Assembly: GCA_965223265.1 (NCBI GenBank)
Contig: OZ244999.1
Coordinates: 5,824,001 to 5,888,000, forward strand
Source of the DNA: Planctomycetota bacterium
GTDB taxonomy: Bacteria > Planctomycetota > UBA8108 > SXIK01
Length of the DNA stretch: 64,000 bases
Reading direction: 5' to 3'
Shown here one piece after another: positions 1 to 64,000 of the stretch. Both the position numbers and the translations under genes were made by a program. The notes below the pieces were generated by a model. It was not told the DNA's origin. It did not search any database and saw nothing but the letters and a program-made list of their open reading frames with translations. Numbering within the stretch: the stretch's first letter is position 1; the number at the start of each line of letters is the position of its first letter.

Positions 1-16
1 CAAGTTCCCCGAAGAC

Positions 17-1267
17 TTGAAACGCGCTGCACTCGCAACTGGCAACGGCGAACTAGGGCAGGGACTTTGCGTCGAGATCCGTCGACGCGGAGGCCAAAAG
101 CTAGGCGTCCTGTACGTACTTGTCGCTAAGGACGATGATTCCAGAGAACTATTTAGCTTCCTACAATTGGCCGCGCAGCTGCTGGCAGACGTGCTGACTG
201 TTTCGCGCTCCTTCGATCGCGTCCCGCGAGAGTCAACGCCGCTGCTGGTCGAAGACTCGTCGAAGACCGCAAGCCTCGCGGCGACGACGTTCGTCGAGAG
301 CTCTTCTCCCCGGATGCTCGACGTGTTCACTCTGGTGCAGAGAACGCGCGACTCACGTCTTCCCGTGCTGCTCACAGGAGAATCTGGCGTCGGCAAAGAC
401 CTCATCGCACGTTGGGTCCACACTTCGAGCCCCTATCGCGACCGCCCATTCGTCGCCCTCGACTGTGCGGCGATTCCCGAGGGACTTCTGGAGGCTGAGC
501 TGTTCGGCTACGAAGCCGGGGCGTTTACCGGCGCAGACCGCCCCCGGGTTGGACGGCTCGTGGCAGCGGAAGGAGGAACCGTCTATCTCGATCACGTCGA
601 CTCGATCTCCCTAGAGGGACAGACAAAACTCCTCCGCGTGCTCGAAGACGGTGAGATCCGCACGCTTGGAGGAGGGTCGAGAGTCAAGATCGATGCCAGA
701 TTCATCGCCTCGACACAGAGGGACCTGGCAGAACTGGGGGCTCGAGGGCAATTTCGTACAGATCTCTACTTCCGACTCTCCGGCATCCGCCTCAGCATCC
801 CACCGCTACGCGAACGTATCGAAGATATCCCTGCGCTCGTCGCACGCTTTCAACGCCAGGTTTCAGGAGGCGTGCCGGAGTTCAGCTCGGAGGCGCTCGA
901 GGCACTGAAGAGTTACGCCTGGCCGGGCAATGTACGCGAACTCGAATCAATTGTCCGGCGCCTGTCTCTCACGGTGGAAGGAACGGTCAACAAGGAAGAT
1001 GTTGCGCAGGCGCTCGGAATCGAGGAATCGTCGGCGGTCGTACCGCGGTGGTTCTTCGAAGGCAAGACTTACGACGAGGTGCTCGACGTGGTGAAGCGGG
1101 AATATCTGCTCTACCTCTTCGACAAGTGCGAAGGAGACACCAAGCGTGTCGCACGAGAGCTCAACACGACCCGCCGCAACGTCTACCAGCGCTACATGCA
1201 AGCCGGGATTCGCACCGTCGACTTGCGCTCGCAAGGCCCGCACGGGCAGCGAAAGCGCGACGGGTAG
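17..1267 (+). CDS. sigma-54-dependent transcriptional activator (NtrC-type AAA+ with C-terminal HTH); probably 5'-truncated by the window edge
   Basis: Walker A GESGVGKD, ELFGYEAGAFTGA loop, FRTDLYFRL, WPGNVRELE, C-terminal helix-turn-helix; Walker B atypical (YLDHVD). Confidence 0.92.
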   Translation: MKRAALATGNGELGQGLCVEIRRRGGQKLGVLYVLVAKDDDSRELFSFLQLAAQLLADVLTVSRSFDRVPRESTPLLVEDSSKTASLAATTFVESSSPRMLDVFTLVQRTRDSRLPVLLTGESGVGKDLIARWVHTSSPYRDRPFVALDCAAIPEGLLEAELFGYEAGAFTGADRPRVGRLVAAEGGTVYLDHVDSISLEGQTKLLRVLEDGEIRTLGGGSRVKIDARFIASTQRDLAELGARGQFRTDLYFRLSGIRLSIPPLRERIEDIPALVARFQRQVSGGVPEFSSEALEALKSYAWPGNVRELESIVRRLSLTVEGTVNKEDVAQALGIEESSAVVPRWFFEGKTYDEVLDVVKREYLLYLFDKCEGDTKRVARELNTTRRNVYQRYMQAGIRTVDLRSQGPHGQRKRDG

Positions 1268-1347
1268 CCCCCTTCCGAGGTCGTCGGGTCTACTGACCTG
1301 TCGCAGCGACCTCAGATTCGGTCCTGACGAGGGTTTCTACTTGGCGG

Positions 1348-2250
1348 CTAGGCCTCGGGCTCATCGTCGTCGACGCCGTCGAGCGGCGAATCGTCGGCGG
1401 TGAATCCCCGCTCGATGGAATCGTACCCGGCCTCCGCCTCGATGAGGTCGTCATCGTACTGCTTTTCCATCTCTCGTATTTGATTCGCCATGTCATCGTC
1501 CTCTTGCACCACCTTCGTGACCCGAGCGGTCCATTCGTTGCTGGTCGTGCGCAGAGCCGAAAGATTGACCTCGATACCTAGAATCGCCGCTAGGTGTCGC
1601 GTCACGGCCTCGATGCTGAGCGGATTAGTGCCTTTGAGGTAGGCGGGAATCTCGGCGACGATGTTCGCCATGTCGATCCCCCTTTGACCGGCTTGGCTGG
1701 TCAAATACGTCATAAAGCTCCCGGGACCTTCGTAGTTCGTCGGACGCAGGCCAAAGTGCTTCAGCCGATCCTTGAGGCGCGGATCGGATACGGAGACATG
1801 GAGACGAGGCTCTCGCGTATGCGGCACTGTCCCGGCGAAGCTACCAACGAAGTAGATCGACGCGATCTCGAACTCCGCAGCAAAGTCGAAGACACACTGC
1901 CCGAACTCCTTCCAATTGAGGTTCGGTTCCTTGCCGATGAAGAAAGCGATCTTACGATCTGCGCTGGCGTAGAACATGTTCCGTGGAATCTCGAACTTTT
2001 GTACGACGCCTTCTTCGATCTTGATGTGAGGTCGAAAGAGCGCGGAGACTTCCATGTCACCGGGGAAATTGTAGATGTAAAAGCCTTCGGACTCGATCTC
2101 TCCGATGGGCGTCGCGTCGAGCTCATCGACAAACCTTTGAACGGTTCCGGTCGACACGTCACCGCCGTCCATCCATCCAGTAAACGCCAAGAGCAGGCGC
2201 CCGCCGCTCAAACGCGGACGAGAGCCGATTCGCAACTTGCCGGAGGCCAT
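1348..2250 (-). CDS. PAC2-family (proteasome assembly chaperone-like) protein
   Basis: AFTGWMDGG, GKEPNLNW, VPHTRE, YEGPGS motifs and acidic tail typical of the family. Confidence 0.8.
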   Translation of the reverse strand: MASGKLRIGSRPRLSGGRLLLAFTGWMDGGDVSTGTVQRFVDELDATPIGEIESEGFYIYNFPGDMEVSALFRPHIKIEEGVVQKFEIPRNMFYASADRKIAFFIGKEPNLNWKEFGQCVFDFAAEFEIASIYFVGSFAGTVPHTREPRLHVSVSDPRLKDRLKHFGLRPTNYEGPGSFMTYLTSQAGQRGIDMANIVAEIPAYLKGTNPLSIEAVTRHLAAILGIEVNLSALRTTSNEWTARVTKVVQEDDDMANQIREMEKQYDDDLIEAEAGYDSIERGFTADDSPLDGVDDDEPEA

Positions 2251-2645
2251 ATGCTTCTCCCGATATCGTAAGAGTCTCTCCTGGAGAGATCCTATCGCAA
2301 CGGCCGCCAGGGGGAAGTGAAAACGGCGCGGTCACCTTCACGTTAGGATCGTCGAAGTCGCCGATCGCTCCTGTGCCGCCGACTCCGACCCCAAAGCTGC
2401 GGAAGTGGCGGGTAAGAACGGTGCAGAGTGCGTCAGTAGCGGCGCTTCGAGACGCGACGGCACGCGGAGAGCACTTCACTGGACGCGAGCGTTGCCGCGC
2501 GGCCCAAACATCGCTCATGGCGTGCTGTTCGCTGAACCGAAGGCGTTTCTTGCCGTCAACTGCTGGAACATTGGGGTCCGACTTCCTGAATCGACGGTCA
2601 ATCCGTCGAGTCAGGTCTTTCGTCCGTCCGAGAACGGGTGCTCGT

Positions 2646-3593
2646 TCAATCGCCGTCCTCGCTCCGCGACCGAAAATAGTCCGCTACGTATCGGTGCATA
2701 GCTGTCTTGTTGGTATTCCATCGCCAGCAACCTTCGCCATCGAAGGCCAAGTCAACTGTGGGATCGAAGTCGAATGCGGCGAACCCCCGGTGTCGATCAA
2801 GGTAGCGGCGCTGAGCGAGATGTCCGTGGTGCAGATGGAGTAGTCGCCCGTCGACGTATCCGACACGGCCGCCTACGGATTCGCAGAATGGCTCCGCCCA
2901 CGCAAGGTAGTGTTGAGAGAAGGCTCGGTTCATCTGGATTGGGGTGATCGCCCCGTCGAAGTGCGCAACGGCAGCATAGACGATCGCCCGATCGCCACTG
3001 CCAAGAACACACGCGTCATAGAATCCATGTTGCTCAAGAACGTCCCGCCGCATCGCCCACACACTCCCTCCTGCCATTCCGCGTTCACTCGGCATCCCGT
3101 CAAGAAGAGCCAACTCAGCCGGATCTGCACCAATCGCGAGACGTTGTCCTAGAGATTCGATTCGACGTTGAGAAGAACAAGGTATTTCGGCGAGACTCGA
3201 CGGATCGACCTCGACGAATTCGGAAAACGGCTGGATCAGCGCGAACTCTTCCAAGGCTGCACTTGTTGACTCGCCCCAGTCAGGGCGTTCGAGGATGACA
3301 TCGCAGTCGATCCACGCGATCGTACGGCATGCAGGCGGCAGAACCTCTAGCGCCAGATTCAAAAGTCGTTCCTTCTGCCACAAGACGTCGCCACCGCGAA
3401 CTTGCAAAAGAATCTCTGCGTCGCCGTCCTCAAGCACAAAGGGATCTCGACTGAACGCAAGCTCTACAGTGACCAGAGGCAGATTGAGCTTCTTACGAAA
3501 GATGTCATAGTTCTGCCGGCGTCGCTCATACCCGACCGGATTGAAGTACGTAGTGATCGCCCAAAGGTCAGCTGAAGCGAATCGCTGATCCAT
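2646..3593 (-). CDS. hypothetical GT-A-fold glycosyltransferase-like protein
   Basis: AITTYFNP, WQKERLLN, AWIDCD (DxD), GSGD, HLHHG; start taken at ATG 3593. Confidence 0.6.
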   Translation of the reverse strand: MDQRFASADLWAITTYFNPVGYERRRQNYDIFRKKLNLPLVTVELAFSRDPFVLEDGDAEILLQVRGGDVLWQKERLLNLALEVLPPACRTIAWIDCDVILERPDWGESTSAALEEFALIQPFSEFVEVDPSSLAEIPCSSQRRIESLGQRLAIGADPAELALLDGMPSERGMAGGSVWAMRRDVLEQHGFYDACVLGSGDRAIVYAAVAHFDGAITPIQMNRAFSQHYLAWAEPFCESVGGRVGYVDGRLLHLHHGHLAQRRYLDRHRGFAAFDFDPTVDLAFDGEGCWRWNTNKTAMHRYVADYFRSRSEDGD

Positions 3594-3807
3594 GATTTCC
3601 AACGCGCTGCACGCGTGTCCGCGCGCAGACAAAAAAGCCTCAAATCAAGCAGCGCCGCAAACCCGCCCGGCGACCGACGCATAGAATAGCGATCGAGATG
3701 GGGCGGCGCCAGCTCCGATCTCACCGCAAGGCCAAAACGAACATGGTACGGCACGACGGAAGAACCCCCTTCGACTCGACGCGCGCCTAGCGCGCGCTTG
3801 GAGCGAC

Positions 3808-3928
3808 CTATGACCATCTCCCGGAACGTACAGCTCTACTCACCGCCCCCGGACCCAACCCACTACCCCACGTCGGATTGAAGACGATCAAGCAGGGAAA
3901 ACTCCCCCGTTGAAAGTCGGACCATAGC
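3808..3928 (+). mobile_element. orphan right end of an IS1111-type element related to the one at 44346-45999
   Basis: CCCCACGTCGGATTGAAGAC..ATCAAG...CTCCCCCGTTGA..AGTCGGACCATAG closely matches ~45840-45999; followed by degenerate hexamer repeat TGTCTCCGCCTCTGACTTCGCCTC; left limit approximate. Confidence 0.75.
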
Positions 3929-3976
3929 TGTCTCCGCCTCTGACTTCGCCTCCTCCGCGTTGACGCCCCACGACCG

Positions 3977-6900
3977 TCACGTTTCGCAGCCAGCCGAAGC
4001 TCTGCAAGTCAGGTTGTCCGCGGTCGGATCACTGCCGCATTTTCCGTGCGGCGGCGCGAGCACCTGGGCGCCGTCGAACAAATGACGCAGAATCGTCATG
4101 ACATCGCTGAGATCGACTTCGCCGTCGTCATCCGCGTCGGCGGCCTTCCAACACGGCGCCGCGCCGCGCCCTCGGAAGAGATGGTCAATCAAGCGAATGG
4201 CATCTGACAGGTTGATGTCGCCGCTTGCATTGACGTCGCCACGTTCGAAGCGCGTCAACACCTCTCCGGAAACGCGCAGGCGCTCGTACCTCTCCACCGA
4301 TATCGAGTCAAGGACTTCGAAGTTCTCGTCGAGATATCGAACTACGGCTTGAATCCCCAGCTCCGCTTCCGGAGCGACGATCTCGACCACACGCACGGGC
4401 GACGGAAGATCATGAATACGAAGCGAAGGCCGGAGCACAACCCAATATTCCACGCTACGATTATGGCGCTTGGCCGTGTAAATCAAATCCTCGTACGCTA
4501 CAACGTCCCTTTCGGCACCTCGCAGCGACAACTCCGCGGAGACCAAACTTGCCGGACCGCTCAACTCGCTCGGCGGAGCCGGTTCATGCCGTTCCCGCAG
4601 CTGTAAGATCGAACCGTCGGCAGCCTCGATGTCAACTTCCCACAGCGGCAACGTCTCGTAAGTGCATGAGGAATAAGTAACGTCTAAACTGTGTTGTCCA
4701 TGCAGCGACAGCGCACGCGTGAAGAACGCCTCGTCCATGATGCGCGAAACGGCTAAAGGCTCGTCTCCGCGTGCCTCAAACTCGAGGTCCTGAAGGGCAA
4801 GTTCGTACGTATCACCTCCGGGTAGAACGTATGTCTGCTCGTAGCGAAAACTGTAGGACGTCAGTTCGCCTCGATGCGTACGAACGACTCGAAATCTCCC
4901 GGGACTCAAAGGTTCAACAGACGTTCTGTCGGGGCCGATCGTCACTTCTTCGAACAGATCTGCGCTCCACGAATCACTTGTAGTCGGTAAAGGTATGGTT
5001 CCTGGAACAAACCTAATGCGACTCTTCAGCTCGTACGTCGTCCGTGGTGAGCGCGACGTGACGAAAACGCCGCATACGTTTGCTCCGCGTGGAATCTCCA
5101 AGGCGAACGTAGGAGTAGGAAGAGGCGGCGTTGAGCGCAAGAACGGTCGCACCTGCTTGAGAGCCAGCTCGCCGTTGGCCTCGATCTTGAACTCGATATC
5201 GAGAAGCACCTGTCGGCGCGGAACGTCGTCGGCGTCAATCGGAAAGTGGCGATCGACGTGCCAAAGGAGGCGACCAAGCTCCGCGAGTTGAACATCGGAG
5301 AGTACAAACTCCCCTGCGCCGATCAAATTCGAAGGCGAGGCACGAACGATCTCGACAAGCTCTCCTTCCTCGACTCGCAGTAAGTTCTTCTCGGCGAGGA
5401 CGCCAGGACTCGGGCTCACAACACTTTCCTCCCCCGCCTGGACGATCACCACGTAACGACTGTCCTCAGGGCGATTCGGATCTCCAGTGAATGCGACACC
5501 ATTTGCCCGCTCGTTCAGAAACGCCCGGTTCACTAAGACGCCCATGGTGGAGAGCTCTTGCGGAATACCGAAAAACGCTCTCTCCTCGTACGCTCGATAA
5601 TTCCAGTTGCTAGCCCAGACCTTCTTCAACGCCCGTTCGATCGTACGCTCGGAAGCTTGAGTGAAATCACAGTGCGATGGCCCCACGTCATCGGCGTCAA
5701 CGGTGTCAAGAACGCAAGCCGACGTAGAGTCATAGAGACCGGCGCCATTGAATTCCAACACGTCTTCGACATTCGAGGAGGAACGAAATCGCACCGGGAT
5801 GTTGTCAGCGCGGAAGACCTCTCGGATTCGTGCAGCGACGCGCGCGACAACATCAGGAGCGACGACGCCTTGGGCGCGCAGTGTGTCACGGAAGCGTCTT
5901 AGAACGTCAAACCGCAGCTCAGAGTCGCTCTGGAACTCAGCCCAATCCAGGAGCTCCTGCAGAAACTCCTCGTAGGTAACTTGCCGCTCGGAGTCCCGCG
6001 CCGACGGCATGCGATTCGCCCTCAAAAACTCGAGGTAATAGCTCATCGGAATAGCGAAACCCACTTCCTGATAACGCTGTAGGGGACCTGAAAGAACAGA
6101 CTGCAGCCGTGCGAGGTTGGCGGCCTTGCCGCCGTAGCGCGACACCGGCCGAGAGCCTGGCTCGAGCGCCATTTCTTCGAAGCGGTCAAGCGTCGAATAG
6201 TCCTCGTCGACCGTTGGCAGCTCTGAAAGCTGTGGCCGATTCGCAGCCCAGAACTCAGCTGCCTCACTGAGTGAGGCGGCATCGATGCTCCAGTCACCGG
6301 TCCCAACCTCAAGGCGAACCAGACGATCTTCGAACTCGGAAAACAGATCGTGTGCGTTCTCCACGAACACATTCGGAGTGCCGCGACGAGCACTGCGAAC
6401 GGCCAAGTGGCTTAGCTCTCCTTGAGGAGTTGCCGTGACCACTGCTGCGACGATTCCCTCTATGTCGCGTGGCGCGAAGTCCAGCACCACGATGTCCTGA
6501 AAACTGAGGCGACCACCGCCATTCAGCGCGGCGAATTCGCGCTCCGAGATCAGTCGCACGCGCCCATACGCAAGCCCTGTCGTGTATGGTACAAATCCCG
6601 CTACGCTAGGTGGCTCATCCAGGAACACCAAACTCTGGTCAGGCCAGCCAGAGGCATCTTCACGGGTCAGCGCAGCATCCGGGTAGTAAAGCAGCGGTCG
6701 CAGAGAGAAGACCTGTCTCAGTCTCGCCTCGACGCCGCGCACCTCATCGATCGTCGGAAGCTCCCGACGATCTGCATCGAAGTTCGTCAAGACGCTGAAG
6801 CCGTACAGTGGCCCGAAAGAGGTGCGAAGACGGTAGAGATTGCCACTGAAATACCGCCTCGTGGCTCGATTTCCCACCAGTTCGTCGTAAGCCTCAACAG

Positions 6901-9382
6901 CGAAACGATCTGAAAACTCAGCCGCGAGAAAATCTTGATGAAGACGGTACACGTTGACGTTCTGAAACAACGGAGGAAGAGATTCGGAGTCCTGCTCAGT
7001 CGCCGGCACGATGTACTTGCTCAATCGTCGTCTCACGTCGTGACGAACGACCGGAATCGACAACTCCTGAAACTCCAGTGGAGTACACACCCGCTCGAGG
7101 AATGTCCGTTCCGCCACCGTCACAGCTTCATTGAGAATGACGTCGAAGTCTTGAGATGTGTGATTCGCGCTCAACAGGTCAACGTCCCCATCACCATCGA
7201 GATCGCCTGCCATAGCGAAGCGCGGGTCATCGCCGACCTGGAGTTCCAAAGCCGGCAACAACCCACCATCACCGTTGCCGACGATGGCTGCGAGGGCGTC
7301 GTGTCGCTGACTTGCAACGACTATATCCGTGAGGCCATCCCGGTTGATATCGCCTGTTAGCAATGAGTACGGAGCCACGGACAGGTCGATCTCTAGAGCT
7401 AGGTTCAAGAATGCACGACCATCGTTCCTCCACAAGCTGAGCTTCCGAGGTAGCTCGTTGACTGCGGCGACGTCTACGAAGCCATCATCGTCGAAATCGA
7501 GCGTGGTGACGAACTGCGGGCTACGCACGTCGTAGTTCGCGGCAGATTGAAACGTACCATCTCCTCTGTTCAGCAGCATAGATACCGTCGACGAGGAGTG
7601 ATTCGAGACGACGAGATCGGTGGCGCCGTTTCGATCGAAATCGGCGGATGCTACAGATGTCGGGCGAGAGCCAACTCGAATGGTCTCACGTCGTGCAAAG
7701 CGGCCAGCGCCCTCGTTGAAGAGGAAAGTGAGCGCACCTGCACCGGCGCACGCCACAACGAGATCAGCCCGGCCGTCGCCGCTCAGGTCGGCATGATGAA
7801 GATAAAACGGCCCGCTGGCGACCGAATAACTGGCGTCCCATTCGAAGACTCCGGTGCCGTCGCCAAGGAGGACGTGCGCCTGGCTGTCGCTGTCACTAAC
7901 GGCGACAACATCGAGATCACCGTCCAGATCAAAGTCGGCGACTTCCAAAGAAAACAGTCCACTTGCCGTGCCAGCTGAAAACGTAGCTGGTGGCGAGAAC
8001 GTTCCGTCTCCGTGGTTTCTTAGAACAAAGATGTGGTTGCCACCGTCGTTCGCAACGATGTCGAGGTCGAGATCTCCGTCGACGTCGGCGAGCTCTGCGT
8101 GATGCGGCTCCCCACCCATCTCGACTCGACCCGCGTTTCTCATCCTCAAGAGCCCGCCACCACGAATCTCGTCATTCCACAGGATGTTGACGTTATTGTG
8201 CGCCGCGGACAGAACGGCAATGTCCTCGTCTCCGTCTGCATCGAAGTCTGCCGTGCCGAACTGACGAGCGACAACATCCTCGCCGAGGAACGAGGCGCGC
8301 ACAAACGTGCCGTCCCCTTGGTTGACGATAACGACTGTCTTTTGTGGTGCACGGAATGCAGCGATGAGATCAGTGTCCCCATCAGTGTCGATGTCGGCGA
8401 GCTGAAGCGCACTGGCTCGCCGATACTCGTTAGAGACCTGAACCTCGCGCGTGCGGTCACTATCGTCCTCACGAAACAGAATTGAGACGCCGTCGGCATG
8501 TCCAACGGCAAAGTCAAACCTACCGTCGGCGTCGAAATCAGCGATTGCAACCAGCTCGGGACCAGCACCAACGGTAGACAGTACCACCTGAGCGTCCAAG
8601 ACGCCGGCGCCTCGGTTGGGTAACAGGAGGAGCTCATTTGAGTCCCTGCTGGCCACGACAACGTCAACGTCGCCGTCACCTTCGACATCCTCAAGAGCGA
8701 TGCCGCGCGGAGAATCGCCGCTGGTGTACGTGACGGGCGATGCGAAGTCTCCAGTTCCTCGATTCATAAGCAGCATGACAACATTGGACGTGGAATCCAC
8801 AAGCGCGATGTCAATGTCGCTGTCATCATCCAAGTCTCCCAACGCCAGGTCACTTAACCCACTGACGATTTCGATCGAACGGGTTTGACCGAACGTCCCA
8901 TGCTCTAGATTGAAGTGAATGCTGAGTCCTCTTGTGTCGATGGCAATCAGATCAACATCACCGTCGCCATCGAGATCGGCGCCTCGCCACACTCGGCCGC
9001 GTCCTGGAACTGGTTGCTGGCGAGTGGTGTAGTCTCCCAGCGCTGCCCCACCTCGGCTCAGAACTGCGGTCAATCCATCTCGATAACCGACGACTATATC
9101 CGCCCTTCCATCGCCATTGAAGTCGTCGATCACAACGTCCTCGCCAGCCCGTGGCAGCAGAAAGCTGCTGACGGTCATGAAAGGTAGCGTCGCACCTTCG
9201 CACTCGTCCGGAACGCGATTGTCATTACAGTCCCGGCTGAGAGCCGCGGAGATATCGTCTGCGTCCTCTACGCCGTTTCGGTTACAGTCAGCCGCCGGAA
9301 GAGCGATCCTCAACATCGAAACGATCGTCAGTACAGTCCATCGTAATGAGTGAATCGCCCTCGACCGAAGCGTCTCGTTCAT
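3977..9382 (-). CDS. secreted FG-GAP/VCBS repeat protein fused to phospho-His and PEP/pyruvate-binding (PPDK_N ATP-grasp) domains, with C-terminal dockerin-like domain
   Basis: signal peptide, DCNRNGVED repeat, many DxDGDGDxD repeats, GELSHLAVRSARRGTPN, YGGKAANL, FRSSSNVED..NGAGLYDS, VWAS, DIEFK...KQVRP, RGDVNASGDINLSD...ADADDDGEVDLSD. Confidence 0.85.
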   Translation of the reverse strand: MNETLRSRAIHSLRWTVLTIVSMLRIALPAADCNRNGVEDADDISAALSRDCNDNRVPDECEGATLPFMTVSSFLLPRAGEDVVIDDFNGDGRADIVVGYRDGLTAVLSRGGAALGDYTTRQQPVPGRGRVWRGADLDGDGDVDLIAIDTRGLSIHFNLEHGTFGQTRSIEIVSGLSDLALGDLDDDSDIDIALVDSTSNVVMLLMNRGTGDFASPVTYTSGDSPRGIALEDVEGDGDVDVVVASRDSNELLLLPNRGAGVLDAQVVLSTVGAGPELVAIADFDADGRFDFAVGHADGVSILFREDDSDRTREVQVSNEYRRASALQLADIDTDGDTDLIAAFRAPQKTVVIVNQGDGTFVRASFLGEDVVARQFGTADFDADGDEDIAVLSAAHNNVNILWNDEIRGGGLLRMRNAGRVEMGGEPHHAELADVDGDLDLDIVANDGGNHIFVLRNHGDGTFSPPATFSAGTASGLFSLEVADFDLDGDLDVVAVSDSDSQAHVLLGDGTGVFEWDASYSVASGPFYLHHADLSGDGRADLVVACAGAGALTFLFNEGAGRFARRETIRVGSRPTSVASADFDRNGATDLVVSNHSSSTVSMLLNRGDGTFQSAANYDVRSPQFVTTLDFDDDGFVDVAAVNELPRKLSLWRNDGRAFLNLALEIDLSVAPYSLLTGDINRDGLTDIVVASQRHDALAAIVGNGDGGLLPALELQVGDDPRFAMAGDLDGDGDVDLLSANHTSQDFDVILNEAVTVAERTFLERVCTPLEFQELSIPVVRHDVRRRLSKYIVPATEQDSESLPPLFQNVNVYRLHQDFLAAEFSDRFAVEAYDELVGNRATRRYFSGNLYRLRTSFGPLYGFSVLTNFDADRRELPTIDEVRGVEARLRQVFSLRPLLYYPDAALTREDASGWPDQSLVFLDEPPSVAGFVPYTTGLAYGRVRLISEREFAALNGGGRLSFQDIVVLDFAPRDIEGIVAAVVTATPQGELSHLAVRSARRGTPNVFVENAHDLFSEFEDRLVRLEVGTGDWSIDAASLSEAAEFWAANRPQLSELPTVDEDYSTLDRFEEMALEPGSRPVSRYGGKAANLARLQSVLSGPLQRYQEVGFAIPMSYYLEFLRANRMPSARDSERQVTYEEFLQELLDWAEFQSDSELRFDVLRRFRDTLRAQGVVAPDVVARVAARIREVFRADNIPVRFRSSSNVEDVLEFNGAGLYDSTSACVLDTVDADDVGPSHCDFTQASERTIERALKKVWASNWNYRAYEERAFFGIPQELSTMGVLVNRAFLNERANGVAFTGDPNRPEDSRYVVIVQAGEESVVSPSPGVLAEKNLLRVEEGELVEIVRASPSNLIGAGEFVLSDVQLAELGRLLWHVDRHFPIDADDVPRRQVLLDIEFKIEANGELALKQVRPFLRSTPPLPTPTFALEIPRGANVCGVFVTSRSPRTTYELKSRIRFVPGTIPLPTTSDSWSADLFEEVTIGPDRTSVEPLSPGRFRVVRTHRGELTSYSFRYEQTYVLPGGDTYELALQDLEFEARGDEPLAVSRIMDEAFFTRALSLHGQHSLDVTYSSCTYETLPLWEVDIEAADGSILQLRERHEPAPPSELSGPASLVSAELSLRGAERDVVAYEDLIYTAKRHNRSVEYWVVLRPSLRIHDLPSPVRVVEIVAPEAELGIQAVVRYLDENFEVLDSISVERYERLRVSGEVLTRFERGDVNASGDINLSDAIRLIDHLFRGRGAAPCWKAADADDDGEVDLSDVMTILRHLFDGAQVLAPPHGKCGSDPTADNLTCRASAGCET

Positions 9383-9815
9383 CTCTTTCGAGTTCAGATT
9401 CCGTTGCCAAGCTCTTGCGGCGGCTATAGAGAGATGCCGCGGGGTCCTGCGGTGAGATTGTTTCGAGTCGAAAAACCTCGCCGGCGGCGCGAAGCGGCCT
9501 TTCTCCTAACGTGAAACGTCTTTCGCCTGCCCCCAATCTTGCTGGGTCCATTCGATTGTACCTGTTCGCCGTCGGAAAAAATCAGGCTTCCTCGGCAAGC
9601 GAGCCGATTGCGTTCCTATCAAAGCCCAAAGTCGCGTTTGCCGCGTGATGGTCGATCCGCTCCGAAGGCGGCGAGAGACCAGAAACGATCGCGCTGCGAC
9701 GATTTGCCTCACCCGCCGACTGTGTCATAGCCTGTCGCGATCACCGTAGGATGGCTAGGCCAAAGCCGAGCGTTGAAGAACTGGCGGCGGCCGACCGAAT
9801 GGTGAGTTAAGGTCG

Positions 9816-11963
9816 ATGCCACGATCCGTTGTGTTAGCCTGTATCGCCGCGGCGCTTTGTGAAATCACTTTGCACGCCGCAGATCGACGCGACGTGCGCG
9901 CCATCCGCGTTCCCATAGCTCCGTCGATCGACGGACGTATGGACGACGCTGCTTGGAGCGAAGCACCCCGGGCCCACGGATTCGTCCAGGTCGAGCCCGT
10001 TGAGGGCTCGCAACCAAGCGAGGCCACGGAGTTCCGCATCGTCTACGACGACGCGAGCCTGTACATCGGTGTGTGGTGCTTCGACACGGACGCAGACGCG
10101 ATCGTAGCTACCGCGATGGCGCGGGATGCGGCTCTGGAGGGCGATGATCACGTCACCATCGTACTCGATCCGTTTCTGAACCAACGCAGCGGCTTTCTTT
10201 TCAAGGTCAACCCGAATGGTGCCCGCTTCGATGCCTTGATATCGACTAACTTTACACTCACTCCTGATTGGGATGCGATCTGGATGACCGCATCGAGTCG
10301 TGACGCTAAGGGCTGGTACGTTGAGGTCGCGATCCCATTCAAGTCGCTCAGTTTCGACGCGGCGCTAGAGACGTGGGGCTTCAACGTAGAGAGAACCGTC
10401 AAACGTCGACTCGAGATCTCCCGCTGGTCTGGGGCTCGTCAGGAGTTCAGCGTAGAAAACCTGTCAGTGGGAGGCTACGTCCACGGCCTCGAAGACATAA
10501 CGCAAGGAGTAGGCTTGGACGTCGTCCCGTTTGCCGTCGCGCGCTATGAAGACGATCGCATTAAGGAAGATGTAGATCTTCTCTTCGATGGTGGCGTCGA
10601 CGCTCGCTACTCGATCACGCCAGGTGTCACGGCCAGGCTGGGCTACAACACCGATTTCGCCGAGACCGAAGTCGATAGTCGCCAGATCAACCTGACCCGC
10701 TTTCCGCTCTTCTTCCCAGAGAAACGAGATTTCTTTCTGGAGGATGCTGGAATCTTCGAATTCGGCAGCGCCGGAACCAACATGATCCCGTTTTTTAGTC
10801 GACGCGTTGGGTTGAGCGCAGAAGGCGAACCGATCCCTATTACCGTCGCCGGCAAACTCACGGGGAGAATCGAGGAGTACAACTTTGGCCTCGTCGATGC
10901 GCTCGTTGAAGAGCATGACGCGCTCCCTACTGAAAACACGATCGTCGGCCGAGTCAGTAGAAATGTTTTCGACGAATCGTCGGTTGGGGCAATCATCACG
11001 CACGGCGATCCGAACTCGCGAGACGAGAATCTCCTCGCCGGCACGGATGTCAACTGGCGTGAGAGCGATCTCGTGCCCGGCTGGACCCTCAGTGGAGCTG
11101 CATTTCTCGCCGGCAGCTGGACGGAAGACGTCGGCGGTCGAGACAACCTCTCATTCGGCGCCGATGCACGAGCGCAAAACGACGTCATTCTTACGGAGCT
11201 CGACTTCTACCAAGTTGAACCGGATTTCAACCCGGCTCTCGGATTCGTTCGCAGGAAAGATCTTCGTTCGTACGAATACGAACTCACGATCGGTCCGTGG
11301 ATCAAGTCATCAGACCTGGTGCGACGCGTGTTCGTCAGCTACTTCCAGCGACACACAACCGATCTGGAAGATGAGTTGGACACAGCGTTCCACTCTTTGA
11401 CTCCGATTTTCGTGGAATTCGAAGGCGGCGACCAAATTTTCTTCAACACACAGACGTGGTTCGACGAGCCTACCACGGACTTTGAGATCCATCCTGGAGT
11501 CGTGATCCCGCCGGAGGAGTTCTGGTGGCAGCAGTACCGCCTTGGGTTCTCAACGAGTGATCGTCGTCCATTGGACCTCGGGGCGAATTGGGACTTCGGT
11601 CAATTCTATGACGGGCGGAAAGACACCTACTCCGTCACCATGAACGGAAGACCGAGTCGCTTCCTTCACTTCGGTGTAGCCTACACCCTGAACCAGATCC
11701 GCCTCGACGCCGGCTCGTTCGACACGCGCTTGGCGTCGGCACGGCTGGGTCTCAACTTCACACCTGATCTCACATGGAATCATCTCGTCCAATATGATGA
11801 TGTGTCGGACACCATCGGCGTGCACAGCCGCCTGCAATGGGAGTTTAGACCTGGTTCGACACTCTACGTGGCACTGAATCAGGGCGTCGACCGCAACCAC
11901 GGTCGTCTGCGCGGCCTCCAGACCGAGTTGGCGACTAAAATCGGCGTCACAATTCGGTTTTGA
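9816..11963 (+). CDS. CBM9-like/DUF5916 outer-membrane-type protein
   Basis: signal peptide, PSIDGRMDDAAW, GWYVEVAIPFKSL, NTDFAETEVD..QINLTRFPLFFPEKRDFFLE, FFSRRVG, terminal Phe. Confidence 0.85.
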   Translation: MPRSVVLACIAAALCEITLHAADRRDVRAIRVPIAPSIDGRMDDAAWSEAPRAHGFVQVEPVEGSQPSEATEFRIVYDDASLYIGVWCFDTDADAIVATAMARDAALEGDDHVTIVLDPFLNQRSGFLFKVNPNGARFDALISTNFTLTPDWDAIWMTASSRDAKGWYVEVAIPFKSLSFDAALETWGFNVERTVKRRLEISRWSGARQEFSVENLSVGGYVHGLEDITQGVGLDVVPFAVARYEDDRIKEDVDLLFDGGVDARYSITPGVTARLGYNTDFAETEVDSRQINLTRFPLFFPEKRDFFLEDAGIFEFGSAGTNMIPFFSRRVGLSAEGEPIPITVAGKLTGRIEEYNFGLVDALVEEHDALPTENTIVGRVSRNVFDESSVGAIITHGDPNSRDENLLAGTDVNWRESDLVPGWTLSGAAFLAGSWTEDVGGRDNLSFGADARAQNDVILTELDFYQVEPDFNPALGFVRRKDLRSYEYELTIGPWIKSSDLVRRVFVSYFQRHTTDLEDELDTAFHSLTPIFVEFEGGDQIFFNTQTWFDEPTTDFEIHPGVVIPPEEFWWQQYRLGFSTSDRRPLDLGANWDFGQFYDGRKDTYSVTMNGRPSRFLHFGVAYTLNQIRLDAGSFDTRLASARLGLNFTPDLTWNHLVQYDDVSDTIGVHSRLQWEFRPGSTLYVALNQGVDRNHGRLRGLQTELATKIGVTIRF

Positions 11964-12184
11964 CGAAAACTTCCGCGCAAGATCGTTTTCTGTGAACCTT
12001 TTCGAGCCGTATCGTACTGAAGTCGTGGGAGTCACGCGATGTCCAGCTCTCGCCGGGGACGTCTGTGGGGATGATTCCCGTAAACGACAGGGCGCAGAAT
12101 GTCGGGAATGACCAAAGACAATATAGCGTCGACGCCGTTTGCTCGTGCGATCGAGATGGAGTCAAGACTTCGAGGAACCCCTTG

Positions 12185-13057
12185 ATGGCGAACAACTTGT
12201 TCATCGGTCAATCCCTGGTATGGCAGCGATTCGCCGCTACCCTTCTGGCCGTCGCCATGGTGGGATGCGACACAGTAGGAATCCGTGGCGACGGCGCCAC
12301 CACCACGCTTCAAACACCGAGAGCTCGCCGGGAAAGCTCGGCAGCGGACGAGCGAGGACTTGCTGCTTTCCGGTATGAAGTCGATGCTGCGGCGGCGCGC
12401 GAGGAGTCTGATGCATTGCGGGAACGAGGCGCGTCCGAGCAGCCAGAAGGTTCGCCGGCCCGCAGCAAAGACACCACGACGTCTCGCACCTCGGAAACTG
12501 ATCATCAGGACGCAGCTGAGCGCCGTGTCGTCTATACCGCGGCGTTCGAGATTTTAGTCGCTAACGTCAAGGATGCGATGCAGCAGCATCTCCATGAGAT
12601 CAAGTCCCTTGGTGGTCACTTTCAGTCGCGAAACGCCTCGACGATCGTCAGCCGAGTCCCAGCGGCAAACTTTGAAAAGCTCGTCGAAACAATTCCATCG
12701 CTCGGCCGTGTCCTTTCCGAGTCGGTCGACGCGATGGACGTCACGAAACGCTACTTCGATCTCGAGCTACGCATTCGGACGACCGAGAATGCCTTGGAGC
12801 GGCTCGTGGTTCTTCTCAAGAAGTCGGAGAAGGTCGAGGATCTTCTCAAGATCGAAGAGCAGATCCGACGCCTCACCGAGGAGCTCGAGCGCCTGAAGGC
12901 AGAACTCCGGCAACTGGCCGATCGCGTCGCCTACTCCACCTTGACCGTGACATTTCACTCCAGCGCCCCGCCACCTCAGCCGCCGGGAGTCCGCGTACCC
13001 AACCGTTTCGAATGGATCAATCACGTAGGAATCGAATATGTCATCGATCAATTCTGA
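12185..13057 (+). CDS. DUF4349 domain lipoprotein
   Basis: lipobox MVGC, RRVVYTA, RVPAANF, DVTKRYFDL..R, coiled coil, RVAYSTLTV; start at ATG 12185 inferred. Confidence 0.8.
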   Translation: MANNLFIGQSLVWQRFAATLLAVAMVGCDTVGIRGDGATTTLQTPRARRESSAADERGLAAFRYEVDAAAAREESDALRERGASEQPEGSPARSKDTTTSRTSETDHQDAAERRVVYTAAFEILVANVKDAMQQHLHEIKSLGGHFQSRNASTIVSRVPAANFEKLVETIPSLGRVLSESVDAMDVTKRYFDLELRIRTTENALERLVVLLKKSEKVEDLLKIEEQIRRLTEELERLKAELRQLADRVAYSTLTVTFHSSAPPPQPPGVRVPNRFEWINHVGIEYVIDQF

Positions 13058-13568
13058 CGCAACCGTCGCCGAACGCCACGCTCCTCGAAATCGACGGTTC
13101 GCGCTCAGGAAACTCCAACGAGTTTTCGTCGCAGCAGCGACGGGTCTGGCATTGACGAGCTGCGTCGCCATCGATCTCCCAAACGATTTCTTGGAAGTCG
13201 ATCGTGGTCTTGGGGAACTGAAAGCCGTATCGTCAGACGGGGCTCTTTTCTGGACAAGGAAGTTCAAAGATCCCCATCGAGGCAACCTCGAGTTTTGGTC
13301 GAACGCACTGGAGAGCGACTTCGCCGACAATCGAGGCTACGTCATGCTCGAGCAAGGAGAGACCACACTCGCCGGTGGTCGCCAGAGGTATGAATCGGTG
13401 TGGGAGACACGCACAAGGGGCGTTTCATACCGCTACTTGGTGACGCTTGAAGTCATCCAAGGATGGTTCGGGAACAAGATCGTCGTCTCGGAATTCGTCG
13501 CGCCTTCGGCCACGTTTGACGGCTATGTCGACGAAGTGCGTGCAGCCGTGGCATCAATGAAGTCGTGA
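13038..13568 (+). CDS. hypothetical lipoprotein
   Basis: overlaps the upstream stop; hydrophobic stretch with lipobox LTSC. Confidence 0.65.
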   Translation: MSSINSDATVAERHAPRNRRFALRKLQRVFVAAATGLALTSCVAIDLPNDFLEVDRGLGELKAVSSDGALFWTRKFKDPHRGNLEFWSNALESDFADNRGYVMLEQGETTLAGGRQRYESVWETRTRGVSYRYLVTLEVIQGWFGNKIVVSEFVAPSATFDGYVDEVRAAVASMKS

Positions 13569-13592
13569 CGCCACCTCGCCAACCAACGACCC

Positions 13593-15419
13593 TCAGCGGA
13601 TGCCTTCGGCTTCAAGACGCAGGATCTCGGCGCGCCAAACGTCACGGCGATCGTCGCTAGCCTCGTCTTCAGGCAACAGCGAACGCCGCGTGCAGTTGAC
13701 CAGCGCCTGCAGCGTCTGGTAGCGCCGCGTCTTCTCGATCGCTGGCGGAATGTGGTCGTGCACGATCGCCTCGACGTCCGCCATCTTGAGCAGCCCTCCC
13801 ACCGTCCGCGCCTTCAAGTTCGACCGTAGTGACGCGAACGCCGCCGCCGAGTATCCGGCCGTCAACTCGTCGAGTCGCTTCAAATCCGCCGCACTCGGTG
13901 CTGCGTCGAGCACACCTCTCGTGACCCATTTGAGAAACGCCTGTCGATCCTCTCCCTCGGGATCCAGCACCGGAATCACCAGGTCCCCGACGCGTCCCGG
14001 GCGTCGAATGTCCGGCGAGAGCAGATGGATCCTCGCCGTCATGAGCAGCCAAATGACACGACCGCGGAGGCGCGGGTCGGACATCATCTGCTGGACTTTG
14101 CCAGTCAACCGACGCTCCGTCGAGTGAGCCTCAGCGCCGACACCTCCGAACTGGGTGTCGGCCTCGTCGACGAAGATCACCACTTTGACAAGAGCTTCAA
14201 GAACTCGCCGCAAGCGTTCGAACACAACGTCCGTTTGCCCATACCACTGGCTGCGAATGTTCTTGAGCACGAGGACAGGCATGTCGAGCGCGCTGGCAAC
14301 GGCTTCGAAGATGAACGTCTTGCCACTGCCGATTGGCCCGGAGACGGCGGCGCCAGGCAGCGCATCTGCGCCGGTCGATTGAAACCTCGGGATCAACTCA
14401 TCGTTGAGAAAACCTTTGAGCTTTCTGAAGCCGATCACATCTTCCAAGGTGTGCTCAGGTTTTTTGAATTCAACGACGTCCTCGCCAAGCTGCGACTCGA
14501 TGAACTCACCGACTTTCTGGATCACCTCCGTAGGAGTCAGCGTTTCGTTGGCGTAGGCACTGCCGACCAAAAGCTGGCGCAGCGCGTGGATCGACAGCCC
14601 AGCGGTGTACATCGCCAGCACATCTTCGCTCGCCCACAGCTTCGGCGGCGGTGATTCGCCACGACTCGCGAACCAATTGACGAAATGGCGCCGCGTCTCG
14701 AGATCTGGCGGCGGCACGTCGACCGCGAGGACCTGCGGCAACGCCGCGACGCGTCGATGAATCATGCCGCGCGACTCGGCGACGAGAACGACGGAGTCGC
14801 TGCCTCGCATGAACGCCGGGTCGGAGAACCAGTCCTGCACAATGCCGACACGCCGCCGATCTGCTGCGGAGAGCCGTGAGACGTCTTCTCCGCTTTGCGG
14901 CAGGAGAAAATCCGCCGCCTCGACAACGATCATGAGATCGTCGGTTATGTAACTCTTTCCCTTCGGGCTCCTCGAGCGCGAACAGATCGTGAGTTGTCGC
15001 AAAAACTCGAGTGCTACGGTCGGCTGGCCGATGGCATCGCGCATGCGGCCTTCAAAGTCAGACTCGAACGCCTCCCGCTGCTGCGCCAGTCGTCGATCGG
15101 CAATCGCCTCGAACGCGGCAAGGTCGGGTTCGACGCCGAGCCGCCACGCAGTCCACGCACTCCGGAGACTCTCCCGCTGATCGGTGGGCACGACACGGAT
15201 CGGGCCATTCAGCTCGTAGACGAGCAGCGTCATACCGGGCACGCTGCATTTGTCGCAAAGAAACGGAATCAGCGGCTCGTAGCTGCCCTCCGCACGGTTC
15301 TGCCGCGTGAAGAAAAGGTCGTACACGTTTCCGGTCAAAAGAATACTGCGCGACTGACCGGCGTTGATGATCCGCGCGAGATGGCCGTAGAAGTCGTACG
15401 TCGGCTCGGAAGGGTTCAC
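13593..15419 (-). CDS. AAA+ ATPase, SpoVK/Ycf46/Vps4-like (degenerate N-terminal AAA module plus active C-terminal module)
   Basis: Walker A GPIGSGKT, pore loop SQWYGQT, Walker B IFVDEAD, arginine finger RRPGR; GTGA overlap with the ABC ATPase gene. Confidence 0.88.
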   Translation of the reverse strand: MNPSEPTYDFYGHLARIINAGQSRSILLTGNVYDLFFTRQNRAEGSYEPLIPFLCDKCSVPGMTLLVYELNGPIRVVPTDQRESLRSAWTAWRLGVEPDLAAFEAIADRRLAQQREAFESDFEGRMRDAIGQPTVALEFLRQLTICSRSRSPKGKSYITDDLMIVVEAADFLLPQSGEDVSRLSAADRRRVGIVQDWFSDPAFMRGSDSVVLVAESRGMIHRRVAALPQVLAVDVPPPDLETRRHFVNWFASRGESPPPKLWASEDVLAMYTAGLSIHALRQLLVGSAYANETLTPTEVIQKVGEFIESQLGEDVVEFKKPEHTLEDVIGFRKLKGFLNDELIPRFQSTGADALPGAAVSGPIGSGKTFIFEAVASALDMPVLVLKNIRSQWYGQTDVVFERLRRVLEALVKVVIFVDEADTQFGGVGAEAHSTERRLTGKVQQMMSDPRLRGRVIWLLMTARIHLLSPDIRRPGRVGDLVIPVLDPEGEDRQAFLKWVTRGVLDAAPSAADLKRLDELTAGYSAAAFASLRSNLKARTVGGLLKMADVEAIVHDHIPPAIEKTRRYQTLQALVNCTRRSLLPEDEASDDRRDVWRAEILRLEAEGIR

Positions 15420-16345
15420 TTCGCCAATACTCCATGGCCTTCACCGCGCTCCATCTGATCCCAGAAGCGCAAATTCTCTCGACGGCCCTGCCGCACCTCC
15501 GGGCTGAAGACGTTCGAGAGGATCTCGCCGCGCTGCTGGACAAACGTAGCGAAATCACGCTCTTGATCCGGGTGGTAGACGGGTGCCATAGCATCATAGA
15601 TGATCGTCGCCCCAGGATGGGAAGGCAACGGTTCCTCCTCCCATGCCCAATACTGCGATAGCCCGGCGACTCGGTCAGAAACGTAGATTGCCTCGTTGAG
15701 CTCGTGCGTCACGATGAGAATCGTGTACGGCGGCGTAAGCCCCGCCTTCTTCGCGGCAAGGTTCTCTTGGTAGAGCCCTAGCAGCATCCCTTGAAGCTCT
15801 TCGCGCGTTGCCTCGTCCAGCGCCCCAAAAGGCTCGTCGAGGAGTAGGATCTTCGGTTTCATGATCAGCGCCTGCGCGATCGCCACACGTTGACGCATCC
15901 CGCCAGACATCTCTGCGGGATACTTGTCGAGCGCTTCCCCCAACTTGAGCTCAACCAACTTCTCCGATGCCCGCTCCAGATGTTCTCGTCGCAGCCGACG
16001 CCACGCGCGGCAGCGAAAGAGGCGAAATGGAATGGTCGTTTCGTCCAGCATGAGTCCGAACGCGACGCTCTCGCGAGCCGTCAAGAAAGGAAAGAGTGAA
16101 TAGCGCTGATAGACGATGCCGCGATCTCTTCCAGGTCCTGAGATCGGTTCGCGGTTCATCAGGATCTCTCCCTGATGCGGCGGATGCGTCCCCAAGATCG
16201 CTCGCAGGAGCGTCGACTTGCCGCAACCGCTCGGACCGACGACCGCGACGATTTCGCCACGGATGACTTGCAGATCCACGTCGTAGAGGACCTTGTTACT
16301 TCCGAACCAGTGACTGACGCCTTTACACTCGAGGACGACATCCAT
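15416..16345 (-). CDS. ABC transporter ATP-binding protein (TauB/SsuB/NrtD-like)
   Basis: GPSGCGKST, Q-loop, MSGGMRQR, LLLDEPFGALD, VTH. Confidence 0.95.
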   Translation of the reverse strand: MDVVLECKGVSHWFGSNKVLYDVDLQVIRGEIVAVVGPSGCGKSTLLRAILGTHPPHQGEILMNREPISGPGRDRGIVYQRYSLFPFLTARESVAFGLMLDETTIPFRLFRCRAWRRLRREHLERASEKLVELKLGEALDKYPAEMSGGMRQRVAIAQALIMKPKILLLDEPFGALDEATREELQGMLLGLYQENLAAKKAGLTPPYTILIVTHELNEAIYVSDRVAGLSQYWAWEEEPLPSHPGATIIYDAMAPVYHPDQERDFATFVQQRGEILSNVFSPEVRQGRRENLRFWDQMERGEGHGVLAK

Positions 16346-16398
16346 AGCGATTCTATTCCGTTGGCGTTACTGAACCCCGAAGCCGACGCGATGCGAAG

Positions 16399-17208
16399 TT
16401 ACGACTGACCATACCAAGGGCACAACTTGGCTCGGAGATGTCGCAGACAAAAGTCCATGAGGAATCCCACTCCACCCAAGACGACCAGATAGACGTAGAC
16501 AACGCTCATGTCGAGAAGTCGATTCTGGAGTCGTAAGTGGTACCCGAAGCCGACTTCGGCGACGAGATACTCGGCGGCGATCAGATAGACCATCGCTGGT
16601 CCTACCTGCAGCCGAACGCCGTCGATCGCACGCGGTAGAATCTGGCGGACGATCACGTTCCAAATCAATTCACCTTGAGAGGCTCCCAGGGTCGACGCTT
16701 TATAGAGGAGCTCCTCCGGCACGTCTTCTTTCGCAGCGTGGTAGATCGATTGAGCCAGTGTCGGCACCATCCCGAAGGCGATCATGGCAACGTACATCTC
16801 GTACCCTGTACCCACCAGCACGAAAAACACGGGAAGCATCGCCGTCGGTGGTATCTTCGCGAGGAACGCGAGCGGCGGATGGAGGAACGCCTCGACGGGA
16901 GCGTAGCAGCCCATGAGGAGCCCGATGACGATCGAGAGGGCGACGCCCGCCGCGAGGCCGGAGAGGAGACGCGAAAACAGAGTCGCCTTGGTGTCCTCCC
17001 AGATCCAAACTTCGCCCGTGCGGTCCGCCGTGAACACCTTCATGACGCCGTCGGTCCAAAGCTGCGACAAGCTCGGAATGCTGCGGTCGTCAGGATTCTC
17101 TGCAAGCTGGCGATACGACAGAAGCGAGTAAATACCAATCAGAAGCGCGATCGATAGAATTCCAAGCGCGACGCGCCAGCGACGAGAGAGCGGCCTGCGA
17201 ATCATCAT
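16399..17208 (-). CDS. ABC transporter permease (TauC/SsuC-like)
   Basis: about 6 TM helices, EAA-like motif YKASTLGAS, LIAAEY..GFGY. Confidence 0.93.
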   Translation of the reverse strand: MMIRRPLSRRWRVALGILSIALLIGIYSLLSYRQLAENPDDRSIPSLSQLWTDGVMKVFTADRTGEVWIWEDTKATLFSRLLSGLAAGVALSIVIGLLMGCYAPVEAFLHPPLAFLAKIPPTAMLPVFFVLVGTGYEMYVAMIAFGMVPTLAQSIYHAAKEDVPEELLYKASTLGASQGELIWNVIVRQILPRAIDGVRLQVGPAMVYLIAAEYLVAEVGFGYHLRLQNRLLDMSVVYVYLVVLGGVGFLMDFCLRHLRAKLCPWYGQS

Positions 17209-18272
17209 TTGGCGTCCCGCACGGCCTGCACGAAGCTGGGATCGATTCGCAGCTGCGCTTCCGCAGCTTGAGCGGCGCTACCGTAACCAATCGACGGCGC
17301 ACTCTCGATGATTTCGTGCGACTGGCAAAAATCGGTCACGGTCTTCATGGTCGCCTTCAGCTCTTCACCTGTGAAGAGCGCCAGCGCTTCCTCAGGTGTC
17401 TTGTAAAAGGCCGTCTGCTTCACGACCGTTTTCATCTCCTCGAGTCCGAGGCTCGAAAACTTCGCCCCGAGCGCCACAAGCGTTTCGTCTGCGGTCGCGG
17501 GCGCCGCAAGCAGCTTGTTCACCTCGTAGAACGCATCGACGACGGCATGTGCGAACGCCTGACCGTTAGGTTTGTCGAGAGAGGCCTGGGCTATGCAGAC
17601 CATGTCGACAATTTCTCCGGGGATCGTCGAGGAATCAAAGAGGACCTTCGCGTCCGGGCGCATCTTCAGGCTCTGCAAAACAAATGGATTCCACACCATG
17701 ATGGCGTTGTATCCATCCTGTTTCGTCTGCATGGCCTGCGCGGCCGCTCCTGGATCCATGTTGGTGAACTGGTGATCGGCTTCCTTCTCGCCCGCCTTCT
17801 CGAGGTTGCGAACGAAACAGTACTCCGACACGCTCTTGGACAAGCCGTACACTTTGTGACTGCGGAGCTCCTTGACGTCGGAGATGCCCGTGACGACGCA
17901 CGCGTCTGCTCCCACGCTCGTGCTTGTCGGCAAAACCGCGACCGACTTGCGTCCCAGCGCCGGATTGAGGATGTCCATGTTGGTGATGCACACCGCGTCG
18001 CATGCAGAGGTGTTGTACATCGTGATGCACGTGTCGTAGTCAACCTCCTTGAGGACGATGTCGACGTTCCACTTCTTCTCAATCGGTCCGAGCTCACCCT
18101 CTTTCCCATCGACGAGCCCCTTCTCCTCGGCGACACCGAAAACACTCCACGATGGATACTCACTCCACGCCAAGACGAAGCTCGGGTTCGTCTTCTCGGC
18201 GTCCGTACAACCCACTCCACACAGGACGGCCAAAAGACACAAAGAAGCGATGTTCACAAATGCTCGATGCAT
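17205..18272 (-). CDS. ABC transporter substrate-binding lipoprotein (NMT1/SsuA-like)
   Basis: lipobox GVGC, WSEYPSW, STSVGADA, VWNPF, IPGEIVD; ATGA overlap with the permease. Confidence 0.88.
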   Translation of the reverse strand: MHRAFVNIASLCLLAVLCGVGCTDAEKTNPSFVLAWSEYPSWSVFGVAEEKGLVDGKEGELGPIEKKWNVDIVLKEVDYDTCITMYNTSACDAVCITNMDILNPALGRKSVAVLPTSTSVGADACVVTGISDVKELRSHKVYGLSKSVSEYCFVRNLEKAGEKEADHQFTNMDPGAAAQAMQTKQDGYNAIMVWNPFVLQSLKMRPDAKVLFDSSTIPGEIVDMVCIAQASLDKPNGQAFAHAVVDAFYEVNKLLAAPATADETLVALGAKFSSLGLEEMKTVVKQTAFYKTPEEALALFTGEELKATMKTVTDFCQSHEIIESAPSIGYGSAAQAAEAQLRIDPSFVQAVRDAK

Positions 18273-18341
18273 GGCTCCACCTCTCAAGATTTGCTCTCAC
18301 ATACTGACCTGAATAGTCTCACAACGCCTCGTGCGATCAAC

Positions 18342-19169
18342 TCACTCCTCGGGCAGCCGCGGCGACGCGCTCTCACGCGTCTCTTCGGCTGGCGCATCGC
18401 TCTCCGCCGCCAATCCGATCAGCTGATCGAACTCCTCGGTCGCCGAGTGCGTCCGGGCGTACTCCAAAAACTCAGCTTCCTGACGCTTGGTGTCGGTGCC
18501 TGCCATCTCGCGTGAGATTCTGGCTTTCGCCTTCGTCTGCTCACGCAGCTCACGCAGCTCCTGGAGCTCGCGCGAGGTGCGGTCTTCGCTGATGCCTGCA
18601 ATCATATTGCTGATTTTTTCTTCTTCCGTCGCGGTGATGACATCGGCCACCGTCGCCGCAGCTTCTTCCTTGAGCTGGTCGATCTCACGCATGAGCTGCT
18701 GCAGCTGGACCTTATGGCCACCGACGTTCTCACTCAAGACCTTGACGTCTTCTTCGAGCTCTGAGATATGTGCCGTCTTCTCCTCTATGGTCGTACTGAA
18801 ATCGTTGAAGGCGGCGAGACACTTGGCGTAGTCTTCGTTCTTCTTGATCTCGTCCATAGAGATCCCTTTGGCACGGAGCTCGCTAACGACGCTCCGGGCC
18901 TTCGCGGCTGCACCTTCCTTCAGGCTCTCCAGACGGTTGACGTCGTCGGTCAGCTTCTTGATCGTCGCGAGCTTTTTCTCCTCTTGGGCGATCATCGCGG
19001 CGACTGCGTCTTTGTACTGTTTGATGCGCGCAGACTTTTCGCGAATCACGTTATCAAACGTGGCCTGGATCACGTAGGGACTCTTGTTGAGCTCCTTGCG
19101 AGCGCTGTCGATCCTTCCGGTGATCAGGTACCAGAAGGCTCTCATGTAGCGACCAATGGCTCCAAACAC
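18342..19169 (-). CDS. PspA/IM30 (Vipp1/ESCRT-III superfamily) protein
   Basis: N-terminal amphipathic helix MFGAIGRYMRAFW, SP..I, long coiled-coil hairpin, AKA..E and terminal EFDQL helix typical of PspA. Confidence 0.78.
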   Translation of the reverse strand: MFGAIGRYMRAFWYLITGRIDSARKELNKSPYVIQATFDNVIREKSARIKQYKDAVAAMIAQEEKKLATIKKLTDDVNRLESLKEGAAAKARSVVSELRAKGISMDEIKKNEDYAKCLAAFNDFSTTIEEKTAHISELEEDVKVLSENVGGHKVQLQQLMREIDQLKEEAAATVADVITATEEEKISNMIAGISEDRTSRELQELRELREQTKAKARISREMAGTDTKRQEAEFLEYARTHSATEEFDQLIGLAAESDAPAEETRESASPRLPEE

Positions 19170-19287
19170 GTCATTCTCCCTTCTTCATAGCAGTTTGTTT
19201 TCGATTCAATCGAGCTATTCAGCGCAGTTCAGCACGTCGCCGTGCACGCGCGGACGCATCTCACCTCGAGAACGACCAGATCCGGCC

Positions 19288-20034
19288 TCACTCTCGGCGG
19301 GTCATGGCTTCGCCGACCTCCGTCTCCATGCTGCGGATTCGTTCTTCTACGCGTTTCGCGACCTCAAGACTCTCGTCCAGCTCACGTCGAATGCGAGCCA
19401 GATCCTCTGAACCGTCACGATTCACCGCCAACGCCTGCACGCCGTCGACGGTTCGTTCCAACTGCTCGATGCTCTTTTCGACTTCAACAATCAGCTTTTC
19501 CCGATTGCCAAGGATTGTATCGCGCGCCTTCGTCGTCCGCATGTTCTCAGCGCGGCGCCACAAATCGAGACTCCGCCGCAGGGAATCGAGGCACCCCTGA
19601 AATAGACGCTCAACTTTCGTGGCCATTTCAAACGCCACCTTAGATCCGAGACCATCGGCCCAGCCAGTGTCCTTCCGAAAGGCTCCGTACAGCTCGCGAA
19701 GCGCCCGCAAGCTTTCTTCCGTGCGCTCATCTTCATCTTGGCGGAGCTGCCGATCGAGCTCGTCGAGCGCCGCCTCGCGCTCAAACGCGGCTTCATCTTG
19801 GATTTCCTTCAACGCCCGCTTGGAGATGTCGTCGAGACTCAGAATCCAGCGCGTCGCAACAGCGCCAACGCCGCCGAGGAGGCCGCAAATTCCAACAAAT
19901 GCGGTCAAATCCATCGTGCTTCCGAATCCCCACGAGATGATCAACAGGCTCAGTCCAAGTACAACCGGGATGAGAGACCACGGCGACACGAAGAGGCTTT
20001 GAAGAACCTTTCTCCGAAACCTAGACGTATCCAT
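19288..20034 (-). CDS. 2-TM coiled-coil membrane protein (XpaC-like)
   Basis: two N-terminal TM helices followed by a charged helical bundle; lies between the PspA-like and OmpA-fusion genes. Confidence 0.7.
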   Translation of the reverse strand: MDTSRFRRKVLQSLFVSPWSLIPVVLGLSLLIISWGFGSTMDLTAFVGICGLLGGVGAVATRWILSLDDISKRALKEIQDEAAFEREAALDELDRQLRQDEDERTEESLRALRELYGAFRKDTGWADGLGSKVAFEMATKVERLFQGCLDSLRRSLDLWRRAENMRTTKARDTILGNREKLIVEVEKSIEQLERTVDGVQALAVNRDGSEDLARIRRELDESLEVAKRVEERIRSMETEVGEAMTRRE

Positions 20035-20049
20035 GCAGCGATCCCCGAA

Positions 20050-21828
20050 TCAGTACGGCGGTTGCCCCAGAACAAAAGTCACGGACTGGGCAGCGCCCCC
20101 TGTTTCTTTCGGCTCACTTGCGACGGCATAAACTCTTTCTTCCGGTATTCCCGCGGTGATCATGAAATCGGCTGCAGCTCGCGCGCGATCGAGCGCCAAC
20201 TTGCGATTGGCATCAGGATCGCCGACCTGACGAGTGTGTCCCTTCACCACAACGTAGTATCCGGGCCACGACTTGAGCTTCTTCACGAGATCACTCAGAA
20301 CATGTCGGCTCTGAGGCGTCAACGTGGCGCCGCCACGGCGAAAGACGAGTGGAGCCACGCGAACGACGCCGACATCGACGATCGCCTCGATCTGCGTTGA
20401 GTTCAAACGCGGCAGCGGCACCTCACCCTGAATCGTCTCGCCACGCCCAAGCCCACCCGGGTGGAAGCCGCTTTGATGTAACGCTCGAAGAATTCCGTCG
20501 TGTACGAACAACTCAGCATTGCCACCGGTTGGATCTCGATCGATCGCCTCGGTATTGACCAGCACCTCGGTGAGATTGGAGATGATTTCCCGCAGCGGCT
20601 GGACGCCTTTGGCTTGCGCCGCGGAGATGATTTCCATATGAGCGTAGTTCTCAATCGTATTCTTCCAGCGAATCGTATCGATCAGTCGCTCAGCCTGCTG
20701 CGAATCAAGTGGTTGGCCAAGGCGTCCCGCGTCTTCCGTCACCAGCTGAGCGACGTCTTCACGCGACTGCATAGAAGCAAACCGAGTGCGAAGATACGCT
20801 CTGACAAACCGTGTGACCAAGTCTGCATCGCTGGTGAGGATTCGGTCACCCACGACGAGAGCATCGACGATGAATCCCCTGAACTTCCCGCTATCGGTGA
20901 TGACATGCGTTCCAGGCGTTTCCAAGATCTTCGAGACGAATGGCTCCCACAGAACATACGCGTGCGGCTCGGTACGCGAGGCACGCCGAAACCGCTCGAA
21001 GACGTCCTTCGCCCCGTCCGCTTCGATCCATGCACTACGCGAGAGACTCGACAAATCGAAGTGTGCCATGAGAACGCGCGCCAGAGTCTCGCTGGGCGAA
21101 TTGCGCGTTGCGACGATGCGCACCGCCGCGTCGTTCAGAGCGTCAACATTAGCAATCGCCGATTCATACGCGACCATGGCATCAGCTCCGGTCGTCTCGT
21201 CGACAAGACAGACGATCTTCGCCGGCATGTCGCGCAGCTGAAAGCTCGTTTGGATCAAGCCATCGATCGGAAAGAGAGCCAGATGCACTTCACCGCTCTG
21301 CAGCTTGCGGATGCGTTGCAAGTAGTCAGCGCCGTCGTCTTCAATCTGAAGACGCAACCCTTCCAAAGCGAGTGCTTGACGGAATGCGTCGGATCGAAAT
21401 AGGAAGTAGCCGGAGAACGAGTCGAGGGCGAGCTTCACCGGCTTCAGCGCCGGAAGGTCGGCGATCGTTCTCTCGAGCCGTACCGTTTCGGACTCGATCT
21501 CCTCGGCGCTCGCAGATCCTGGAAGCGGCTTCACCATAACACCGCGAGATTGAAGATCTCGCAGCGCTTCAGAATAGCTCGTCCATTTTGCGAGTCGCCG
21601 TCCCTCGCGTTCGATCACCTGCTCGGCTTCCTCAACGCTCACACCCTCAGGCAACGCCGCGAGGACGAAACCCGACGTTTCGCTCTCACTCTGCAGGCGC
21701 TCGTACGCCCCTGCGAGCTTCCGACTCTCGTACTCCGAGAAGTGCTTGTAGATTGCGACGCCGGCGCTGAGAAGCAAAAGCCAAACCAGGCTGACTGCGA
21801 TGACCCTTCCTGCTTTTGACTGACTCAC
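20050..21828 (-). CDS. membrane-anchored NMT1/SsuA-like solute-binding domain fused to an OmpA-like C-terminal domain
   Basis: N-terminal TM, LALDSFSGY, DETTGADA, LWEPFV, then VKGHT..GDPDANRKLALDRARA..GIPEERV. Confidence 0.85.
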   Translation of the reverse strand: MSQSKAGRVIAVSLVWLLLLSAGVAIYKHFSEYESRKLAGAYERLQSESETSGFVLAALPEGVSVEEAEQVIEREGRRLAKWTSYSEALRDLQSRGVMVKPLPGSASAEEIESETVRLERTIADLPALKPVKLALDSFSGYFLFRSDAFRQALALEGLRLQIEDDGADYLQRIRKLQSGEVHLALFPIDGLIQTSFQLRDMPAKIVCLVDETTGADAMVAYESAIANVDALNDAAVRIVATRNSPSETLARVLMAHFDLSSLSRSAWIEADGAKDVFERFRRASRTEPHAYVLWEPFVSKILETPGTHVITDSGKFRGFIVDALVVGDRILTSDADLVTRFVRAYLRTRFASMQSREDVAQLVTEDAGRLGQPLDSQQAERLIDTIRWKNTIENYAHMEIISAAQAKGVQPLREIISNLTEVLVNTEAIDRDPTGGNAELFVHDGILRALHQSGFHPGGLGRGETIQGEVPLPRLNSTQIEAIVDVGVVRVAPLVFRRGGATLTPQSRHVLSDLVKKLKSWPGYYVVVKGHTRQVGDPDANRKLALDRARAAADFMITAGIPEERVYAVASEPKETGGAAQSVTFVLGQPPY

Positions 21829-22862
21829 TACCGACCTCGATACCTCTGTCTTCTTCGCTTGCGACGCACTTTTCTTTGAGCAGCAAAGGCAAACCCCACC
21901 ACCAAAAGCACAATGACGACGACGCGCCCGAATCCGTCCGAGTCACCACTGTTTCCTCCGGCAGGCGCCCCCACTGGGTTAGAGCCTGGAACGTGTGGCG
22001 AAGGAAGGTTGGTTGGACGCGACGTCGGTCCGGAGGTGGATTCGCGAGCTCTGCTGGATGTTGCAGCGCCAGATCCGATCGGTTGATCCGATGTCGCCAG
22101 AGCTCCGAGCGCCGCGATCAGATCACCGGCGGCGGAATCTGGAATCGCGGCAACCACGGCAAAAGCCTCTTCGTCGACCGTGCCATCCCCAACGCTTCCC
22201 ACCTCAGCGAAAACCTCGCTGAGCGCCTTTTTCAAGGCGGACGAATCGTCAGCACGTCGATAGCCATGCACTCGCGTCGCCAGCGAGTGGTCTGTCTTCA
22301 TGTCGACACCAACCACATCGATCGTTAGACCACGCGCCAGGATCTCGGGCAAGAAAGCTTCAACGAGTTGAGGATCCGAAGCCTTGCCATCCGTTACGAT
22401 GAGCAACCGAAACGTGCCGTAACCTCGCTGTTCCTTGCGGCGCGCGAGCAGCATGTCGCTGCCCTTCTTCAGGTAAGCGCCAAGCGGCGTCCCTGCGTTG
22501 GGTTCGATGGGAGCCAAAGCCTGGCGCAGCACGTCGAGGTCGACAGGGCCCAGAGGGTAGACGAGATCGTTCGTGACGCCGTGCCCGCTGAAGACGAGAA
22601 CACCGACGTGCGTCGTCGGCGGCACTTGGCCGAGGACCGCGAGCAGCGATTCTTTCGCGATGCTCATCTTCGAACGCCCGCTGCCGTGCATCGGCTCCTT
22701 CATCGATCCCGATGCATCGAGAACGACGACGATGTTATCGCTAATACTCGTCGCGGCAGGTGGCTCTTGCGCCGCCAACCATGACGAAGCAGGACCTGCC
22801 AGAAGAGCGATCGAGAACGCGTTCAAAAAAAGCGTCCAAAAACATTCCTTCCTCATGGTCAT
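21828..22862 (-). CDS. exported von Willebrand factor A domain protein with C-terminal membrane anchor
   Basis: signal peptide, MIDAS DASGSM, GTPL, LIVTDG, Pro/Ser linker, C-terminal TM plus basic tail. Confidence 0.88.
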   Translation of the reverse strand: MTMRKECFWTLFLNAFSIALLAGPASSWLAAQEPPAATSISDNIVVVLDASGSMKEPMHGSGRSKMSIAKESLLAVLGQVPPTTHVGVLVFSGHGVTNDLVYPLGPVDLDVLRQALAPIEPNAGTPLGAYLKKGSDMLLARRKEQRGYGTFRLLIVTDGKASDPQLVEAFLPEILARGLTIDVVGVDMKTDHSLATRVHGYRRADDSSALKKALSEVFAEVGSVGDGTVDEEAFAVVAAIPDSAAGDLIAALGALATSDQPIGSGAATSSRARESTSGPTSRPTNLPSPHVPGSNPVGAPAGGNSGDSDGFGRVVVIVLLVVGFAFAAQRKVRRKRRRQRYRGR

Positions 22863-22901
22863 CTCCCTTCAGTCACAGAGTGCGTGAGCGGTGCCATTGG
22901 C

Positions 22902-24698
22902 TTAGAAATCGAATTCGCTCTGAGACACGGACTCTGCCTTGACACGGAGGAGTCGGAACTCGACGCGCATATTCTCCTTTGACTCGCCGAGATCGCGTGG
23001 CCGTGCGATGACCGGCTCAATGATGCCGGCACCAATCGCTTGGAGCTGCTTCTCGTTCAGCCGAAACTGCTTCGACTCAGCGTATCTCACGATCGTTCGC
23101 CGCACTTCCTCAGCACGCCGCTGGGACAGATTCAACGCCGCCTGCATGGTTCGGCTTGGATCGTTTTCGCCGCCGTTGAACGCCCCCGATTGGACGAGCT
23201 CGACGATTCTCGAGGTCTCGTTGAGGTCAAGTGGCCTGCCCTCAACGAAGTAGCGGTAGTTGCCTCGCGTGCCAGTCCTCTTGATGATGCCCTTCTTGAG
23301 TCCAGCCATGACCAAGTCGCGGAGCGTACGCGTGGGATCAGCGTGACCTCGAATGGCGAAAACCGCGTTGCCGTAGAGTGAAGCATTCTCGACGACGCGC
23401 TGGAATTCAGCTTCGTACTGGCGAACGGGAAACTTCGTCTGGTTGGGCTCGAAGCTGATCGTGAAGGAGAGGAGCGTGCCCTCAGTCTCGACGCCTTCGC
23501 CGATTTCAGGCCCGCCTTCTGCCAGTTGCGTTTTTGTCAGCCCGCCCAGCCGAGTCAGTTGGGGGAACTCGAGATCGTGCATGAGGAGATCGATACGATT
23601 CTTCGCATAGCCTTGTGCAACTGCCAATTGCAAGGCTTCCCGCTGCTTCGTTTCGAAGCCGCTCAAGAATCCTGCCTCTTCGAAGAACAGCCGGTTGCCA
23701 CTCAAGAAGACGAACTCGCAATCCGAGATCAACCCGTCCGCCTCGGCGGCATTTGGGATGACGTCCGAACCGTAGATCTTTTGGGTCAACTCGAGAACGG
23801 CCGAATACTCACGCGACGACCCACTACTCTGGTATCCCCTTTTCATTTCTGCGACGTCTTCACACCCTTTCAGGTAGCCCGCAGCGAACTTCTCGACGAG
23901 GCCGCGTTGGGAGTCGTAGAAGTCCTTACGACAGGCGTAGACGTCCGCGATCGATCGGTTCATGTTGAGCGTCGACACCGCGACGTGGGCTCCCTTGACG
24001 GTGCCCTCGGCTCCGGTTCCGGCGGCGTCGAGACCGCCGGTGAGCCCAATCATGTCCGGCGAGATCACCATGCAGGCGTCGACACTGGAATCGGCGCGAA
24101 AACGAGACGCTGGCCCGCCGTCACCCGTTAATTCCTTCACCCAGACGACGTCGATATCGCTCCACCCGAGACGAGCACTCTTCAAGATATCGTCGAGCAT
24201 GCCGACGTGCGGGCCGCCTTGCTGGAGCACGACTTTCTTTCCCTTGAGGTCGTCCAGAGTTTCAATCTCAGCGCGCCCCACCATGTGGTCCCCCTGCGAC
24301 CACGTGAGCTGCAAAAAGACCACCGGGCGCGTGCGCGGATCCGAGCCCACGACTTCCGACGCCATGCCGATCATTCGCAGGGTGCCGCGAAGAAACGGCG
24401 TATCCCCCGCCATGTAGCGCTTGACCTGACCGACGAAGTCATCACCTGCGACGAGCTTCAGGTTCAGCCCGAGCTCCTGAAAGATCGAGCCGCGCTTCGT
24501 TGCAAGCCCGCCATTAGCATAGAACGTGGCAACGTCGCCGCCCCACGTGATGTAGGGCACCTCCAGCACTCCCTGCGCCTTCACGTTGCCCACGGGCGCA
24601 CGCCCGACGAGCTGCGCGAAAGACTCCTGCGCGCTCACGGACGTCCCGAAGCTCAACAGCGCCGCGAGCGCTCCGAACAGAAACGTTCTCGACTTCAT
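22902..24698 (-). CDS. exported solute-binding protein fused to an OmpA-like domain
   Basis: RBS AAGGGGGA before ATG 24698, signal peptide VSA-Q, ITWGGD, WSQGDH, SIADVY, then FEPNQ..IRGHAD...LSQRRAE..NMRVEF. Confidence 0.85.
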   Translation of the reverse strand: MKSRTFLFGALAALLSFGTSVSAQESFAQLVGRAPVGNVKAQGVLEVPYITWGGDVATFYANGGLATKRGSIFQELGLNLKLVAGDDFVGQVKRYMAGDTPFLRGTLRMIGMASEVVGSDPRTRPVVFLQLTWSQGDHMVGRAEIETLDDLKGKKVVLQQGGPHVGMLDDILKSARLGWSDIDVVWVKELTGDGGPASRFRADSSVDACMVISPDMIGLTGGLDAAGTGAEGTVKGAHVAVSTLNMNRSIADVYACRKDFYDSQRGLVEKFAAGYLKGCEDVAEMKRGYQSSGSSREYSAVLELTQKIYGSDVIPNAAEADGLISDCEFVFLSGNRLFFEEAGFLSGFETKQREALQLAVAQGYAKNRIDLLMHDLEFPQLTRLGGLTKTQLAEGGPEIGEGVETEGTLLSFTISFEPNQTKFPVRQYEAEFQRVVENASLYGNAVFAIRGHADPTRTLRDLVMAGLKKGIIKRTGTRGNYRYFVEGRPLDLNETSRIVELVQSGAFNGGENDPSRTMQAALNLSQRRAEEVRRTIVRYAESKQFRLNEKQLQAIGAGIIEPVIARPRDLGESKENMRVEFRLLRVKAESVSQSEFDF

Positions 24699-25307
24699 AA
24701 GTTCCCCCTTTCGAATTTTAGCCGCCGTGAGCGCCACACTGCAGAGCCGCCCGCTGCAGGCCGACGATCCAGACGGAGGGCGGCGGTGAGGCGTGACGCG
24801 GTGTCGAAACCGAAGCCTCGTTCGCTGCAAGGTCCCATGCCACGTCGACGGCGCGAGAGTAGCGGCGTTATTATCTCCTTTCGTAGCGCTCAATGTCAAA
24901 ACTTGCACGCAAGAGACGCGAAGGAGCCCTACACCACAGATGCCTCGGAGATCGCGATGGAGACTTGGGCACAAGGCGGCCAGGAAGCGGTCGACTCGAC
25001 CCGACAAGGAGCTTCGTCAATCCCCTCGCGCGCTACTCCCGATATCCGAGCGAACGCGTTCCGCCTCGAGCGGTTTCGCTCATTCGACTCCCTGCCGCGA
25101 GTCGGGCGGATCGATCCGGTTCTCGATGGGTTCTTTGACCGCGACCCATTGCAAGGTCAGAGTCGTCGCCGCTCCGAGAGCCGCGCCTACAGTGCGCCAA
25201 TGTCCCCTAATGAGACGTCGCGATGGCAGCAGCGTTTCAAAAAATCGGCCGAAGTCTCCATGATTCGCGAAAGAGGCGACTGAGCGAATCGGCAACGACC
25301 GGACGCT

Positions 25308-25568
25308 TAGCCTCGAGTTTGGCCATTTCGCGTCGAGCCTGCCAGCGCCAGGAGCGTCGAGGTCAAGGAACGACTCGGGCGCGATCCCGCTCGGGTCGTG
25401 GCGGAGGACGGGCGCAGGCCTCGGCGCTCCTGGCGTTCCCCGAAGGGCCGGACAGGAGTTTTTGAATGGGCACAAGGGTTCTCAGGGAACGAAAAAGTCG
25501 AAAGGGCCTCGGAACCCCCGCGAAACTCGTCCGGCCAGGCCGGCGCGAAATGGCCAAACTCGAGGCTA
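25308..25568. mobile_element. MITE-like element (261 bp) with a perfect 25-bp terminal inverted repeat including flanking TA
   Basis: TAGCCTCGAGTTTGGCCATTTCGCG (25308-25332) is the exact reverse complement of 25544-25568; internal IR 25346-25362/25419-25435 (16/17). Confidence 0.75.
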
Positions 25569-25708
25569 GGCTAGAGGAGGCCAACGCCGCCAACGAGGTC
25601 TTTGAGCTCCGCCCCTTGGCCTCCGGAAGAATCACCGCCGAAGACGACACAAAACGGGCGAGGCGCCACTTTGGCGGGACGCCTCGCCCGTTGTCTCCCT
25701 GCAAAATC

Positions 25709-28700
25709 CTACTTTTGCAGGCCCGGCGCGGGACCCCACTGCTCCACCTCGGTCAGCTTTCCGGCCACGCCACCCCCACCAGCAGCAATCGCCAATCCAC
25801 CGATGAGAGGTCCATCCAACACTTGGAACTGGCCAGCCTTGTAGATCTCCATTCCAACCGCCACCGGGACGCCTCTGATCAGACCACCATACGTCACCAC
25901 GGCGAAAGCTGCGTGACTTCCTTTCTCGATGGGCCACTCGCAGTCGGCGGGCTTGTTCTGAAACGTGGCGCTCCCTTCAACGAAGCCAAACCCGGCGAAA
26001 GCTCCGAGCGTCAGATCCCCTTTACCGCGCACGAAGTATTGACACCCGGTCGTATCCGTCGCGTAAGCCGCTATTCTCATCTTTCCGAGCCCAGCGATGA
26101 GCGGCGAGCCCCAAAAACTCGCCCACACGAACCCCGACCACCGACACCCCTTCTTGGAGCAAGGAGGCATGCCTTCCGCGGGCGGCGCCTGTCGCCTGCG
26201 TTTCAAGCACTCGATGAACTTGTTCCACTCGTACGGGCTGCCATCCTCCGGAAGTGGGCAACCATATGGTCCGAGGGAAGTGTCATCGTGCGGATCGCGA
26301 GATCCCGGCCAATCGTCGTCATCTGTTGTTTCATCCATTCGGTACGGGTGGCGACCGTCGCTTGACCCACCGATGAGAAGCGGATCGCGCTGCACGAACA
26401 CTCCCAGATCCGCATCGTGAACTCTGAGTCCAAAGTCATGAAGTCCGTGCTGGCTGATATATCTCCGGCCTGCGAACAAGAAATCGTCCTCGAGTATTTC
26501 ATGCTGGGACGTCCAATCAGCGCTCAGCCGCGTCGGGTGTCCGTTCCCGTCGTAAAGATACCGGCCGCTCACCGCCCCATCCGAACTCAAACGCGTCACG
26601 ACGTTGGAGAACGCGTCGGTAACGTAAAACTCGAACGACGACGAGAGCCGTGACGAAGATCGCAGGACGATATCGTTTTGATCTCCTCCCCACACGTACC
26701 ACCGAGCGACGTCGTCGTCTGCGTACCACTCCTCGAGCAGGTTGCCTTCCGTCGAATAGTAGTAATCACTCTCGACCCACTGCGATTCTCCCGCTGAAAT
26801 CCTTTGATGCAGTCCGTTGTACCGATACGCGGAGAGTACAGACGACCCGGATCTCGCAGCGACCAATCGGTTCCACGCGTCGTAAACAAATTCGACACCG
26901 TCGTCGCGCCCTACCATGTTGCCAGCTCGGTCGTAGCTGTAGCGGGTAGCATCGACCTGTGTGAGCTCGTCCGACGCGTTGACCGAGCTCAACGACGGAG
27001 TACCGCAGAAGCTCTCGTCACCGCGGTAGTACTCAAGCCAATTCCCCACCGAATCCAGCGTCCAGCACTCGTGAGAATCAATCGCCGTCGACTGCCGAGG
27101 ATTCTCGCCGCGCTGGTGCTCAACGAGCCGGCCTGCATCGTCGTATGAAAACTCTTCATCGAATAGATACCGTCCATCGATACGGCCGACGTCGTCCCGC
27201 CGAACCACCACCTGGGATCGATCGTTGTACTCATATACGAAACGATTGATGTCACGGCGACCGTCCGTCACGAGAAGATCGTCGATTCTCCCAAATCGAT
27301 CAAGCCCCGCGTATCCATCGCTGTTTTCTTCGTCGTCACCGACCAGGGTGCGTACGATCCCGAGATCGCCGTATTCTCTTTCGACGACCCGGCTCAGCCC
27401 GAGGTACACATCACGGAACAGCCATTCGTCTCGCATCTTGGCGCCGCTGGGTCGACTGAACGCCGTGTCGACTCCCGGTTCGTAGACGTCCAGAACAACG
27501 ACACCGCTAGGGTAGGTCGTCGACACACGCTTGAGGCTGTCCGTCGCGCTCTTCGGGAAGTGATAGTCGTACGTCACCTTGTTGGAGACCCCCGGATCGA
27601 CCGCTCCGCGCCACTCTTGGTGTACAGTCTCGACGACGCCAAACGCTCCGTAACCGTAGACGACTTCGTCCTCTACATACCCCTGTTCACCATAGCTGCG
27701 AACGCGTACCGCACGATCAAGAGCGTCGTAGGAGCGCCCGATCTTTCGTATCCTCCCGTCGACTTCGGGGTCGCCAAGGTCAGTGACATGGTCAACGACG
27801 AGGCGTCCGCGCTGGTCGTACTCATACACGTGCTTCGTGTCGCGCTGGTCCTCCATGTACGTCTGCTCGCCCTGAGCGTTGTACGCGAAGTGAACTTGGT
27901 CGTCGGGGCCACCTGCAGCGCCGGTGATCGGATCCGGAAATCTGATGGTTCGGATCAAGTCGTTCGACGCGAGGCGTGAGGCGGAATCTCCAGATCCGTG
28001 CGTCACGCCGTAGACGAACGCCGTGACGCGGTCGTGGGCCGCAACTTCGCCGGCTGCCGCTTTCACCGTTTTCGTGCTCAGCCGCCCCGCGGCGTCATAG
28101 CCGTAGACGATCGTGCGGTCGTCGACACTCCCCGGTATACCGTCAGCGAAGTTCCCGATCTGCAGAGCCACGGCCCCCCAACCGGTGTACTCAGTCCGCT
28201 GAGTCACGAGGTCGCCGCTCTGCGCGCTGACTGCCGGTCCACGCCGCTCCTCGATCTCGCCGAGGAGTGTGTAGGTGTACTCTCTCACACGATTGAGAGG
28301 GCCTGAGACAGCAGGAGGCTCGCCTTGAGGTCGTGCGTCGAGATCGATTCCACCGTTTGTTCCGTAGCGGACGACCCGCGACAACCGTCCGAGCTCGTCG
28401 CGCCAGATCGCCGTGTATTGACCACGACCCGTTCCTTGCACCCCGACGGTCAGGCTGCCCGTGGCTTCTTCCTCAGCGTCATGGCGGCGTGAGTAAGCGC
28501 GGATCAATTCTGCCCCGCCTCCAGGGCCAGGTAGATACACGGTCTGTGCAACGACAGTGTCGCCTACAAGATCGTGTGCCGCTTCGTACGCGGACTCATC
28601 CGCATCGTAGGAGGCTGCACGGGCGATTATTCGACCGGCTCCATCGTAGCGCGTCTTCTCGAATCGCGCCCCTTGGCTTCGCGTCTTGACGATGAACCCG

Positions 28701-31636
28701 CGGCCGTCGCGCCAGGAGGACATACTCAGGAAACCAGTGATCTCTCCACCACGGACACCATACTCGCGCGATTCGTAGATCTGCTCCCATGGATCATAGA
28801 AGTTGTCGACACGGCTCAGAAGCACGCCGCGGCCGCGGTCGTTGAATCGCTCGACGCGCGTCACTCGCCCCAGATTATCGTAGGTACGGCTCTCCCTGAT
28901 CCGTAGAGGTTCGTGGACCGCGACGACGCGGCCTCGATAGTCGACGCGGTAGTCTGTCGCCCTTTCGCCCTCGCTCGTGTGGGTGTAGAGAACCTTACGC
29001 GTCAAATAGCCGTCACCGACACTCTCGACGACAGCCTCCTCTCCGTCGTAGAAACGTTCTTCGATCAGGGTCATGTTGTCGGAACGCCCGCCGTCGATCG
29101 TACCGATCCGGACACTCTTGAGTCGCCCCAAAACGTCTCTCTCGAAGCGTGTGATGGAACCAGATGGATTTCGCGTTGAGGTGAGCCGACCGGCCGCATC
29201 GTAGGTATGTACTGTTCTCTGCCGCGGCGCGCTCGCATCCGTCGGGTCGCTCCACACGATCTGTTCGGCCACTTCTCGACCACGATAGAGAGTATCCGTG
29301 CGCCGCAGTAGCACACCTTGAAAGCCTTCTTCGATGGTCGGCGCGCCACCATCGAAGTCGTCTTCGAAGTTGATGTCACGCCTGGCAGCGATCAGTTCTC
29401 CAGAAGCAGTGGTTCGCTCGCGGCCATCGGGGTCGAACACCGCGAGCGAAATCGCTGCATGGTAATAGACATCGTCGATGTGTGGGTACGCTAGAACCAC
29501 GAGTTCGCCGCTCGAAAGCTTGTCGTAGTGCCATCTCTGCGTCGTCCGCGTCGTCTTCAAACCCGTGCCGGTCCAAGCTTCGAAGGCTGCGGACTCACTC
29601 TTCTTGATGCGCCCCACAAGATCATAAGCATGCGTCGTCACCAGATTGGCTCCGCCGGGTCGTAAAAACACGGCGTCGGGAGGAACAGGAACACCGGCAG
29701 GACGGCGATCGGAGTCGAAGTCCAAGACGTTTAGAGTGGTCACGCGACGCGAGGGGTCGATCTCCCGATAGCTGACATATCCTTCTCCGTCCCTCGTCCA
29801 AGAGTGTCGCAGATCATCTTCAAAGTAGTCATAGAGAACGACGCTTTGCCCCGACCCGTTTTGGGTCACCGGAATCGGCGCCCGCGTGGTCTTGCGCAGC
29901 GCGACCGCCAATCGGTCGGCGACGTGGAAGGTCTCATAGCCATATTGAGTCGTGGTCCCAGGTCCGTCTGTCGTTTCCTGCGGGTAAACGGTCTCCGAAG
30001 TCTTGAGAAAGCGTCGCCGATCGCCCAACGCCCGCAGCGAAAAAACCTTCTTCCGCTGCAAGTTCCAACGCCGCGTCGTGGGGTCACGCAGTCTCTCTGT
30101 CAACGTCCAGGCAAGCGTGGAAGGTTCCTGGACGAAATTGTAGCTGCGGCGCATTCCCGCGTCGGGTTTCGTCGTCACGACGTGTGAGCGGTACTCTAAG
30201 CACGCCGCCACCGAATAGCTCTGCGCGAGTCGTCCGTCATGCCCTCGCCGGTACGTCTTGATCCATCTTCTCGATTCGGGATCGGCGGCATCCTCTTGGA
30301 GGACGCGGTTCAGAATTTGCCCGTAGCGATTGTAGTCGATGAAGTGGCGACCACCTGCAGGCAGCGTGATCGCTGCCTGCGAGAACCAAACGTTGAGGTT
30401 CGAAGCGCTCGCGTTCTGTTGCCAAGAATAGCGGTGGGTGCCGGCGCCAGCGCCACAATCGCACTGGTTCTCCAGCGCCAGGCTCCTAAGGCGCTTGTCG
30501 GAATAGTACGTGTAAGTGCGTTCGAGATAGTCCTGTAGTTCGCCGACACTGCGCTCGTATGCATTCGTCCCGGGTTGCACGCGCTGCAGTTCTGCCATAG
30601 CCCCGGGCCCGAGAACTGCGGCCACCTGATGAGCATGGCCGGAATGCGAAGCACTGTCGTACGGGCCGACGTAGTATTTGAACGCCCAGCGACGTCGATA
30701 ACTCTGCCCGCTTTCCGAAAGCGCCAACTCCTCTTCGATGCCGACCAGGTCGCCGATCGAGCTACCGACTGGCTCGCGGACCTCTTCGTGATATGTAAAA
30801 TCGATCGTGCGATAGGGGATGCCCCAGACGCCGTTCTTTGCCGCAACCTCGATGCGATCGATGCGAGCGCCGTGACCATAGTCAGCCAGTACGTACCTGA
30901 ACCTTCGCACCTCAGTCTGTGCGTTCAGCTTTTGCAGCACGGAGATTGTGTCGACCGAGTAGATGATTTCAATCTCGGCCAAACCAATCGGTTCGATCTT
31001 TGTGCAGCGATAGTTCTCCGCCGCGCTGAAGGTGTAGACCTTGCCGCCGATGTCGTACATCTGCAGGAGCGCCGGGTTCGCCTCCCGGTGAACGAGCTTG
31101 GCCCTGCGGTTGCCGAAGCGCCCCCAATAGGTACCCGGACGGTCAGAGTCAGCATCGAAGAATCGAACCGTGTTGGCGTCGAAACGAATGACCCAGGTGT
31201 CGTTCGCGTTGTCATATTCAGCGTACGGGATCTTCGTAAACCAATTGTGCCCCAGCGGTCGATTCTCGCTTGGCGGATAGTCTCGACCATACTTGTAGCG
31301 CGTCCGATAGGTCGGGGAGGGATCCCACTCGAGCCCGCCAGGCCCCTCCTCGGCTGCGAGGCGCGGCGCCACGTTGTCGAAGCCGCCGTCGCCGTCGATT
31401 GGCTCGATCCAACGATCCTTCGGCGGCTCGTCCTTCAATCCGGGGAAACCTTCAGCAGGCGCCAGAGTCACGTCATCTTCTCCAGTCTCCCCCAGCGTCC
31501 GCCATCCGTGAAGCGGCATGAACTCGTGATCGTCCTCGGCGGCGAAGCTCCGCGCCAGAAGACCGGCGCACACCGTGGCAACGACGACCACAACGCCCTT
31601 CCGCACCACCACCGCAGCCTCTATGCTTCTCTTCAT
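25709..31636 (-). CDS. Rhs/YD-repeat protein with Sec-like signal peptide and an unknown C-terminal domain
   Basis: many YDxxGR repeats, GLDRFGRI, core end RVHDADLGVFVQRDP; RBS before ATG 31636. Confidence 0.9.
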   Translation of the reverse strand: MKRSIEAAVVVRKGVVVVVATVCAGLLARSFAAEDDHEFMPLHGWRTLGETGEDDVTLAPAEGFPGLKDEPPKDRWIEPIDGDGGFDNVAPRLAAEEGPGGLEWDPSPTYRTRYKYGRDYPPSENRPLGHNWFTKIPYAEYDNANDTWVIRFDANTVRFFDADSDRPGTYWGRFGNRRAKLVHREANPALLQMYDIGGKVYTFSAAENYRCTKIEPIGLAEIEIIYSVDTISVLQKLNAQTEVRRFRYVLADYGHGARIDRIEVAAKNGVWGIPYRTIDFTYHEEVREPVGSSIGDLVGIEEELALSESGQSYRRRWAFKYYVGPYDSASHSGHAHQVAAVLGPGAMAELQRVQPGTNAYERSVGELQDYLERTYTYYSDKRLRSLALENQCDCGAGAGTHRYSWQQNASASNLNVWFSQAAITLPAGGRHFIDYNRYGQILNRVLQEDAADPESRRWIKTYRRGHDGRLAQSYSVAACLEYRSHVVTTKPDAGMRRSYNFVQEPSTLAWTLTERLRDPTTRRWNLQRKKVFSLRALGDRRRFLKTSETVYPQETTDGPGTTTQYGYETFHVADRLAVALRKTTRAPIPVTQNGSGQSVVLYDYFEDDLRHSWTRDGEGYVSYREIDPSRRVTTLNVLDFDSDRRPAGVPVPPDAVFLRPGGANLVTTHAYDLVGRIKKSESAAFEAWTGTGLKTTRTTQRWHYDKLSSGELVVLAYPHIDDVYYHAAISLAVFDPDGRERTTASGELIAARRDINFEDDFDGGAPTIEEGFQGVLLRRTDTLYRGREVAEQIVWSDPTDASAPRQRTVHTYDAAGRLTSTRNPSGSITRFERDVLGRLKSVRIGTIDGGRSDNMTLIEERFYDGEEAVVESVGDGYLTRKVLYTHTSEGERATDYRVDYRGRVVAVHEPLRIRESRTYDNLGRVTRVERFNDRGRGVLLSRVDNFYDPWEQIYESREYGVRGGEITGFLSMSSWRDGRGFIVKTRSQGARFEKTRYDGAGRIIARAASYDADESAYEAAHDLVGDTVVAQTVYLPGPGGGAELIRAYSRRHDAEEEATGSLTVGVQGTGRGQYTAIWRDELGRLSRVVRYGTNGGIDLDARPQGEPPAVSGPLNRVREYTYTLLGEIEERRGPAVSAQSGDLVTQRTEYTGWGAVALQIGNFADGIPGSVDDRTIVYGYDAAGRLSTKTVKAAAGEVAAHDRVTAFVYGVTHGSGDSASRLASNDLIRTIRFPDPITGAAGGPDDQVHFAYNAQGEQTYMEDQRDTKHVYEYDQRGRLVVDHVTDLGDPEVDGRIRKIGRSYDALDRAVRVRSYGEQGYVEDEVVYGYGAFGVVETVHQEWRGAVDPGVSNKVTYDYHFPKSATDSLKRVSTTYPSGVVVLDVYEPGVDTAFSRPSGAKMRDEWLFRDVYLGLSRVVEREYGDLGIVRTLVGDDEENSDGYAGLDRFGRIDDLLVTDGRRDINRFVYEYNDRSQVVVRRDDVGRIDGRYLFDEEFSYDDAGRLVEHQRGENPRQSTAIDSHECWTLDSVGNWLEYYRGDESFCGTPSLSSVNASDELTQVDATRYSYDRAGNMVGRDDGVEFVYDAWNRLVAARSGSSVLSAYRYNGLHQRISAGESQWVESDYYYSTEGNLLEEWYADDDVARWYVWGGDQNDIVLRSSSRLSSSFEFYVTDAFSNVVTRLSSDGAVSGRYLYDGNGHPTRLSADWTSQHEILEDDFLFAGRRYISQHGLHDFGLRVHDADLGVFVQRDPLLIGGSSDGRHPYRMDETTDDDDWPGSRDPHDDTSLGPYGCPLPEDGSPYEWNKFIECLKRRRQAPPAEGMPPCSKKGCRWSGFVWASFWGSPLIAGLGKMRIAAYATDTTGCQYFVRGKGDLTLGAFAGFGFVEGSATFQNKPADCEWPIEKGSHAAFAVVTYGGLIRGVPVAVGMEIYKAGQFQVLDGPLIGGLAIAAGGGGVAGKLTEVEQWGPAPGLQK

Positions 31637-32081
31637 TTCAGCCCCTTTCACTTCGAACGTCCCGTCGACCTCTCGACGAGCATGAAAAGACACCACGCGC
31701 GCCTGCGCCAGGCGCGCACCGATTGCTGACACCGACAGGCAACGCAGCAACACAACCCGGCGTGCGCGGGTGTGAACCTTGCCTCGCGTTCCCTGCAGGC
31801 ACTGCGCTCATACGACCCGAGCCCCCCACTCGGCGTGAGGCCGCCAGAGCCTACGGCACCGTGAAGACCTCCGGCGTGCCCGCGGCGACCCCGACCACGC
31901 AGAAAAGATTCGCAACTGCTCCTTACTGTCACTGCCCGGACGCTCGCTTCGATGTCCGAAGCCTGTCGAGCGTCGTTTCCCAATCCTACGAAGCAAGTCC
32001 CAGCCTACCCAGCTCGTCTGCCCGTCGCACACTCTGACCGTCGCGTCTCGCGCGCGGGGCGCGACGCCGGCTTGGCGACGC

Positions 32082-32140
32082 TCCAGCGACGCTCCAGCGA
32101 CGAACTCAGAGACGAACTCAGCGACGAATTCAGCGACGAT
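32082..32140. repeat. short imperfect 10-12-bp tandem repeat (CAGCGACGAACT-like) in an intergenic region
   Basis: CTCCAGCGACGCTCCAGCGACGAACTCAGAGACGAACTCAGCGACGAATTCAGCGACGA. Confidence 0.55.
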
Positions 32141-32300
32141 CTGATAGCGCCCGCCCGAAAAGTTCACGGCAGGCGCAGAGGATACAAAGCCCATCTCAGA
32201 AGACGCACGCGCTTCCGAGATAGGAACTCTAACGTCAGTTCCGCCGCGCCGCAAAAAAACTTTCCGCGCGCGTCCGCGGAGGCGAATGACCACCAGATCG

Positions 32301-35168
32301 TCAACCTGTAATCCGCATCCCCGCAGCGATGCCGTGCACAGAAAGTCGCAAAACCTCTTTTAATTCGTCCTCATCCGCGCTCGAAATTCCTGCTGCTCGA
32401 GCGCGTCGCAAGAGCTCTATCTGAATCAAGTTCAACGCATCCACATAGGTGTTGCGGTATTCGATCGATCGGAGCAACCAGGGAGTCGACTCCAAGAGCT
32501 CATCACTCCCCCTCAGATGATGGAGTGAAGCTAACGTCCTCTCATAGTCGCTCAAAATCGACGACCAGATCACCTCGCGTATCTCGTCATCTTCAACCAG
32601 CTCTGCGTACTTCCGAGCTACGCTGCGCTCCGCTTTGGCAAGAGCGAGCTCAGCATTCTCAAGAACCGAGCGAAAGAAAGGCCAAGCGTCATACATCTCG
32701 CGAAGCGTCTTCTGATCGGCCTTGGAGAGGTTGCTCAACGCTGCGCCCAGACCGTAGATCGCCGTCAACATGTGCCGACTCTGCGTCCAGGCGAATGTGT
32801 ACGGAATCGCTCGTAGGCCACTCAGGTCATTCGTCGCTCGTCGCCGACTTGGGCGTGAACCGATGCAGAGCTCTTCGATCGCCTGGATCGGCGTCGCGGT
32901 GCGAAAGTAGGAGAGGAAAGCGTCACTTTCGAGCAGAGAACGATACGCATCGCGGGACCGGGCCGCGAGATCCTCCATGAGATCCGGCCACTCGCTCTTT
33001 GGCGGCGCCTCAGTGCCGCTGGCGCGGAGTACAAGCGCAGCCGAAATCACCTGCTCGAGATGACGCAGGGCAATCTGCGGATCATCGTAACGCTCAGCGA
33101 GAACCTCTCCTTGCTCGGTGATGCGCATGGTACCCGAGAACGAACGTGGTGGCAGGGACATGATGCTCCGCGCTGCCGGGCCGCCGCCGCGCCCCAGTGA
33201 ACCACCGCGCCCGTGAAAAAAAACGATGTCGACCTCATGCCGACGCGCGACAGCAGCGAGCGCTCGCTGTGCTTCGTAGAGCTTCCACGCGCCGGCCAAA
33301 TAGCCACCGTCCTTCGTGCTATCAGAGTACCCGATCATGCATGTCTGTGCAGAACCGCTGCGCTGTAGTTCGGCACGGTACGGCGGACATGACAGCAGCG
33401 CATCGAGCACACTGCCGCAGTTCGTTAGATCGATGATGGACTCGAAGAGCGGCGCAATGCGAAGCGGTGCTGCGTCTTCGCAGCTCGCCGTCACACGCTG
33501 AAGCCAGCGGACAGCGAAAACATCAGCGGCGCACGACGAACCACTGATAACAAAAAAGCCGACCGCGCCGTCGCCATACGCTCTCGTGCACTCTTCGAGG
33601 GTCTTCAGCAGATCGACGGTTGCTCGCGTCGCCGGGCTGACCGCGTCGAGCGCGCCCGGAGCGGGCGCCGCTGGACAGAGTAGAAACTCATCCCTCTCGT
33701 CTGACGCCAAGCCGGCGTAGTCAGTCTCGAGTTGAAGCGTCGCTGCTATTTCGGCGACGGCTTCATGGATCGCTTCGGCATGCTCTCGAACGTCGAGTCG
33801 GTAAAGGTGAAAACCAAAGACGCGGACGAGGTCGATCCAGCGCCGGATTTCCATCTCCTCCAAGTCGATATGCCCCGTGTTACGCAAGCTCTCAGCGACG
33901 ATCTCGAGATCCGCCTCGAGATCACGGGGATTGCGATACGACTCCGGCGGCGGCGAAGCGCCTGGTGACACGTTCGCCGTGGCTTCGAGGCGCGCGTGAA
34001 TCACCTGCAGCCAACGGCGGTAGATATCGTGGACGCTCCAGCGTTCTAGACAGCTTTGCAGTTGCGGCCAGCGCTCGGTGGCGCCGCGTAGCGTGTCGGT
34101 TAATCGCGGCGACGGGGTGTGACGACGCGTCGACAGTGTGAGGACGTTTAAGAGCCGCTCGCACTCGGCGAGGTGACGCTGCATCGCCTCCTGGCGCAGG
34201 AGCCAGAGGGTCTCGCGCGTCACCTCGGCATCGACGAAGGGATGGCCGTCACGATCGCCCCCGATCCACGAACCGAAGCGCAGGGGTCGTACGCGCTCGG
34301 CGGCTTCGTCACTCGGAGTGGCGCGCACCGAATCGCCAGCGGTAGGAGGCTCAAGCTCGGGAGCGTCAGCCACTGTAGCCGACGCACGCGCAGCGCGCAT
34401 CTGATGGCGAAAGGTCCGCGCAATCTTCGGCACGGTCTCCCAAAGCGTGTCGACGATCGCGATGCCGCGCCGCACTTCGTCGAGCACCGAGGGGCGCTCG
34501 TCCCGGAGCACATCGGTTTCCCAGAAGCGAGCGATGTCACCACGCAGGCGCGCCAGCAGCTCCGTCTTCTCGCGGGGAATCAAGCGCGGATCGTCCAGCT
34601 TGGCGACCGTTTCGCGCAGCCGCTTGAGCGTCAAACGCGCAGTTTGCCGCTTCGCCTCGGTTGGGTGGGCGGTAAAAACGAGCTCGATGTCAATGCTCTG
34701 CGCCAGAGACAGGATCTCGTCAGCGCCCAAGCCACGATCCCTGAGCGATACGAACGCAGCCTCAATCGATTCGCTGAGCGGCTGATCCGGCTGTGTTCGA
34801 CGCCGCTCGCGCAAGACGCGAATGCGGTGACGATCCTCGGCGAGATTCACCAGGTCGAGGAACGAACCAAGACACGAGATGAGTGACTTCAGCCCGTCAA
34901 CATCGAGGCCTTGAATGCGTGCCTCGAGTGCAGCCCCGGCGCTCGCATCGCCCTCGCGTCGAAGTCGAGAAAGACGGCGCACATCTTCGACGAGCTCAAA
35001 GACTTCTTCACCGCTGAAAGCGCGAATGACACTGCCCAGCTCACGGCCGAGCCAGCGGATCTCGTCGCGCAGGGGATCGGAGGGTTCGACCGCGACGGTG
35101 GTGGCACCGTCGGTTGGCTTAGCTGACTTCGCTCCTTGCTCGACCATGACTTCACTTGGCTTCGACAT
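32301..35168 (-). CDS. ppc: phosphoenolpyruvate carboxylase
   Basis: VFTAHPTE, GSWIGGDRDG, MIGYSDSTKDGG, FHGRGGSLGRGG, TEQGE, LRAIP, C-terminal GMRITG. Confidence 0.96.
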   Translation of the reverse strand: MSKPSEVMVEQGAKSAKPTDGATTVAVEPSDPLRDEIRWLGRELGSVIRAFSGEEVFELVEDVRRLSRLRREGDASAGAALEARIQGLDVDGLKSLISCLGSFLDLVNLAEDRHRIRVLRERRRTQPDQPLSESIEAAFVSLRDRGLGADEILSLAQSIDIELVFTAHPTEAKRQTARLTLKRLRETVAKLDDPRLIPREKTELLARLRGDIARFWETDVLRDERPSVLDEVRRGIAIVDTLWETVPKIARTFRHQMRAARASATVADAPELEPPTAGDSVRATPSDEAAERVRPLRFGSWIGGDRDGHPFVDAEVTRETLWLLRQEAMQRHLAECERLLNVLTLSTRRHTPSPRLTDTLRGATERWPQLQSCLERWSVHDIYRRWLQVIHARLEATANVSPGASPPPESYRNPRDLEADLEIVAESLRNTGHIDLEEMEIRRWIDLVRVFGFHLYRLDVREHAEAIHEAVAEIAATLQLETDYAGLASDERDEFLLCPAAPAPGALDAVSPATRATVDLLKTLEECTRAYGDGAVGFFVISGSSCAADVFAVRWLQRVTASCEDAAPLRIAPLFESIIDLTNCGSVLDALLSCPPYRAELQRSGSAQTCMIGYSDSTKDGGYLAGAWKLYEAQRALAAVARRHEVDIVFFHGRGGSLGRGGGPAARSIMSLPPRSFSGTMRITEQGEVLAERYDDPQIALRHLEQVISAALVLRASGTEAPPKSEWPDLMEDLAARSRDAYRSLLESDAFLSYFRTATPIQAIEELCIGSRPSRRRATNDLSGLRAIPYTFAWTQSRHMLTAIYGLGAALSNLSKADQKTLREMYDAWPFFRSVLENAELALAKAERSVARKYAELVEDDEIREVIWSSILSDYERTLASLHHLRGSDELLESTPWLLRSIEYRNTYVDALNLIQIELLRRARAAGISSADEDELKEVLRLSVHGIAAGMRITG

Positions 35169-35542
35169 CGTACCCTCGAACGCCCTTCGACCTCTGACAC
35201 GCCGACAGCGTAACGCCACGAACGTCGATGGGCGTCACGCCCGGGCGTGAGACGAGCTTAGCCAGTCGCCTGAGCGTTGGAAAGTCAGTTATCACCCAGG
35301 AGAGGCATCTTCATCGGGGTCGATGACACGGCTGTCGACGTTCATTCTATAGATGAGAGTAGAGGACACTCGACCGGACGGGAGGTCGATGACGCTGCGA
35401 CGGTGGGAGCGAGTCCAATCAAACAGTTCAGCATCGACCGCAGACTCATCCGGCGCGATTCGCCTTGACCAAGTAGATGGGTGTGCCTATCGTCAGTGGA
35501 AGAGCGTGCCACCGCCCGCGATCCAGTCCAGAGGCCCACGCC

Positions 35543-36499
35543 ATGAGACGGTCAGCATTCGTGCTCCCCCTGCTGTTGGCGGCACTCAGTACGCCTGCAG
35601 TCTACGGCCAAGCGGAAAATCCCTGCGCCGACGCCGACGTCGCGGTGATATTCCAAGAGCGTCCGCTCGTCTATTCGCCGGATCTCTTCGCTGGTATGCC
35701 GCCGCTTCGGGAGGGCTATCCGCCGACGAAGCTCGTGCTGAGCCCCGGTGAGAGAGATCTCTATGTGGCTCTGGTGTCGAACCTGTCGGAAGTCGGGATC
35801 CAGGGCTGGTTAGTGACGTTCGACGCGCTGGGCGACGTCGACGTTTTCGCGGCGCGCTGGGAAGGCGTCGCAGAAGTGCTCGAGTTCGCCGGCATTACGC
35901 CGCTCGGCGATGAAATCGGAGCCGGTCAGTTCGAGCAAGGGTTCACCGCTGCAGCGATTCTCTCCTTTGACGTGCTCGTGACGCTTCAGCCCGTCGGCAC
36001 ATTCACGACGCTAGCGTTCACCGTGCGGGGTGAAGCTGGTGCGAGTGCGGATTTCGTTTGGTTATCCGATCAAAACCGACCACCCGATGCGACGCAGGCC
36101 TCGTCACCCAAAGGCGGCACAGGCGGTACGGCACCGTACAACCCCAGCATCGCCACAATTCAGGGTCGCTCACACAGGATGTGCGAACTGTCGATGCAAG
36201 TCATCTTCGACAATGCAGCAGCCAGCGATTTCGTTCGCTGCGAAGCGAATGGCGACGGAAGTCTCGACATCGCTGATGGCATCTTCATCTTGAACGACCT
36301 CTTCACCGACGTCGACGCCCCCTGCCCGGCGGCGACCGACTGCAACGACGACGGCAGCCGCGACATCTCCGACGCGATCTATGCGTTCACTTTCCTCTTC
36401 GTCGATGGCTCGCCGCCCCCGGCACCGTACCCAGAATGCGGAGGTTCGACCAAAATCGAGGCTGTCGACTGCCCTGTCCTGTCGACGTCGTGCCCGTAA
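35543..36499 (+). CDS. secreted protein: beta-rich (cohesin-like) domain plus dockerin-like domain
   Basis: signal peptide; GIQGWLV; EANGDGSLDIADG...DCNDDGSRDISDA..PAPYPECG. Confidence 0.75.
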   Translation: MRRSAFVLPLLLAALSTPAVYGQAENPCADADVAVIFQERPLVYSPDLFAGMPPLREGYPPTKLVLSPGERDLYVALVSNLSEVGIQGWLVTFDALGDVDVFAARWEGVAEVLEFAGITPLGDEIGAGQFEQGFTAAAILSFDVLVTLQPVGTFTTLAFTVRGEAGASADFVWLSDQNRPPDATQASSPKGGTGGTAPYNPSIATIQGRSHRMCELSMQVIFDNAAASDFVRCEANGDGSLDIADGIFILNDLFTDVDAPCPAATDCNDDGSRDISDAIYAFTFLFVDGSPPPAPYPECGGSTKIEAVDCPVLSTSCP

Positions 36500-36547
36500 C
36501 AGCCCAGCTCTATGTCGCACATCGATCCGATTGACAGAGAAAGGACC

Positions 36548-37525
36548 ATGGGGATACGCCCTCACACGAGAGCATTTCACGTTCTTTTTGTAGTTGGCAT
36601 GTCATGCAGCGCAGCGTCTCGACCCCTCAGCGCTCAGATCGCCGATTGCTGCAGCGCCGAGTATCGACTCGGATTCTCCGCCGAGCCGATCGCCAGCATC
36701 GAGCCGGGCGAAGGGATCCTCGAAAGCGCCGAAGGTTGCGTCGGTCAAGGCGCCGTTGTCACTGTGGTTGGCCCAGTCAAGATGTACGTCAACTTCGTCT
36801 CGCAAGCGGAAGTCGGACTGCACTCATGGCAGCTCAACGTAGGCGCCTTCGGCGACCTTGAGATCATCGATGCAACACTCGAGGGCACGAGCTCGATGTC
36901 GTCGCCCGAGCCGGCATTCAAGTGGCTCGAACTCGTCAATCCGCCCGACTTCCTCGTCGGCCCCAGTGCTGTGTTTGCCGCCGTGGCGTTTTGCGTCGGG
37001 TGTCCGACGCTTGACCCGGTCGGCACTGAGTCGGTTCTGGCGTTCACAGTCGACGGAAAGGAATCGGCTGGAGAGGTAGCGATCGGCGAGCTCAAGACTC
37101 TCAACGACATTTGTAGCCTGCCGTCGTACGACTGTGCGACAAACATAGAGACGCGAACGAAAGCGTTCACGCCGGGGCGAGCTGTCGGCATCTGCAATAA
37201 AGACCGAGTCACTTTGGACCTCACGCTCACGAAAGACGATTCAGTCGCCAGCGATTTCGTGCGCTGCGAGGCCAACGGCGATGGCGACCTCGATATCGCA
37301 GACGGCATCTTCATCTTGAACGACCTCTTCACCAACGTCGATGCACCATGCCCTGCTGCGACCGATTGCAACGCCGATGGCAGCCGCGACATCTCCGATG
37401 CGATCTACGCTTTCACTTTTCTCTTCGTCGATGGACCAGCACCGCCCTCACCCTATCCGGAGTGTGGCGGCAGCGCGCTCGTGCGAGCGGAAGACTGCCC
37501 GCCACTCTCGACGTTGTGTCCGTGA
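36548..37525 (+). CDS. secreted paralog of the upstream gene with a near-identical dockerin-like C-terminus
   Basis: EVGLHSWQL, TLDPVGT..LAFTV shared with the paralog; EANGDGDLDIADG...DCNADGSRDISDA. Confidence 0.75.
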   Translation: MGIRPHTRAFHVLFVVGMSCSAASRPLSAQIADCCSAEYRLGFSAEPIASIEPGEGILESAEGCVGQGAVVTVVGPVKMYVNFVSQAEVGLHSWQLNVGAFGDLEIIDATLEGTSSMSSPEPAFKWLELVNPPDFLVGPSAVFAAVAFCVGCPTLDPVGTESVLAFTVDGKESAGEVAIGELKTLNDICSLPSYDCATNIETRTKAFTPGRAVGICNKDRVTLDLTLTKDDSVASDFVRCEANGDGDLDIADGIFILNDLFTNVDAPCPAATDCNADGSRDISDAIYAFTFLFVDGPAPPSPYPECGGSALVRAEDCPPLSTLCP

Positions 37526-37577
37526 CACCCGCGACGGGAGGTGAACAGATCGGTTTGCGGCACCTCGCCAACATGCA

Positions 37578-38645
37578 TCAGGTCAAGATCGCAACATTTT
37601 CCCCCGCGAAGATGCGCGTTTGCGCCCGAATGCCGATCACGAACGCGGCCTCAGGACTGACGATTTCCTCGACGACTCGCCCCTCGAGGTCGCGGATGAA
37701 CGCCAGCAACTGACCGGCGGGTACGCGATCCCCCGGCCGCACCTGCGGCCAGATGAGACCGGACTGCGTCGCGTTGAGCGCCTTGTCGACATTGCCCGCA
37801 CCCGAGACCTCCACAGGCTCGTAAGGCTGCGGCAGGCCCGCCAGCGGCAGCGCCGCGATCTCAAGAAACTCGAGCAGGTTCGCGAGACCGCGCGTGTAGC
37901 AGTCCACGTCCTCGGGGCGCGCGTGGCCGCCGCCGTGTGCTTCCGTATAGAGCGACGGTATACCGAGATCGTTCGTCGCACTCAGGGTTCTGCCGCGCGC
38001 CTCGGGGTCGTAGGGATGTTCCCAAATGACTGGCGCACCGAAGCACTTTGCGGCCGCACGGGCGGTGTCAGCCTGCTTGCCGACCTCACAAAACCCGCAG
38101 AGCGTCACCCAGTGGGCGACACGTCCTGAGCTGTGTAGATCGATATAGAGATCGGCGTGGCGCAACACGCGATCGAGAAGTCGCGCAGCCAGTCGTTCGC
38201 TGGGGCTTCCTTTCGCCGAACCGGGGAAGACACGCGCCATGTTGCGACCGTCCACCGGATTGACTCGCGTTGCGGTCCAAAACGCCGGCAGCGTCACCGC
38301 CGGAACGGCCACGAACGTCCCCTGCATCGCAGCTGGATCGAGCGCGGCGAACACCCTGTGAATCGCCTCCATGCCCTCGTACTCGTCGCCATGAATGCCC
38401 GCCGTCGCCACCAGCGTCTTGCCGGGCCGAGCGCCACGCGCCGCGAGCACCGGAGTTGAAAGCGTTCCCTGGTCGCAGTGTCCTTCAATCTGGCGTTGAA
38501 TCACATCGCCGCTAGCGAGGTCGCCGGCGACGAGCTTGACCGTTTCGACGATGTTCCCGTCTGCTGCCCCCTCAACTGACATTCGATAGACGCCCTTCGC
38601 AGCTTGGGGTAGTCCGTCAATGTCGAACTCAGGGCGCACGCTCAT
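37578..38645 (-). CDS. succinylglutamate desuccinylase/aspartoacylase (M14) family protein
   Basis: AGIHGDEYEG, DGRNMARVFPG, IDLHS, EAHGG, C-terminal biotinyl-like domain. Confidence 0.9.
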   Translation of the reverse strand: MSVRPEFDIDGLPQAAKGVYRMSVEGAADGNIVETVKLVAGDLASGDVIQRQIEGHCDQGTLSTPVLAARGARPGKTLVATAGIHGDEYEGMEAIHRVFAALDPAAMQGTFVAVPAVTLPAFWTATRVNPVDGRNMARVFPGSAKGSPSERLAARLLDRVLRHADLYIDLHSSGRVAHWVTLCGFCEVGKQADTARAAAKCFGAPVIWEHPYDPEARGRTLSATNDLGIPSLYTEAHGGGHARPEDVDCYTRGLANLLEFLEIAALPLAGLPQPYEPVEVSGAGNVDKALNATQSGLIWPQVRPGDRVPAGQLLAFIRDLEGRVVEEIVSPEAAFVIGIRAQTRIFAGENVAILT

Positions 38646-38813
38646 GATCACCTCCGCTGATGCGATGGGACGAAATCCATGACTCGACGGCGTCGCCACA
38701 CGAAGGCACGACGCACGAGACAAAAATCCTCGCCCAAGCAGCAGCGGGCGTCAATCGTCCGCAAGGGGGTAACGCGTCGGGGCAAAATTACAAGGGAATC
38801 ACCCGCTTGGCGC

Positions 38814-39032
38814 TCACGCCTCTTCACGCGGCGCATGCCGTCCCGAGCTGGCGACCTGCGGCAGTACCGCCCATCGCTCACGCTCGCTGTCATACACTCC
38901 GCCGCATCGCCTGGCACATTGTGCGCAAACCACCGTAGAGGCCGACGGATAGTAGTTGCGAACATCCTCTGCGTCGATGTCTTCACCACAAAGGAGACAC
39001 ACGTCACTGGCGTTCGCCTCGCTCTCTCTCAT
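38814..39032 (-). CDS. small putative zinc-binding protein
   Basis: CLLC...CAQC pairs, purine-rich RBS-like upstream sequence, 72 aa. Confidence 0.55.
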   Translation of the reverse strand: MRESEANASDVCLLCGEDIDAEDVRNYYPSASTVVCAQCARRCGGVYDSERERWAVLPQVASSGRHAPREEA

Positions 39033-39078
39033 TTCTCGTTCTCCCTGAGTTGCGATTGGAAACGTGTCAAATGCCGTT

Positions 39079-39408
39079 CTATGAAGTAGAAGCGGTGTCG
39101 GTGCGCGCTGTCGGCTCCGTCACATGGTCGTAGTTCTTCAGCACGATCTCTTTGAACTTAGAGACGCGTTCGTCCGCCCTAGTCGAAGCATTGCTGGCAA
39201 GTTCTTGATACATAGCATCAATCTCCTGCGCCGCGGTCTCCGCCCAACGCGTAGAACGCTCAAAGAAGTGGCATCCGAACGATTCGTGCGGCGAAAAGGA
39301 TGCGTTCGAATCAACGACGAAGAGCTCGACGTCAGGTTGCTCGCAGACGCCGAATTCCCGCTTCTTCAGACCTTGCTTCCACCAACGACAGTGACGGCAG
39401 ATGTTCAT
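39079..39408 (-). CDS. small Cys-rich hypothetical protein
   Basis: CRHCRWW..GVC..FGCHFF; GGAG RBS. Confidence 0.55.
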   Translation of the reverse strand: MNICRHCRWWKQGLKKREFGVCEQPDVELFVVDSNASFSPHESFGCHFFERSTRWAETAAQEIDAMYQELASNASTRADERVSKFKEIVLKNYDHVTEPTARTDTASTS

Positions 39409-39636
39409 GGACGCTCCACCAGCATGACCCCAAGGGCCGGCATCACCTCGCGCGATGCATCATCCAGGAAACATGCAAACGTCTGGCCACGGCGTCACGT
39501 GTAGAGCAGCCTCTGCAGTCGTCTGGGCTCGAATCGACCCCTCGCTACTCCCCAAGCTCGACACGAAATTTCTCGCTCGAGGGGCATCTTTTCGCGCCTC
39601 GTGTTCGATCCAGCTGTCCGAGACGAGCGACTTGAC

Positions 39637-40626
39637 TCACGCCGTCGGGTCCAGCACTGCGGTGCCCATCAAGTCGCCGCGGCGGAGACGTTCCAGAGCT
39701 TCTCGGCCCTGCGCCAACGGAAAAACCGACACCGCGCCGCGCAGCCGGATCTCCGCCGCCAAGCGGAGAAAATCCTCGCCGTCGCGGCGCGTCAGGTTGG
39801 CGACCGAGCAGAGCGTCCGTTCGCGCCACAGGTCGGCATAGGGAAACGCTGGAATATCGCTCATGTGGATTCCACCACAGACGACGCGCCCGCCAGGCTC
39901 GACGGCACGCAGCGCCACCGGTACGAGCTCCCCGACCGGCGCAAAGATGATCGCCGCGTCGAGAGCTGTCGGCGGCGACGCGGTCGAGTCGCCCGCCCAG
40001 GTGCAGCCAAGCCTGAGCGCCTCCTTCTGCGCACCCGTGTCGCCCGGCCTCGTGAAGGCGTACACCTCGCGCCCTTGGTGTCGAGCGACCTGGGCCAGAA
40101 GTCGACCTGCGGACCCGAAGCCGTAGATACCCAGCCGCTGCGCGTCGCCAGCTTTCACGAGCGATCGATAACCGATCAGTCCGGCGCACATGAGCGGCGC
40201 GGTCTCAAAGGGCGAGAGCTCGGCGGCAAGCGGAAAAGCGTAGCGCTCGTCGGCGACCGTGTACTCGGCAAAGCCACCATCGAGGGTGTAGCCGGTGAAG
40301 CCCGGCGACGTGCACAGGTTTTCACTGCCGCGCGCGCAAAACCGGCAGTGTCCGCACGTCGATCCGAGCCACGGGACGCCGACCCGTTGCCCGAGAGCGA
40401 AACGTGACGCACCGTCACCGGCCGCCTCGACGACGCCGACAATCTCGTGGCCAAGAACCAGCGGCAACTTCGGCTCGGCGAGGTCTCCATCGAAGACGTG
40501 AAGATCGGTGCGGCAGACGGCACAGGCTTCGACACGCAGCAGAACCTGGCTGCGGCCAGGCGATGGTGTGGGAATCTCCTGGATCTCAAGAGGCCCCCCG
40601 ATCTGCTGCAGCACGAGAGCTCGCAT
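39637..40626 (-). CDS. zinc-dependent alcohol dehydrogenase family protein
   Basis: CAVCRTDLH, LGHEIVG, CGHCRFC..ENLC, GIYGFGSAG; start MRALVL at 40626. Confidence 0.93.
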   Translation of the reverse strand: MRALVLQQIGGPLEIQEIPTPSPGRSQVLLRVEACAVCRTDLHVFDGDLAEPKLPLVLGHEIVGVVEAAGDGASRFALGQRVGVPWLGSTCGHCRFCARGSENLCTSPGFTGYTLDGGFAEYTVADERYAFPLAAELSPFETAPLMCAGLIGYRSLVKAGDAQRLGIYGFGSAGRLLAQVARHQGREVYAFTRPGDTGAQKEALRLGCTWAGDSTASPPTALDAAIIFAPVGELVPVALRAVEPGGRVVCGGIHMSDIPAFPYADLWRERTLCSVANLTRRDGEDFLRLAAEIRLRGAVSVFPLAQGREALERLRRGDLMGTAVLDPTA

Positions 40627-40805
40627 GCATGCATCCGACTCACTGTTGGCGGTGTCGTCAAGAAGAACGTATCCATCGTGCCTAACGCTAAAGACGACGG
40701 ACGTCGAAGCTGCAGCCAGCGACGATCGCCAAATTTGACGTGAACGCCGAGACTCACCTAACGAAGACGTTGAGAGCCACGCCGGAGCCTTGCGCCGAAC
40801 GCCGT

Positions 40806-41885
40806 TCATTCAACGGCCGGAGGCGTGATCGATCGCTTCGGACCACGCCGAAACGACTTTAACCGCGTCTGCCATCGCATGAATCCGAAGCGTGCGGCAC
40901 CTGCCTTGTAGTCGTTCTGTACAACAGCGCTCGTCGCCTCAAGAACAACCCCCGTCCTGGCATCGAAGACGATCACCTCGCGAAGACGTCGTCCGCTAGC
41001 GTCCGGTTTCGTGGAACCTGCAGCACGCACGCGGACTCGGCCACGCGTGGCCTTCACCTCAAGAATGTCGTACGTCACGCCGTCGACGGCGAAGTTCGCC
41101 CCTCGTCGAACTCGTGAGAGATCACGCGACGCCGGCACCGACACGACGCGTGCCAACGCGTCTTGAAAAAACCTCTCGATTCTCGGTCGCAGATCCTTCG
41201 GGTAACGCGCGGGCAGCGCGCGGTCGAGAAGTGTCGCGAGGTCCACGAAAGCAGGCTGCCCCGTCGAGGAGTCCAGGCTGATGCGAATCTCCACGTCGTT
41301 CAGGAGTACAACGGCCGCCCCGAGGAGCTGCTCCTCGAGCATTTCACGTTCGAGCTCATCGCGCAGGGAAGGACTCCAGGCGCTACTGGTCGACTCGATG
41401 ATTGCCTCGGCTCGGACGCGAGAACCCCTCTTCGCACCCGAGATCGTCCAGTCTCGACCGCGATCGTCGAAGTAGCGCACGCGGCTGACGGCCGGGACGA
41501 TCGTGAGCGTGCGGTCCGTGTTGGCCTCGCAGCGCAGGTTCATGTCGACGAAGAGTGGATCTTCGGCTCGCGGGACCGGCTGCATGGCTGGCTCAGTCGC
41601 CGTTGTTTCGCTTGGACCTTTTCGCAACTTCGTGCCGCTGGGGCTCTTTCGAAACGCTGCGAGCTCGGCGGGAGTCAGCGGCGCTCCGGGCCAAGATCGT
41701 CCGTCGACGTGGACACTCGCGACTTCCCAGGCGTTCGAGTACTTGAGATCGACGGTGAAACGGTCTCCCGGCCGCAGCGTAGGTCGCACGGGCGCCGCGC
41801 GCGACGTCTCCTCGGCGAGAACCGCGACTCCTGGAACAACAGAAACCCAAAGCATTTGCCCGAGCAAGACCATGGTAATCCGCAT
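40806..41885 (-). CDS. hypothetical exported protein
   Basis: GGAGG RBS, signal peptide VLA-E; no recognisable motif. Confidence 0.6.
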   Translation of the reverse strand: MRITMVLLGQMLWVSVVPGVAVLAEETSRAAPVRPTLRPGDRFTVDLKYSNAWEVASVHVDGRSWPGAPLTPAELAAFRKSPSGTKLRKGPSETTATEPAMQPVPRAEDPLFVDMNLRCEANTDRTLTIVPAVSRVRYFDDRGRDWTISGAKRGSRVRAEAIIESTSSAWSPSLRDELEREMLEEQLLGAAVVLLNDVEIRISLDSSTGQPAFVDLATLLDRALPARYPKDLRPRIERFFQDALARVVSVPASRDLSRVRRGANFAVDGVTYDILEVKATRGRVRVRAAGSTKPDASGRRLREVIVFDARTGVVLEATSAVVQNDYKAGAARFGFMRWQTRLKSFRRGPKRSITPPAVE

Positions 41886-41962
41886 GGTTGACCTCCGGAG
41901 GCGGGCCCTGGTCTCTCCGCTTTTCGATGAGAGATACGCATGGCGTGCCTGGATCATTCAAA

Positions 41963-42715
41963 TCAATCGAGGAACCACTCAAAAAGTCCGAACGGATCGG
42001 CCCAAATGAAGGCCCCGCCTGCCGTCCAGGTGAGGAGTGGAATCAAGATCGGCAGGAGAATTCTCTGAAGCATCCTCTCCCTTTCGAGCAGGTCCCAGAA
42101 AAGGGTCATGAGGTTGGTGGCGACGTTGCTCGCGGCCACCAAGGGGGCGCATTCCCACAGAAGGCTCAATATCGAACGAGCGGGAACCACGACTGAGCTA
42201 TGTTTCACTTCGTCGATCGACCACGCCGAAAAGAGAAGGAGTAGCCACGCGAGTGGGTAAAGCCCGATCACGACGGGCGTCAGTCGGTACACTTTCTGGC
42301 CGAGCCGTCGCCTCCCCCAAGTCCATGGCTCCGTCTTGGCAGCCTCGATCTTCTGCGCACGAGCGTCCAGCAGCGTCACAAGAGCGGCGTAGGCACAGGG
42401 AACCACGCACCAGACGATCATCGGTGCCGGTGTCCATGCAACATCAACGCAGTAACCGAGCCACGAAATAACACCTCCGCTTGGTGCGCAACTCGCGGCC
42501 AGACGGCCTGCAGAAATGCCGCTGGCACGGGCAGAGAGGTACGCGCCGAGGAAATAGGAAAGAGGGAATACGGCGGCGAACGTCGGCAAGCCCCAGGGGT
42601 AGTAGTCACGCGCGCTCCCCCATGAATCAACCCAAAAGCCCACGACAAAACCGAAACAGAAGCAGACGATGGGGAGATAAGGCGTGAGTGCGCGGATTCG
42701 CATGGGAGCAACCAT
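41963..42715 (-). CDS. hypothetical multi-pass membrane protein, probably co-transcribed with the alpha-2-macroglobulin gene
   Basis: about 7 hydrophobic segments; starts just after the A2M stop. Confidence 0.6.
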   Translation of the reverse strand: MVAPMRIRALTPYLPIVCFCFGFVVGFWVDSWGSARDYYPWGLPTFAAVFPLSYFLGAYLSARASGISAGRLAASCAPSGGVISWLGYCVDVAWTPAPMIVWCVVPCAYAALVTLLDARAQKIEAAKTEPWTWGRRRLGQKVYRLTPVVIGLYPLAWLLLLFSAWSIDEVKHSSVVVPARSILSLLWECAPLVAASNVATNLMTLFWDLLERERMLQRILLPILIPLLTWTAGGAFIWADPFGLFEWFLD

Positions 42716-43984
42716 GGGTATGTTAGCGATCCACGACTTCGACACGATCGAAGGTTCCGCGCCCGAAGACCTCCGGTTCGTACATCGCCTCAACTCTCGC
42801 TGCCGGCGTCAAGAAGAGACCTGGGGTCGTCGCGCGGACGAGGTATTCATGCACGTAGAATCCTTGCGGTAGCGACGTAACAAAAACCTCGGCCCGATCG
42901 TCGTGATGCTTTGACGCGGAGAAACGGAGACGCGTCAGCTCACCAGGTCCCCCCTTCAAGCGGCGAGACCACCGGGGCAAATCGCGACCCGCCTCGAATC
43001 CGGCAGGATAGGGATCGACGAGCGCGACATGACGTCGGCTCCGCGGCGTCATGAGGAATAGTCGCACGCGCACGAGCGCACCAGCCTTGACGCTTGCTCT
43101 GCCATCCGCGAGAAACTCGACATCCGACGGGTCATGGGCACCTTCGTAGCGGCGCGACACTTCGAAGCCGGCTGCAACTGCCGGGACGTCGACGTGTCCG
43201 AGCGCGTACTCGAGACGCAACCAGTAGAAAAGACGCCCCATTCCCTCTTGGGCGATCGTCAGCGACGCGACGTTGCCAGCCCCGGTTGTCAGATAGGAGC
43301 CGGGGACGTTCAACATCTGCGCGGGCGCCTGTCGCCCCTCGAAGACTCGCTCACCGAGAAACTTCTCGCCCAGCCAAGTACGCGCAACAAAACGCGGTGA
43401 CTCACGCTCAACCGCCGCGAAGTACCGACCAAGGGCCACGAGAGCGAACGCGTTCTCTTCGGTTGTACGCCACCGGCCCTGCTGCTGTCGACGAACGAGA
43501 CCGTCGGCGAGCTTGCCGACCAGTTCGTCTTCAGGATCACCGCCAGCAAGAACCTCAAGAAAAACCGCATGCGCCCGCAGTGGCGACGGGAGCACGCTTT
43601 CCCACGATGCATCCATCGCAGTCTCGATCTGGGCGCCCCGTGCCGTCTCGTACACTTGATTCTCCAGGTAGCGACGGATCTCAGCAGCCACGTCGCGTGC
43701 GTGTTCGTCGCACTGAAAAACCTCCAGAAGCCAGGCAAGCGCCTCTGCAGGATACCGATCCATCGGCGTCCTCAAAAACCACGTTCGAGCACCGCGACGC
43801 AGTGGAGTAGCCGCCGCAGAAGTAACGCCCCGACGAAGATGCTGGACATAGAAAGCGTACGATCGGATCAGCAACACTTCGGCCGAAAGGGACGATACGT
43901 CGTCAGTAGGCCGAAGGGTTGTGGGCGCGACGGTGTGTGTGTCCGACGGTGTTTGTGAGGCTGGGGTCGGTTGCGCTCCCGCCT

Positions 43985-44150
43985 CGGTTTGCGTGGGCGT
44001 TTGCGTGGGCGTTTGCGTGGGCGTTTGCGTGGGCGTGGGCGTGGGCGTGGGCGCGTGCGTGGGCGCGTGCGTGGGCACGTGCGACTGCGATTGCGTGGGC
44101 GATTGCGTGGGCGATTGCGTGGGCGATTGCGATTGCGTGGGCGTGGGCGT
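43985..44150. repeat. coding 6/12-bp tandem repeats (TGCGTGGGCGTT, GGCGTG, GATTGCGTGGGC) encoding a Pro/Thr/Gln linker in A2M
   Basis: direct reading; translates to TPTPTQSQSPTQ...TPTQTPTQ on the minus strand. Confidence 0.9.
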
Positions 44151-44172
44151 ATTCGTAACGCTATCCGCGTGC

Positions 44173-44345
44173 GCCTCTGCCTCTGTCTCTGTCTCTGCCT
44201 CTGTCTCTGCCTCTGTCTCTGTCTCTGTCTCTGTCTCTGTCTCTGTCTCTGTCTCTGTCTCTGTCTCCGTCTCTGTCTCTGTCTCTGTCTCCGTCTCTGT
44301 CTCTGTCTCTGCCTCTGTCTCTGTCTCTGTCTCTGTCTCTGCCTC
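44173..44345. repeat. (GTCTCT/GCCTCT/GTCTCC)n hexamer microsatellite, block 1 (encodes ET/EA)
   Basis: about 29 hexamers ending exactly at the IS left end. Confidence 0.95.
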
Positions 44346-44396
44346 AGAAACTATGGGCCGTCCTCGTGTACCATAGTCTTTTTTAGGAGTGAAGAG

Positions 44397-45524
44397 ATGG
44401 CAACAAGAACGACCCAGGGACAGCTTACCGACATGAGCGAAGTTCTTCACGTGGCAATTGACGTTGGCAACACAACGTGGAAGCTCGTCAGCGGTGTTGC
44501 GGGGAGCCGGCCGCGCTGCAGGACGGTCGAGGCGGGAAACCTTGCGGAGTTTCAGGAAGAGCTCTCGAAAGCCAAGGCGCGCTTGCGCCTTTCGCCGCAA
44601 GCTGAGGTGGTGAGCTGCTACGAAGCTGGCCGCGATGGATTCTGGCTGCACCGTTGGCTCGTAGACAGTGGGATCCACAACGCCGTCATTGACCCGGCTA
44701 GCTGCGAGGTCGATCAGCGCGCCAAGCGTCAAAAGACCGATCGCCTCGACGGAGAGAAGATGCTCGATCTTTTGATCCGTCACCACGGCTCGTCGCGCAG
44801 CCCACTGCGCGTTGTCAACGTGCCGAGCGTGCAGATCGAGGACGAGCGCCGCCTGCCAAGAGAGCGTCAGCGCCTTGTCAAGGATCGCACTCGGCACATC
44901 AATCGCCTCAAGGACATGTTGATCAAGTTCGGCATCCGCGCCCGCCTCAAGAAGCTGCCTGAAATCATCGACACGTTACGCGGCCCCGATGGATCTGCGA
45001 TCCCCCCGCATGCCAAGGCAGGCATGCTACGCGAGCACGCTCGGCTGCAGCTTGTCGAAGAGCAAATCGCTGAGATTGAGGCCGAGACTCTCGAAACGCT
45101 CACCAACTCGCCGGAGGCCTGCAAGAAAGTCGGCAAGCTCAACAGCCTGCGCGGCATCGGCATGTACACTGCCGCAACGCTCTACTACGAGTTCTTCTGG
45201 CGTAAGTTCAACAATCGCCGTGAAATCGGAGCCCTGGCAGGAATGGTGAGCGTTCCCTGGCGCAGTGACAACATCAAACGCGAGCAAGGAATCAGCAAGG
45301 CTGGCAACGGGCGTGTACGCACACTCATGGTTCAGGCTGCCTGGAACTGGCTGCGCTTTCAGCCACAGAGCCAGCTATCTCAATGGTTCTGCCAGCGCTA
45401 TGGGCCAGGCACCAAGCGCTCGCGCAAGGCGGGAATCGTCGCCTTAGCCAGAAAGCTGCTCATTTCGCTCTGGCGATTCCTCAGCACTGACGTACCACCT
45501 CCGTTGGCACGGCTCAGTTCCTAA
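44397..45524 (+). CDS. IS110-family DEDD recombinase/transposase (375 aa)
   Basis: AGGAG RBS; VAIDVG, CYEAG, KTDRLD, LRGIG, WRSD..EQGISKAGNGRVR, IVALARKL. Confidence 0.95.
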   Translation: MATRTTQGQLTDMSEVLHVAIDVGNTTWKLVSGVAGSRPRCRTVEAGNLAEFQEELSKAKARLRLSPQAEVVSCYEAGRDGFWLHRWLVDSGIHNAVIDPASCEVDQRAKRQKTDRLDGEKMLDLLIRHHGSSRSPLRVVNVPSVQIEDERRLPRERQRLVKDRTRHINRLKDMLIKFGIRARLKKLPEIIDTLRGPDGSAIPPHAKAGMLREHARLQLVEEQIAEIEAETLETLTNSPEACKKVGKLNSLRGIGMYTAATLYYEFFWRKFNNRREIGALAGMVSVPWRSDNIKREQGISKAGNGRVRTLMVQAAWNWLRFQPQSQLSQWFCQRYGPGTKRSRKAGIVALARKLLISLWRFLSTDVPPPLARLSS

Positions 45525-45999
45525 TTCGATGACCAGCAACAGGCTCAACACACCAACCCAACTCAAACGGAGGGACCTGCAGGGCTGACTCGGATTCTTG
45601 GCCGACTGTAGGACGCGTTCGAGCAGAGGCTGGGCTGGCTTTCCAAGCCGCCGTGCTTCTCAGAAGGAACCGTCCTTGTCGGTTCGCCTGCCGCGATGCG
45701 AACGCAGTATCAGGTGATCCGCCAGAGAGCGGACACGCATAGGAGTTGGCCGCGAGGCGCTTTGCCGCCCCGGCGCTCAGAGCGAACCGAACACTTGGCT
45801 TCTTTACCGCCAGCCCAAAGACAACACAGCACTACTACGAAAATGATCTCTCCCGCGTGCGGTACCTTCCGGGCTGCACAGAGCCCGGGGGCGCTCTACC
45901 CGCCGCCCCCCGGACCCCCAGGCAACCCAACTGCCCCACGTCGGATTGAAGACAATCAAGAAAAGAAAGCTCCCCCGTTGACAACAGTCGGACCATAGG
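45525..45999 (+). ncRNA. putative bridge/seekRNA-encoding 3' non-coding region of element A
   Basis: about 475 nt with hairpins; GCAGAGGC (45623-45630) is the reverse complement of the target GCCTC^TGC; CATAGGAG (45738-45745) equals the predicted circle junction; RNA limits unknown. Confidence 0.6.
45978..45983 (+). promoter_or_regulatory. outward-facing -35 (TTGACA) at the right end of element A, forming a promoter in the circular intermediate
   Basis: predicted junction gives TTGACA-17 nt-GAAACT upstream of the transposase; this layout is typical of IS1111-type elements. Confidence 0.55.
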
Positions 46000-46052
46000 T
46001 GCCTCTGCCTCTGTCTCTGCCTCTGCCTCTGTCTCTGCCTCTGTCTCTGCCT
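46000..46052. repeat. hexamer microsatellite, block 2, between the two IS elements
   Basis: TGCCTCTGCCTCTGTCTCTGCC... 53 nt. Confidence 0.95.
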
Positions 46053-46554
46053 TCCATGAGAAGGCCAAAAAGTCAAGAGAGGCGAACGTGGTCGCCGCCC
46101 GAGCGCAGCGAGGTCAATCGTTCTCTGCGCCGAGCGTAGCGAAGGTCAGTTGTAGGGTGGGCGGTCTACGCGGCAGGGAGGGGCCCGCGAGCGGCAATGA
46201 GTCCGCACGCGAAGCGTCTCGTTTGGCGGCCAGGCAGCAAATGCCCTTGCTGCCTGGCCAAGACCGTTTTGGTGCGCTGAGGTTTCCTGAGATTCTCGAA
46301 AGAGTCTATCGCGCGGTTGAAGCCAGCCTTCCATACGCACTTTGGGTGAGGAGTCTGTCCTGGAGTCCTCTGTGCAAGTTGGGGTCCGAACCGTCGTGGT
46401 GCTGCACACTCTGTCGCGAACTCCTGGTATGATCGAAGGAAATTTGGACGCCCTCGATCGGTTCAGTGCAGAGGTCGCAGTCACCAAGACGAGACTTTTC
46501 ACGCGGGTAGATCCTTCAGAGGCTTTTCAGTCGCCTCGTAATGACACAGGCGGC
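46053..46554 (-). ncRNA. putative bridge/seekRNA-encoding 3' non-coding region of element B
   Basis: about 500 nt; minus-strand GACAGAG (46415-46409) and ACAGAGG match the target; ATGGAAG (46334-46328) matches the circle junction; 13-bp hairpin at 46228-46259. Confidence 0.55.
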
Positions 46555-47631
46555 TCAGGCCGAGCGACGCGTCGAGCGCGAGGCGTTGTAGAGTGGATCG
46601 TAGCGCTCGCCGCTGGCCCAGAGGTGATGCATCAGCACGGCGAGCTTTCGTGCCACGGCGACCGTGGCTTGCTTTTTGCCCCTGGCAGCGCCGCGCTGTC
46701 CCAGCCGCTCACCGAAGCGCCTTAGATCGCAGTCCTCCCCGAACGGCCCCAAGATATAATGCGCGCTGCCGACAAGCAGTCGGCGTAGGTAGCCGTTGCC
46801 ATACTTCGAAATACGAAGCTGTGGAGTCCTCGACGAAGAGTCGTGCTGCTTCGGGACGAGTCCGAGATAGGCCCCGACCTTGCGGCTCTTGGAGAAACGC
46901 TCCGGGCTCTCCAGGCTCAAGACAAACGCCAGTGCCGTCAGTGGCCCTACGCCGTTGATCTCTTGAAGGCGCTTGGTCTCTGGGTACTTCTCTGAGAGCG
47001 CCTTGATCTCTCTGTCGTAGCTGCGCACCGTGGCGCTAAGCTGTCCGATCTGCTCGAGCATCGGTAGCACCGCCGCCTCGAGCTCCTCGGGAATATCCTC
47101 CCTGACTTTGTAGTGGAAGGCGGCGCTTGAGCAGCTCTTGAGGCGATACCCGCTCGACTTGACGAGACCTCGCACGCTGTTGATCAGTGTCGTGCGAGTG
47201 CGCACTACTGCGTCACGGGCACGGATGACTGCCAGGTCGTTTTGGGCTGAGAGCTGGCGGTGACGAACCGGTCGCAACAGGCGCGGGCTGCCCCAGCCCA
47301 GCGTCGCCAGGGTGACGGCGTCGAGCTCGTCGTTCTTGCGACCGTTGGCGGCAAGAGCACGCCCTGCGCAGACAGGATTGGCAACGATCACCTCGAAGCC
47401 GAGCTCTTCGAGCACCGCACTGACCCACGGCGAGTGCGTGCCCGCCTCGCAGACCACGCGCGAGCCTCGCGGGAACTCATCAAAGCGCCTAGCGAGCGCC
47501 GAGCGTGTCGTCGCCACGCGCTCGTTGGCGAGGATCTCTCCATCGAGCGTTATCGCCACCAAGTGGCTAAGGCGGTCGCCGAGATCAAGGCCGATAGACA
47601 ACATACGCTGTGTTTGATTACTTTGGGACAT
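46555..47631 (-). CDS. IS110-family DEDD recombinase/transposase (358 aa)
   Basis: AGAAGGAG RBS; IGLDLG, VCEAG, KNDELDA, INGVGP, YLGLVP..HDSS..RISKYGN, VAVARKL. Confidence 0.96.
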   Translation of the reverse strand: MSQSNQTQRMLSIGLDLGDRLSHLVAITLDGEILANERVATTRSALARRFDEFPRGSRVVCEAGTHSPWVSAVLEELGFEVIVANPVCAGRALAANGRKNDELDAVTLATLGWGSPRLLRPVRHRQLSAQNDLAVIRARDAVVRTRTTLINSVRGLVKSSGYRLKSCSSAAFHYKVREDIPEELEAAVLPMLEQIGQLSATVRSYDREIKALSEKYPETKRLQEINGVGPLTALAFVLSLESPERFSKSRKVGAYLGLVPKQHDSSSRTPQLRISKYGNGYLRRLLVGSAHYILGPFGEDCDLRRFGERLGQRGAARGKKQATVAVARKLAVLMHHLWASGERYDPLYNASRSTRRSA

Positions 47632-47723
47632 GGTCAGTCTCTCCTTCTGGGTTCAAAGCCCGGTTAATGTTGCAGATCCTTCTTCGGATACTGCGTGGAG
47701 GGACTGGCCTTCTCATCCCATCT

Positions 47724-47806
47724 CTGTCTCCGTCTCTGTCTCCGTCTCTGTCTCCGTCTCTGTCTCTGTCTCTGCCTCTGTCTCTGTCTTCGTCTCCGTC
47801 TCCGTC
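47724..47806. repeat. hexamer microsatellite, block 3
   Basis: CTGTCTCCGTCTCTGTCTCC... encoding TETETKTETEAETE in A2M. Confidence 0.95.
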
Positions 47807-50800
47807 CCCTCCAACTCAAAACCCCGCTCCGCGAACTCCTCCCATCGATCGAGGACACCGGCATTCACGGACAAGCCGGCACGTTCGGCGCGCACGAGAG
47901 CGTGGGCGACGTGACAACTGAGATACGGATCCACCTCGCCGCCTTGCCAGTACGGCCAGCCTCCGCCGCGCTGCAATCTTTCGAGTCGAAGGATATCGTC
48001 TTCGATGCGACTGCGAAGATGCTCCGCGCTCGGGAGTCCCATGAGCTCGAACGCCGCAGGAAACTCCAAAAACGCGGTCATGCCGAGCAGTCGCGATGCG
48101 ATCTGTTCGCCACAGTCATATGGATACTCGCCGAGGTAGCGCAGCGACTCAGCCAGTGTCTCTAGTCGCGTCGCCGTCAAGCGCACACTAAGGCCGCCGC
48201 GGTTCGCAAGCGCTGCGTTTGGTCGTGCGAGCGCCTCGCGCACCACGGCTGCTTGATCACCCATCGCCTCCAACTCTCCAGTGGCGACGACGGTCTCGAC
48301 GGGCGTGGGTTCGTGCACGGGGAACGACAATTCCGCTGCGTCCGAGAACTCTGCTGCAGTCGCCGCAGCTTGGACGATCGCCCTGCCGCCCTCCATGGCA
48401 AGCGCCGGAAACCGCACCTCGCGGCGGTCACGTGCGGCAACAGCGACTCGACTGCCGATCAAGTCTGGCAGGCTTTCGCCGTCGTCAGGCTTGGCGCGCC
48501 ATGAAATGCCGCGTGCCCGCATTGCCAAGTCGACGTTCAGTGTTTCGTCGGTGGCGTTCTGCAGGACGACGGTCATGTCGAACCGATCGCCGCGCCGCAC
48601 GAATCGCGGTGGCGATGGCCGCACAGCCAGCGGCAAGGTCGCTGTGACAACGGCAGAACCACTGCCGAATCGCTTCGTCGTGGCAGCGACCGCAGTGATT
48701 CGATAGCGGGTCAGAGTCCCTGGCAACGTCAAGGTCACGACAGCCTTGCCGTTTGCATCCGTCTGCACTGCAGGTGCGAAGAGTGCTGTCGCACGAAAGT
48801 CGCGCCGCAGTGCGATCGGCACGTCGCCCCCACTGGAGAGCGACGTCAAGACGGCACGCGCACCGGGAACGGCGTTAGGGTCTTCGGAGTCGAGCGCCAA
48901 GTTCGGAGGGCGGAAAATTCGTGATTCGCGGACGAGCTCGGACGCTTCTTTTGATGACGGCTCGAGGAACGACGCCATGCTCCAATGGCCGCGCACTTTC
49001 GTGTACGGGTAAGGATGGAACGTATCCACGAGGTCCGGTGCCTCGTAGTGTGCCAAGGCATGTATGGAATCATCGACGACGAGCACGCACACCTCCGCGT
49101 CGGAGACAGGACGCTCTCGGTGGTCTCGGACGGTGACATCGATCGTGGTCGATGCACCGGGAGCGAGCGCAGGATCATGCGGTGCGACATCGACGTGTAG
49201 ACGTCGCGATGCAAGCGAAACGTTCAGCGTCACAGTCGCGACGAGTGATGTCGGCCTGGTGGGTGCGGTCGCATCTTGAAGCTGCCTCGCATCGCGCGGC
49301 AGTGTCGCCAGTACGTCAACGTGCAGAAAAAGTTGAGGCAAGTGCTCTTCGCCGATCAAAAACTCGAGCGTGTGATTCGCGCCGTCCATGTCGAAACGCT
49401 GTGTCGACAGAAGGCCACTTCGGATCAAGGTCGCGACGCCCGACGCTGGAGAATAGGGCGACTTCACCAGCACACGCGCGATGTCACCTGGCTCATAGAC
49501 CTGTCGGTCAGGGACGAGCTCGAGTCGTTCAAGACGTGGCGTGCGCGGAGCATGGCGCTCGATTCCAGAGACCCAGAGAGTGCGCTCGGCAACAGCCCTG
49601 CGGCCGTCCGGATCGACGGTCTCGGCGCGGACGACGTGGGTTCCGGCGCGCTGAGGAATGAAATCGACGCTGACCGGTTGGTCGGCGGAGATGACCCGTG
49701 TTGCTTGCTGGTCCGACTCCACCCGTAGGCGGCCATTCGGCCCATCAACCCATTCGGTCCGCACCATCTCGAACGCGATCGGCACACCGGACTTCGTCTT
49801 CCCCGCCGGATCGACAACGACGGCCTCGAGCGGCACCGACGCGCCGGCGGCGACAAACGATTCACTGGTGCGCAGTCCAACCAGCCTAGAGGACGGAAGG
49901 ACGACGAGCTCAGACCAGGTGCGCCTCTCGAATCGGGTCACATCCAAAACTCTTGCCGTCAGGTAGACCGACATAGGCTCCGATGAACGTACGTGCGCAA
50001 AGTCGACGCGCAGTCGATGGATGCCGGTCGCGTCCGTTCGCCCGCTGAGCTCGACCTCATGAACAGTCCCCTCCGAGTGGAACTCCTCATCGAAATCCCC
50101 CCACCAGGGCGACCAGCGGCCAAAGGTGAACGAATCCCATCCTGGGATAGAAACCTGCGCCGGGGACGAGCTCGCCTGCCAGCGGACGAACGCGTTCGCG
50201 AGCGGCCCGGACGACAGATAGTGCGCGGCCAGCGTCACCTCGGCGGACCCGCCGCTAAAATGTGGCCCGGGGTCAGGAATGCAGGATATCTCGAATTCAG
50301 GACGGCGGTACTCTCGCACGATCACGTTTCGCGACGCAACCTCCTCGCCGCGAGCGAACACCTTGACCTTGGGCCATTCGTTACCCGTTGGTAACCGAAA
50401 GGAAAAATCGAAACCACCGAGCGGCGTGAGGGCCGCCGCTCCTTCGCGCGTATGGCTCTCGCCGGCGATCACGTAGCGCACCTCGTGGATGTCTGTCGGA
50501 AGCCCGACGTCACCGCCGCGCCGGTGGTCTACGCGCCGTAGCCATCCCTTGACGTGGACCTCGTCTCCGGGGCGATAGACTCCGCGATCGAGGAGAAGCT
50601 CGCAGCGGTCAGATCGATGCGGCACCTCGTCGAAGCGCCAGGCGGAACGGCCGCCGTAGTCGTAGGGATCCAAGAACGCCGAGTCGTCTCGCAAGCGTGC
50701 GACCAGAAGAGGCGGTTCGCCGATCATGCCAGCGAGGTCGAGCGTCGCGAAGTCGCCGTCGGTCACACCAGCTGCCGACGTCGGCGGGTAGAAGGAAACC

Positions 50801-53313
50801 GCTGCGCCATCGACGTTCGTCCGATCGCTTAGTCGCGTCACCCATGCAGTCAACTTCGATGGATCCCAAAGCGCTAGCAGTTGTAGCTGGGTGCGTTCGA
50901 GCCAAATGGCCCGAGGCCGAGTGTCGTAAGCTCGCTCAAACTGCGGGGCGTTGACACGAACAACCGCGACTGCATGGCCAACCCCGCCCGGAAATGCACG
51001 CGTCAAGTTCAGCCGCGTCTCAACGAGCTCATTGACATGCCCGCGCACTGAGATGCGCTCACTGAAGAGGTGAACACCGGGAACCTGTAGTGCGCGATCA
51101 CGCTGCAATTCCTCGTCGCGATCGACTTCCTCGAGCCACTCACGGTAGCGAAGAAATCGCCCCCAATCCGCAACTTCCACGCGGTACACGGAGAGGTCGA
51201 TCGATTCGAGGTTGATCGCATAGCAAGAGAGCCCCGGCGGCCTGTCGGGGTCGAGGACGACTTTCTTTTCCGAACCCACGAAGTGGAGCCCTGGTCGCTC
51301 GCGCGTTTCGTCGAAGTGCAGTGTCACGTCGCCGCCGAGGGTCCGCCCCTGATGGTCACGGAGGCTGCTGGGAAGGGTCACTTGAAACGCTGTGGCGTCG
51401 GTGTCGTCGATGACGATCGTGAGGCTCTGACGTTCTACCTCGATGCGACTCGAGGTCACAGCCGGGCAGATTCCAATCCTTGAATGATCGCCAAGGGATG
51501 ATGGATCGAGCGGTGCTGTGAACGAGATTCCAAGCTCGACTCGATCGAAGCCGTCGGCGCCGTGGTACTCGACCGCGAAATCGTCACGTTTCTTCTCGCG
51601 GTACACCTCGAAGCGAAGACGCTCAACGCGATCGCTGACCTGCTCGCCGACGAGGGAACGAACTCCAGGTTTGAGCTCGACGTCGACGTGATCCGAAAGC
51701 AACTCGGGGACTCGGTAAGCAACCCAGTTCCCAGGCCGCACAGCCCTCCGAACCGACCCCCTTTGGGGATTCAACGGTTGCTCCCAGTCGTTGCTGTCCG
51801 ACTGAAGCTCTCGCTGCTTCAAAGAGTAGTGTTCCTCGACGTCTTCCCACGTCAAACGCTCTACTGCGACCCGCTTCCCCTCGCAGCTCACAACCAGTCG
51901 CTCCTGCACCGAAGCTACATCGATCGGCTGGTTGAAGACGAGAACGATGGGTGCATTGCTGTCGACGCGCCAGTCGGATGGATGAAAACGTACGAGCCGG
52001 GGCGGGGCTGTTGAAAACTCGAAGACTGCCGTCTCTTCGAGCAGGGCTCCCGAAAGTGACGTGAGGGAGCGAGGCACTTCGACGCGATAGCGCGTCGCCA
52101 TCGGAAAAAACCGTTCCTGCGGTGTAGTGCCAGGGACGAAAAGAAGTGTCCGTGTGTCCAACCACCTCCAGTTTCCTACCGCATGCGGCTTCAGCTGCAG
52201 CGACGGCGCGGAAGAAGGAACGAGCTGCATTCCAAGCGGCACCATCGGCTGCGAGAAGGTGACCCGGATATGATCCGCGCGTTCGACACCCCCCTGCGGG
52301 GAGAAACGTACGATGCGAAGAGGCTCGCGTGCGTCTGCGTTTCCAGACACGTCCTCGGCGCCGCGGCGAGTCGTGTTCGACGCCAGACCGACGCGGCGAG
52401 ACGGCGGCGTTGTCGAAGGTGAGGCGGGAAGAGGTCGCTGCTCGGTCGGTAGCTGCAGCAGCGCGTCCTGCTTCTTCTCTGGAGCCTTCAGATGCGGCAG
52501 GCGGTAGAAGATGCTCGCAGCCTTGGAAGAGGCGAGCGGTTCGGGAGTGCATGGCGCGGCGCGGTCTCGATGCAACGAGCCGACAGTGGGAGGCCTCGCA
52601 GGCGCCGACGCCGACTCGGAGAGTCGAAACGGCGGTTCATCCGCATCGCTCTCAATGGGCCAACCGAACGCCGCTTCGAACGTCGCTCCGAGCGTCACCG
52701 CCACCAGAGAGGAGAGAAACCAGGGAAAGGATGCGCGTCGGCTGCAGTCTGGCCGGAGCCCCCGTCGAAGTCGCCGTCGAGGTCGCCGAGATCGCCGTCG
52801 CATCGCGCCCTCCTGGAACTTCTCCATCCCTGAAGCTTTCGACTCAATGCTTCAGTGTAACTGCGCACGGTCACGGAACTGTCATGAAAAGAAAAACGCT
52901 GCCTCTTGGCTTCTTGAGCGGGGAGAGAAGTCGAGCACTGCGCGAGGACGACGCAAATTCGGACGGCACTCACGGCGAGCTTTCGAGAGCCAAAGGCCGA
53001 CACCATCTCCGGTTCCGCTTCGGTCTCTTTCTCGAACTCCGAGTTCGTGTCGGTTCTATGTCCGTAATCCGACTCCGTCCCCCGATACCTACCCCAGAAT
53101 GGCAAGTAAGAACGCCGAAGAGCGCACTACGGAGACCCAAAACTGCTGGTGCCCCCGTTCGAAGAGTGAAAACGACTGATGTCTACTCTACATTTCGCAG
53201 GCTGGGAGTTTATCTCGCAGTCGCGCAGGTCGTTCTGCCGTTCCGCGAGTGCCACACAACTCTTTATATGTCGCCTTCTGTCACAGGCCGGCATCGGAAG
53301 CTCAAAAGCGATA

Positions 53314-54591
53314 TCAAGGAGTCGATTGTTTCGTGTCGGCTGCCGGCAAGCTGGTATTGAGTCGTCGATTCAAGAGTTGTCTCACCGCCGGAGTTGGAGC
53401 CAATTCGAGTGCCGTATTCATATATCTGGCCGCCGCATCGGAGTTTCCACATCGCCGATGCAGATCTGCGAGTACGGCAGCCCACATGTAGGAGTTACTC
53501 AGCCACGTTGGCGGTTCAAAGCCGCTTAGAATGGCGAGACCCGCCTCGGGTCCATCGCACTCTGCGACCGCTATAGCCCGGTTCAGTTTGTGTACTGGGG
53601 AGGGTGAAACTAGCTCCAGCAACGAATAGCAGTCCACGACTCTGCTCCAACGGGTCGCATGGAACGAAGGTGAGAGGCAGTGCTCCGCAGCGACTCCTGC
53701 CTCAGCGTGGTAACGAGAAAAACAGTCCCCTTGCGCCGACTTCGCTAGCCACTTCAATCCAGATTGGATTTGATCTCGGTCCCACAGTGCCCGGTCTTGC
53801 TCCTCCAAGAGAAGCAATCCGCCAGACCCGTCCTCACGAGCAGCCATCCGAGCCACGTGAAGATGCATCAACGCCAGAAGTGCGAACGTCTCTGGACTCT
53901 GACCTACCGGATGTTCAGCCAAGGCGGAAGCCAGGCGTATCGCTTCTTCGCAGAGCTCCAGTCGAGTCGCGTGCTCTCCGTGAAAGGAAAGGTAGCCTTC
54001 TGTAAACAGTACATAGAGGGTCCGATTTACCGCAGGTAATCGCCAAGAATACTGGGCACCAGAGAGCTCGCCGAGCTGTGGCGGGTCCTGCCGCAGACGA
54101 GAGCGGGCTCGACTGAGACGTTTGTATACGCTGGTTTCGCTCGCAAACAACCGAAGCGCAATCTCTCGAACCCCGAATCCGCAGAGCACTTTCAGCGCCA
54201 GCACTAACTGTGATTCCTGCGGAATGGCATCGTCGCAACAGACAAATAGCATTCGCAGCAGGTCGTCTCGCATCTCCCCAACAAAAGAGCACTCCGGACT
54301 GTTTTCCGGAGTGCCCAGGCCTTCGTGTCCGAACTGCTCGAGAATGCGTCCGCGCCGCGTTCGTTGCCGCAGCTCAGTCATGAGGTCGTTGTGCGCCACC
54401 CGAAATAGCCAAGCTGACGGGTTATCGGGCGCCGCCGCGGCCGTCCACTCCTCAAGCGCCTTCATCAGGGCGGACTGAACCGCGTCCTCTACGGCCTCGA
54501 TGTGCTGTACTCCGACCCGGTGCGACAGCGCGGCAACGAGACGACTGTACTCATGCCGGAAGAAGTGCTCGACCAGTTTCGGCGTGCTCAA
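53314..54591 (-). CDS. ECF RNA polymerase sigma factor with C-terminal extension (DUF6596/TPR-like), YciI-associated
   Basis: EDAVQSA, PSAWLFRVAHN, DDLLRMLFVCC, LFTEGY, EEQDRALWD; TTG start overlapping the YciI stop (TTGA). Confidence 0.9.
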   Translation of the reverse strand: MSTPKLVEHFFRHEYSRLVAALSHRVGVQHIEAVEDAVQSALMKALEEWTAAAAPDNPSAWLFRVAHNDLMTELRQRTRRGRILEQFGHEGLGTPENSPECSFVGEMRDDLLRMLFVCCDDAIPQESQLVLALKVLCGFGVREIALRLFASETSVYKRLSRARSRLRQDPPQLGELSGAQYSWRLPAVNRTLYVLFTEGYLSFHGEHATRLELCEEAIRLASALAEHPVGQSPETFALLALMHLHVARMAAREDGSGGLLLLEEQDRALWDRDQIQSGLKWLAKSAQGDCFSRYHAEAGVAAEHCLSPSFHATRWSRVVDCYSLLELVSPSPVHKLNRAIAVAECDGPEAGLAILSGFEPPTWLSNSYMWAAVLADLHRRCGNSDAAARYMNTALELAPTPAVRQLLNRRLNTSLPAADTKQSTP

Positions 54592-54935
54592 GGAGTACGA
54601 ATCTCTCTGACTTCTACGCTTGAACCGGGCATAACGACGCCCGGAGATTCTTGAGCCACTTCGACCGCCTCTTCCAGACTTTCTGCCTCGATAATCATAT
54701 ACCCGCCGACCACCTCCTTCGCCTCCACGAATGGCCCATCCGTTGCACCTGCTAAGGTGACTACTTTTCCGTCTCCCAACTTCCCGCCCATGTCGACGAG
54801 GTTCTCCTGGAACTTCTCCTTCCATGCATTGAACTTGGCATACATCTCTTCCATGCGTGCGGGAGACGGTCGTTCGCAGTTCGCCTGTTCGGCCGGCTGG
54901 GCTCGTTGGATACAAAGGTACTTTCGCTTTGACAT
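54588..54935 (-). CDS. YciI/DGPF-family protein
   Basis: TDGPFVEAKEVVGGYMII..VEVRE; GGAGG RBS. Confidence 0.92.
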   Translation of the reverse strand: MSKRKYLCIQRAQPAEQANCERPSPARMEEMYAKFNAWKEKFQENLVDMGGKLGDGKVVTLAGATDGPFVEAKEVVGGYMIIEAESLEEAVEVAQESPGVVMPGSSVEVREIRTP

Positions 54936-55342
54936 CGTGACCTCCTTTGGTCGTTGCGTTGTGGCGTCGGTCGGACTCAGCCGACACCACATGACGCATG
55001 GGCACGCTCGTTTTGGACACACCAGCGCGCCTTTTTTCGGAGTTCGTCGTAAGTCACTGGAAAGTAACCAATTATGAGCGCCGAGTCGGCTGCAATGTTG
55101 GCCACGGTTCTAACTTTATACCGAATAGCCGGTTCCGAAAAGACTCCGTACTTCGGCCGCCTCCCCGACGAAGATGGATTCTACCCACAGAATCTTTGGT
55201 GTTAGAGGTGGCGACCCCCAGGCAGGCGCCAGAGTTCCGGACCAGAGAAGGTCCGGAGAAAGAGAAGAGTACCTCGTCCGCACGAGCTCTCGACCAGGGG
55301 CGCAGATGGCACGTCACAACCGCTCGGGTACCACTGCGCCCA

Positions 55343-55888
55343 TCATCGAAAAAACAAACGAGTGAGAATCCACCTCCAGAGACGATAGATCCACCACCCC
55401 TCCGACCACCACCACAGCCGATCGCCCGCCCTATCGAGATCCTCACGGTACTGCTGACGCTGCGCGATCGCTTCAACCTCGTAGCGCGCCAGGACCTCGC
55501 GCGTCAAAGGGCTGAGCTCATCTTCCGCCTCACCTGAGGAATCGGGCACGTCCTCGGCCTCTGATAGCGCGTCCAGCTCGCCGTCGTCGAGCCAGACGAA
55601 CGAGCACGTCGGACAGACGTCCAGCTCGAGGGAGTCCTCGTCCTCTTCGTCCACCTTGTAGACGGCCATCTGCTTGGTACATACCGGACAGGCAACACCG
55701 TGACGCGATTCCTGCGCCCGAGCCGACTCCCAAATCTCACGCACCGCTTCAGAAGACGCGCTTTTGCGCAGCACGCCAACCGAGACCCCGTGTCCACCGC
55801 AATCGGGGCACGTCCAGGCGAAACCGTTCGGGCCACGGACACGCTCCAGATGGAGCGAGCAGCGCGGACAGAGAAAAGTCGCCGACAT
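55343..55888 (-). CDS. double zinc-ribbon (zf-TFIIB-like) protein
   Basis: CPRC..CPDCGG, CPVC..ELDVCPTC.FVWLDDGEL; Trp-rich C-terminus. Confidence 0.8.
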   Translation of the reverse strand: MSATFLCPRCSLHLERVRGPNGFAWTCPDCGGHGVSVGVLRKSASSEAVREIWESARAQESRHGVACPVCTKQMAVYKVDEEDEDSLELDVCPTCSFVWLDDGELDALSEAEDVPDSSGEAEDELSPLTREVLARYEVEAIAQRQQYREDLDRAGDRLWWWSEGWWIYRLWRWILTRLFFR

Positions 55889-56082
55889 CTCTTCAGAGTA
55901 CCTCGCAACGACCCGGATAGACTCCCCGAACGACTCTCCTCCCGCAACGACGTCGATCTACATGCCAAGGCTAGCGTAACCTCACGCGGTCCTTGCATCA
56001 ACACGACGAGCCAGTCCGGTTTGACAACTCTCGCCTTGGCAGCCCGTCCCTACAGTCGCACATCCAAGTCGAGGACTTAGCG

Positions 56083-57687
56083 TTAGGGCTCCCACACCAG
56101 CACCTGCCCATCTCTTCTTAAGATCCTTTGGAGCTCGGCCACATCGAGGTCCTGCAGCGCGACGTTCCTGTCGATCGCCATGCAGGCGGCAGTCGCGGCA
56201 GACTGACCGAGGACCATGAACACTGGCTCCATGCGAATGGACCCGAAGGCGATGTGGGAGGCGGCAACACAGACAGGCACGAGCAGGTTCTCGCACTCCT
56301 TGCGTCGCGGGCGGATCGAGCGGTAGGCAATGGGATAGGGAGAGAATCCTCCGACCTCTACGTCACCTTCGTTCCAGACGCGGCCGTCCTTTACGTAGCG
56401 CTGCACATGGTGAGAGTCCATCGTGTAGGCGGCAAGGCCAATTGCGTCGTCGATCTCAGCACGTCCCTCACAGTCGTGCTGCGTCATGACGTAGTCCGAA
56501 ACCATGCGACGCGCCTCGCGAACGTAGAGTTCGTGTGGCCATCCCCCGTTGTCAATGAACTCGTCTTTGGGGAGGCCCCACTGTCTCACTTCATCTTGAA
56601 ACGCCGACGGTACTCGAGGATCATTCGCGAGGAACCACATCAATCCTTGTTGGTAGTTCTTGTGCTCCTCAAAGATGCGCGCTCGAGTGTCGTAGTCACC
56701 TTCGGGATAACCGTAGTTCATGCCGATGTTGTCGGTCGCGAACGCGCCTTTGTTGTTCGTGTCGGTTTTTTGGTTCGGCATCGCCTTCGATAGCTTCAGA
56801 ACAGTCCAGTGTCCCGCCTTCAGATAGCGCAGCAGCAACTCATAGCGCAGTGGATCGTAGGAGTCCGGTTTCGGAAACGGCAAGCGATTGTCCGGAGCAT
56901 TCGTCAGACACATGCGGAAGCAGTAAGCCTGAACCCGGTGGTCGCCGCTTCCTTCCTCGCCTGGACCCCCGGCTTGAATTCCCGGCAACAGACCGCTGCT
57001 CGCGTCGCCGGGAACGATATACGGGTCTATGGCACATTCAAACTGGTGGTATTTCGCATTCCTGGTTTGAACCCCGTTCAACGTCTCGCCATAAACCAGG
57101 TTGGATTCGCGGCCCACGTGGTATGAGACGCCGGCTTTCGCCATCAGATCCCCTTCGTAGGTGGCGTCGACAAACATCTTTCCTGCGAAACGGCGACCAC
57201 TCTCCATGGTGATGTTGACGATCCGGCGGCCACGTGTTTCGACGCCGCTTCTGAGATCCAGACGCTCCTCGAGGACGACCGAGATCCCTTCTTCTCTCAC
57301 CATTTCGTTGTAAGTGTCTTCGGCGACGTGAGGTTCAAAGGTCCAGGATTCGCTTTGACCGTAGTGCTTTCCAAGGCGTTGATAGAACTCGCGGGAAATC
57401 CCGCCGATCGCCTTTTTGTTGCCGATGTCCGTTGCGCCCAGACCGCTGGCGGTCAAGCCGCCAAGGTGTTTTCCAGGGTGAACGATGACTACAGTCTTCC
57501 CCAGACGCGCGCTCTGAACCGCAGCCACGACGCCGGCGGAGGTGCCACCATAGACAACAACGTCATAGGAGTTCGCCGCAACGGCCGCTTGGGGAGCGTC
57601 TGCGGTTGGCGCACTCTCGGACAGTTCGCACGAGGCCGTTAGAAGGACCAGCGCCATCAGCGTGCTGGCTTGTGCAAGTCTCCCCAT
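56083..57687 (-). CDS. FAD-dependent oxidoreductase lipoprotein (xanthan-lyase-associated family)
   Basis: lipobox TASC, DVVVYGGTSAG, HLGGLTASGLG, FVDATYEGDL, YVREARRM, SIRMEP. Confidence 0.88.
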   Translation of the reverse strand: MGRLAQASTLMALVLLTASCELSESAPTADAPQAAVAANSYDVVVYGGTSAGVVAAVQSARLGKTVVIVHPGKHLGGLTASGLGATDIGNKKAIGGISREFYQRLGKHYGQSESWTFEPHVAEDTYNEMVREEGISVVLEERLDLRSGVETRGRRIVNITMESGRRFAGKMFVDATYEGDLMAKAGVSYHVGRESNLVYGETLNGVQTRNAKYHQFECAIDPYIVPGDASSGLLPGIQAGGPGEEGSGDHRVQAYCFRMCLTNAPDNRLPFPKPDSYDPLRYELLLRYLKAGHWTVLKLSKAMPNQKTDTNNKGAFATDNIGMNYGYPEGDYDTRARIFEEHKNYQQGLMWFLANDPRVPSAFQDEVRQWGLPKDEFIDNGGWPHELYVREARRMVSDYVMTQHDCEGRAEIDDAIGLAAYTMDSHHVQRYVKDGRVWNEGDVEVGGFSPYPIAYRSIRPRRKECENLLVPVCVAASHIAFGSIRMEPVFMVLGQSAATAACMAIDRNVALQDLDVAELQRILRRDGQVLVWEP

Positions 57688-58925
57688 CAGGCATGACCTC
57701 GTAGTCTAGAGTTGGGCGTCGCGGCAGCAGCAAGCATTCTCGGGCGCGCCAGAAATTCCACGCTGTGGACGATCGCCTCGCGCATCGCTTGGCCAAGAGG
57801 GCTTTGCTGCGGATAGGAAAGAAACTCCAGGTCAAGCTTGAGCCGACTCGAGACTTCAAGGGCGAGGATCGGCCAAAGGACACCGATGTCGCCGATGACC
57901 GGGATACTACCCGGCAGCCGAGCGAAACCAGACATCTCCATACGAAACGGGATGTTGAGCAATTTGGTCTTCGGCAATCCTTGGTTGATCGCTTCCTGCA
58001 CTGTCGCCGAACCACGCTCTATCTCGCACACCGTCTGCAAATTGGCGTCAAGGTCGAAACGCACGAGCGTTTTGCCCTCCAGTGAGTAGGTAGGGTGCCC
58101 ATCCCAATCGGCCCAAATGCCGTGACCGGTGAACGTTTCAAAGGGACCGTCGTGGATCTCCTGGGTGAGGGCCACGGCCGACTCGATGATGACCTCGGAT
58201 TCAGAGAGAGTCTTCGCGACGCGTGCGGCGCGCTCGGTGATCGAGATGCTGTCGCCGATCGCTAGCCCGACACCGCCGCCACCGACCAGTTGTGGGATCG
58301 AAACGAGCACCGGGACGCCCGCGCGGTAGCCGGCGCCGACCATCGTTCTCGGGTCCGCGCCGCGACCGGCGATCTCCTCGAAGGGTCGACCTTCCATTTT
58401 GGCTCGCTGCAGCACCTCGGCAGAGATTCGCTCAGTGCGATACCCCAGAGGATAGGCCATGTTGCCCGCAGCCTTGATGATTTCGTCGCCCTCTGCGGCT
58501 CGGAGAACATCGATGAGCTCGCCATCCAGTGGGAGCTCCTGCTGAATCGTCCGCAGCTGATCGCCTTCGAGTAGCGACAACTCGAAATGACCGCCCAGAG
58601 GCAGCTTCTCAGGCGGCAATCCACAGCGCGCGCCGTCGACTCGCTTGACACGGTCGAGCGTCCCGGCCATCTCGTGCGCGACGACGGCAGAACTGGTAGT
58701 CACTCCGTCGACGATGCCAACGCGGATCAGTTCCGCGATCAGGGTCGTCACCCCTTCGTGCAGATTCGGCCCACTTCCGGTGACTACGGTCACCTTGCCG
58801 CCGGATTCTTTAGCGTCAACGATGCGATCGATCGCCGCCTGCAGATGGTCTCTCGCGTCTGGGGACAGCGCGCCCTTGAGCTCGGCAATCGCGGCGCGGT
58901 CTATACGGTTGAAAAACTCTGGCAT
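57687..58925 (-). CDS. hypothetical protein, possibly deoxyhypusine-synthase-like NAD-binding fold
   Basis: VVTGSGPNLHEGV..LI..GIVDGVTTS.A..AHE, A..AGVPV; tightly coupled to both neighbours. Confidence 0.6.
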   Translation of the reverse strand: MPEFFNRIDRAAIAELKGALSPDARDHLQAAIDRIVDAKESGGKVTVVTGSGPNLHEGVTTLIAELIRVGIVDGVTTSSAVVAHEMAGTLDRVKRVDGARCGLPPEKLPLGGHFELSLLEGDQLRTIQQELPLDGELIDVLRAAEGDEIIKAAGNMAYPLGYRTERISAEVLQRAKMEGRPFEEIAGRGADPRTMVGAGYRAGVPVLVSIPQLVGGGGVGLAIGDSISITERAARVAKTLSESEVIIESAVALTQEIHDGPFETFTGHGIWADWDGHPTYSLEGKTLVRFDLDANLQTVCEIERGSATVQEAINQGLPKTKLLNIPFRMEMSGFARLPGSIPVIGDIGVLWPILALEVSSRLKLDLEFLSYPQQSPLGQAMREAIVHSVEFLARPRMLAAAATPNSRLRGHA

Positions 58926-58928
58926 CAC

Positions 58929-59687
58929 TTACTCCAGTCCACGCTCTTTCAACATGGCTTCTCCTCGCTTGATGTCATCTGGCGTATCGATGCTGAAACC
59001 GCTGAGCTCGCTATCCTTCGAAGCCGTGACAACACAACGCAATTTGTAGCCGTGCTCGATCACCCGCAGTTGCTCCAAGCCTTCAACACGCTCAAGCAAG
59101 GTCTGCGGCAGTCCGGCGAGCGTTGCAAGAAAGTCACGGCGATAGACGTACAGTCCCACGTGCTCGTACACCTGATGGGCGACGTCGTTGTGCGGCGCCG
59201 GTATGAGCGACCTCGAGAAATACATACCGTTTCCTTGCACATCGACAACCGTCTTGACGACGCCCGGATCGGCAAGATCTTCCGCTCGATGAATCGGATG
59301 GATCAACGTCGCCATGGGTAAGTCGGGATCATCGAGTAGCGGCTGCACCGACTCGTCGATCATGACCGGATCGATGAACGGCTGATCGCCTTGAACGTTG
59401 ACGATGATATCACTGCTGTGGCCGCCGGTGGTCTCTGCCGCCTGAGCGAGACGGTCTGTGCCGCTGGCGCAGTCCGGAGAGGTCATGACCGCCTTGCCAC
59501 CGAACGCCTCGACGGCGCCTCGGATCCGCTCGTCATCCGTTGCCACCCAGACCTCGTCGACTGAACGGGCGCGCGATGTCTGCTCGAAGACACGCTGGAT
59601 CATTGATTTCCCCAGGATCGGAGCCAGCGGCTTACCGGGCATGCGAGACGAAGCGTAACGAGCCGGGATCATCGCCACCACTTTCAC
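58929..59687 (-). CDS. kdsB: 3-deoxy-manno-octulosonate cytidylyltransferase (CMP-Kdo synthetase)
   Basis: IPARYASSRMPGKPL, VATDDERI, SGTDR, VNVQGDQP, YFSRS.IP, HVGLYVY, LEQLR; GTG start with GGAGG RBS. Confidence 0.92.
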   Translation of the reverse strand: MKVVAMIPARYASSRMPGKPLAPILGKSMIQRVFEQTSRARSVDEVWVATDDERIRGAVEAFGGKAVMTSPDCASGTDRLAQAAETTGGHSSDIIVNVQGDQPFIDPVMIDESVQPLLDDPDLPMATLIHPIHRAEDLADPGVVKTVVDVQGNGMYFSRSLIPAPHNDVAHQVYEHVGLYVYRRDFLATLAGLPQTLLERVEGLEQLRVIEHGYKLRCVVTASKDSELSGFSIDTPDDIKRGEAMLKERGLE

Positions 59688-59763
59688 GGTGAGCCTCCTA
59701 TCACACTGGTCGATCCACCGGACCGCCAACATCGATTGCGCTCTTCACGGCAGCTCTGATACG

Positions 59764-59970
59764 TCATTCACATGCGCTCGGACAACCCGCAATCGACGCA
59801 CAGCCGCTTCCAAGCACAGGCTCCGGTCCAGACGCGAAGAGGTGCAGGAGGGTGTACATAACGTCAGCGAGACCGACCACCATGTCGCCGTTGGTGTCGA
59901 GGAGAAGATCGTTCGCAGCCGCCGTCGTACATGGAAGCTCCGACGCGCCGTGGAAGAGATGGTCGAGCAT
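59764..59970 (-). pseudogene. truncated C-terminal dockerin-like fragment
   Basis: LDHLF.G..LPC..A..DTNGDMVVGLADVMYTLLHLF.SGP.P; first EF-hand missing, abuts the DUF4157 stop. Confidence 0.65.
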
Positions 59971-61460
59971 TAGGGAAACAGTCTTATGGGACGTGGGCAG
60001 CCTTGTGGAGGTGGACGGCAGAGTACCGCCACCCGGCCACGAGGGGGTACTCCGGGCACTGGCGGGCGGGGTGCCGGGCAGCCCGTAAAAGCCCTGGGAT
60101 ACTCGTGAACATCCCTTGCATAGTCATTGCGGTACATGTCGTAGCAGGCCTGGCTCATCGCACAGTCCACCAGCGTCCTGACCCTGGCAACGATCTGCTG
60201 CCTCGCACGTTCGGCTGCAACACGACCGGCCACAATGGGACTGTTCGGCTCTGGTCTTACTGACCTCAGATCGTCAATCAACAGCCTGCGGTGTCGCACC
60301 ATGATGGCATAGGCATCGAGCACGTGTCCTGCTTCATGATCCAGAGTCCACGTGAAAGGACAGCTATTCGCAGGAAAATCGCTCGCGATGTAAATGGTGT
60401 TGTCCACGTTGGGGAAAACCTCTGCGCTCCATAGAGCAACCCTCCAACTTCTACCACTCCGTCTTGGCCTCGTATCTGGAATTGTCGTCATCCGAATGCG
60501 GTGATGCGTCAATCCATAGGCTACGCCTCCTCCGGATCTAGCACCTATTTGACGTGAGCTCTCGGAGTGGTCTATATCGCTCACTGACGAACTGGCTGGA
60601 TGGGCAGTAACGACTGGTTGCCGCTGGATCCGGATCCTGCCCACGTGGCGCGTAACAGGGATTGGCAAGGAAGCAGGACCACCAGGAGCCCGATTTGGGT
60701 CACCCTGACTTTTGACGCCCTTCTGCTGTATCACATGTGCTAGCTCATGCGCCAGTAACCGTCGTCCCTCCCTCGTGCCCGGCGCGTACTGCCCCGCGTT
60801 AAACACAACGTTCTGCCCCACCGTGAAGGCACGGGCCTGAGTCCTTTGTGCCGTCTTCTGTGCGTGGCTGTCGGTATAGATACGTACCTTACTCAAGTCG
60901 TAGCCAAACCGCGGCTCGAAGAAAGCCCGGGCCGATGCTGGCAAAGGCTTCCCCCCACCTCTCAAAGCCTCTATAGGAGCGGTTATCTCCCCTGTTGTCA
61001 GCGGACGTTGTCCCGGTGCCAGTTTGGCCTGCAGCGGCTCCTCTTCTTTTTCTGCTTGCCGCTGTACAGTTGAGGTCCGCCGATCAGGAGCTGCGGCAAA
61101 GGGAGGACCAGGCATGGCCATCACCTGATCGGCAACACGATCCGCTTCCTGCTCGTATTTGTCGCCCGGTTCACCGATGGAGAGCTTGGACTGCGATCCT
61201 GACCCGTGGAGGATCTGGCGCATCTCGCCCCGCTGTGTTTTCATTGACCTCACCTGACAGCGGGGACAGGTGCCATCGCAGGCACATTTCCGTTGGATCG
61301 TCTGAGACTCCAGCAGACGCAAGACGCCCTGGTTGCCGATCGTTCGCTGGGGCTGCAGCACCGCATGTGGCAGTGCAAGCAATCCTACTGTCTTCCTCGG
61401 GCGCGGAGAGCTCTTGTGCAGAGCTGGCTGTATGCTTTTGCTTGCGAATTGAAATCCCAT
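59970..61460 (-). CDS. DUF4157 (eCIS core) domain protein with a C-terminal HExxH metallopeptidase-like domain
   Basis: IGNQGVLRLL, IQRKCAC..CP.C, DKYEQEADRVADQVM, FFEPRFGYD..VRI, ARAFTVG, LLAHELAHVIQQ; DHEAGH. Confidence 0.9.
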   Translation of the reverse strand: MGFQFASKSIQPALHKSSPRPRKTVGLLALPHAVLQPQRTIGNQGVLRLLESQTIQRKCACDGTCPRCQVRSMKTQRGEMRQILHGSGSQSKLSIGEPGDKYEQEADRVADQVMAMPGPPFAAAPDRRTSTVQRQAEKEEEPLQAKLAPGQRPLTTGEITAPIEALRGGGKPLPASARAFFEPRFGYDLSKVRIYTDSHAQKTAQRTQARAFTVGQNVVFNAGQYAPGTREGRRLLAHELAHVIQQKGVKSQGDPNRAPGGPASLPIPVTRHVGRIRIQRQPVVTAHPASSSVSDIDHSESSRQIGARSGGGVAYGLTHHRIRMTTIPDTRPRRSGRSWRVALWSAEVFPNVDNTIYIASDFPANSCPFTWTLDHEAGHVLDAYAIMVRHRRLLIDDLRSVRPEPNSPIVAGRVAAERARQQIVARVRTLVDCAMSQACYDMYRNDYARDVHEYPRAFTGCPAPRPPVPGVPPRGRVAVLCRPPPQGCPRPIRLFP

Positions 61461-61790
61461 GTCGCCGCCCTCCCTCAGGTTGAAGCCACCGTCACGGGGC
61501 TCTTCACATTGTCCCGGAAGTTCGCTTCGCCTTCAAGCAAGAGCTACCTGTACGGAAGACATCTCCTTGTAGCTGTATTGGTGTATACAGACTGCGGTCA
61601 GACGGCCCATGAGAACTCGTCCCAGATTCGTTCTCAAGCGGGTTCTAGCGCGATCGAGAAACCGCCGATTCCCCAATCCGTTGATCCAACCTCTCCGATC
61701 GAAGACAATACCGTCATAGAAGGTATAGTCACGGAGCCCTGTCAGAGCTAGACAAGCAAAAACGGTCGCCGAAAACTGGACGAGGTTAAA

Positions 61791-62660
61791 GTGATCCGTT
61801 GGACTACATGGCAGGAGTTCACGGCGGCGCAGAAAGAGACCGTCCTGGCCGCAAACACTGCAGCTCACATACCGGTCACGATCCGTTTCATCGATGTCGG
61901 CCAAGCGCAGCAGGGCACGGTCCTGCTCATGCACGGGATTCCGACGTGGGGGTACCTCTATCACGCAATCATCCCGCAGCTGGTGCAATCTGGGTATCGA
62001 GTCCTCGCCCCTGATCTTCTCGGTCACGGCTGGTCGGATCGCCGGGATCGTTTCGATCGGTCCTTCCAGGACCAGGCCCGGATGATCTGTGCACTGCTCA
62101 AGGTGCTTGAGCTCGATCGGGTCGACGTGGTTGGGCATGACACGGGAGGCGCGGTTGCACTCATACTCGCGATTGAGCACGCCCAGGCCGTCAGGCGTTT
62201 GGTCATCTCCAACTCGGTCTGCTATGACCGGTTTGACGACGACATGCTCGACTTTGGTCACCCTCTGAGGTGGAAACCCCGTCCGATCATGGACTTGGTT
62301 GACGCTCTGGAGGAGAGTTTGACGGCAGGGATCTCACGACGCGAGCGGCTCACATCCGAGTTTCGGCAAGGGATCATTGCCCCTTGGGCCAGCGAAGAGG
62401 GCAAACTCAGCTTGCTCCGCAACGCGTCTGCGCTCAATGCGAACCAGACCATGGCGCTGATGGACCGGCATGGGGAAATCTCTGCACCAACGATGGTCTT
62501 GTGGGGAATGGAGGATCCCTGGCAGAAGTCGGAAGACGGGAAACAACTCGCCGGAGAGATCCCGGGGGCGGTATTCCGACCGATCGATGGCGCGTCTCAC
62601 TGGGTGCAGCAAGATGCGCCCGATGAGTTCTCGGCTGCGCTGCTGGAGTTCTTGGCGTAG
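61791..62660 (+). CDS. alpha/beta hydrolase
   Basis: HGIP, APDLLGHG.S, nucleophile elbow GHDTGG, SHWVQQD. Confidence 0.9.
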   Translation: MIRWTTWQEFTAAQKETVLAANTAAHIPVTIRFIDVGQAQQGTVLLMHGIPTWGYLYHAIIPQLVQSGYRVLAPDLLGHGWSDRRDRFDRSFQDQARMICALLKVLELDRVDVVGHDTGGAVALILAIEHAQAVRRLVISNSVCYDRFDDDMLDFGHPLRWKPRPIMDLVDALEESLTAGISRRERLTSEFRQGIIAPWASEEGKLSLLRNASALNANQTMALMDRHGEISAPTMVLWGMEDPWQKSEDGKQLAGEIPGAVFRPIDGASHWVQQDAPDEFSAALLEFLA

Positions 62661-62876
62661 GGTTGTTTGTAGACGCCCCTCCGCGCAAGTACGACCGCAA
62701 AGAACTGGTGGTCTCTCGACTTCTGAGAGCTTGAATTGCCCGACAGGATCAGAAGTCATCTGATTCCACGAATCGCGTCAGTTGATCGGCTCGTGCGCTG
62801 AGTTACAATGCCGCGAGAATGTGCCGTCGTCCTCTCGCTGCATTGTTTTTCTACGGCATGAAATGGAGTGCTTTGC

Positions 62877-63524
62877 ATGGCGACCTTGTTGCGCATTGAA
62901 GTCAGTGCTCGAGTCACGCGCTCGTTGAGCCGTGCTCTGTCAAAAACTTTCTTCGAGACGTGGCAGGCGGAACGCCCGGATGATCAAATCATCCTCCGTG
63001 ATGTAGGCCTCAATCCACCCCCTGCTGTTTCTGAGGATTGGATCGCCGGAGTCTTTGCTGACGAAGCCACGTTGACCGATGTTCAACGGCAGGCCCTTGC
63101 GTCATCCGATGTGTTGATCGACGAACTACTTCAGTCCGACATCATCGTGATTGCAACGCCCATGTACAATTACGGGATGCCGTCATCACTGAAAGCGTGG
63201 TTCGATCAGGTGATTCGAATCAACAAGACGTTCAGCTTTGATCTCGCGCGTGGCGATGAACCGATTGAGCCGATTCAGAGCGGAAAGATCCTGGTTATTC
63301 TCAGTGCGCATGGCGAAGGTGAGTTTTTGCACCGCGGTCGCAATGCCGGTAGGAACCACCTGCATCCGCACATTGTGGAGTGCTGTAAGCTTTTGGGCGT
63401 CGCGAAACACCATGTCGTAGCCATCCAGTACCAAGAATTTCGCGACGAACGCCATACGGAATCAGTGCGAAACGCTCATGCCGCCATTGCGCCTCTGGTG
63501 ACGACCGTCATCAAGGAACTGTAG
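62877..63524 (+). CDS. azoR: FMN-dependent NADH-azoreductase
   Basis: SAR..SLSR, ATPMYNYGMPSSLKAWFDQVIR..KTF. Confidence 0.85.
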   Translation: MATLLRIEVSARVTRSLSRALSKTFFETWQAERPDDQIILRDVGLNPPPAVSEDWIAGVFADEATLTDVQRQALASSDVLIDELLQSDIIVIATPMYNYGMPSSLKAWFDQVIRINKTFSFDLARGDEPIEPIQSGKILVILSAHGEGEFLHRGRNAGRNHLHPHIVECCKLLGVAKHHVVAIQYQEFRDERHTESVRNAHAAIAPLVTTVIKEL

Positions 63525-63528
63525 CGCT

Positions 63529-63550
63529 CCTCGAGACATCGGTCTCGAGG
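63529..63550 (+). terminator. hairpin just after the azoR stop (possible terminator or stability stem)
   Basis: CCTCGAGAC-ATCG-GTCTCGAGG; no clear U-tract. Confidence 0.35.
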
Positions 63551-63837
63551 CTGGCGTACTCGGAGCTTGATATTGTCCTACCACCACAACGTGCACCGCT
63601 CGAAAGTCCGGCCTCCCTGCAGAATAGAGAATCACCTGTTTTCTCTTCCGGTTCGCGGAGTCAGCCTCTCCTCCGACCAATCCCACTGACTTCCCTCTTG
63701 GAACGCCTCAGAGACTGAGAAACCCTCAAAAACCGCTCTTCTTTGAAGCAGATCCTCCAGCTCCGAGATCCCAAGATCGAATCCTGATCTCCAACGACCC
63801 CGTGGATCTCCCTCCTTGTCTCGAAGATAATGACGGC

Positions 63838-64000
63838 ATGAAGGAGAGAGTCAGGGTGTTACCGCTAGTTACCGTTGTCTGCCTGCTCGCCCAGCCGGCA
63901 ACTACAGGCCAGGAACGGATCGACTTCCCCCAGAAATCAATCGCTTCACCTGTAACTCCCGGTATCCCGCCGACTCCGAATATTCAGAACCGTATCGACT
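63838..64000 (+). CDS. possible exported protein running off the window end
   Basis: open frame MKERVRVLPLVTVVCLLAQPATTGQE... resembles a signal peptide. Confidence 0.35.
   Translation, partial: MKERVRVLPLVTVVCLLAQPATTGQERIDFPQKSIASPVTPGIPPTPNIQNRID

Follow-up and report, generated by a model that had tools for sequence, protein, structure and literature searches.

The 64,000-nucleotide window analysed here, a stretch of a Planctomycetota genome, holds at positions 13593–24698 of the minus strand nine intact, co-oriented open reading frames, g1–g9. In the order in which they would be transcribed, the features are:

24870..24899, minus strand: sigma-70-like promoter match (TTGACA, 18 nt, GATAAT; 11/12 positions) about 170 bp upstream of g1, a consensus match only, as shuffled versions of the region contained 2.8 +/- 1.7 such sites and the region itself 4
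22902..24698, minus strand: g1, secreted NMT1/SsuA-type binding domain (NMT1 E 1.4e-5) with a divergent OmpA/MotB-like C-terminus, 598 aa
21828..22862, minus strand: g2, exported VWA protein (VWA E 9.7e-11; DxSxS metal-site motif at residue 49), 344 aa
20050..21828, minus strand: g3, N-terminal TM anchor (9–27), helical linker, binding domain and OmpA domain, 592 aa
19288..20034, minus strand: g4, two hydrophobic segments (10–28, 43–61) and a helical C-terminal part of ~180 aa, 248 aa
18342..19169, minus strand: g5, divergent PspA/IM30 (ESCRT-III superfamily) protein by profile–profile comparison, 275 aa
17205..18287, minus strand: g6, lipoprotein-like substrate-binding protein (SBP), 360 aa, probable start ATG at 18272
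16399..17208, minus strand: g7, NitT/TauT-like ABC importer permease (BPD_transp_1 E 2.3e-14), 269 aa
15416..16345, minus strand: g8, ABC ATPase (ABC_tran E 2.4e-32), 309 aa
13593..15419, minus strand: g9, tandem AAA ATPase (AAA E 4.8e-14), 608 aa

An earlier note on this DNA had described nine co-oriented genes running from an SBP–OmpA protein to an AAA+ ATPase, and our analysis reproduced these domain calls. It had also reported overlapping start and stop codons, which occur at three junctions (g2/g3 by 1 nt, g6/g7 and g8/g9 by 4 nt each), with gaps of 15–118 bp at the others, and the lack of a catabolic enzyme for an imported solute, which agrees with our finding that enzyme genes are absent between g1 and g9. 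The block is bounded by a convergent gene 24 bp off and by ~1 kb of non-coding DNA, in which the sigma-70-like match is located. The g1 reading frame extends to 25007; the ATG at 24698 is preceded by a GGGGGA Shine–Dalgarno-like stretch and opens a signal peptide. A gene for an RHS-repeat protein lies directly upstream of the block. Of 42 related loci flanked by 6 kb or more on each side, 11, from two phyla, repeat all nine genes in identical order, and this gene order is therefore far from chance. The g1–g9 operon is real and conserved, and its type had already been predicted by comparative genomics in 2024.

The coiled-coil protein g5 had been proposed to be a PspA homologue, and profile–profile comparison bears this out. 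Aligned with hhalign to 15 canonical planctomycete PspA proteins, the g5 family matched end to end (92.9 %, E 3.8e-7, 225 columns), and by this sequence comparison g5 is a very divergent PspA/IM30 homologue over its whole length. The divergence is evident in single-sequence searches: g5 itself scores E 0.4 and 10.7 bits against PF04012, far under the Pfam cut-off of 33.9, weak matches (E <= 1) appear in 15 of 30 relatives with a best value of 1.1e-5, and a profile of the 30 relatives searched against the PDB retrieved neither PspA nor Vipp1 at E <= 1. Some database copies of the family carry the source names PspA/IM30. The AlphaFold2 model (pLDDT 79) has helices at 31–100 and 112–241 with a hairpin-tip insertion at residues 101–114. 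In structure searches Vipp1 (6zvr) heads the Foldseek list and VIA-align superposes the model on E. coli PspA (4whe; Z 11.6, rmsd 3.2, 124 aligned), but the Vipp1 match has E 4.9e-3 and the PspA score is level with those of many unrelated coiled coils and hairpins, so that the structure search is insufficient proof of the PspA fold and the predicted fold is that of a generic long helical hairpin. Two motifs in the C-terminal tail (246–254 and 272–274) are invariant across 30 sequences, and g5 proteins are 51–72 % identical between phyla. Of 101 genomes sampled from the phylum, 25 encode a canonical PspA above the Pfam cut-off; the genome carrying g1–g9 encodes none.

The double-module ATPase described earlier is confirmed in g9, in which both Foldseek and VIA-align recover two AAA modules. 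D1 (~5–300) is degenerate and has lost its GK[ST] P-loop; D2 (~310–580) belongs to the classical AAA clade and carries Walker A (361–368), a pore loop (391–394), Walker B (415–421) and arginines 473 and 476. Walker A, Walker B, the aromatic–hydrophobic–Gly pore loop and both SRH arginines are invariant in 29 sequences, and this motif set is, as read from sequence, what an AAA unfoldase that threads its substrate would carry. At the sensor-1 position, residue 462, all have Ala where classical AAA proteins have Asn, a replacement that could mean slow or regulated hydrolysis. The protein ends in a conserved helix region. Among PDB sequences phmmer found VAT as best match (1.1e-24), and the AlphaFold2 model (pLDDT 88.9, pTM 0.78) aligned with p97 in Foldseek (E 3.9e-19, ~640 columns) and with Drg1 (Z 22.0, 465 aligned) and Rix7 (Z 21.2) in VIA-align over residues 5–579. 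Residues 312–579 match Vps4 (3eih; Z 21.6, rmsd 3.4, 262 aligned), and D2 resembles Vps4, spastin, FIGL1 and Rpt subunits to an equal degree. The domain search found neither MIT nor Vps4_C, nor any DNA-binding or protease domain. The earlier assignment to a Vps4-type architecture was accordingly rejected: g9 is a tandem ATPase in which D1 is dead and D2 classical, and its full chain aligns with the D1–D2 proteins p97, Rix7 and Drg1.

Genomic linkage places g5 and g9 together. Sufficient flank, 6 kb or more beyond g5, was available for 57 related loci. In 43 of these g9 lies downstream in the same orientation: 27 have it as the immediate neighbour, and in 16 an inserted ABC module separates the two genes. 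The other 14 have no g9 within 10 kb, and two loci have g1–g8 without g9. When 101 genomes were sampled evenly from the phylum, five had a g5-family gene and six a g9-family gene, and all five g5 genomes carry g9 on the same contig at a distance of 23–2938 bp. The dyad is also present on contigs with the labels Hydrogenedentota, Nitrospiraceae and Verrucomicrobiota. The co-occurrence elsewhere that a neighbourhood comparison was expected to reveal is thus found for g5 and g9, including in other phyla, and as judged from these gene neighbourhoods the pair is the conserved core of the locus. The proposed contact between the PspA C-terminus and the ATPase fared less clearly. Co-folding of g9 with g5 residues 200–275 gave a score of 0.46 against 0.02 for the best control, graded as weak support on a mark that solved complexes reach in 58 of 80 cases and mismatched pairs in 2 of 110, 7 of those 80 complexes and both mismatches doing so at 0.60 or under; runs shared at least 24 % of contacts with a partner pLDDT of at least 43, but no interface was returned.

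Upstream of g5, g4 belongs to a family of 1003 cluster representatives (E <= 0.001), of which the 150 listed range from 196 to 384 aa and are mostly ~250 aa. In a Pfam search it matches no family, and the 'Snf7' label published for the transmembrane protein of such operons (Ravi et al. 2024) was not reproduced for g4. In 34 of 69 loci the gene immediately preceding the PspA-like one is a g4 gene, and the upstream neighbour of the g5/g9 pair differs between lineages. Its nearest named neighbour in the ESM Atlas is a cluster partly annotated Rv2743c (score 0.88, with the family on 12 % of members). We regard g4 as a candidate membrane partner of g5.

The remaining genes encode periplasmic and transport proteins. 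For the OmpA-like end of g1 the support is weak (PF00691, E 0.0018, 19.1 bits, under the cut-off of 27.2), and a ZorB/MotB model matches its residues 510–592 (E 8.6e-5); g1 orthologues are 52–59 % identical. In g3 the OmpA peptidoglycan-binding domain scores E 1.1e-12, or 5.9e-14 with the C-terminus alone, and the binding-protein stretches match TIGR03427 (E 8.9e-7) and SsuA (E 1.3e-4). The VWA domain of g2 is followed by a low-complexity linker, one C-terminal TM segment (310–328) and a basic tail predicted to be cytoplasmic. The importer comprises g6, whose hydrophobic leader ends in Cys and which matches TIGR03427 (E 3.2e-51, 174.5 bits, under the cut-off of 333.9) and SsuA_fam (E 2.3e-10), g7 (TauC E 8e-25, under cut-off) and g8 (ntrCD E 4.9e-50, under cut-off). 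The g1, g2 and g3 genes, counted together, are present in 18 of 53 loci having at least 6 kb upstream. Both flanks were available for 42 loci: g1–g3 occur with the ABC genes in 13 and without them in 2, the ABC genes never occur without g1–g3, and 27 loci have neither. Judged by this distribution, the ABC importer and g1–g3 travel together and make up one add-on that the two-gene core may have or lack; the earlier view of the ABC, OmpA-anchored binding and VWA genes as integral parts does not hold.

The suspicion that such neighbourhoods had been noted bioinformatically proved correct. Ravi et al. (mSystems 2024, PMC11237479, section 18) describe one operon with PspA, a two-AAA+ protein whose N-terminal copy is inactive, a transmembrane 'Snf7' helical protein, an ABC ATPase, a permease and a PBPB-OmpA protein that binds solute and peptidoglycan, and propose that membranes are remodelled at the expense of ATP in connection with solute transport. 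The components they list are all present in g1–g9, the transmembrane protein not being confirmed as Snf7-like; relative to this description, g1–g9 adds the VWA protein, a second SBP–OmpA protein and a separate lipoprotein SBP. A search of the literature found no experimental study of this operon type. What our locus counts contribute is the distinction between a core, the PspA-like/AAA dyad, and a single optional block made up of the transporter and periplasmic genes.

The pair has partial counterparts in known systems. As in ESCRT-III/Vps4 (CdvB/CdvC), an ESCRT-III-superfamily polymer gene stands beside a classical-clade AAA gene with an intact pore loop, and the conserved g5 tail lies where ESCRT-III bears Vps4-recruiting motifs (PMC7619361). 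By contrast, g5 is on the PspA rather than the Snf7 side of the superfamily, and g9 differs from Vps4 in lacking MIT and Vps4_C, in the dead D1 in front and in the sensor-1 change from Asn to Ala. The haloarchaeal 'Halo_adaptin' loci described by Makarova et al. (2024, PMC10936438) likewise have a PspA-like gene directly upstream of a Vps4-like ATPase gene without MIT; there, however, the ATPase has a VAT/Cdc48-type N-domain where g9 has a degenerate AAA domain, and the partners described are winged-helix and adaptin-like proteins rather than the envelope proteins of g1–g9. With type II AAA proteins (p97/Cdc48/VAT, Rix7/NVL, Drg1/Afg2) g9 shares the tandem D1–D2 layout at 14–20 % identity, but it has no N-terminal substrate or cofactor domain, has lost the D1 P-loop, and its subfamily has its own D1 helical insertion and conserved C-terminal region. 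E. coli also ties a PspA protein functionally to an AAA+ protein, although PspF, unlike g9, is an NtrC-type transcription activator that carries a DNA-binding domain. In M. tuberculosis PspA has a functional tie to a small integral membrane protein encoded beside it, PspM (Rv2743c); the ESM Atlas neighbour of g4 is a lead only, as an Rv2743c HMM search of the genome does not match g4.

Vps4 extracts subunits from ESCRT-III polymers. We consider it somewhat probable that g5 and g9 form a comparable polymer-turnover machine with g4 as its anchor, extended at this locus by the transport and periplasmic add-on. In this model g5 would polymerise on the cytoplasmic face of the inner membrane, with g4 as its likely membrane receptor or anchor. 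The dedicated motor g9 would engage g5, probably through the invariant C-terminal tail, and its D2 pore loops, powered by ATP hydrolysis, would extract g5 subunits and turn the polymer over, a Cdc48/Rix7-like and differently built motor thus doing the job of Vps4. The OmpA domains of g1 and g3 would tether their binding domains to peptidoglycan, and the add-on may couple uptake or sensing of a periplasmic solute to the membrane-maintenance core; the ligand-sensing trans-envelope machine that the earlier note proposed for the whole is a hypothesis that goes beyond these findings.

The same genes could operate with reversed logic, g5 being a membrane-stress-sensitive regulator or adaptor that holds g9 inactive or positions it. 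The clients of g9 would then lie elsewhere, for instance among damaged membrane proteins that it pulls out or unfolds in the manner of Cdc48, Msp1 or FtsH. PspA is established to bind and inhibit the AAA+ protein PspF (PMC7619361), g9 is shaped like Cdc48/Rix7-type unfoldases with many substrates, and its invariant sensor-1 Ala suits an enzyme needing activation. Two g9 paralogues moreover stand alone with no PspA-like neighbour, and the wider g9 family therefore has other clients. We nevertheless consider this arrangement unlikely: the minimal conserved unit is g5 and g9 alone, adjacent in 27 of 57 loci, no third conserved client or protease gene lies beside them while the upstream neighbour varies by lineage, and neither a DNA-binding nor a protease domain is present in g9. 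The invariance of the g5 tail and the weak co-folding result are no less compatible with a substrate or recruitment motif than with an adaptor.

The modules could also be functionally uncoupled, if a peptidoglycan-tethered nutrient ABC importer (g1–g3, g6–g8) had by chance inserted into an independent PspA-like/AAA stress pair, with co-transcription a mere convenience. The domains of g6–g8 are those of an ordinary type-I importer, 27 of 42 loci with both flanks have the core but lack the add-on, which is gained or lost as a block, and at one locus (L012) g9 immediately follows g5 despite the presence of g1–g4. Against this, 16 loci, on contigs labelled Planctomycetota, Verrucomicrobiota and Hydrogenedentota, keep the ABC genes in one constant order between g5 and g9, the g8 stop and g9 start overlap by 4 nt, the importer has no accompanying catabolic or regulatory gene for a solute, and the association was independently reported by Ravi et al. 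(PMC11237479); we hold mere insertion to be rather doubtful. Far less plausible is a component of an anti-phage or anti-toxin defence island sensing envelope damage. A patchy distribution, with the g5 family in 5 of 101 genomes of the phylum yet 51–72 % g5 identity between phyla, would suit such a role, as would the RHS-repeat gene directly upstream. PADLOC, however, yielded nothing specific for the anti-phage idea of the earlier note: its matches are generic P-loop, OmpA and coiled-coil ones, the best being mad3 on g8, with IetA matching g9 (E 8.3e-6) and LmuB matching g5 (E 3.9e-5). A nuclease, an abortive-infection effector and a tRNA gene are all absent from the 64-kb window, and a g5 profile scan of viral contigs found no relative.

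For the favoured turnover of g5 by g9, the two stand-alone paralogues point to a part of the motor that may be involved. Both are without the helical insertion in D1 (g9 ~90–112 and 147–156), which makes that insertion a candidate PspA-specific element.

Nine intact open reading frames run consecutively on the minus strand between window positions 13593 and 24698, which confirms the gene block delineated in the earlier note, and Pfam and NCBIfam searches reproduced the domains listed for it. In transcription order, the genes are as follows.

22902–24698, minus strand: g1, signal peptide, NMT1-type binding domain (E 1.4e-5) and a divergent OmpA/MotB-like end
21828–22862, minus strand: g2, exported protein with a VWA domain (E 9.7e-11) that bears a DxSxS motif, then a single C-terminal TM helix and a basic tail
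20050–21828, minus strand: g3, N-terminal TM segment, SsuA/TIGR03427-like binding domain and a clear OmpA domain (E 1.1e-12)
19288–20034, minus strand: g4, a pair of hydrophobic segments ahead of a helical part of about 180 residues; no family
18342–19169, minus strand: g5, predicted PspA-like coiled-coil protein
17205–18287, minus strand: g6, lipoprotein-like binding protein (TIGR03427, E 3.2e-51, below the cut-off of that model)
16399–17208, minus strand: g7, BPD_transp_1 permease
15416–16345, minus strand: g8, ABC ATPase (ABC_tran)
13593–15419, minus strand: g9, 608-aa predicted tandem AAA ATPase with one Pfam AAA match at residues 359–478

Adjacent genes overlap by 1 nt (g2/g3) or 4 nt (g6/g7 and g8/g9), and the other gaps measure 15–118 bp. 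The g1 reading frame extends over 22902–25007, and the ATG at 24698, the end of the block as first drawn, is its most likely start codon because a GGGGGA stretch precedes it and a signal-peptide-like sequence follows. The approximately 1 kb 5′ of g1 holds no convincing gene and contains a sigma-70-like match at 24899–24870 (11 of 12 positions; a consensus match only). Downstream of the block, a convergent open reading frame ends 24 bp from the g9 stop codon.

Profile comparison bears out the reading of g5 as PspA-like. The g5 sequence does not reach the cut-off of the Pfam model PF04012 (PspA_IM30; E 0.4; 10.7 bits, where 33.9 are needed), and 15 of 30 g5 relatives match the model at E ≤ 1 (best 1.1e-5), none of those shown lying above the cut-off. 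As the Pfam score is a detection threshold and not a biological feature, we file g5 as a divergent subfamily rather than as canonical PspA. The decisive test was a profile–profile comparison with hhalign, in which the 30 relatives were set against 15 aligned canonical planctomycete PspA sequences from other genomes of the phylum, each above the Pfam cut-off. The match (probability 92.9%, E 3.8e-7, 225 columns) spans the protein from the N-terminal helix to the C-terminal region, placing g5 residues 1–262 on PspA residues 3–226, and on this ground g5 forms a divergent subfamily of the PspA/IM30 superfamily, which belongs to the ESCRT-III superfamily. Structure comparison, the other check proposed for this protein, was not decisive. 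An AlphaFold2 model (pLDDT 79) consists of a long helical hairpin after a short N-terminal helix (helices 3–16, 31–100 and 112–241); Foldseek returned Vipp1 (6zvr) as the top match at an E value of only 4.9e-3, and in VIA-align E. coli PspA (4whe, Z 11.6) tied with unrelated hairpins (Z 11.4–12.9) including dynein stalks and PI3K iSH2, so the search does not discriminate for a long helical hairpin and cannot settle the fold. Searches of the PDB gave Vipp1 only at E 2.2 with the single g5 sequence (phmmer), and with the 30-sequence profile neither PspA nor Vipp1 at E ≤ 1, where prefoldin ranked first (0.02). Alignment of the relatives further delimits a hairpin-tip insertion at g5 residues 101–114 and an invariant tail. 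The genome that contains the window has no canonical PspA above the Pfam cut-off.

Confident modelling of g9 (pLDDT 88.9, pTM 0.78) likewise agrees with the double-module ATPase first described. Foldseek aligns the whole chain over about 640 columns with p97/VCP, Cdc48 and Rix7 (p97 best, E 3.9e-19), and VIA-align matches it to Drg1/Afg2 (Z 22.0, 465 residues aligned across model positions 5–579). Residues 5–300 superpose on the D1 AAA domains of Drg1, Rix7 and p97, placing the start of the AAA fold near residue 5, and the D2 half (312–579) matches Vps4 (3eih, Z 21.6), FIGL1 (21.6), spastin (20.8), Rpt subunits (20.1–20.8) and FtsH (19.9), all tied within about 1–2 Z. The whole-chain alignments, together with the matches of the C-terminal half, show g9 to be a tandem AAA protein. 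At the D1 P-loop position, GK[ST] is absent from all 29 aligned g9-family sequences. D2 keeps Walker A (361–368), an aromatic pore loop (391–394), Walker B (415–421) and the SRH arginines 473 and 476, and the sensor-1 Asn of classical AAA proteins is replaced by an invariant Ala, residue 462 of g9, across 29 PspA-associated ATPases.

The literal designation of g9 as Vps4-type does not hold. Whereas Vps4 and CdvC combine an MIT domain with a single AAA cassette bearing Vps4_C, g9 carries a tandem pair of AAA folds, and Pfam finds in it no MIT family at E ≤ 0.01 and no Vps4_C, its matches being PF00004, AAA_22 and nSTAND_NTPase5 only; the CdvC model scores 50.2 bits on g9 against a cut-off of 650, and the D2 match to Vps4 is shared with FIGL1, spastin, Rpt and FtsH. 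The tandem D1–D2 layout is that of type II classical AAA proteins (Cdc48/p97/VAT, Rix7 and Afg2), but these carry an N-terminal substrate or cofactor domain, such as a double-psi barrel, and a nucleotide-binding D1, and g9 has neither. Two stand-alone paralogues (L102:1573-3276 and L103:5330-7132, both minus strand; 32–33% identity) have the same dead-D1/active-D2 layout, share the whole architecture and the other catalytic motifs with g9, and carry Ala or Ser at sensor-1. Their neighbours are an HslU/ClpX-like ATPase and an M50 protease, or GH57 and FMN reductase genes, with no adjoining PspA-like gene. Both lack the helical insertion found in D1 of g9 (about 90–112 and 147–156), which makes this insertion, on the comparison of two paralogue sequences, a candidate PspA-specific surface. 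One g9 orthologue in the genome sample described below (G005:C57:10237-12048) contains a single in-frame TAG and could be a pseudogene, a sequencing error or a case of recoding.

Relatives of g5 were collected by a pattern scan of one genome per species, which returned 127 of them, of which 80 loci were kept: 64 from Planctomycetota, 9 from Verrucomicrobiota, 5 from Hydrogenedentota and 2 from Nitrospiraceae (metagenome-assembled genome labels, assigned by hand). We mapped the nine window proteins on these loci by tblastn and counted only loci with at least 6 kb of flanking sequence. The g9 gene lies downstream of g5 directly adjacent in 27 of 57 such loci and after an inserted ABC module in 16, and was not found within the flank in 14. 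Two of these 14, L011 and L075, carry g1–g8 in order with no g9 in the roughly 7 kb that follow. Of the 42 loci flanked on both sides by 6 kb or more, 11 have all nine genes; g1–g3 occur together with the ABC genes in 13 and alone in 2, the ABC genes never occur alone, and 27 loci have neither. As an independent check, 101 genomes were sampled evenly from the phylum: five contained the g5 family and six the g9 family, and all five g5 genomes had g5 and g9 on one contig, 23–2938 bp apart. The system is thus uncommon, yet its linkage is very tight. The g5/g9 dyad is the core, and the transporter and periplasmic genes form one optional block; in this survey of neighbourhood conservation, which had been proposed as a check, the dyad recurs in all four groups of loci.

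Upstream of g5, a g4-family gene is the direct neighbour in 34 of the 69 loci whose upstream sequence extends for 1.5 kb or more. The family comprises 1003 cluster representatives at E ≤ 0.001, and the 150 listed are 196–384 aa long, mostly about 250. Probabilities of 0.7%, 0.15% and 0.3% in hhalign led us to reject the idea that g4 is a paralogue of g5 or PspA, and a reading as Snf7 or PspM found no support, the Snf7 and Rv2743c HMMs having no match at the g4 locus. Snf7 is not among the best 25 of 75 Pfam families listed for 27 g4 relatives, and a 55-sequence g4 profile retrieved no PDB chain of ESCRT-III at E ≤ 10. The Snf7 HMM found nothing in the genome at E ≤ 10, a test that is insensitive because none of 14 control genomes yields a match above the cut-off of the model. 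In the ESM Atlas, the neighbour cluster of g4 is partly annotated as Rv2743c (PspM; score 0.88), which we treat as a lead only.

Loci with the dyad alone have other, lineage-specific genes in place of g4. In L024, L029, L030, L032 and L033 this position is held by a protein of some 320 aa that has one or two hydrophobic segments (no Pfam family in the two of five scanned). In L028, L031, L035, L041 and L042 it is held by a protein of 162–229 aa, most members of which are hydrophobic over a segment at the N-terminus or close to it (no Pfam family in the one scanned). The upstream neighbour in L045, L048 and L050 is a protein of about 415 aa, with SBP_bac_11 in L048, the only one scanned. Six dyad-only loci (L026, L027, L034, L038, L039 and L043, with L039 and L043 near a contig end) have a giant protein of 552–1869 aa directly upstream of the PspA-like gene; the two scanned, from L034 and L038, contain DUF3686 (E 1e-177 and 1e-186), DUF7902 and an AAA domain.

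The combination of a BPD_transp_1 permease, an ABC_tran ATPase and an SsuA/NMT1-type binding protein identifies g6–g8, at the level of domain models, as a NitT/TauT-type ABC importer, whose substrate cannot be named because each of the three proteins falls below every equivalog cut-off. The C-terminus of g1 scores below the cut-off of the OmpA model PF00691 (E 0.0018) and matches a ZorB/MotB model at E 8.6e-5. Pairwise BLASTP among the nine proteins gave no cross-matches at E ≤ 0.01; the three binding domains of the operon are kin at the level of family models only.

Homology, motifs and linkage are shown by these comparisons; as to how the parts might work together, we favour one reading with modest confidence. 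In it, g5 would polymerise on the inner membrane and g4 would anchor it, while g9 would recognise the g5 tail, thread subunits through D2 and recycle the polymer by disassembling it; in the nine-gene form, the peptidoglycan-tethered set of binding proteins, VWA protein and ABC transporter may couple this core to a periplasmic solute. Co-folding of g9 with g5 residues 200–275, the contact between ATPase and PspA C-terminus that had been singled out for testing, scored 0.46 against 0.02 for the best control, which the tool grades as weak support, and returned no interface; at least 24% of contacts are common to the runs, and the partner pLDDT is at least 43. Of 80 solved complexes, 58 attain the mark applied, as do 2 of 110 mismatched pairs; only 7 of those 80 complexes, but both mismatched pairs, do so at or below 0.60. 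We think it unlikely that g5 instead regulates or positions g9, in a logic like that of PspF, with g9 acting on other clients, and a little less likely again that importer and core, the one an optional block and the other commonly found alone, have no functional coupling.

A role in defence, which the earlier note had raised as an anti-phage function, appears very improbable. PADLOC 2.0 returned generic domain-level matches only (ZorB/MotB for g1, LmuB coiled coil for g5, mad3/mad8/AriA for g8 and IetA for g9), and none of 272 pattern matches on viral contigs encodes a relative of g5. The original interpretation of the operon stands in part, in its PspA kinship, gene linkage and tandem ATPase. 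Beyond this locus, it is plausible, though somewhat less likely than not, that some bacteria run a true ESCRT-III/Vps4-style cycle. A two-TM partner would bring a PspA-clade polymer to the membrane, and a dedicated tandem AAA motor, reading the invariant C-terminal tail of the polymer by means of an insertion peculiar to its subfamily in the dead D1, would unfold or recycle it; in the nine-gene form, periplasmic detection through peptidoglycan-tethered binding proteins and an ABC transporter would gate the cycle. If so, the textbook view that the bacterial relatives of ESCRT-III have no ATPase partner would fall, and the pairing of a polymer with an AAA ATPase would prove to be either a convergent invention or of deep ancestry.

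Passages of Ravi et al. 2024 (PMC11237479, first posted 2020) describe an operon type that fits this locus almost gene for gene and propose the same idea. The PspA homologue, the two-AAA+ protein with an inactive N-terminal copy, the ABC ATPase, the permease and the PBPB-OmpA protein described there are all present in our operon. The TM helical protein is there called a Snf7 homologue, whereas g4 has no detectable Snf7 kinship here; the published label ‘Snf7 with a TM segment’ was not reproduced for g4, and its basis may lie in the supplements of that paper. This locus is a further member of an operon type already predicted in silico. As the idea has been in print since 2020/2024, the value of the present analysis lies in a well-annotated further member, quantified modularity and new details, namely the invariant sensor-1 Ala, the D1 insertion missing in stand-alone paralogues and the lineage-specific upstream partners. 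Current reviews, one of 2025 (PMC7619361) and another (PMC10936438), hold that bacteria seem to lack a Vps4-like ATPase and describe the way in which PspA/Vipp1 polymers are dismantled as unknown. A search of open-access literature and bioRxiv yielded no experimental study of a tandem AAA ATPase associated with PspA and no paper on Ycf46 together with Vipp1; in a 2026 huge-phage preprint, ABC transporters adjoin 15 of 189 phage pspA genes and the term ‘AAA+’ is absent from the text. In this locus family, two strongly conserved genes form a compact candidate for the missing bacterial Vps4-like activity, and the nine-gene form is a naturally occurring extension of it tied to the cell envelope. 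The core is directly testable with two soluble proteins, for which the tail motif, pore loop, Walker B and D1 insertion provide mutagenesis handles.

The genes flanking the block, which encode an RHS-repeat protein, PEP carboxylase, a DUF4349 protein and a CBM9/DUF5916 protein, look unrelated to it, and the 64-kb window shows no composition break and no tRNA genes. One contig of 9.18 Mb contains the window, and the contigs most closely related to it carry the label Planctomycetota. The RHS-repeat protein (2014 aa, 25709–31753, minus strand; RHS_repeat E 6.9e-17) lies directly upstream of the operon, about 1 kb away. Elsewhere in the window, an 1801-aa protein (3977–9382, minus strand) has an unusual mix of 12 FG-GAP-like repeats, a dockerin and PPDK_N, the AMP/ATP-binding domain of pyruvate phosphate dikinase (E 5.5e-17), and 1348–2250 (minus strand) encodes a member of the PAC2 family (E 1e-37), the name of which derives from proteasome-assembly chaperones.

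Follow-up and report, generated by a model that had tools for sequence, protein, structure and literature searches.

Two divergent IS1111-type elements inserted in one coding hexanucleotide microsatellite of a bacterial alpha-2-macroglobulin gene, with predicted guide RNAs that match the repeat

The closest described systems are the IS1111 seekRNA elements ISEc11, ISPa11 and ISKpn4, which, as the available excerpts of Siddiquee et al. (2024; PMC11187229) describe them, have a DEDD transposase (330-350 aa is quoted for the family), sub-terminal inverted repeats, a long 3′ non-coding region, no target duplication and two short RNA-target matches. Their targets are REP and attC sites and, for ISEc11, an element-specific site. 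The same excerpts give the IS1111 seekRNA rule, a top-strand match lying 5′ of a bottom-strand match, together with a case of natural retargeting through guide changes (ISEc11 versus ISXne4). In the IS110 group, the bridge RNA of IS621 was reported, in the accessible part of Durrant et al. (2024; PMC11208160), to lie in the left end and to possess target and donor guides, each with the core dinucleotide, which is CT in IS621. ISPpu9 (PMC12288879) and ISPpu10 (10.64898/2026.03.19.712850) are portrayed in the available portions of their reports as using an abundant short genomic repeat, the REP, as a multi-copy landing site. IS492 of Pseudoalteromonas atlantica, a further IS110-family element, is cited in the accessible part of PMC11208160 for precise excision at high frequency, by which a gene is restored; there one element occupied one site and excision was demonstrated.

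In the window, by which we mean the whole stretch of 64,000 nucleotides that was analysed, an alpha-2-macroglobulin (A2M) gene on the minus strand was found to be split into three pieces by two elements, A and B, which share one (GAGRCR)n tract of about 307 nt, itself in three pieces and coding for a (TE/AE)n linker (Table 1). Membership of the IS110 family was judged by the NF033542 cut-off of 140 bits, which both transposases exceeded, and by PF01548 (DEDD_Tnp_IS110) and PF02371 (Transposase_20), which both carried; the two proteins are 27% identical to each other. The IS1111-type layout of both elements is supported by sub-terminal inverted repeats (7-17 bp being the criterion), by a long non-coding region 3′ of the transposase gene (45525-45999, 475 nt in A; 46554-46053, 502 nt in B; the upstream regions measure 51 and 92 nt) and by the lack of a target duplication. 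A and B resemble ISEc11, ISPa11 and ISKpn4 in the type of transposase, the inverted repeats, the 3′ non-coding region, the lack of target duplication and two short predicted RNA-target matches, with transposases longer than the quoted range. When plasmids were searched by tblastn, no named IS was recovered, and the matches, labelled 'IS110 family transposase', reached at most 47% identity. The preliminary description of this DNA had claimed two divergent IS1111-type elements within one coding hexamer tract, with different sub-terminal inverted repeats and with flanks that rejoin into a single frame, and all three statements were confirmed.

Table 1. Positions in the window of the elements, the repeat, the interrupted gene and the predicted guide segments
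Feature	Position	Strand	Remarks
A2M C-terminal piece	42723..44345	-	1623 nt; bMG10, PF17973 at 1.1e-25
A2M N-terminal piece	47724..52827	-	5104 nt; ORF 47713-52827; CGEQ present
Second coding repeat	43987..44150	-	GCGTGG-like on + strand; encodes P/T/Q/S-rich stretch
Hexamer tract, downstream piece	44175..44345		171 nt; encodes (TE/AE)n
Hexamer tract, middle piece between A and B	46000..46052		53 nt
Hexamer tract, upstream piece	47724..47806		83 nt; TRF rows; TE repeats on minus strand
Element A, IS1111-type member of IS110 family	44346..45999	+	8 genome copies, 99.7-100% identity
Transposase A, 375 aa	44397..45524	+	NF033542 194.4 bits; PF01548 and PF02371
Element A sub-terminal inverted repeat	44351-44360 / 45989-45998		9/10 complementary, central mismatch; read from sequence
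A right-target guide AGCAGAGGC (predicted)	45622..45630	+	Position homologous to guide of 13 relatives in alignment
A left-target guide CUUCUCAG (predicted)	45656..45663	+	Left flank YCTC + AG; from alignment position and flanks of 8 copies
A left-donor guide CAUAGGAG (predicted)	45738..45745	+	Right-end terminus CATAGG + left end's first two bases AG
Element B, IS1111-type member of IS110 family	46053..47723	-	4 genome copies; sense strand is window minus
Transposase B, 358 aa	47631-46555	-	NF033542 197.4 bits; PF01548 and PF02371
Element B sub-terminal inverted repeat	46056..46067 (right-end arm) / 47705-47716		12/12 complementary
B right-target guide (predicted)	46465..46485	-	Conserved anchor GGUGACUGCG (46476-46485), then guide region ACCUCUGCACU (46465-46475)
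B left-target guide GACAGAG (predicted)	46409..46415	-	5 nt left flank + core AG; exact match to B0 flank
B left-donor guide AUGGAAG (predicted)	46328..46334	-	Right-end terminus + core AG
Decayed right-end remnant of A-like element	3833..3927	+	BLAST 81% over 106 nt; adjoins tract-like sequence

The interrupted gene has the marks of a bacterial alpha-2-macroglobulin, that is MG domains, a bait region, the A2M domain, the thioester CxEQ motif and a C-terminal MG10; the Pfam matches of its N-terminal piece were A2M, A2M_BRD, MG2, bMG5 and Big_5. Both large pieces are collinear with intact orthologues of 2042-2100 aa at 31-39% identity, the N-terminal piece with orthologue residues ~142-1638 and the C-terminal piece, from its aa 160, with residue 1658 onward. 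As it stands, the N-terminal frame continues for three codons within element B before a stop at 47713-47715, leaving a truncated reading frame of 1704 aa. When A and B were excised in silico, the remaining 5104+53+1623 = 6780 nt gave 2259 aa and a stop, with no internal stop codon and with CGEQ intact at aa 1572.

At the junctions of all 12 copies found in the genome, no target-site duplication was observed. All 8 A copies have the left junction YCTC/AGAAAC and the right junction CATAGG/TGYCTCTGCC; flank and element end share no base, the second base alone is common to the donor core AG and the target core TG (8/8 copies), and at the differing first position the left junction always carries the base of the donor, the right junction that of the target. 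Flank and element end of B have CT (AG on B's strand) in common, and the left-end junction is identical in all four copies and the right-end junction in three, the fourth copy (B3) being truncated at a tract. Insertion had earlier been called scarless; this holds for the absence of target duplication, with the nuance that B shares a 2-nt core whereas the cores of A differ. Such a difference between target and donor core also separates A from IS621, as the latter is presented in the accessible part of PMC11208160. The right ends of these elements also show internal tandem duplications.

The arrangement is known from one assembly, a single contig, and the public data consist of 4 runs from one study, all in the form of Logan short-read contigs. 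These contigs end at 43986 and restart at 47821, none of them crossing a tract, and five of the A copies form a tandem array, the type of structure which assemblers get wrong; multi-copy elements and collapsed microsatellites could in that case have been mis-joined, with A and B not truly within A2M. We regard such an artefact as highly improbable, as hexamer phase and reading frame are kept over all three tract pieces, the junction sequences are identical at every copy, and the N- and C-terminal pieces stand in the correct order and orientation for one orthologous gene. The summed contig depth over A and B was several-fold that of the flanks, which fits multiple copies, although depth is not a copy number.

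The genome holds 8 copies of A and 4 of B, and each of the 12 lies in a (CTCYGY)n tract, in fixed phase and orientation, at 6 distinct loci. Thirteen IS110-family transposase genes are present in the genome, none with an internal stop, and 12 of them belong to A or B. Strict tracts, defined as at least four CTCYGY units, numbered 51 and totalled 3636 bp of 9,179,496 bp (0.04%); because so small a share of the genome flanks 12/12 copies, chance is excluded. Furthermore, four of six decayed remnants adjoin tract-like sequence at the expected end. The specific targeting of the hexamer microsatellite by A and B, proposed in the preliminary description, is therefore strongly supported by the flanks of all copies. 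Perfect target sites cluster where element copies are, with 26 of 56 perfect A-type sites at the A-array locus and 8 of 26 perfect B0-type sites at the A2M locus; the middle tract piece still contains one perfect A-type site.

That the repeat flanks every copy, and that right ends show internal tandem duplications, would also agree with tracts produced or carried by the elements themselves, either through expansion of an end repeat or through flank carried along at transposition, rather than with pre-existing targets. This origin seems extremely improbable, given that 39 of the 51 strict pieces stand without any element (the remaining 12 flank A or B copies), that some tracts encode linkers of genes which are otherwise unremarkable (for instance a kinase/FGE-sulfatase gene and a PQQ propeller gene), and that the A2M tract is in frame on both sides. 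The predicted guides, moreover, lie far inside the elements and follow the same positional rule as those of relatives with non-repetitive targets.

No locus of a relative was found in a microsatellite (0/188). Tracts of any kind were absent from the 80 loci of A relatives, the CTCYGY tract was absent from the 28 loci of B relatives in the phylum sample, and among the 80 loci of B relatives from metagenomes a microsatellite of at least 20 nt was present at 3, in no case at the junction. Hexamer tracts at the metagenome loci L181, L182 and L206 were rejected as targets, as they lie away from the junctions; likewise rejected was a tract near a B relative in genome G200, which stands 35 nt off the end in one of three copies, the flanks of the other two being unrelated. 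Relatives of more than 55% identity were not found in the collections searched.

A direct search of the non-coding regions for 6-8-mer matches to target or donor gave ambiguous results, which made sense only once the scaffolds of the relatives had been aligned. The relatives served to define the guide positions, which were then read in A and B. An Rfam scan of 42000-53500 at E<=1 returned one chance IRES match and no bridge-RNA family. For the B family, 13 aligned sequences revealed a conserved scaffold of ~130 nt in the 3′ non-coding region, with an invariant stem UGCAC/GUGCG and compensatory changes in the terminal hairpin; the left guide appears there as a variable heptamer ending in invariant AG, and the motif AGUGCGnAU(G/A)GAAG is conserved, its G/A following each element's own right end. 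In the B relatives, GACUGCG is followed by a segment that matches AG plus the right flank in reverse complement, and it is to this segment that the right-guide position of B corresponds; the heptamer before the GCAGC stem equals the left flank plus AG. For the A family, BLAST of the non-coding region of A against 80 A relatives gave nothing at E<=0.01, and homology of the RNA emerged only from anchored extraction followed by MAFFT.

The guide-match figures are rough, because the shuffle controls use related loci and the regular-expression anchors misplace some guides; with this reserve, the right guide of B relatives had a mean longest shared run with its target of 5.6 against 3.40 when shuffled (max 4.4 of 1000) at 20 loci and of 6.17 against 3.51 (max 3.97) at 60 metagenome loci, the left guide of B relatives scored 2.93/5 against 1.30 (n=15) and, at metagenome loci, 3.75/5 against 1.68 with 9/20 exact, the right guide of the A family scored 6.56/9 against 4.20 (max 4.90) at 41 loci with 9/9 in 18 of them, and the left-guide rule of the A family was weak (2.11/5 against 1.37).

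At the right and left guide positions element B itself has CCUCUGC and GACAGAG, both matching the hexamer repeat; to pair, its right guide needs a bulge of 1 nt ahead of the core CU, and the right flank of B0 matches at 6/7 only. The left guide differs by an A/G change between the four B copies, and the flank varies along with it: guide and flank both read GACAG in B0 and GACGG in B1 and B3, and B2 has guide GACGG against flank GTCGG, with one mismatch. The right guide of B1 and B2 is UCUCUGC, and the right flank of B2 is GCAGAGA. In element A, 8 of the 9 nt of the candidate right guide AGCAGAGGC equal the reverse complement of core-G plus CCTCTGCC, and the candidate left-donor guide aligns with GAUAGAAG of the relatives, which equals their right-end terminus. 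The left guide of A has U where 7/8 flanks have C, with an exact match in copy A3 only; this U could possibly form a G-U pair with the bottom strand.

Both elements obey the seekRNA order, the top-strand match standing 5′ of the bottom-strand match. As in IS621 according to the accessible part of PMC11208160, target and donor guides would each include the core dinucleotide, the left guides pairing with the bottom strand and the right guides with the top strand; unlike IS621, A and B would encode the RNA in their right end, with a core that reads AG on their own strand. RNA guidance had earlier been deduced from knowledge of the family, and candidate guide segments that match the repeat have now been located. 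That match would account for the presence of every genome copy in the repeat.

Taken together, it is highly probable that A and B are active-looking IS1111-type elements with a predicted RNA-guided mode of insertion into the hexamer repeat, and that A2M has been inactivated. In the proposed mechanism, a non-coding RNA (seekRNA or bridge RNA) encoded 3′ of the transposase gene would carry guides complementary to (CTCYGY)n/(GAGRCR)n, and the RNA-loaded DEDD transposase would recombine the circularised element into the repeat in one phase and orientation, without target duplication. Element A would recognise YCTC/TG/CCTCTGC on its transposase strand, and element B, on the other strand and with its phase offset by 3 nt from that of A, GACAG/AG/GCAGAGR. 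We infer the production and binding of the RNA, the order of strand exchange and the current activity of A and B. Periodicity of the target makes the left and right target guides mutually complementary. Since a tract has many equivalent sites, which are kept after insertion, elements would accumulate in the richest tracts; the array of five A copies and the pair of A and B in A2M are examples of such pile-up. The A2M gene was probably struck because the hexamer repeat codes for its lineage-specific (TE/AE)n linker.

As the two elements have different scaffolds, opposite strands and different phases, it looks as though A and B, at 27% identity and with crossover points that differ by 3 nt within the hexamer, converged independently on this repeat, a point on which the sequence comparison bears out the earlier suggestion.

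With both insertions present, A2M would be subject to simple inactivation. It had been proposed instead that the double insertion acts as a reversible on/off (phase-variation) switch of A2M through precise excision of both elements, an idea modelled on IS492 as cited in the accessible part of PMC11208160. The single frame of 2259 codons obtained by in-silico removal and the intact transposase genes would suit such a switch, but two elements occupy the A2M locus, and each would have to excise precisely and independently of the other. According to three abstracts, excision is inefficient compared with insertion, or the donor copy stays in place (PMC13626964; 10.1101/2025.10.25.684509; 10.64898/2026.08.31.748434). 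No contig with an empty site, a single insertion or a circle junction was seen in the 4 runs, whose contigs break at the tracts and cannot show absence, and in-silico removal at the five remaining loci did not yield a long gene that was clearly restored, the GC3-filtered ORF lists being not decisive. The switch is thus very unlikely, and we did not uphold it. A joint from 43716 to 48603, which skips 4886, was rejected as an excision product (depth 2.5, side 21, 26 foreign letters).

A and B are akin to ISPpu9 and ISPpu10 in the use of an abundant short repeat. The REPs of the latter, as described in the available portions of PMC12288879 and 10.64898/2026.03.19.712850, are dispersed intergenic palindromes, whereas the repeat used by A and B is a tandem hexanucleotide microsatellite, sometimes coding, and insertions can therefore break genes. 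Compared with the seekRNA elements covered by the excerpts of PMC11187229, A and B differ in having many registers per tract, guide halves that are mutually complementary, and insertions stacked in one tract. In the accessible parts of two IS110 bridge-RNA papers, tandem repeats figure as duplications of cargo or of element parts and not as targets. Our literature search found no IS110 or bridge RNA element with a microsatellite target; supplements, including ISfinder-wide target logos, stood outside this search and could hold one. Eukaryotic microsatellite-specific non-LTR retrotransposons home to simple repeats as A and B do, but they use target-primed reverse transcription, with an endonuclease and a reverse transcriptase, and not an RNA-guided DEDD recombinase.

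A broader view, which we consider unlikely, is that the tracts, A and B form a co-evolving system, in which the slippage-prone and partly coding tracts are self-renewing landing pads, single-base guide variants (B0 versus B1-B3) track unit variants of the repeat, genes with (TE)n linkers, the envelope A2M among them, serve as contingency loci, and A is a natural example of mismatched-core recombination. If this were true, contingency loci among the (TE)n-linker genes would arise through insertion and rare precise excision, and the mismatched core of A would inform the current debate over top-strand-first versus copy-out models.

Programmable genome writing is a use for which IS110/IS1111 recombinases are under development, and the range of targets that they have in nature is not yet fully mapped. 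The present locus suggests that a tandem simple repeat can be a natural target, at which two elements that differ in RNA scaffold apparently arrived independently, and the guide-target covariation among copies in one genome amounts to a natural retargeting experiment. Two oddities, the mutually complementary guides and the first-base mismatch between donor and target core in A, invite mechanistic tests. For the host there is a cost, in that a microsatellite coding for a protein linker becomes a hotspot of gene disruption.

A very large bacterial alpha-2-macroglobulin (A2M) gene on the minus strand was found to lie in three pieces, split by two insertion elements, A and B, which are placed in one hexamer microsatellite (Table). 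On the A2M strand the repeat reads GAGACA/GAGGCA/GAGACG and codes for (TE/AE)n. The present frame runs into a stop three codons inside element B. When both elements were deleted in silico, a single frame of 6780 nt (2259 codons plus stop, no internal stops) was recovered, just as the preliminary description had it; the thioester motif CGEQ is then at aa 1572 and the TE/AE run at aa 1681-1776. The closest A2M orthologues, from the same taxonomic order, have intact ORFs of 2042-2100 aa, and were 31-34% identical to the N-terminal piece and 36-39% to the C-terminal piece. Because the N-piece alignment ends at orthologue residue ~1638 and that of the C piece restarts at ~1658, the ~210-aa low-complexity insert holding both elements is lineage-specific. 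This insert consists of the first repeat and a second, adjoining hexamer/dodecamer repeat coding for a P/T/Q/S-rich stretch; it lies roughly 110 aa past the thioester motif, where orthologues have ~20 residues. Upstream of A2M lies a gene for an ECF-type sigma factor that has a DUF6596 domain; neither of the two downstream ORFs gave a Pfam match, and no pbpC-like partner gene was found among the three neighbouring ORFs scanned.

Coordinates of the split A2M gene, the elements and associated repeats (window positions, or whole-genome contig positions where prefixed G000:C1)
Feature	Position	Strand	Remarks
A2M N-terminal piece	52827 down to 47724	-	Pfam Big_5, MG2, bMG5, bait-region, A2M; CGEQ
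A2M C-terminal piece	44345 down to 42723	-	bMG10 at its end, 1.1e-25
Hexamer repeat, 83 nt	47724-47806
Element B	46053-47723		between 83-nt and 53-nt repeats
Hexamer repeat, 53 nt	46000-46052		between B and A
Element A	44346-45999		between 53-nt and 171-nt repeats
Hexamer repeat, 171 nt	44175-44345
Second coding repeat	43987-44150
Sigma factor gene	53314-55020	-
Downstream ORFs	41963-42793, 40806-41957
Decayed element fragment	3833-3927
A right guide, AGCAGAGGC	45622-45630		8/9 to own flank
A left guide, CUUCUCAG	45656-45663		set against flank YCTC
A donor guide, CAUAGGAG	45738-45745		right-end terminus plus first two left-end bases
Complementary target guides, A	45606-45685	+
Complementary target guides, B	46395-46482	-
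A copies	487-496 kb, 743 kb, 904 kb, window		five head-to-tail at 487-496 kb, 36-72 nt of repeat between
B copies	402 kb, 5.605 Mb, window		two adjacent at 5.605 Mb
88-nt duplication, three A copies	G000:C1 487257-488999, 490744-492486, 494267-496009
B1 right-end duplication	G000:C1 403770-404165		two extra copies of last ~200 nt
B3 break	G000:C1 5604790-5604923		last ~134 nt of right end missing
Element C (L129)	G000:C1 about 2059830-2061530		single copy
Kinase/FGE-sulfatase gene (L137)	G000:C1 3454016-3457054
PQQ beta-propeller gene (L139)	G000:C1 1837492-1840893
44-nt unit	G000:C1 1672817-1673885, 2061827-2062236, 4207188-4207607, 4855450-4856008, 4913969-4914213, 5650368-5650890, 6975473-6976929, others

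Both transposases are IS110-family DEDD enzymes with PF01548 and PF02371 domains, and scored 194 (A) and 197 bits (B) against NF033542 (cut-off 140 bits); as noted earlier they are divergent, with only 27% identity between the proteins. The two have in common a short 5′ end, sub-terminal inverted repeats (12/12 in B; 9/10 in A, by reading the sequence) and ~475-500 nt of non-coding sequence 3′ of the transposase gene, which is the IS1111-type layout of Siddiquee et al. (PMC11187229) and Durrant et al. (PMC11208160).

The host genome is a single contig of 9.18 Mb (60.8% G+C) with 13 IS110-family transposase genes, none with internal stops, namely those of eight A copies (99.7-100% identity), four B copies (97-100%; B0 in the A2M gene, B1-B3 elsewhere) and a more distant element C. 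Targeting of the microsatellite had been proposed, and a flank check over all copies in this genome placed 12/12 in (GAGRCR)n/(CTCYGY)n tracts, at six loci. The genome has 51 strict tracts (four or more CTCYGY units), which add up to 3636 bp or 0.04% of its length, so this placement cannot be chance. All eight A copies share the junctions ...YCTC|AGAAAC (left) and CATAGG|TGYCTCTGCC (right); the B left-end junction is identical in 4/4 copies and the right-end one in three, the fourth copy, B3, being truncated and adjoining the repeat. Tract-like sequence was also found at the expected end of four of the six decayed element fragments, among them the one in the window. The repeat is a feature of the genome and was not made by the elements, since 39 of the 51 strict pieces carry no element and some of these are coding linkers in ordinary genes, such as that of a kinase/FGE-sulfatase protein. 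Perfect sites cluster where the elements are (A-type, 26/56 at the A-array locus; B0-type, 8/26 at the A2M locus), and the close spacing of A and B, 53 bp apart in a tract that is among the genome's longest, is thus expected rather than remarkable.

The A array alternates a 1743-nt variant, which has an 88-nt internal duplication, with the 1654-nt form, and may represent two insertions amplified as a pair, not five separate events. Right-end tandem duplications were also seen in B1 and in a relative in another genome (G200, locus L126), where 325 nt of the right-end part are present in three copies; these duplications resemble the one-sided tandem expansions described in 10.64898/2026.08.14.744561. 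In B3, internal non-coding sequence runs straight into the hexamer repeat, a pattern that a deletion or an aberrant recombination event at the tract could have left. With up to 4 mismatches allowed, the genome has 68 occurrences of a 44-nt unit, nearly always inside a different, GYGWGC-like hexamer microsatellite and often in arrays of 59-nt period; a compound minisatellite is one possible reading, and a very small non-autonomous element that likewise lives in a microsatellite is another.

Among 400 sampled genomes of the same phylum the nearest relatives of transposase B were 36-54% identical to it, and on metagenome contigs 39-55%. A 13-sequence alignment of the 3′ non-coding regions revealed a common ~130-nt scaffold, in which RNAalifold predicted a hairpin with compensatory changes enclosed by an invariant UGCAC/GUGCG stem, and three positions of which differ between elements. 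Guide-flank statistics in both families derive from related loci with imperfect anchors. The segment past a conserved GACUGCG, the right-target guide, matched the reverse complement of AG plus right flank with a mean longest shared run of 5.6 vs 3.40 when shuffled (maximum 4.4 of 1000; 20/23 usable loci), and of 6.17 vs 3.51 (maximum 3.97) at 60 metagenome loci, out of 80 of which 63 had the motif. The left-target guide is a heptamer with an invariant AG end, corresponding to the last five left-flank bases plus AG (2.93/5 vs 1.30 shuffled, n=15; metagenomes 3.75/5 vs 1.68, n=20, 9 exact), and a left-donor motif, AU(G/A)GAAG, tracks each element's own right-end terminus. The guide order, in which the top-strand match comes first (5′) and the bottom-strand match after it, is that published for IS1111 seekRNAs (PMC11187229).

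In element B the guide positions read CCUCUGC (then one extra base, then CU) and GACAGAG, and the target predicted from them, GACAG/AG/GCAGAGR with core AG on the element's own strand, is the hexamer repeat. The four B copies amount to an unusually clean natural experiment on guide-flank covariation: in B0 the left guide and the left flank are both GACAG, an exact match, in B1 and B3 both are GACGG, and in B2 the guide GACGG differs from the flank GTCGG at a single base. B1 and B2 share the right guide UCUCUGC, and the right flank of B2 is GCAGAGA. Element C, whose transposase is 44% identical to that of B, has a B-family scaffold; its left guide CACGAAG matched the flank at 6/7, this flank has two copies of a 9-mer, and the element adjoins a region dense in other microsatellites.

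The relatives of transposase A (41-49% identical, mostly Burkholderiales records) have a scaffold different from that of B: a closing stem, right guide, hairpin, left guide plus AG, AUGGGGCGCG, and later GGUGACCGGC...GCCGGCACGGAUAGAAG. At 41 loci with a detectable right end, from 75 with the anchor, the right guide matched the reverse complement of core-G plus right flank at 6.56/9 vs 4.20 shuffled (maximum 4.90), with 9/9 at 18 loci, several low scores being register slips of the anchors used; the left-guide rule was weaker (2.11/5 vs 1.37 shuffled). The guides of element A, positioned by homology to this aligned scaffold, are identical in all eight copies. From these comparisons RNA-guided targeting of the hexamer is the probable and well-supported mechanism of both elements. 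That IS110/IS1111 elements are RNA-guided and prefer repeated sequences is established; no report of a microsatellite target was found in the literature searched, supplementary target tables aside, and none of 188 relative loci examined was placed in a microsatellite.

Convergence of the two elements had also been suggested. A and B use opposite repeat strands, with crossover points 3 nt apart within the hexamer, and these features, together with the different scaffolds and low transposase identity, suggest that each acquired the shared target independently. Element B shares an AG core with its target, and the donor core of A is AG vs TG in the target; in every A copy the left junction reads AG and the right junction TG. 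We suggest that this pattern would arise if the outcome is set by the top strand alone, as one preprint proposes (10.1101/2025.10.25.684509).

An excision-driven on/off switch of A2M, by contrast with these earlier claims, was supported by nothing in our analysis and is unlikely: two precise excisions would be needed, and for IS110-group elements recent studies report excision less efficient than insertion (PMC13626964) or release of a copy with the donor left intact (10.1101/2025.10.25.684509; 10.64898/2026.08.31.748434). Those studies concern the IS110 group and not the subgroup of A and B, and the judgement accordingly goes no further than unlikely. The arrangement is known from one assembly; public data for the region (four runs of one study) are short-read contigs that break at the tracts, and yielded neither an empty site nor a contig bridging a tract.

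Because the target is periodic, the left target guide of each putative RNA is complementary to the right one, and in the minimum-energy fold predicted for the free RNA the two are paired (z about -2); such pairing may affect RNA loading or regulation. The same microsatellite encodes the (ET)n linker that joins a Ser/Thr kinase domain to an FGE-sulfatase domain (L137) and the (DG/DR)n tail of a PQQ beta-propeller protein (L139), and these genes are also exposed to the elements.

Follow-up and report, generated by a model that had tools for sequence, protein, structure and literature searches.

A probable bridge/seekRNA in an IS110-family insertion sequence of a planctomycetote, with guide loops matching a six-base repeat and the predicted joint of the element's ends

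Results

Element A lies within a six-base repeat

The window analysed here is a stretch of 64,000 nt from a Planctomycetota bacterium (UBA8108; SXIK01), covering positions 5,824,001-5,888,000 (forward strand) of contig OZ244999.1 in assembly GCA_965223265.1, a genome that consists of one 9.18-Mb contig with 60.8% G+C. Between positions 44346 and 45999 (plus strand), the window holds an IS110-family insertion sequence of 1654 bp, hereafter Element A, whose ends are common to eight full genomic copies with ~100% identity. Period-6 repeat stretches are found on both sides: on the left, a (GYCTCT)n microsatellite (44175-44345; TRF period 6, 28.5 copies) whose last bases at the insertion point are ...GCCTC, and on the right, a microsatellite at 46000-46052. 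The left junction reads ...GCCTC/AGAAACTATGG... and the right junction ...GGACCATAGG/TGCCTCTGCC. The subterminal inverted repeats CTATGGGCCGTC (44351-44362) and GTCGGACCATAG (45987-45998), both given on the plus strand as read from the sequence, pair at 10 of 12 positions. In the wider family, the ends were defined from multi-copy relatives and conserved words, giving a left end AG-AT-NNN-TATG and a right end TTGACA-N(8-22)-CATAGA followed by AG. The family-conserved TTGACA, which stands 8-22 nt ahead of the CATAG end, is located at 45978-45983 (plus strand) in the window. It might serve as the -35 box of a promoter that the circle joint completes, an idea reportedly raised for ISEc11 under the name Pjunc; the distance from TTGACA to the TATG-type -10 box in the left end is 22-23 nt, more than a standard promoter allows.

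Genome-wide, all eight copies are inserted in one orientation at CYGYCTC^TGYCTCTGCC, i.e., within the (GYCTCT)n repeat, with GCCTC (seven copies) or GTCTC (one copy) as left flank and TGCCTC (seven copies) or TGTCTC (one copy) as right flank. Element A is therefore aimed at a simple repeat, occupying an equal position and orientation in 8/8 cases, in a genome that holds 53 arrays with at least four GYCTCY units and 60 sites of CTCTGCCTCTGC. The identity of the eight copies argues for recent activity without proving it, and because they are identical, no covariation is available within this genome. Five of them are arranged in tandem between genome positions 487257 and 496009, with 36-72 bp of repeat between neighbours. 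Note that an 88-bp segment (45842-45929, plus strand) is tandemly duplicated with an extra G in three of the eight copies, that the joint of this duplication is also present in contigs of three sequencing runs, and that normal and duplicated copies alternate along the five-copy series, which could reflect repeated insertion or unequal crossing-over. Neither the right-end-to-left-end joint nor the empty site was found in contigs of four runs from one sample, and the circle joint is absent from the genome assembly.

The neighbourhood of Element A

Element A directly adjoins a second IS110-family element, Element B (46054-47721, minus strand), which is inserted in the same repeat in opposite orientation and has four genomic copies. 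Its transposase (46558-47631, 358 aa) is 27% identical to that of Element A, its left end reads ATGGGATGAGAAGGCC... and its right end ...GGCCTTCTCATGG, with flanks ..CGGAG and AAGGCAGAGAC. The RNA model described below gave no match to Element B. Around the two elements, a bacterial alpha-2-macroglobulin gene lies on the minus strand in two parts (42726-43958 and 47716-52827), with an upstream part of 1704 aa that contains A2M, bait-region and MG domains and a downstream part with bMG10. The repeats at 43960-44345 and 47721-47806 are coding on the minus strand and read as (Thr-Glu)/(Ala-Glu), then TP/TQ repeats, so that Elements A and B split this gene inside its (Thr-Glu)n repeat. In addition, two solo right-end-like fragments were observed, one in the window (3833-3927) and one elsewhere in the genome (6414623-6414687), with 81% and 94% identity to the last 65-106 bp of Element A. 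Both end in ...GTCGGACCATAG(G), with CTGTCTCCGCCTCTG next after the window fragment, and they are probably relics of old insertions.

Transposase and family assignment

The transposase of Element A (44433-45524, plus strand, 363 aa) is a DEDD protein with PF01548 (E 4.1e-10) and PF02371 (E 3.4e-14), both exceeding the curated cut-offs. Residues E64, D103, D106 and S278 occupy columns that are invariant in a 21-sequence alignment of the family, and D10 stands at a position where the relatives have E. The N-terminal RuvC-like DEDD domain and the C-terminal Tnp domain with the catalytic residues and the serine, as well as the site-specific insertion in one orientation and the very ends that lack terminal inverted repeats in 8/8 copies, place Element A in the IS110 family.

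Its position relative to the IS1111 group is less simple. The non-coding region is longer downstream (475 nt) than upstream (87 nt) of the transposase gene and the subterminal inverted repeats are within the 7-17 bp given for IS1111 (PMC11208160, available part), both as in IS1111 elements. The protein departs from IS1111 proper, for which the available part of PMC11187229 gives a transposase of 330-350 aa with a GL-P----S(t)G motif. Indeed, the window protein has 363 aa (365-392 aa in relatives) and reads GMVSVPWRSD, with S278-D279 where the family consensus has S-G, whereas this consensus (GLVPxPxxSG) fits the motif. IS1111 features are thus only partly present, protein length and motif being the exceptions.

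The lineage is large: 7996 of 8000 scored candidate proteins matched the Element A transposase at E <= 1e-30, and the best match among those 8000 (P0001, 71% identical) comes from a 1.6-kb contig. No close relative was found in 60 related genomes, and neither the genome scan nor the metagenome scan returned a locus with more than 50% protein identity.

A structured RNA module downstream of the gene that encodes the transposase

In the downstream non-coding region, an earlier note had pointed to two eight-base motifs and read them as the target- and donor-binding loops of a bridge/seekRNA programmed against a simple repeat. Its sequence claims hold: GCAGAGGC (45623-45630) is the reverse complement of the insertion site GCCTC^TGC, and CATAGGAG (45738-45745) equals the predicted right-end/left-end joint CATAGG/AG, which is non-contiguous in the integrated copy. 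The note had also conceded that matches of 8 nt might be due to chance. Among 2000 dinucleotide-preserving shuffles of the non-coding region, a match of at least 8 nt to the 30-nt target arose in 413, a donor word spanning the joint in 129 and both in 34, so the matches are suggestive and modestly beyond chance. Since they are not decisive alone, the weight of the argument comes from relatives.

For this purpose, 80 loci with 43-50% transposase identity were fetched from genome contigs. An nhmmer search seeded with the window non-coding region gave first matches that were weak and confined to positions 78-253, and after three rounds 79/80 loci were matched. RNAalifold on MAFFT alignments recovered the structure only in parts; the structure was instead taken from the fold of a typical member (L100) and tested by covariation. 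An alignment of sixty distinct modules, together with this structure, gave the covariance model R1, of 158 positions. R1 was found beside the transposase in 80/80 genome loci and matched 74 of 80 metagenome loci that had been held out from model building. Its sole match in the window is 45599-45754 on the plus strand (72.4 bits, E 3.5e-20), which ranks 79th of 84 R1 matches, most of them scoring 80-131 bits.

In the R1 alignment, 83.3% of helix cells are paired, compared with 70.6% in shuffled alignments and 36-47% in slid controls, and changes on both sides were observed for 28 of 34 helix pairs; 0/500 shuffles reach the observed values. Moreover, the many G-U pairs in the helices fit the transposase strand. 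In the window, helix P1 joins 45602-06 to 45678-82 and helix P2, which has a bulged C here, joins 45611-20 to 45667-75. Together they close a first internal loop that contains hairpin P3 (45633-45652; helix 2 of the model, with 6/7 pairs changed on both sides). Hairpin P4 (45683-45702; helix 3, read in the sequence as TTCGC...GCGAA) follows, and a second internal loop surrounds hairpin P5 (45714-45736; helix 4, 96.9% of cells paired, 6/8 pairs changed on both sides). All three hairpins are on the plus strand. The earlier description of the motifs as lying among hairpins can now be made precise, as both fall in single strands of internal loops between the helices of this covariation-supported structure. 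A further helix closing the second loop via GAAG was tried and rejected, having no covariation support (380/500 shuffles scored as high).

Other searches of the region gave little. An Rfam scan of 43500-48500 at E <= 1 returned no family, a simple scan of 45350-46060 returned no sigma-70 promoter or terminator, and the single-sequence fold of the entire non-coding region was uninformative (z = -1.17). The 5' strand of P1 also contains a third 8-mer, CCGACTGT (45602-45609), whose reverse complement, ACAGTCGG, occurs in the right end. In three loci (L034:55-208, L078:929-1087 and L095:2683-2835, minus strand), additional RNA modules were seen near the main element, which indicates neighbouring or nested copies in those genomes.

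The first internal loop follows the target flanks

The 5' strand of the first loop, GAGCAGAGGCTG (45621-45632, plus strand), holds GCAGAGGC and is complementary to the top strand of the core and right flank. Its 3' strand, GTGCTTCTCAGAAG (45653-45666, plus strand), reads in the sense of the left flank CTC, the core AG and the element's first AA; within it, CTTCTCAGAA (45657-45666) matches the left flank, the core and the first two nucleotides of the element.

The reverse complement of the 5' strand was compared with the right junction (2 nt of the end and 14 nt of flank), counting matches of at least 7 nt. Such matches were found for 41/66 distinct cognate pairs and for 12/2394 non-cognate pairs, and the held-out test gave 29/47 cognate versus 8/1506 mismatched pairs. 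The covariance model from homologous non-coding regions that the earlier note had proposed as a check thus bears out its target motif strand, which covaries with the flanks. In 38 of the 41 matches, the match begins at the last right-end base or at core position 1 or 2 and runs into the right flank; none of the relatives' matches of this length falls in the left flank. The 8-nt match of the window begins at core position 2, the commonest register (18 pairs). As an example of natural reprogramming, in the near-isogenic loci L091, L069 and L078 the guide AAACGGC[T/C/G]GC goes with the flank GC[A/G/C]GCCGTT.

The 3' strand follows the other side of the target. Read back from the core, it equals the left flank over at least 4 nt in 24/69 cognate pairs versus 5/2396 non-cognate ones, and in 14/50 versus 7/1542 in the held-out test. 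It extends with the first two bases of the element, AGAT in most members, and where the left end begins with AGAA, the 3' strand also reads AGAA (3/3 distinct pairs, the window included, and 7/8 held-out rows).

The repetitive nature of the target makes the window's two target strands mutually complementary: ~6.4 pairs are expected between them, which exceeds 64/69 relatives, and GCAGAGGC is paired in the minimum-energy fold of the free RNA. The G and U that face the Y of the repeat would be able to wobble-pair with C or T, fitting a degenerate repeat. Three other loci (L070, L110 and L111) have rebuilt targets that are runs of a degenerate 7-mer, (GCNNTCA)x4, which places tandem-repeat targets in at least two other branches of the lineage.

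The second internal loop resembles the element's own ends

The 3' strand of the second loop, GCATAGGAG (45737-45745, plus strand), holds CATAGGAG and reads in the sense of the right end CATAGG and core AG. Across the family, this box is GGATAGAAG, nearly invariant and of the same sense as CATAGA-AG, so that most of its likeness to the right end reflects conservation. Covariation is limited to two box positions in a few lineages. In L070, L074 and L181, a CATAGG-AG right end comes with the box GGATAGGAG; the window box GCATAGGAG accompanies CATAGG, and GAATAGACG accompanies CATAGA-CG in L122. The other boxes end in GAAG and accompany CATAGA-AG, with the exceptions of GGATAGAAA (L049), a TATAGA right end (L040) and core variants. 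A quick tree of the transposases groups the window and L070 as sisters (support 95) and puts L074 in another supported clade; as the window and L070 are thereby separated from L074, the box change arose at least twice.

The 5' strand, GCAGTATCAG (45704-45713, plus strand), places GTAT opposite left-end positions 3-6 (AAAC) with one mismatch, located at position 4. Among relatives, an exact 4-mer between this strand and left-end positions 3-6 was found in 27/47 pairs. At left-end position 5, where each of the four bases occurs, Watson-Crick pairing with loop position 5 was seen in 37/47 pairs.

A small lineage with a CG core (L082, L122, L134 and L140) was observed alongside. Its left junction is ..GGTT-CG-AA in all four loci, and the 3' strand of the first loop is GCCGGTTCGATG in L134 and GCCGGTTCGAAG in the other three. 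In L082 and L122 the box ends in ACG; in L134 and L140 the contig stops before reaching it. L122 alone showed the right junction CATAGA-CG, and box, junction and target strand co-vary where all three are seen.

The core specified by the RNA differs from the repeat

AG is common to donor and target and is for this reason taken as the core. The putative guide strands specify it three times, in the reverse complement of the target 5' strand (AGCCTCTGC), in the 3' strand (CTC-AG-AA) and at the end of the box (GG-AG). In all eight copies the left junction reads AG and the right one TG, and TG is what the repeat provides. The genome has a single exact site with an AG core, CTCAGCCTCTGC, versus the 60 sites of CTCTGCCTCTGC. 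The possibility that the empty site instead has AG as core and GT as start (CTCAGGTGCCTC) was considered and rejected (2 sites versus 60 plain-repeat sites).

Of 111 distinct junctions in the family, 107 have AG as right core. A non-cognate right core was seen in L056 (GG), L172 (GG) and L179 (AA), with AG as left core in all three, as in the window. The left core equals the core of the RNA in eight loci read by eye, seven of them without a strict left-end match; a relaxed search for non-AG left ends matched start-codon contexts and was uninformative. For IS621, the available part of the source reports that the first (top) strand is cut just after the CT core, with handshake guides (PMC11208158). 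Products with an unligated second strand and mismatches beside the core are described in PMC13626964. By analogy, first-strand exchange on the CT-reading strand would yield CTC-AG-AAAC on the left and CATAGG-TG-CCTC on the right.

Discussion

Altogether, we consider it likely, with a probability of about 0.88, that 45599-45754 encodes a bridge/seekRNA of ~156 nt, on the transposase strand, belonging to a large IS110-family lineage with a downstream non-coding region. The sequence data support placing both motifs in guide loops, one directed toward the six-base repeat and the other probably toward the joined ends of the element. The earlier reading of target and donor loops programmed against a simple repeat stands insofar as the guide strands track the DNA in relatives, and falls insofar as it had the target strand pairing across the cut. 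It had also counted two guides, and both lie in candidate guide strands; there are four such strands in all, those with CTTCTCAGAA and at 45704-45713 having been missed. In the same way, CATAGGAG does share the sense of the joint, and it is a lineage variant of the family box GGATAGAAG rather than a free 8-mer guide. Its expected covariation with the junction was recovered at two box positions, the remainder being nearly invariant.

The register of the target strand deserves particular attention. The pairing at -5 to +3 around GCCTC^TGC that the earlier note proposed is not the one seen in the family, where the second core base and the right flank (+2 to +9) are read. Within the repeat, both registers are identical in sequence, so the window alone cannot tell them apart, and this identity is what speaks for pairing across the cut. 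Relatives with non-repetitive targets do separate them: 38/41 matches start at the end or core and enter the right flank, 0 lie in the left flank, and that flank is matched by the loop's other strand. Pairing across the cut is accordingly very improbable. As relatives pair from the core into the right flank, the window pairing is placed at 46001-46008 (GCCTCTGC), shifted rightward by one repeat unit relative to the cut-spanning register.

The donor side leaves more room for another explanation, namely that only the first loop is a guide and that the CATAGGAG/GGATAGAAG box is a scaffold or protein contact, with its likeness to the right end due to a shared transposase-binding word. The near invariance of the box across the family fits such a role, as do a resemblance to the right end that breaks off after 7 nt in most members (the box then has G and the right end C) and the imperfect fit of the partner strand to the left end (27/47). 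A scaffold would nevertheless hardly account for the A-to-G change, seen in two clades or more, that the box shares with the right end in L070, L074, L181 and the window, or for the A-to-C change that goes with the CG core in L122, whose 3' target strand also reads CG; in addition, no intramolecular partner of the box covaries. We therefore regard the scaffold explanation as improbable, if the better of the alternatives. It is hardly credible, finally, that the matches are due to chance in a decayed and non-functional relic. Each match is 8 nt long and both arise together in 34/2000 shuffles, the family score of the window copy is low, and it has mismatches to its own left end and to its target core. 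Against this, both motifs are placed exactly within the two loop strands that, in the family, follow flank and right end, the eight copies with ~100% identity all lie at the predicted kind of site, and the catalytic residues are intact. A bridge/seekRNA with guides in both loops remains our preferred reading.

Element A combines features of two known systems, which are compared here as described in the available parts of the respective papers. It shares with the IS1111-type seekRNA elements (ISEc11, ISPa11 and ISKpn4; Siddiquee et al. 2024, PMC11187229) the long downstream non-coding region, the subterminal inverted repeats, a segment complementary to the top strand located 5' of the one complementary to the bottom strand, and two target matches that meet or overlap at the insertion point; natural redirection via changed guide segments is likewise common to those elements and to the relatives of Element A. 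The differences are the longer transposase noted above (363 aa, 365-392 aa in relatives, versus 330-350 aa), a module of ~156 nt with a second, donor-matching loop, whereas RNAs of 82-96 nt with target matches and without a donor guide are described for the IS1111 type, and a coding hexanucleotide repeat as target in place of REP sequences, attC sites and transposon ends. With the IS621 bridge RNA (Durrant et al. 2024, PMC11208160; Hiraizumi et al. 2024, PMC11208158), the module has in common two internal loops, each with a pair of strands that in Element A would read the opposite DNA strands of target or donor, and a dinucleotide core common to donor and target, the AG of Element A being CT, the IS621 core, on the other strand. 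The target-loop strand that ends with the element's first two bases resembles the IS621 handshake guides (PMC11208158), and the catalytic set is DEDD plus Ser in both, the equivalence to D11/E60/D102/D105/S241 of IS621 (PMC11208158) being by position. Unlike IS621, whose RNA is in the left end, Element A has its RNA in the right end with the strand order reversed, long subterminal repeats, and natural sites whose core differs from the one specified by the RNA.

On this basis, a mechanism can be proposed. The RNA would fold with a long P1/P2 stem closing the first internal loop, which carries P3, followed by P4 and by the second loop around P5. In the first loop, the 5' strand GAGCAGAGGCTG would pair with the target's top strand, beginning in the core and continuing into the right flank (G-CCTCTGC), and the 3' strand (..CUUCUC-AG-AA) with the bottom strand of the left flank and core, its last two bases matching the first two bases of the element in a handshake-like manner. 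In the second loop, the 3' strand (CAUAGG-AG) would pair with the bottom strand of the right end and core, and a short part of the 5' strand with left-end positions 3-6. The element would be circularised, with a joint CATAGG-AG-AAAC (predicted as ...GGACCATAGG-AG-AAACTATGG), and the DEDD/Ser transposase together with the RNA would bring this circle to a ...GYCTC-TG-YCTCTGC repeat for recombination. The left junction would then retain the donor core AG and the right junction the target TG, which fits a first-strand exchange just past the core that fixes the final sequence. In this scheme, we infer the transcription of the module, its binding by the transposase, the circle joint and the strand order from the organisation of the element and its relatives.

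A broader proposal, which we offer tentatively and with the odds somewhat against it, is that this natural bridge RNA is tuned to a degenerate coding microsatellite. The wobbling G and U would face the Y of the repeat, and the AG core would be tolerated against TG and the outcome would be fixed (the left junction with the donor core, the right junction with that of the target), revealing the first-exchanged strand as the one that fixes the product. The arrays might then serve as landing pads that renew themselves and gather tandem copies, and that are used independently by the unrelated IS110-family Element B.

Conclusions

No report of IS110 elements or bridge RNAs with microsatellite targets was found in the titles and abstracts of the literature searched. 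The mechanism itself is known, and what is unusual here is its target, a putative natural guide being directed at a simple repeat. The core carried by the target sites is absent from the specification of the RNA and the outcome at the junctions is one-sided, which makes core tolerance and strand order directly testable in this system. More generally, the four putative guide strands, the core and the ends are now mapped for a very large, uncharacterised lineage of probable RNA-guided recombinases, and this map, backed by natural reprogramming in 113 distinct guide-flank pairs, would be useful for the mining of programmable recombinases.
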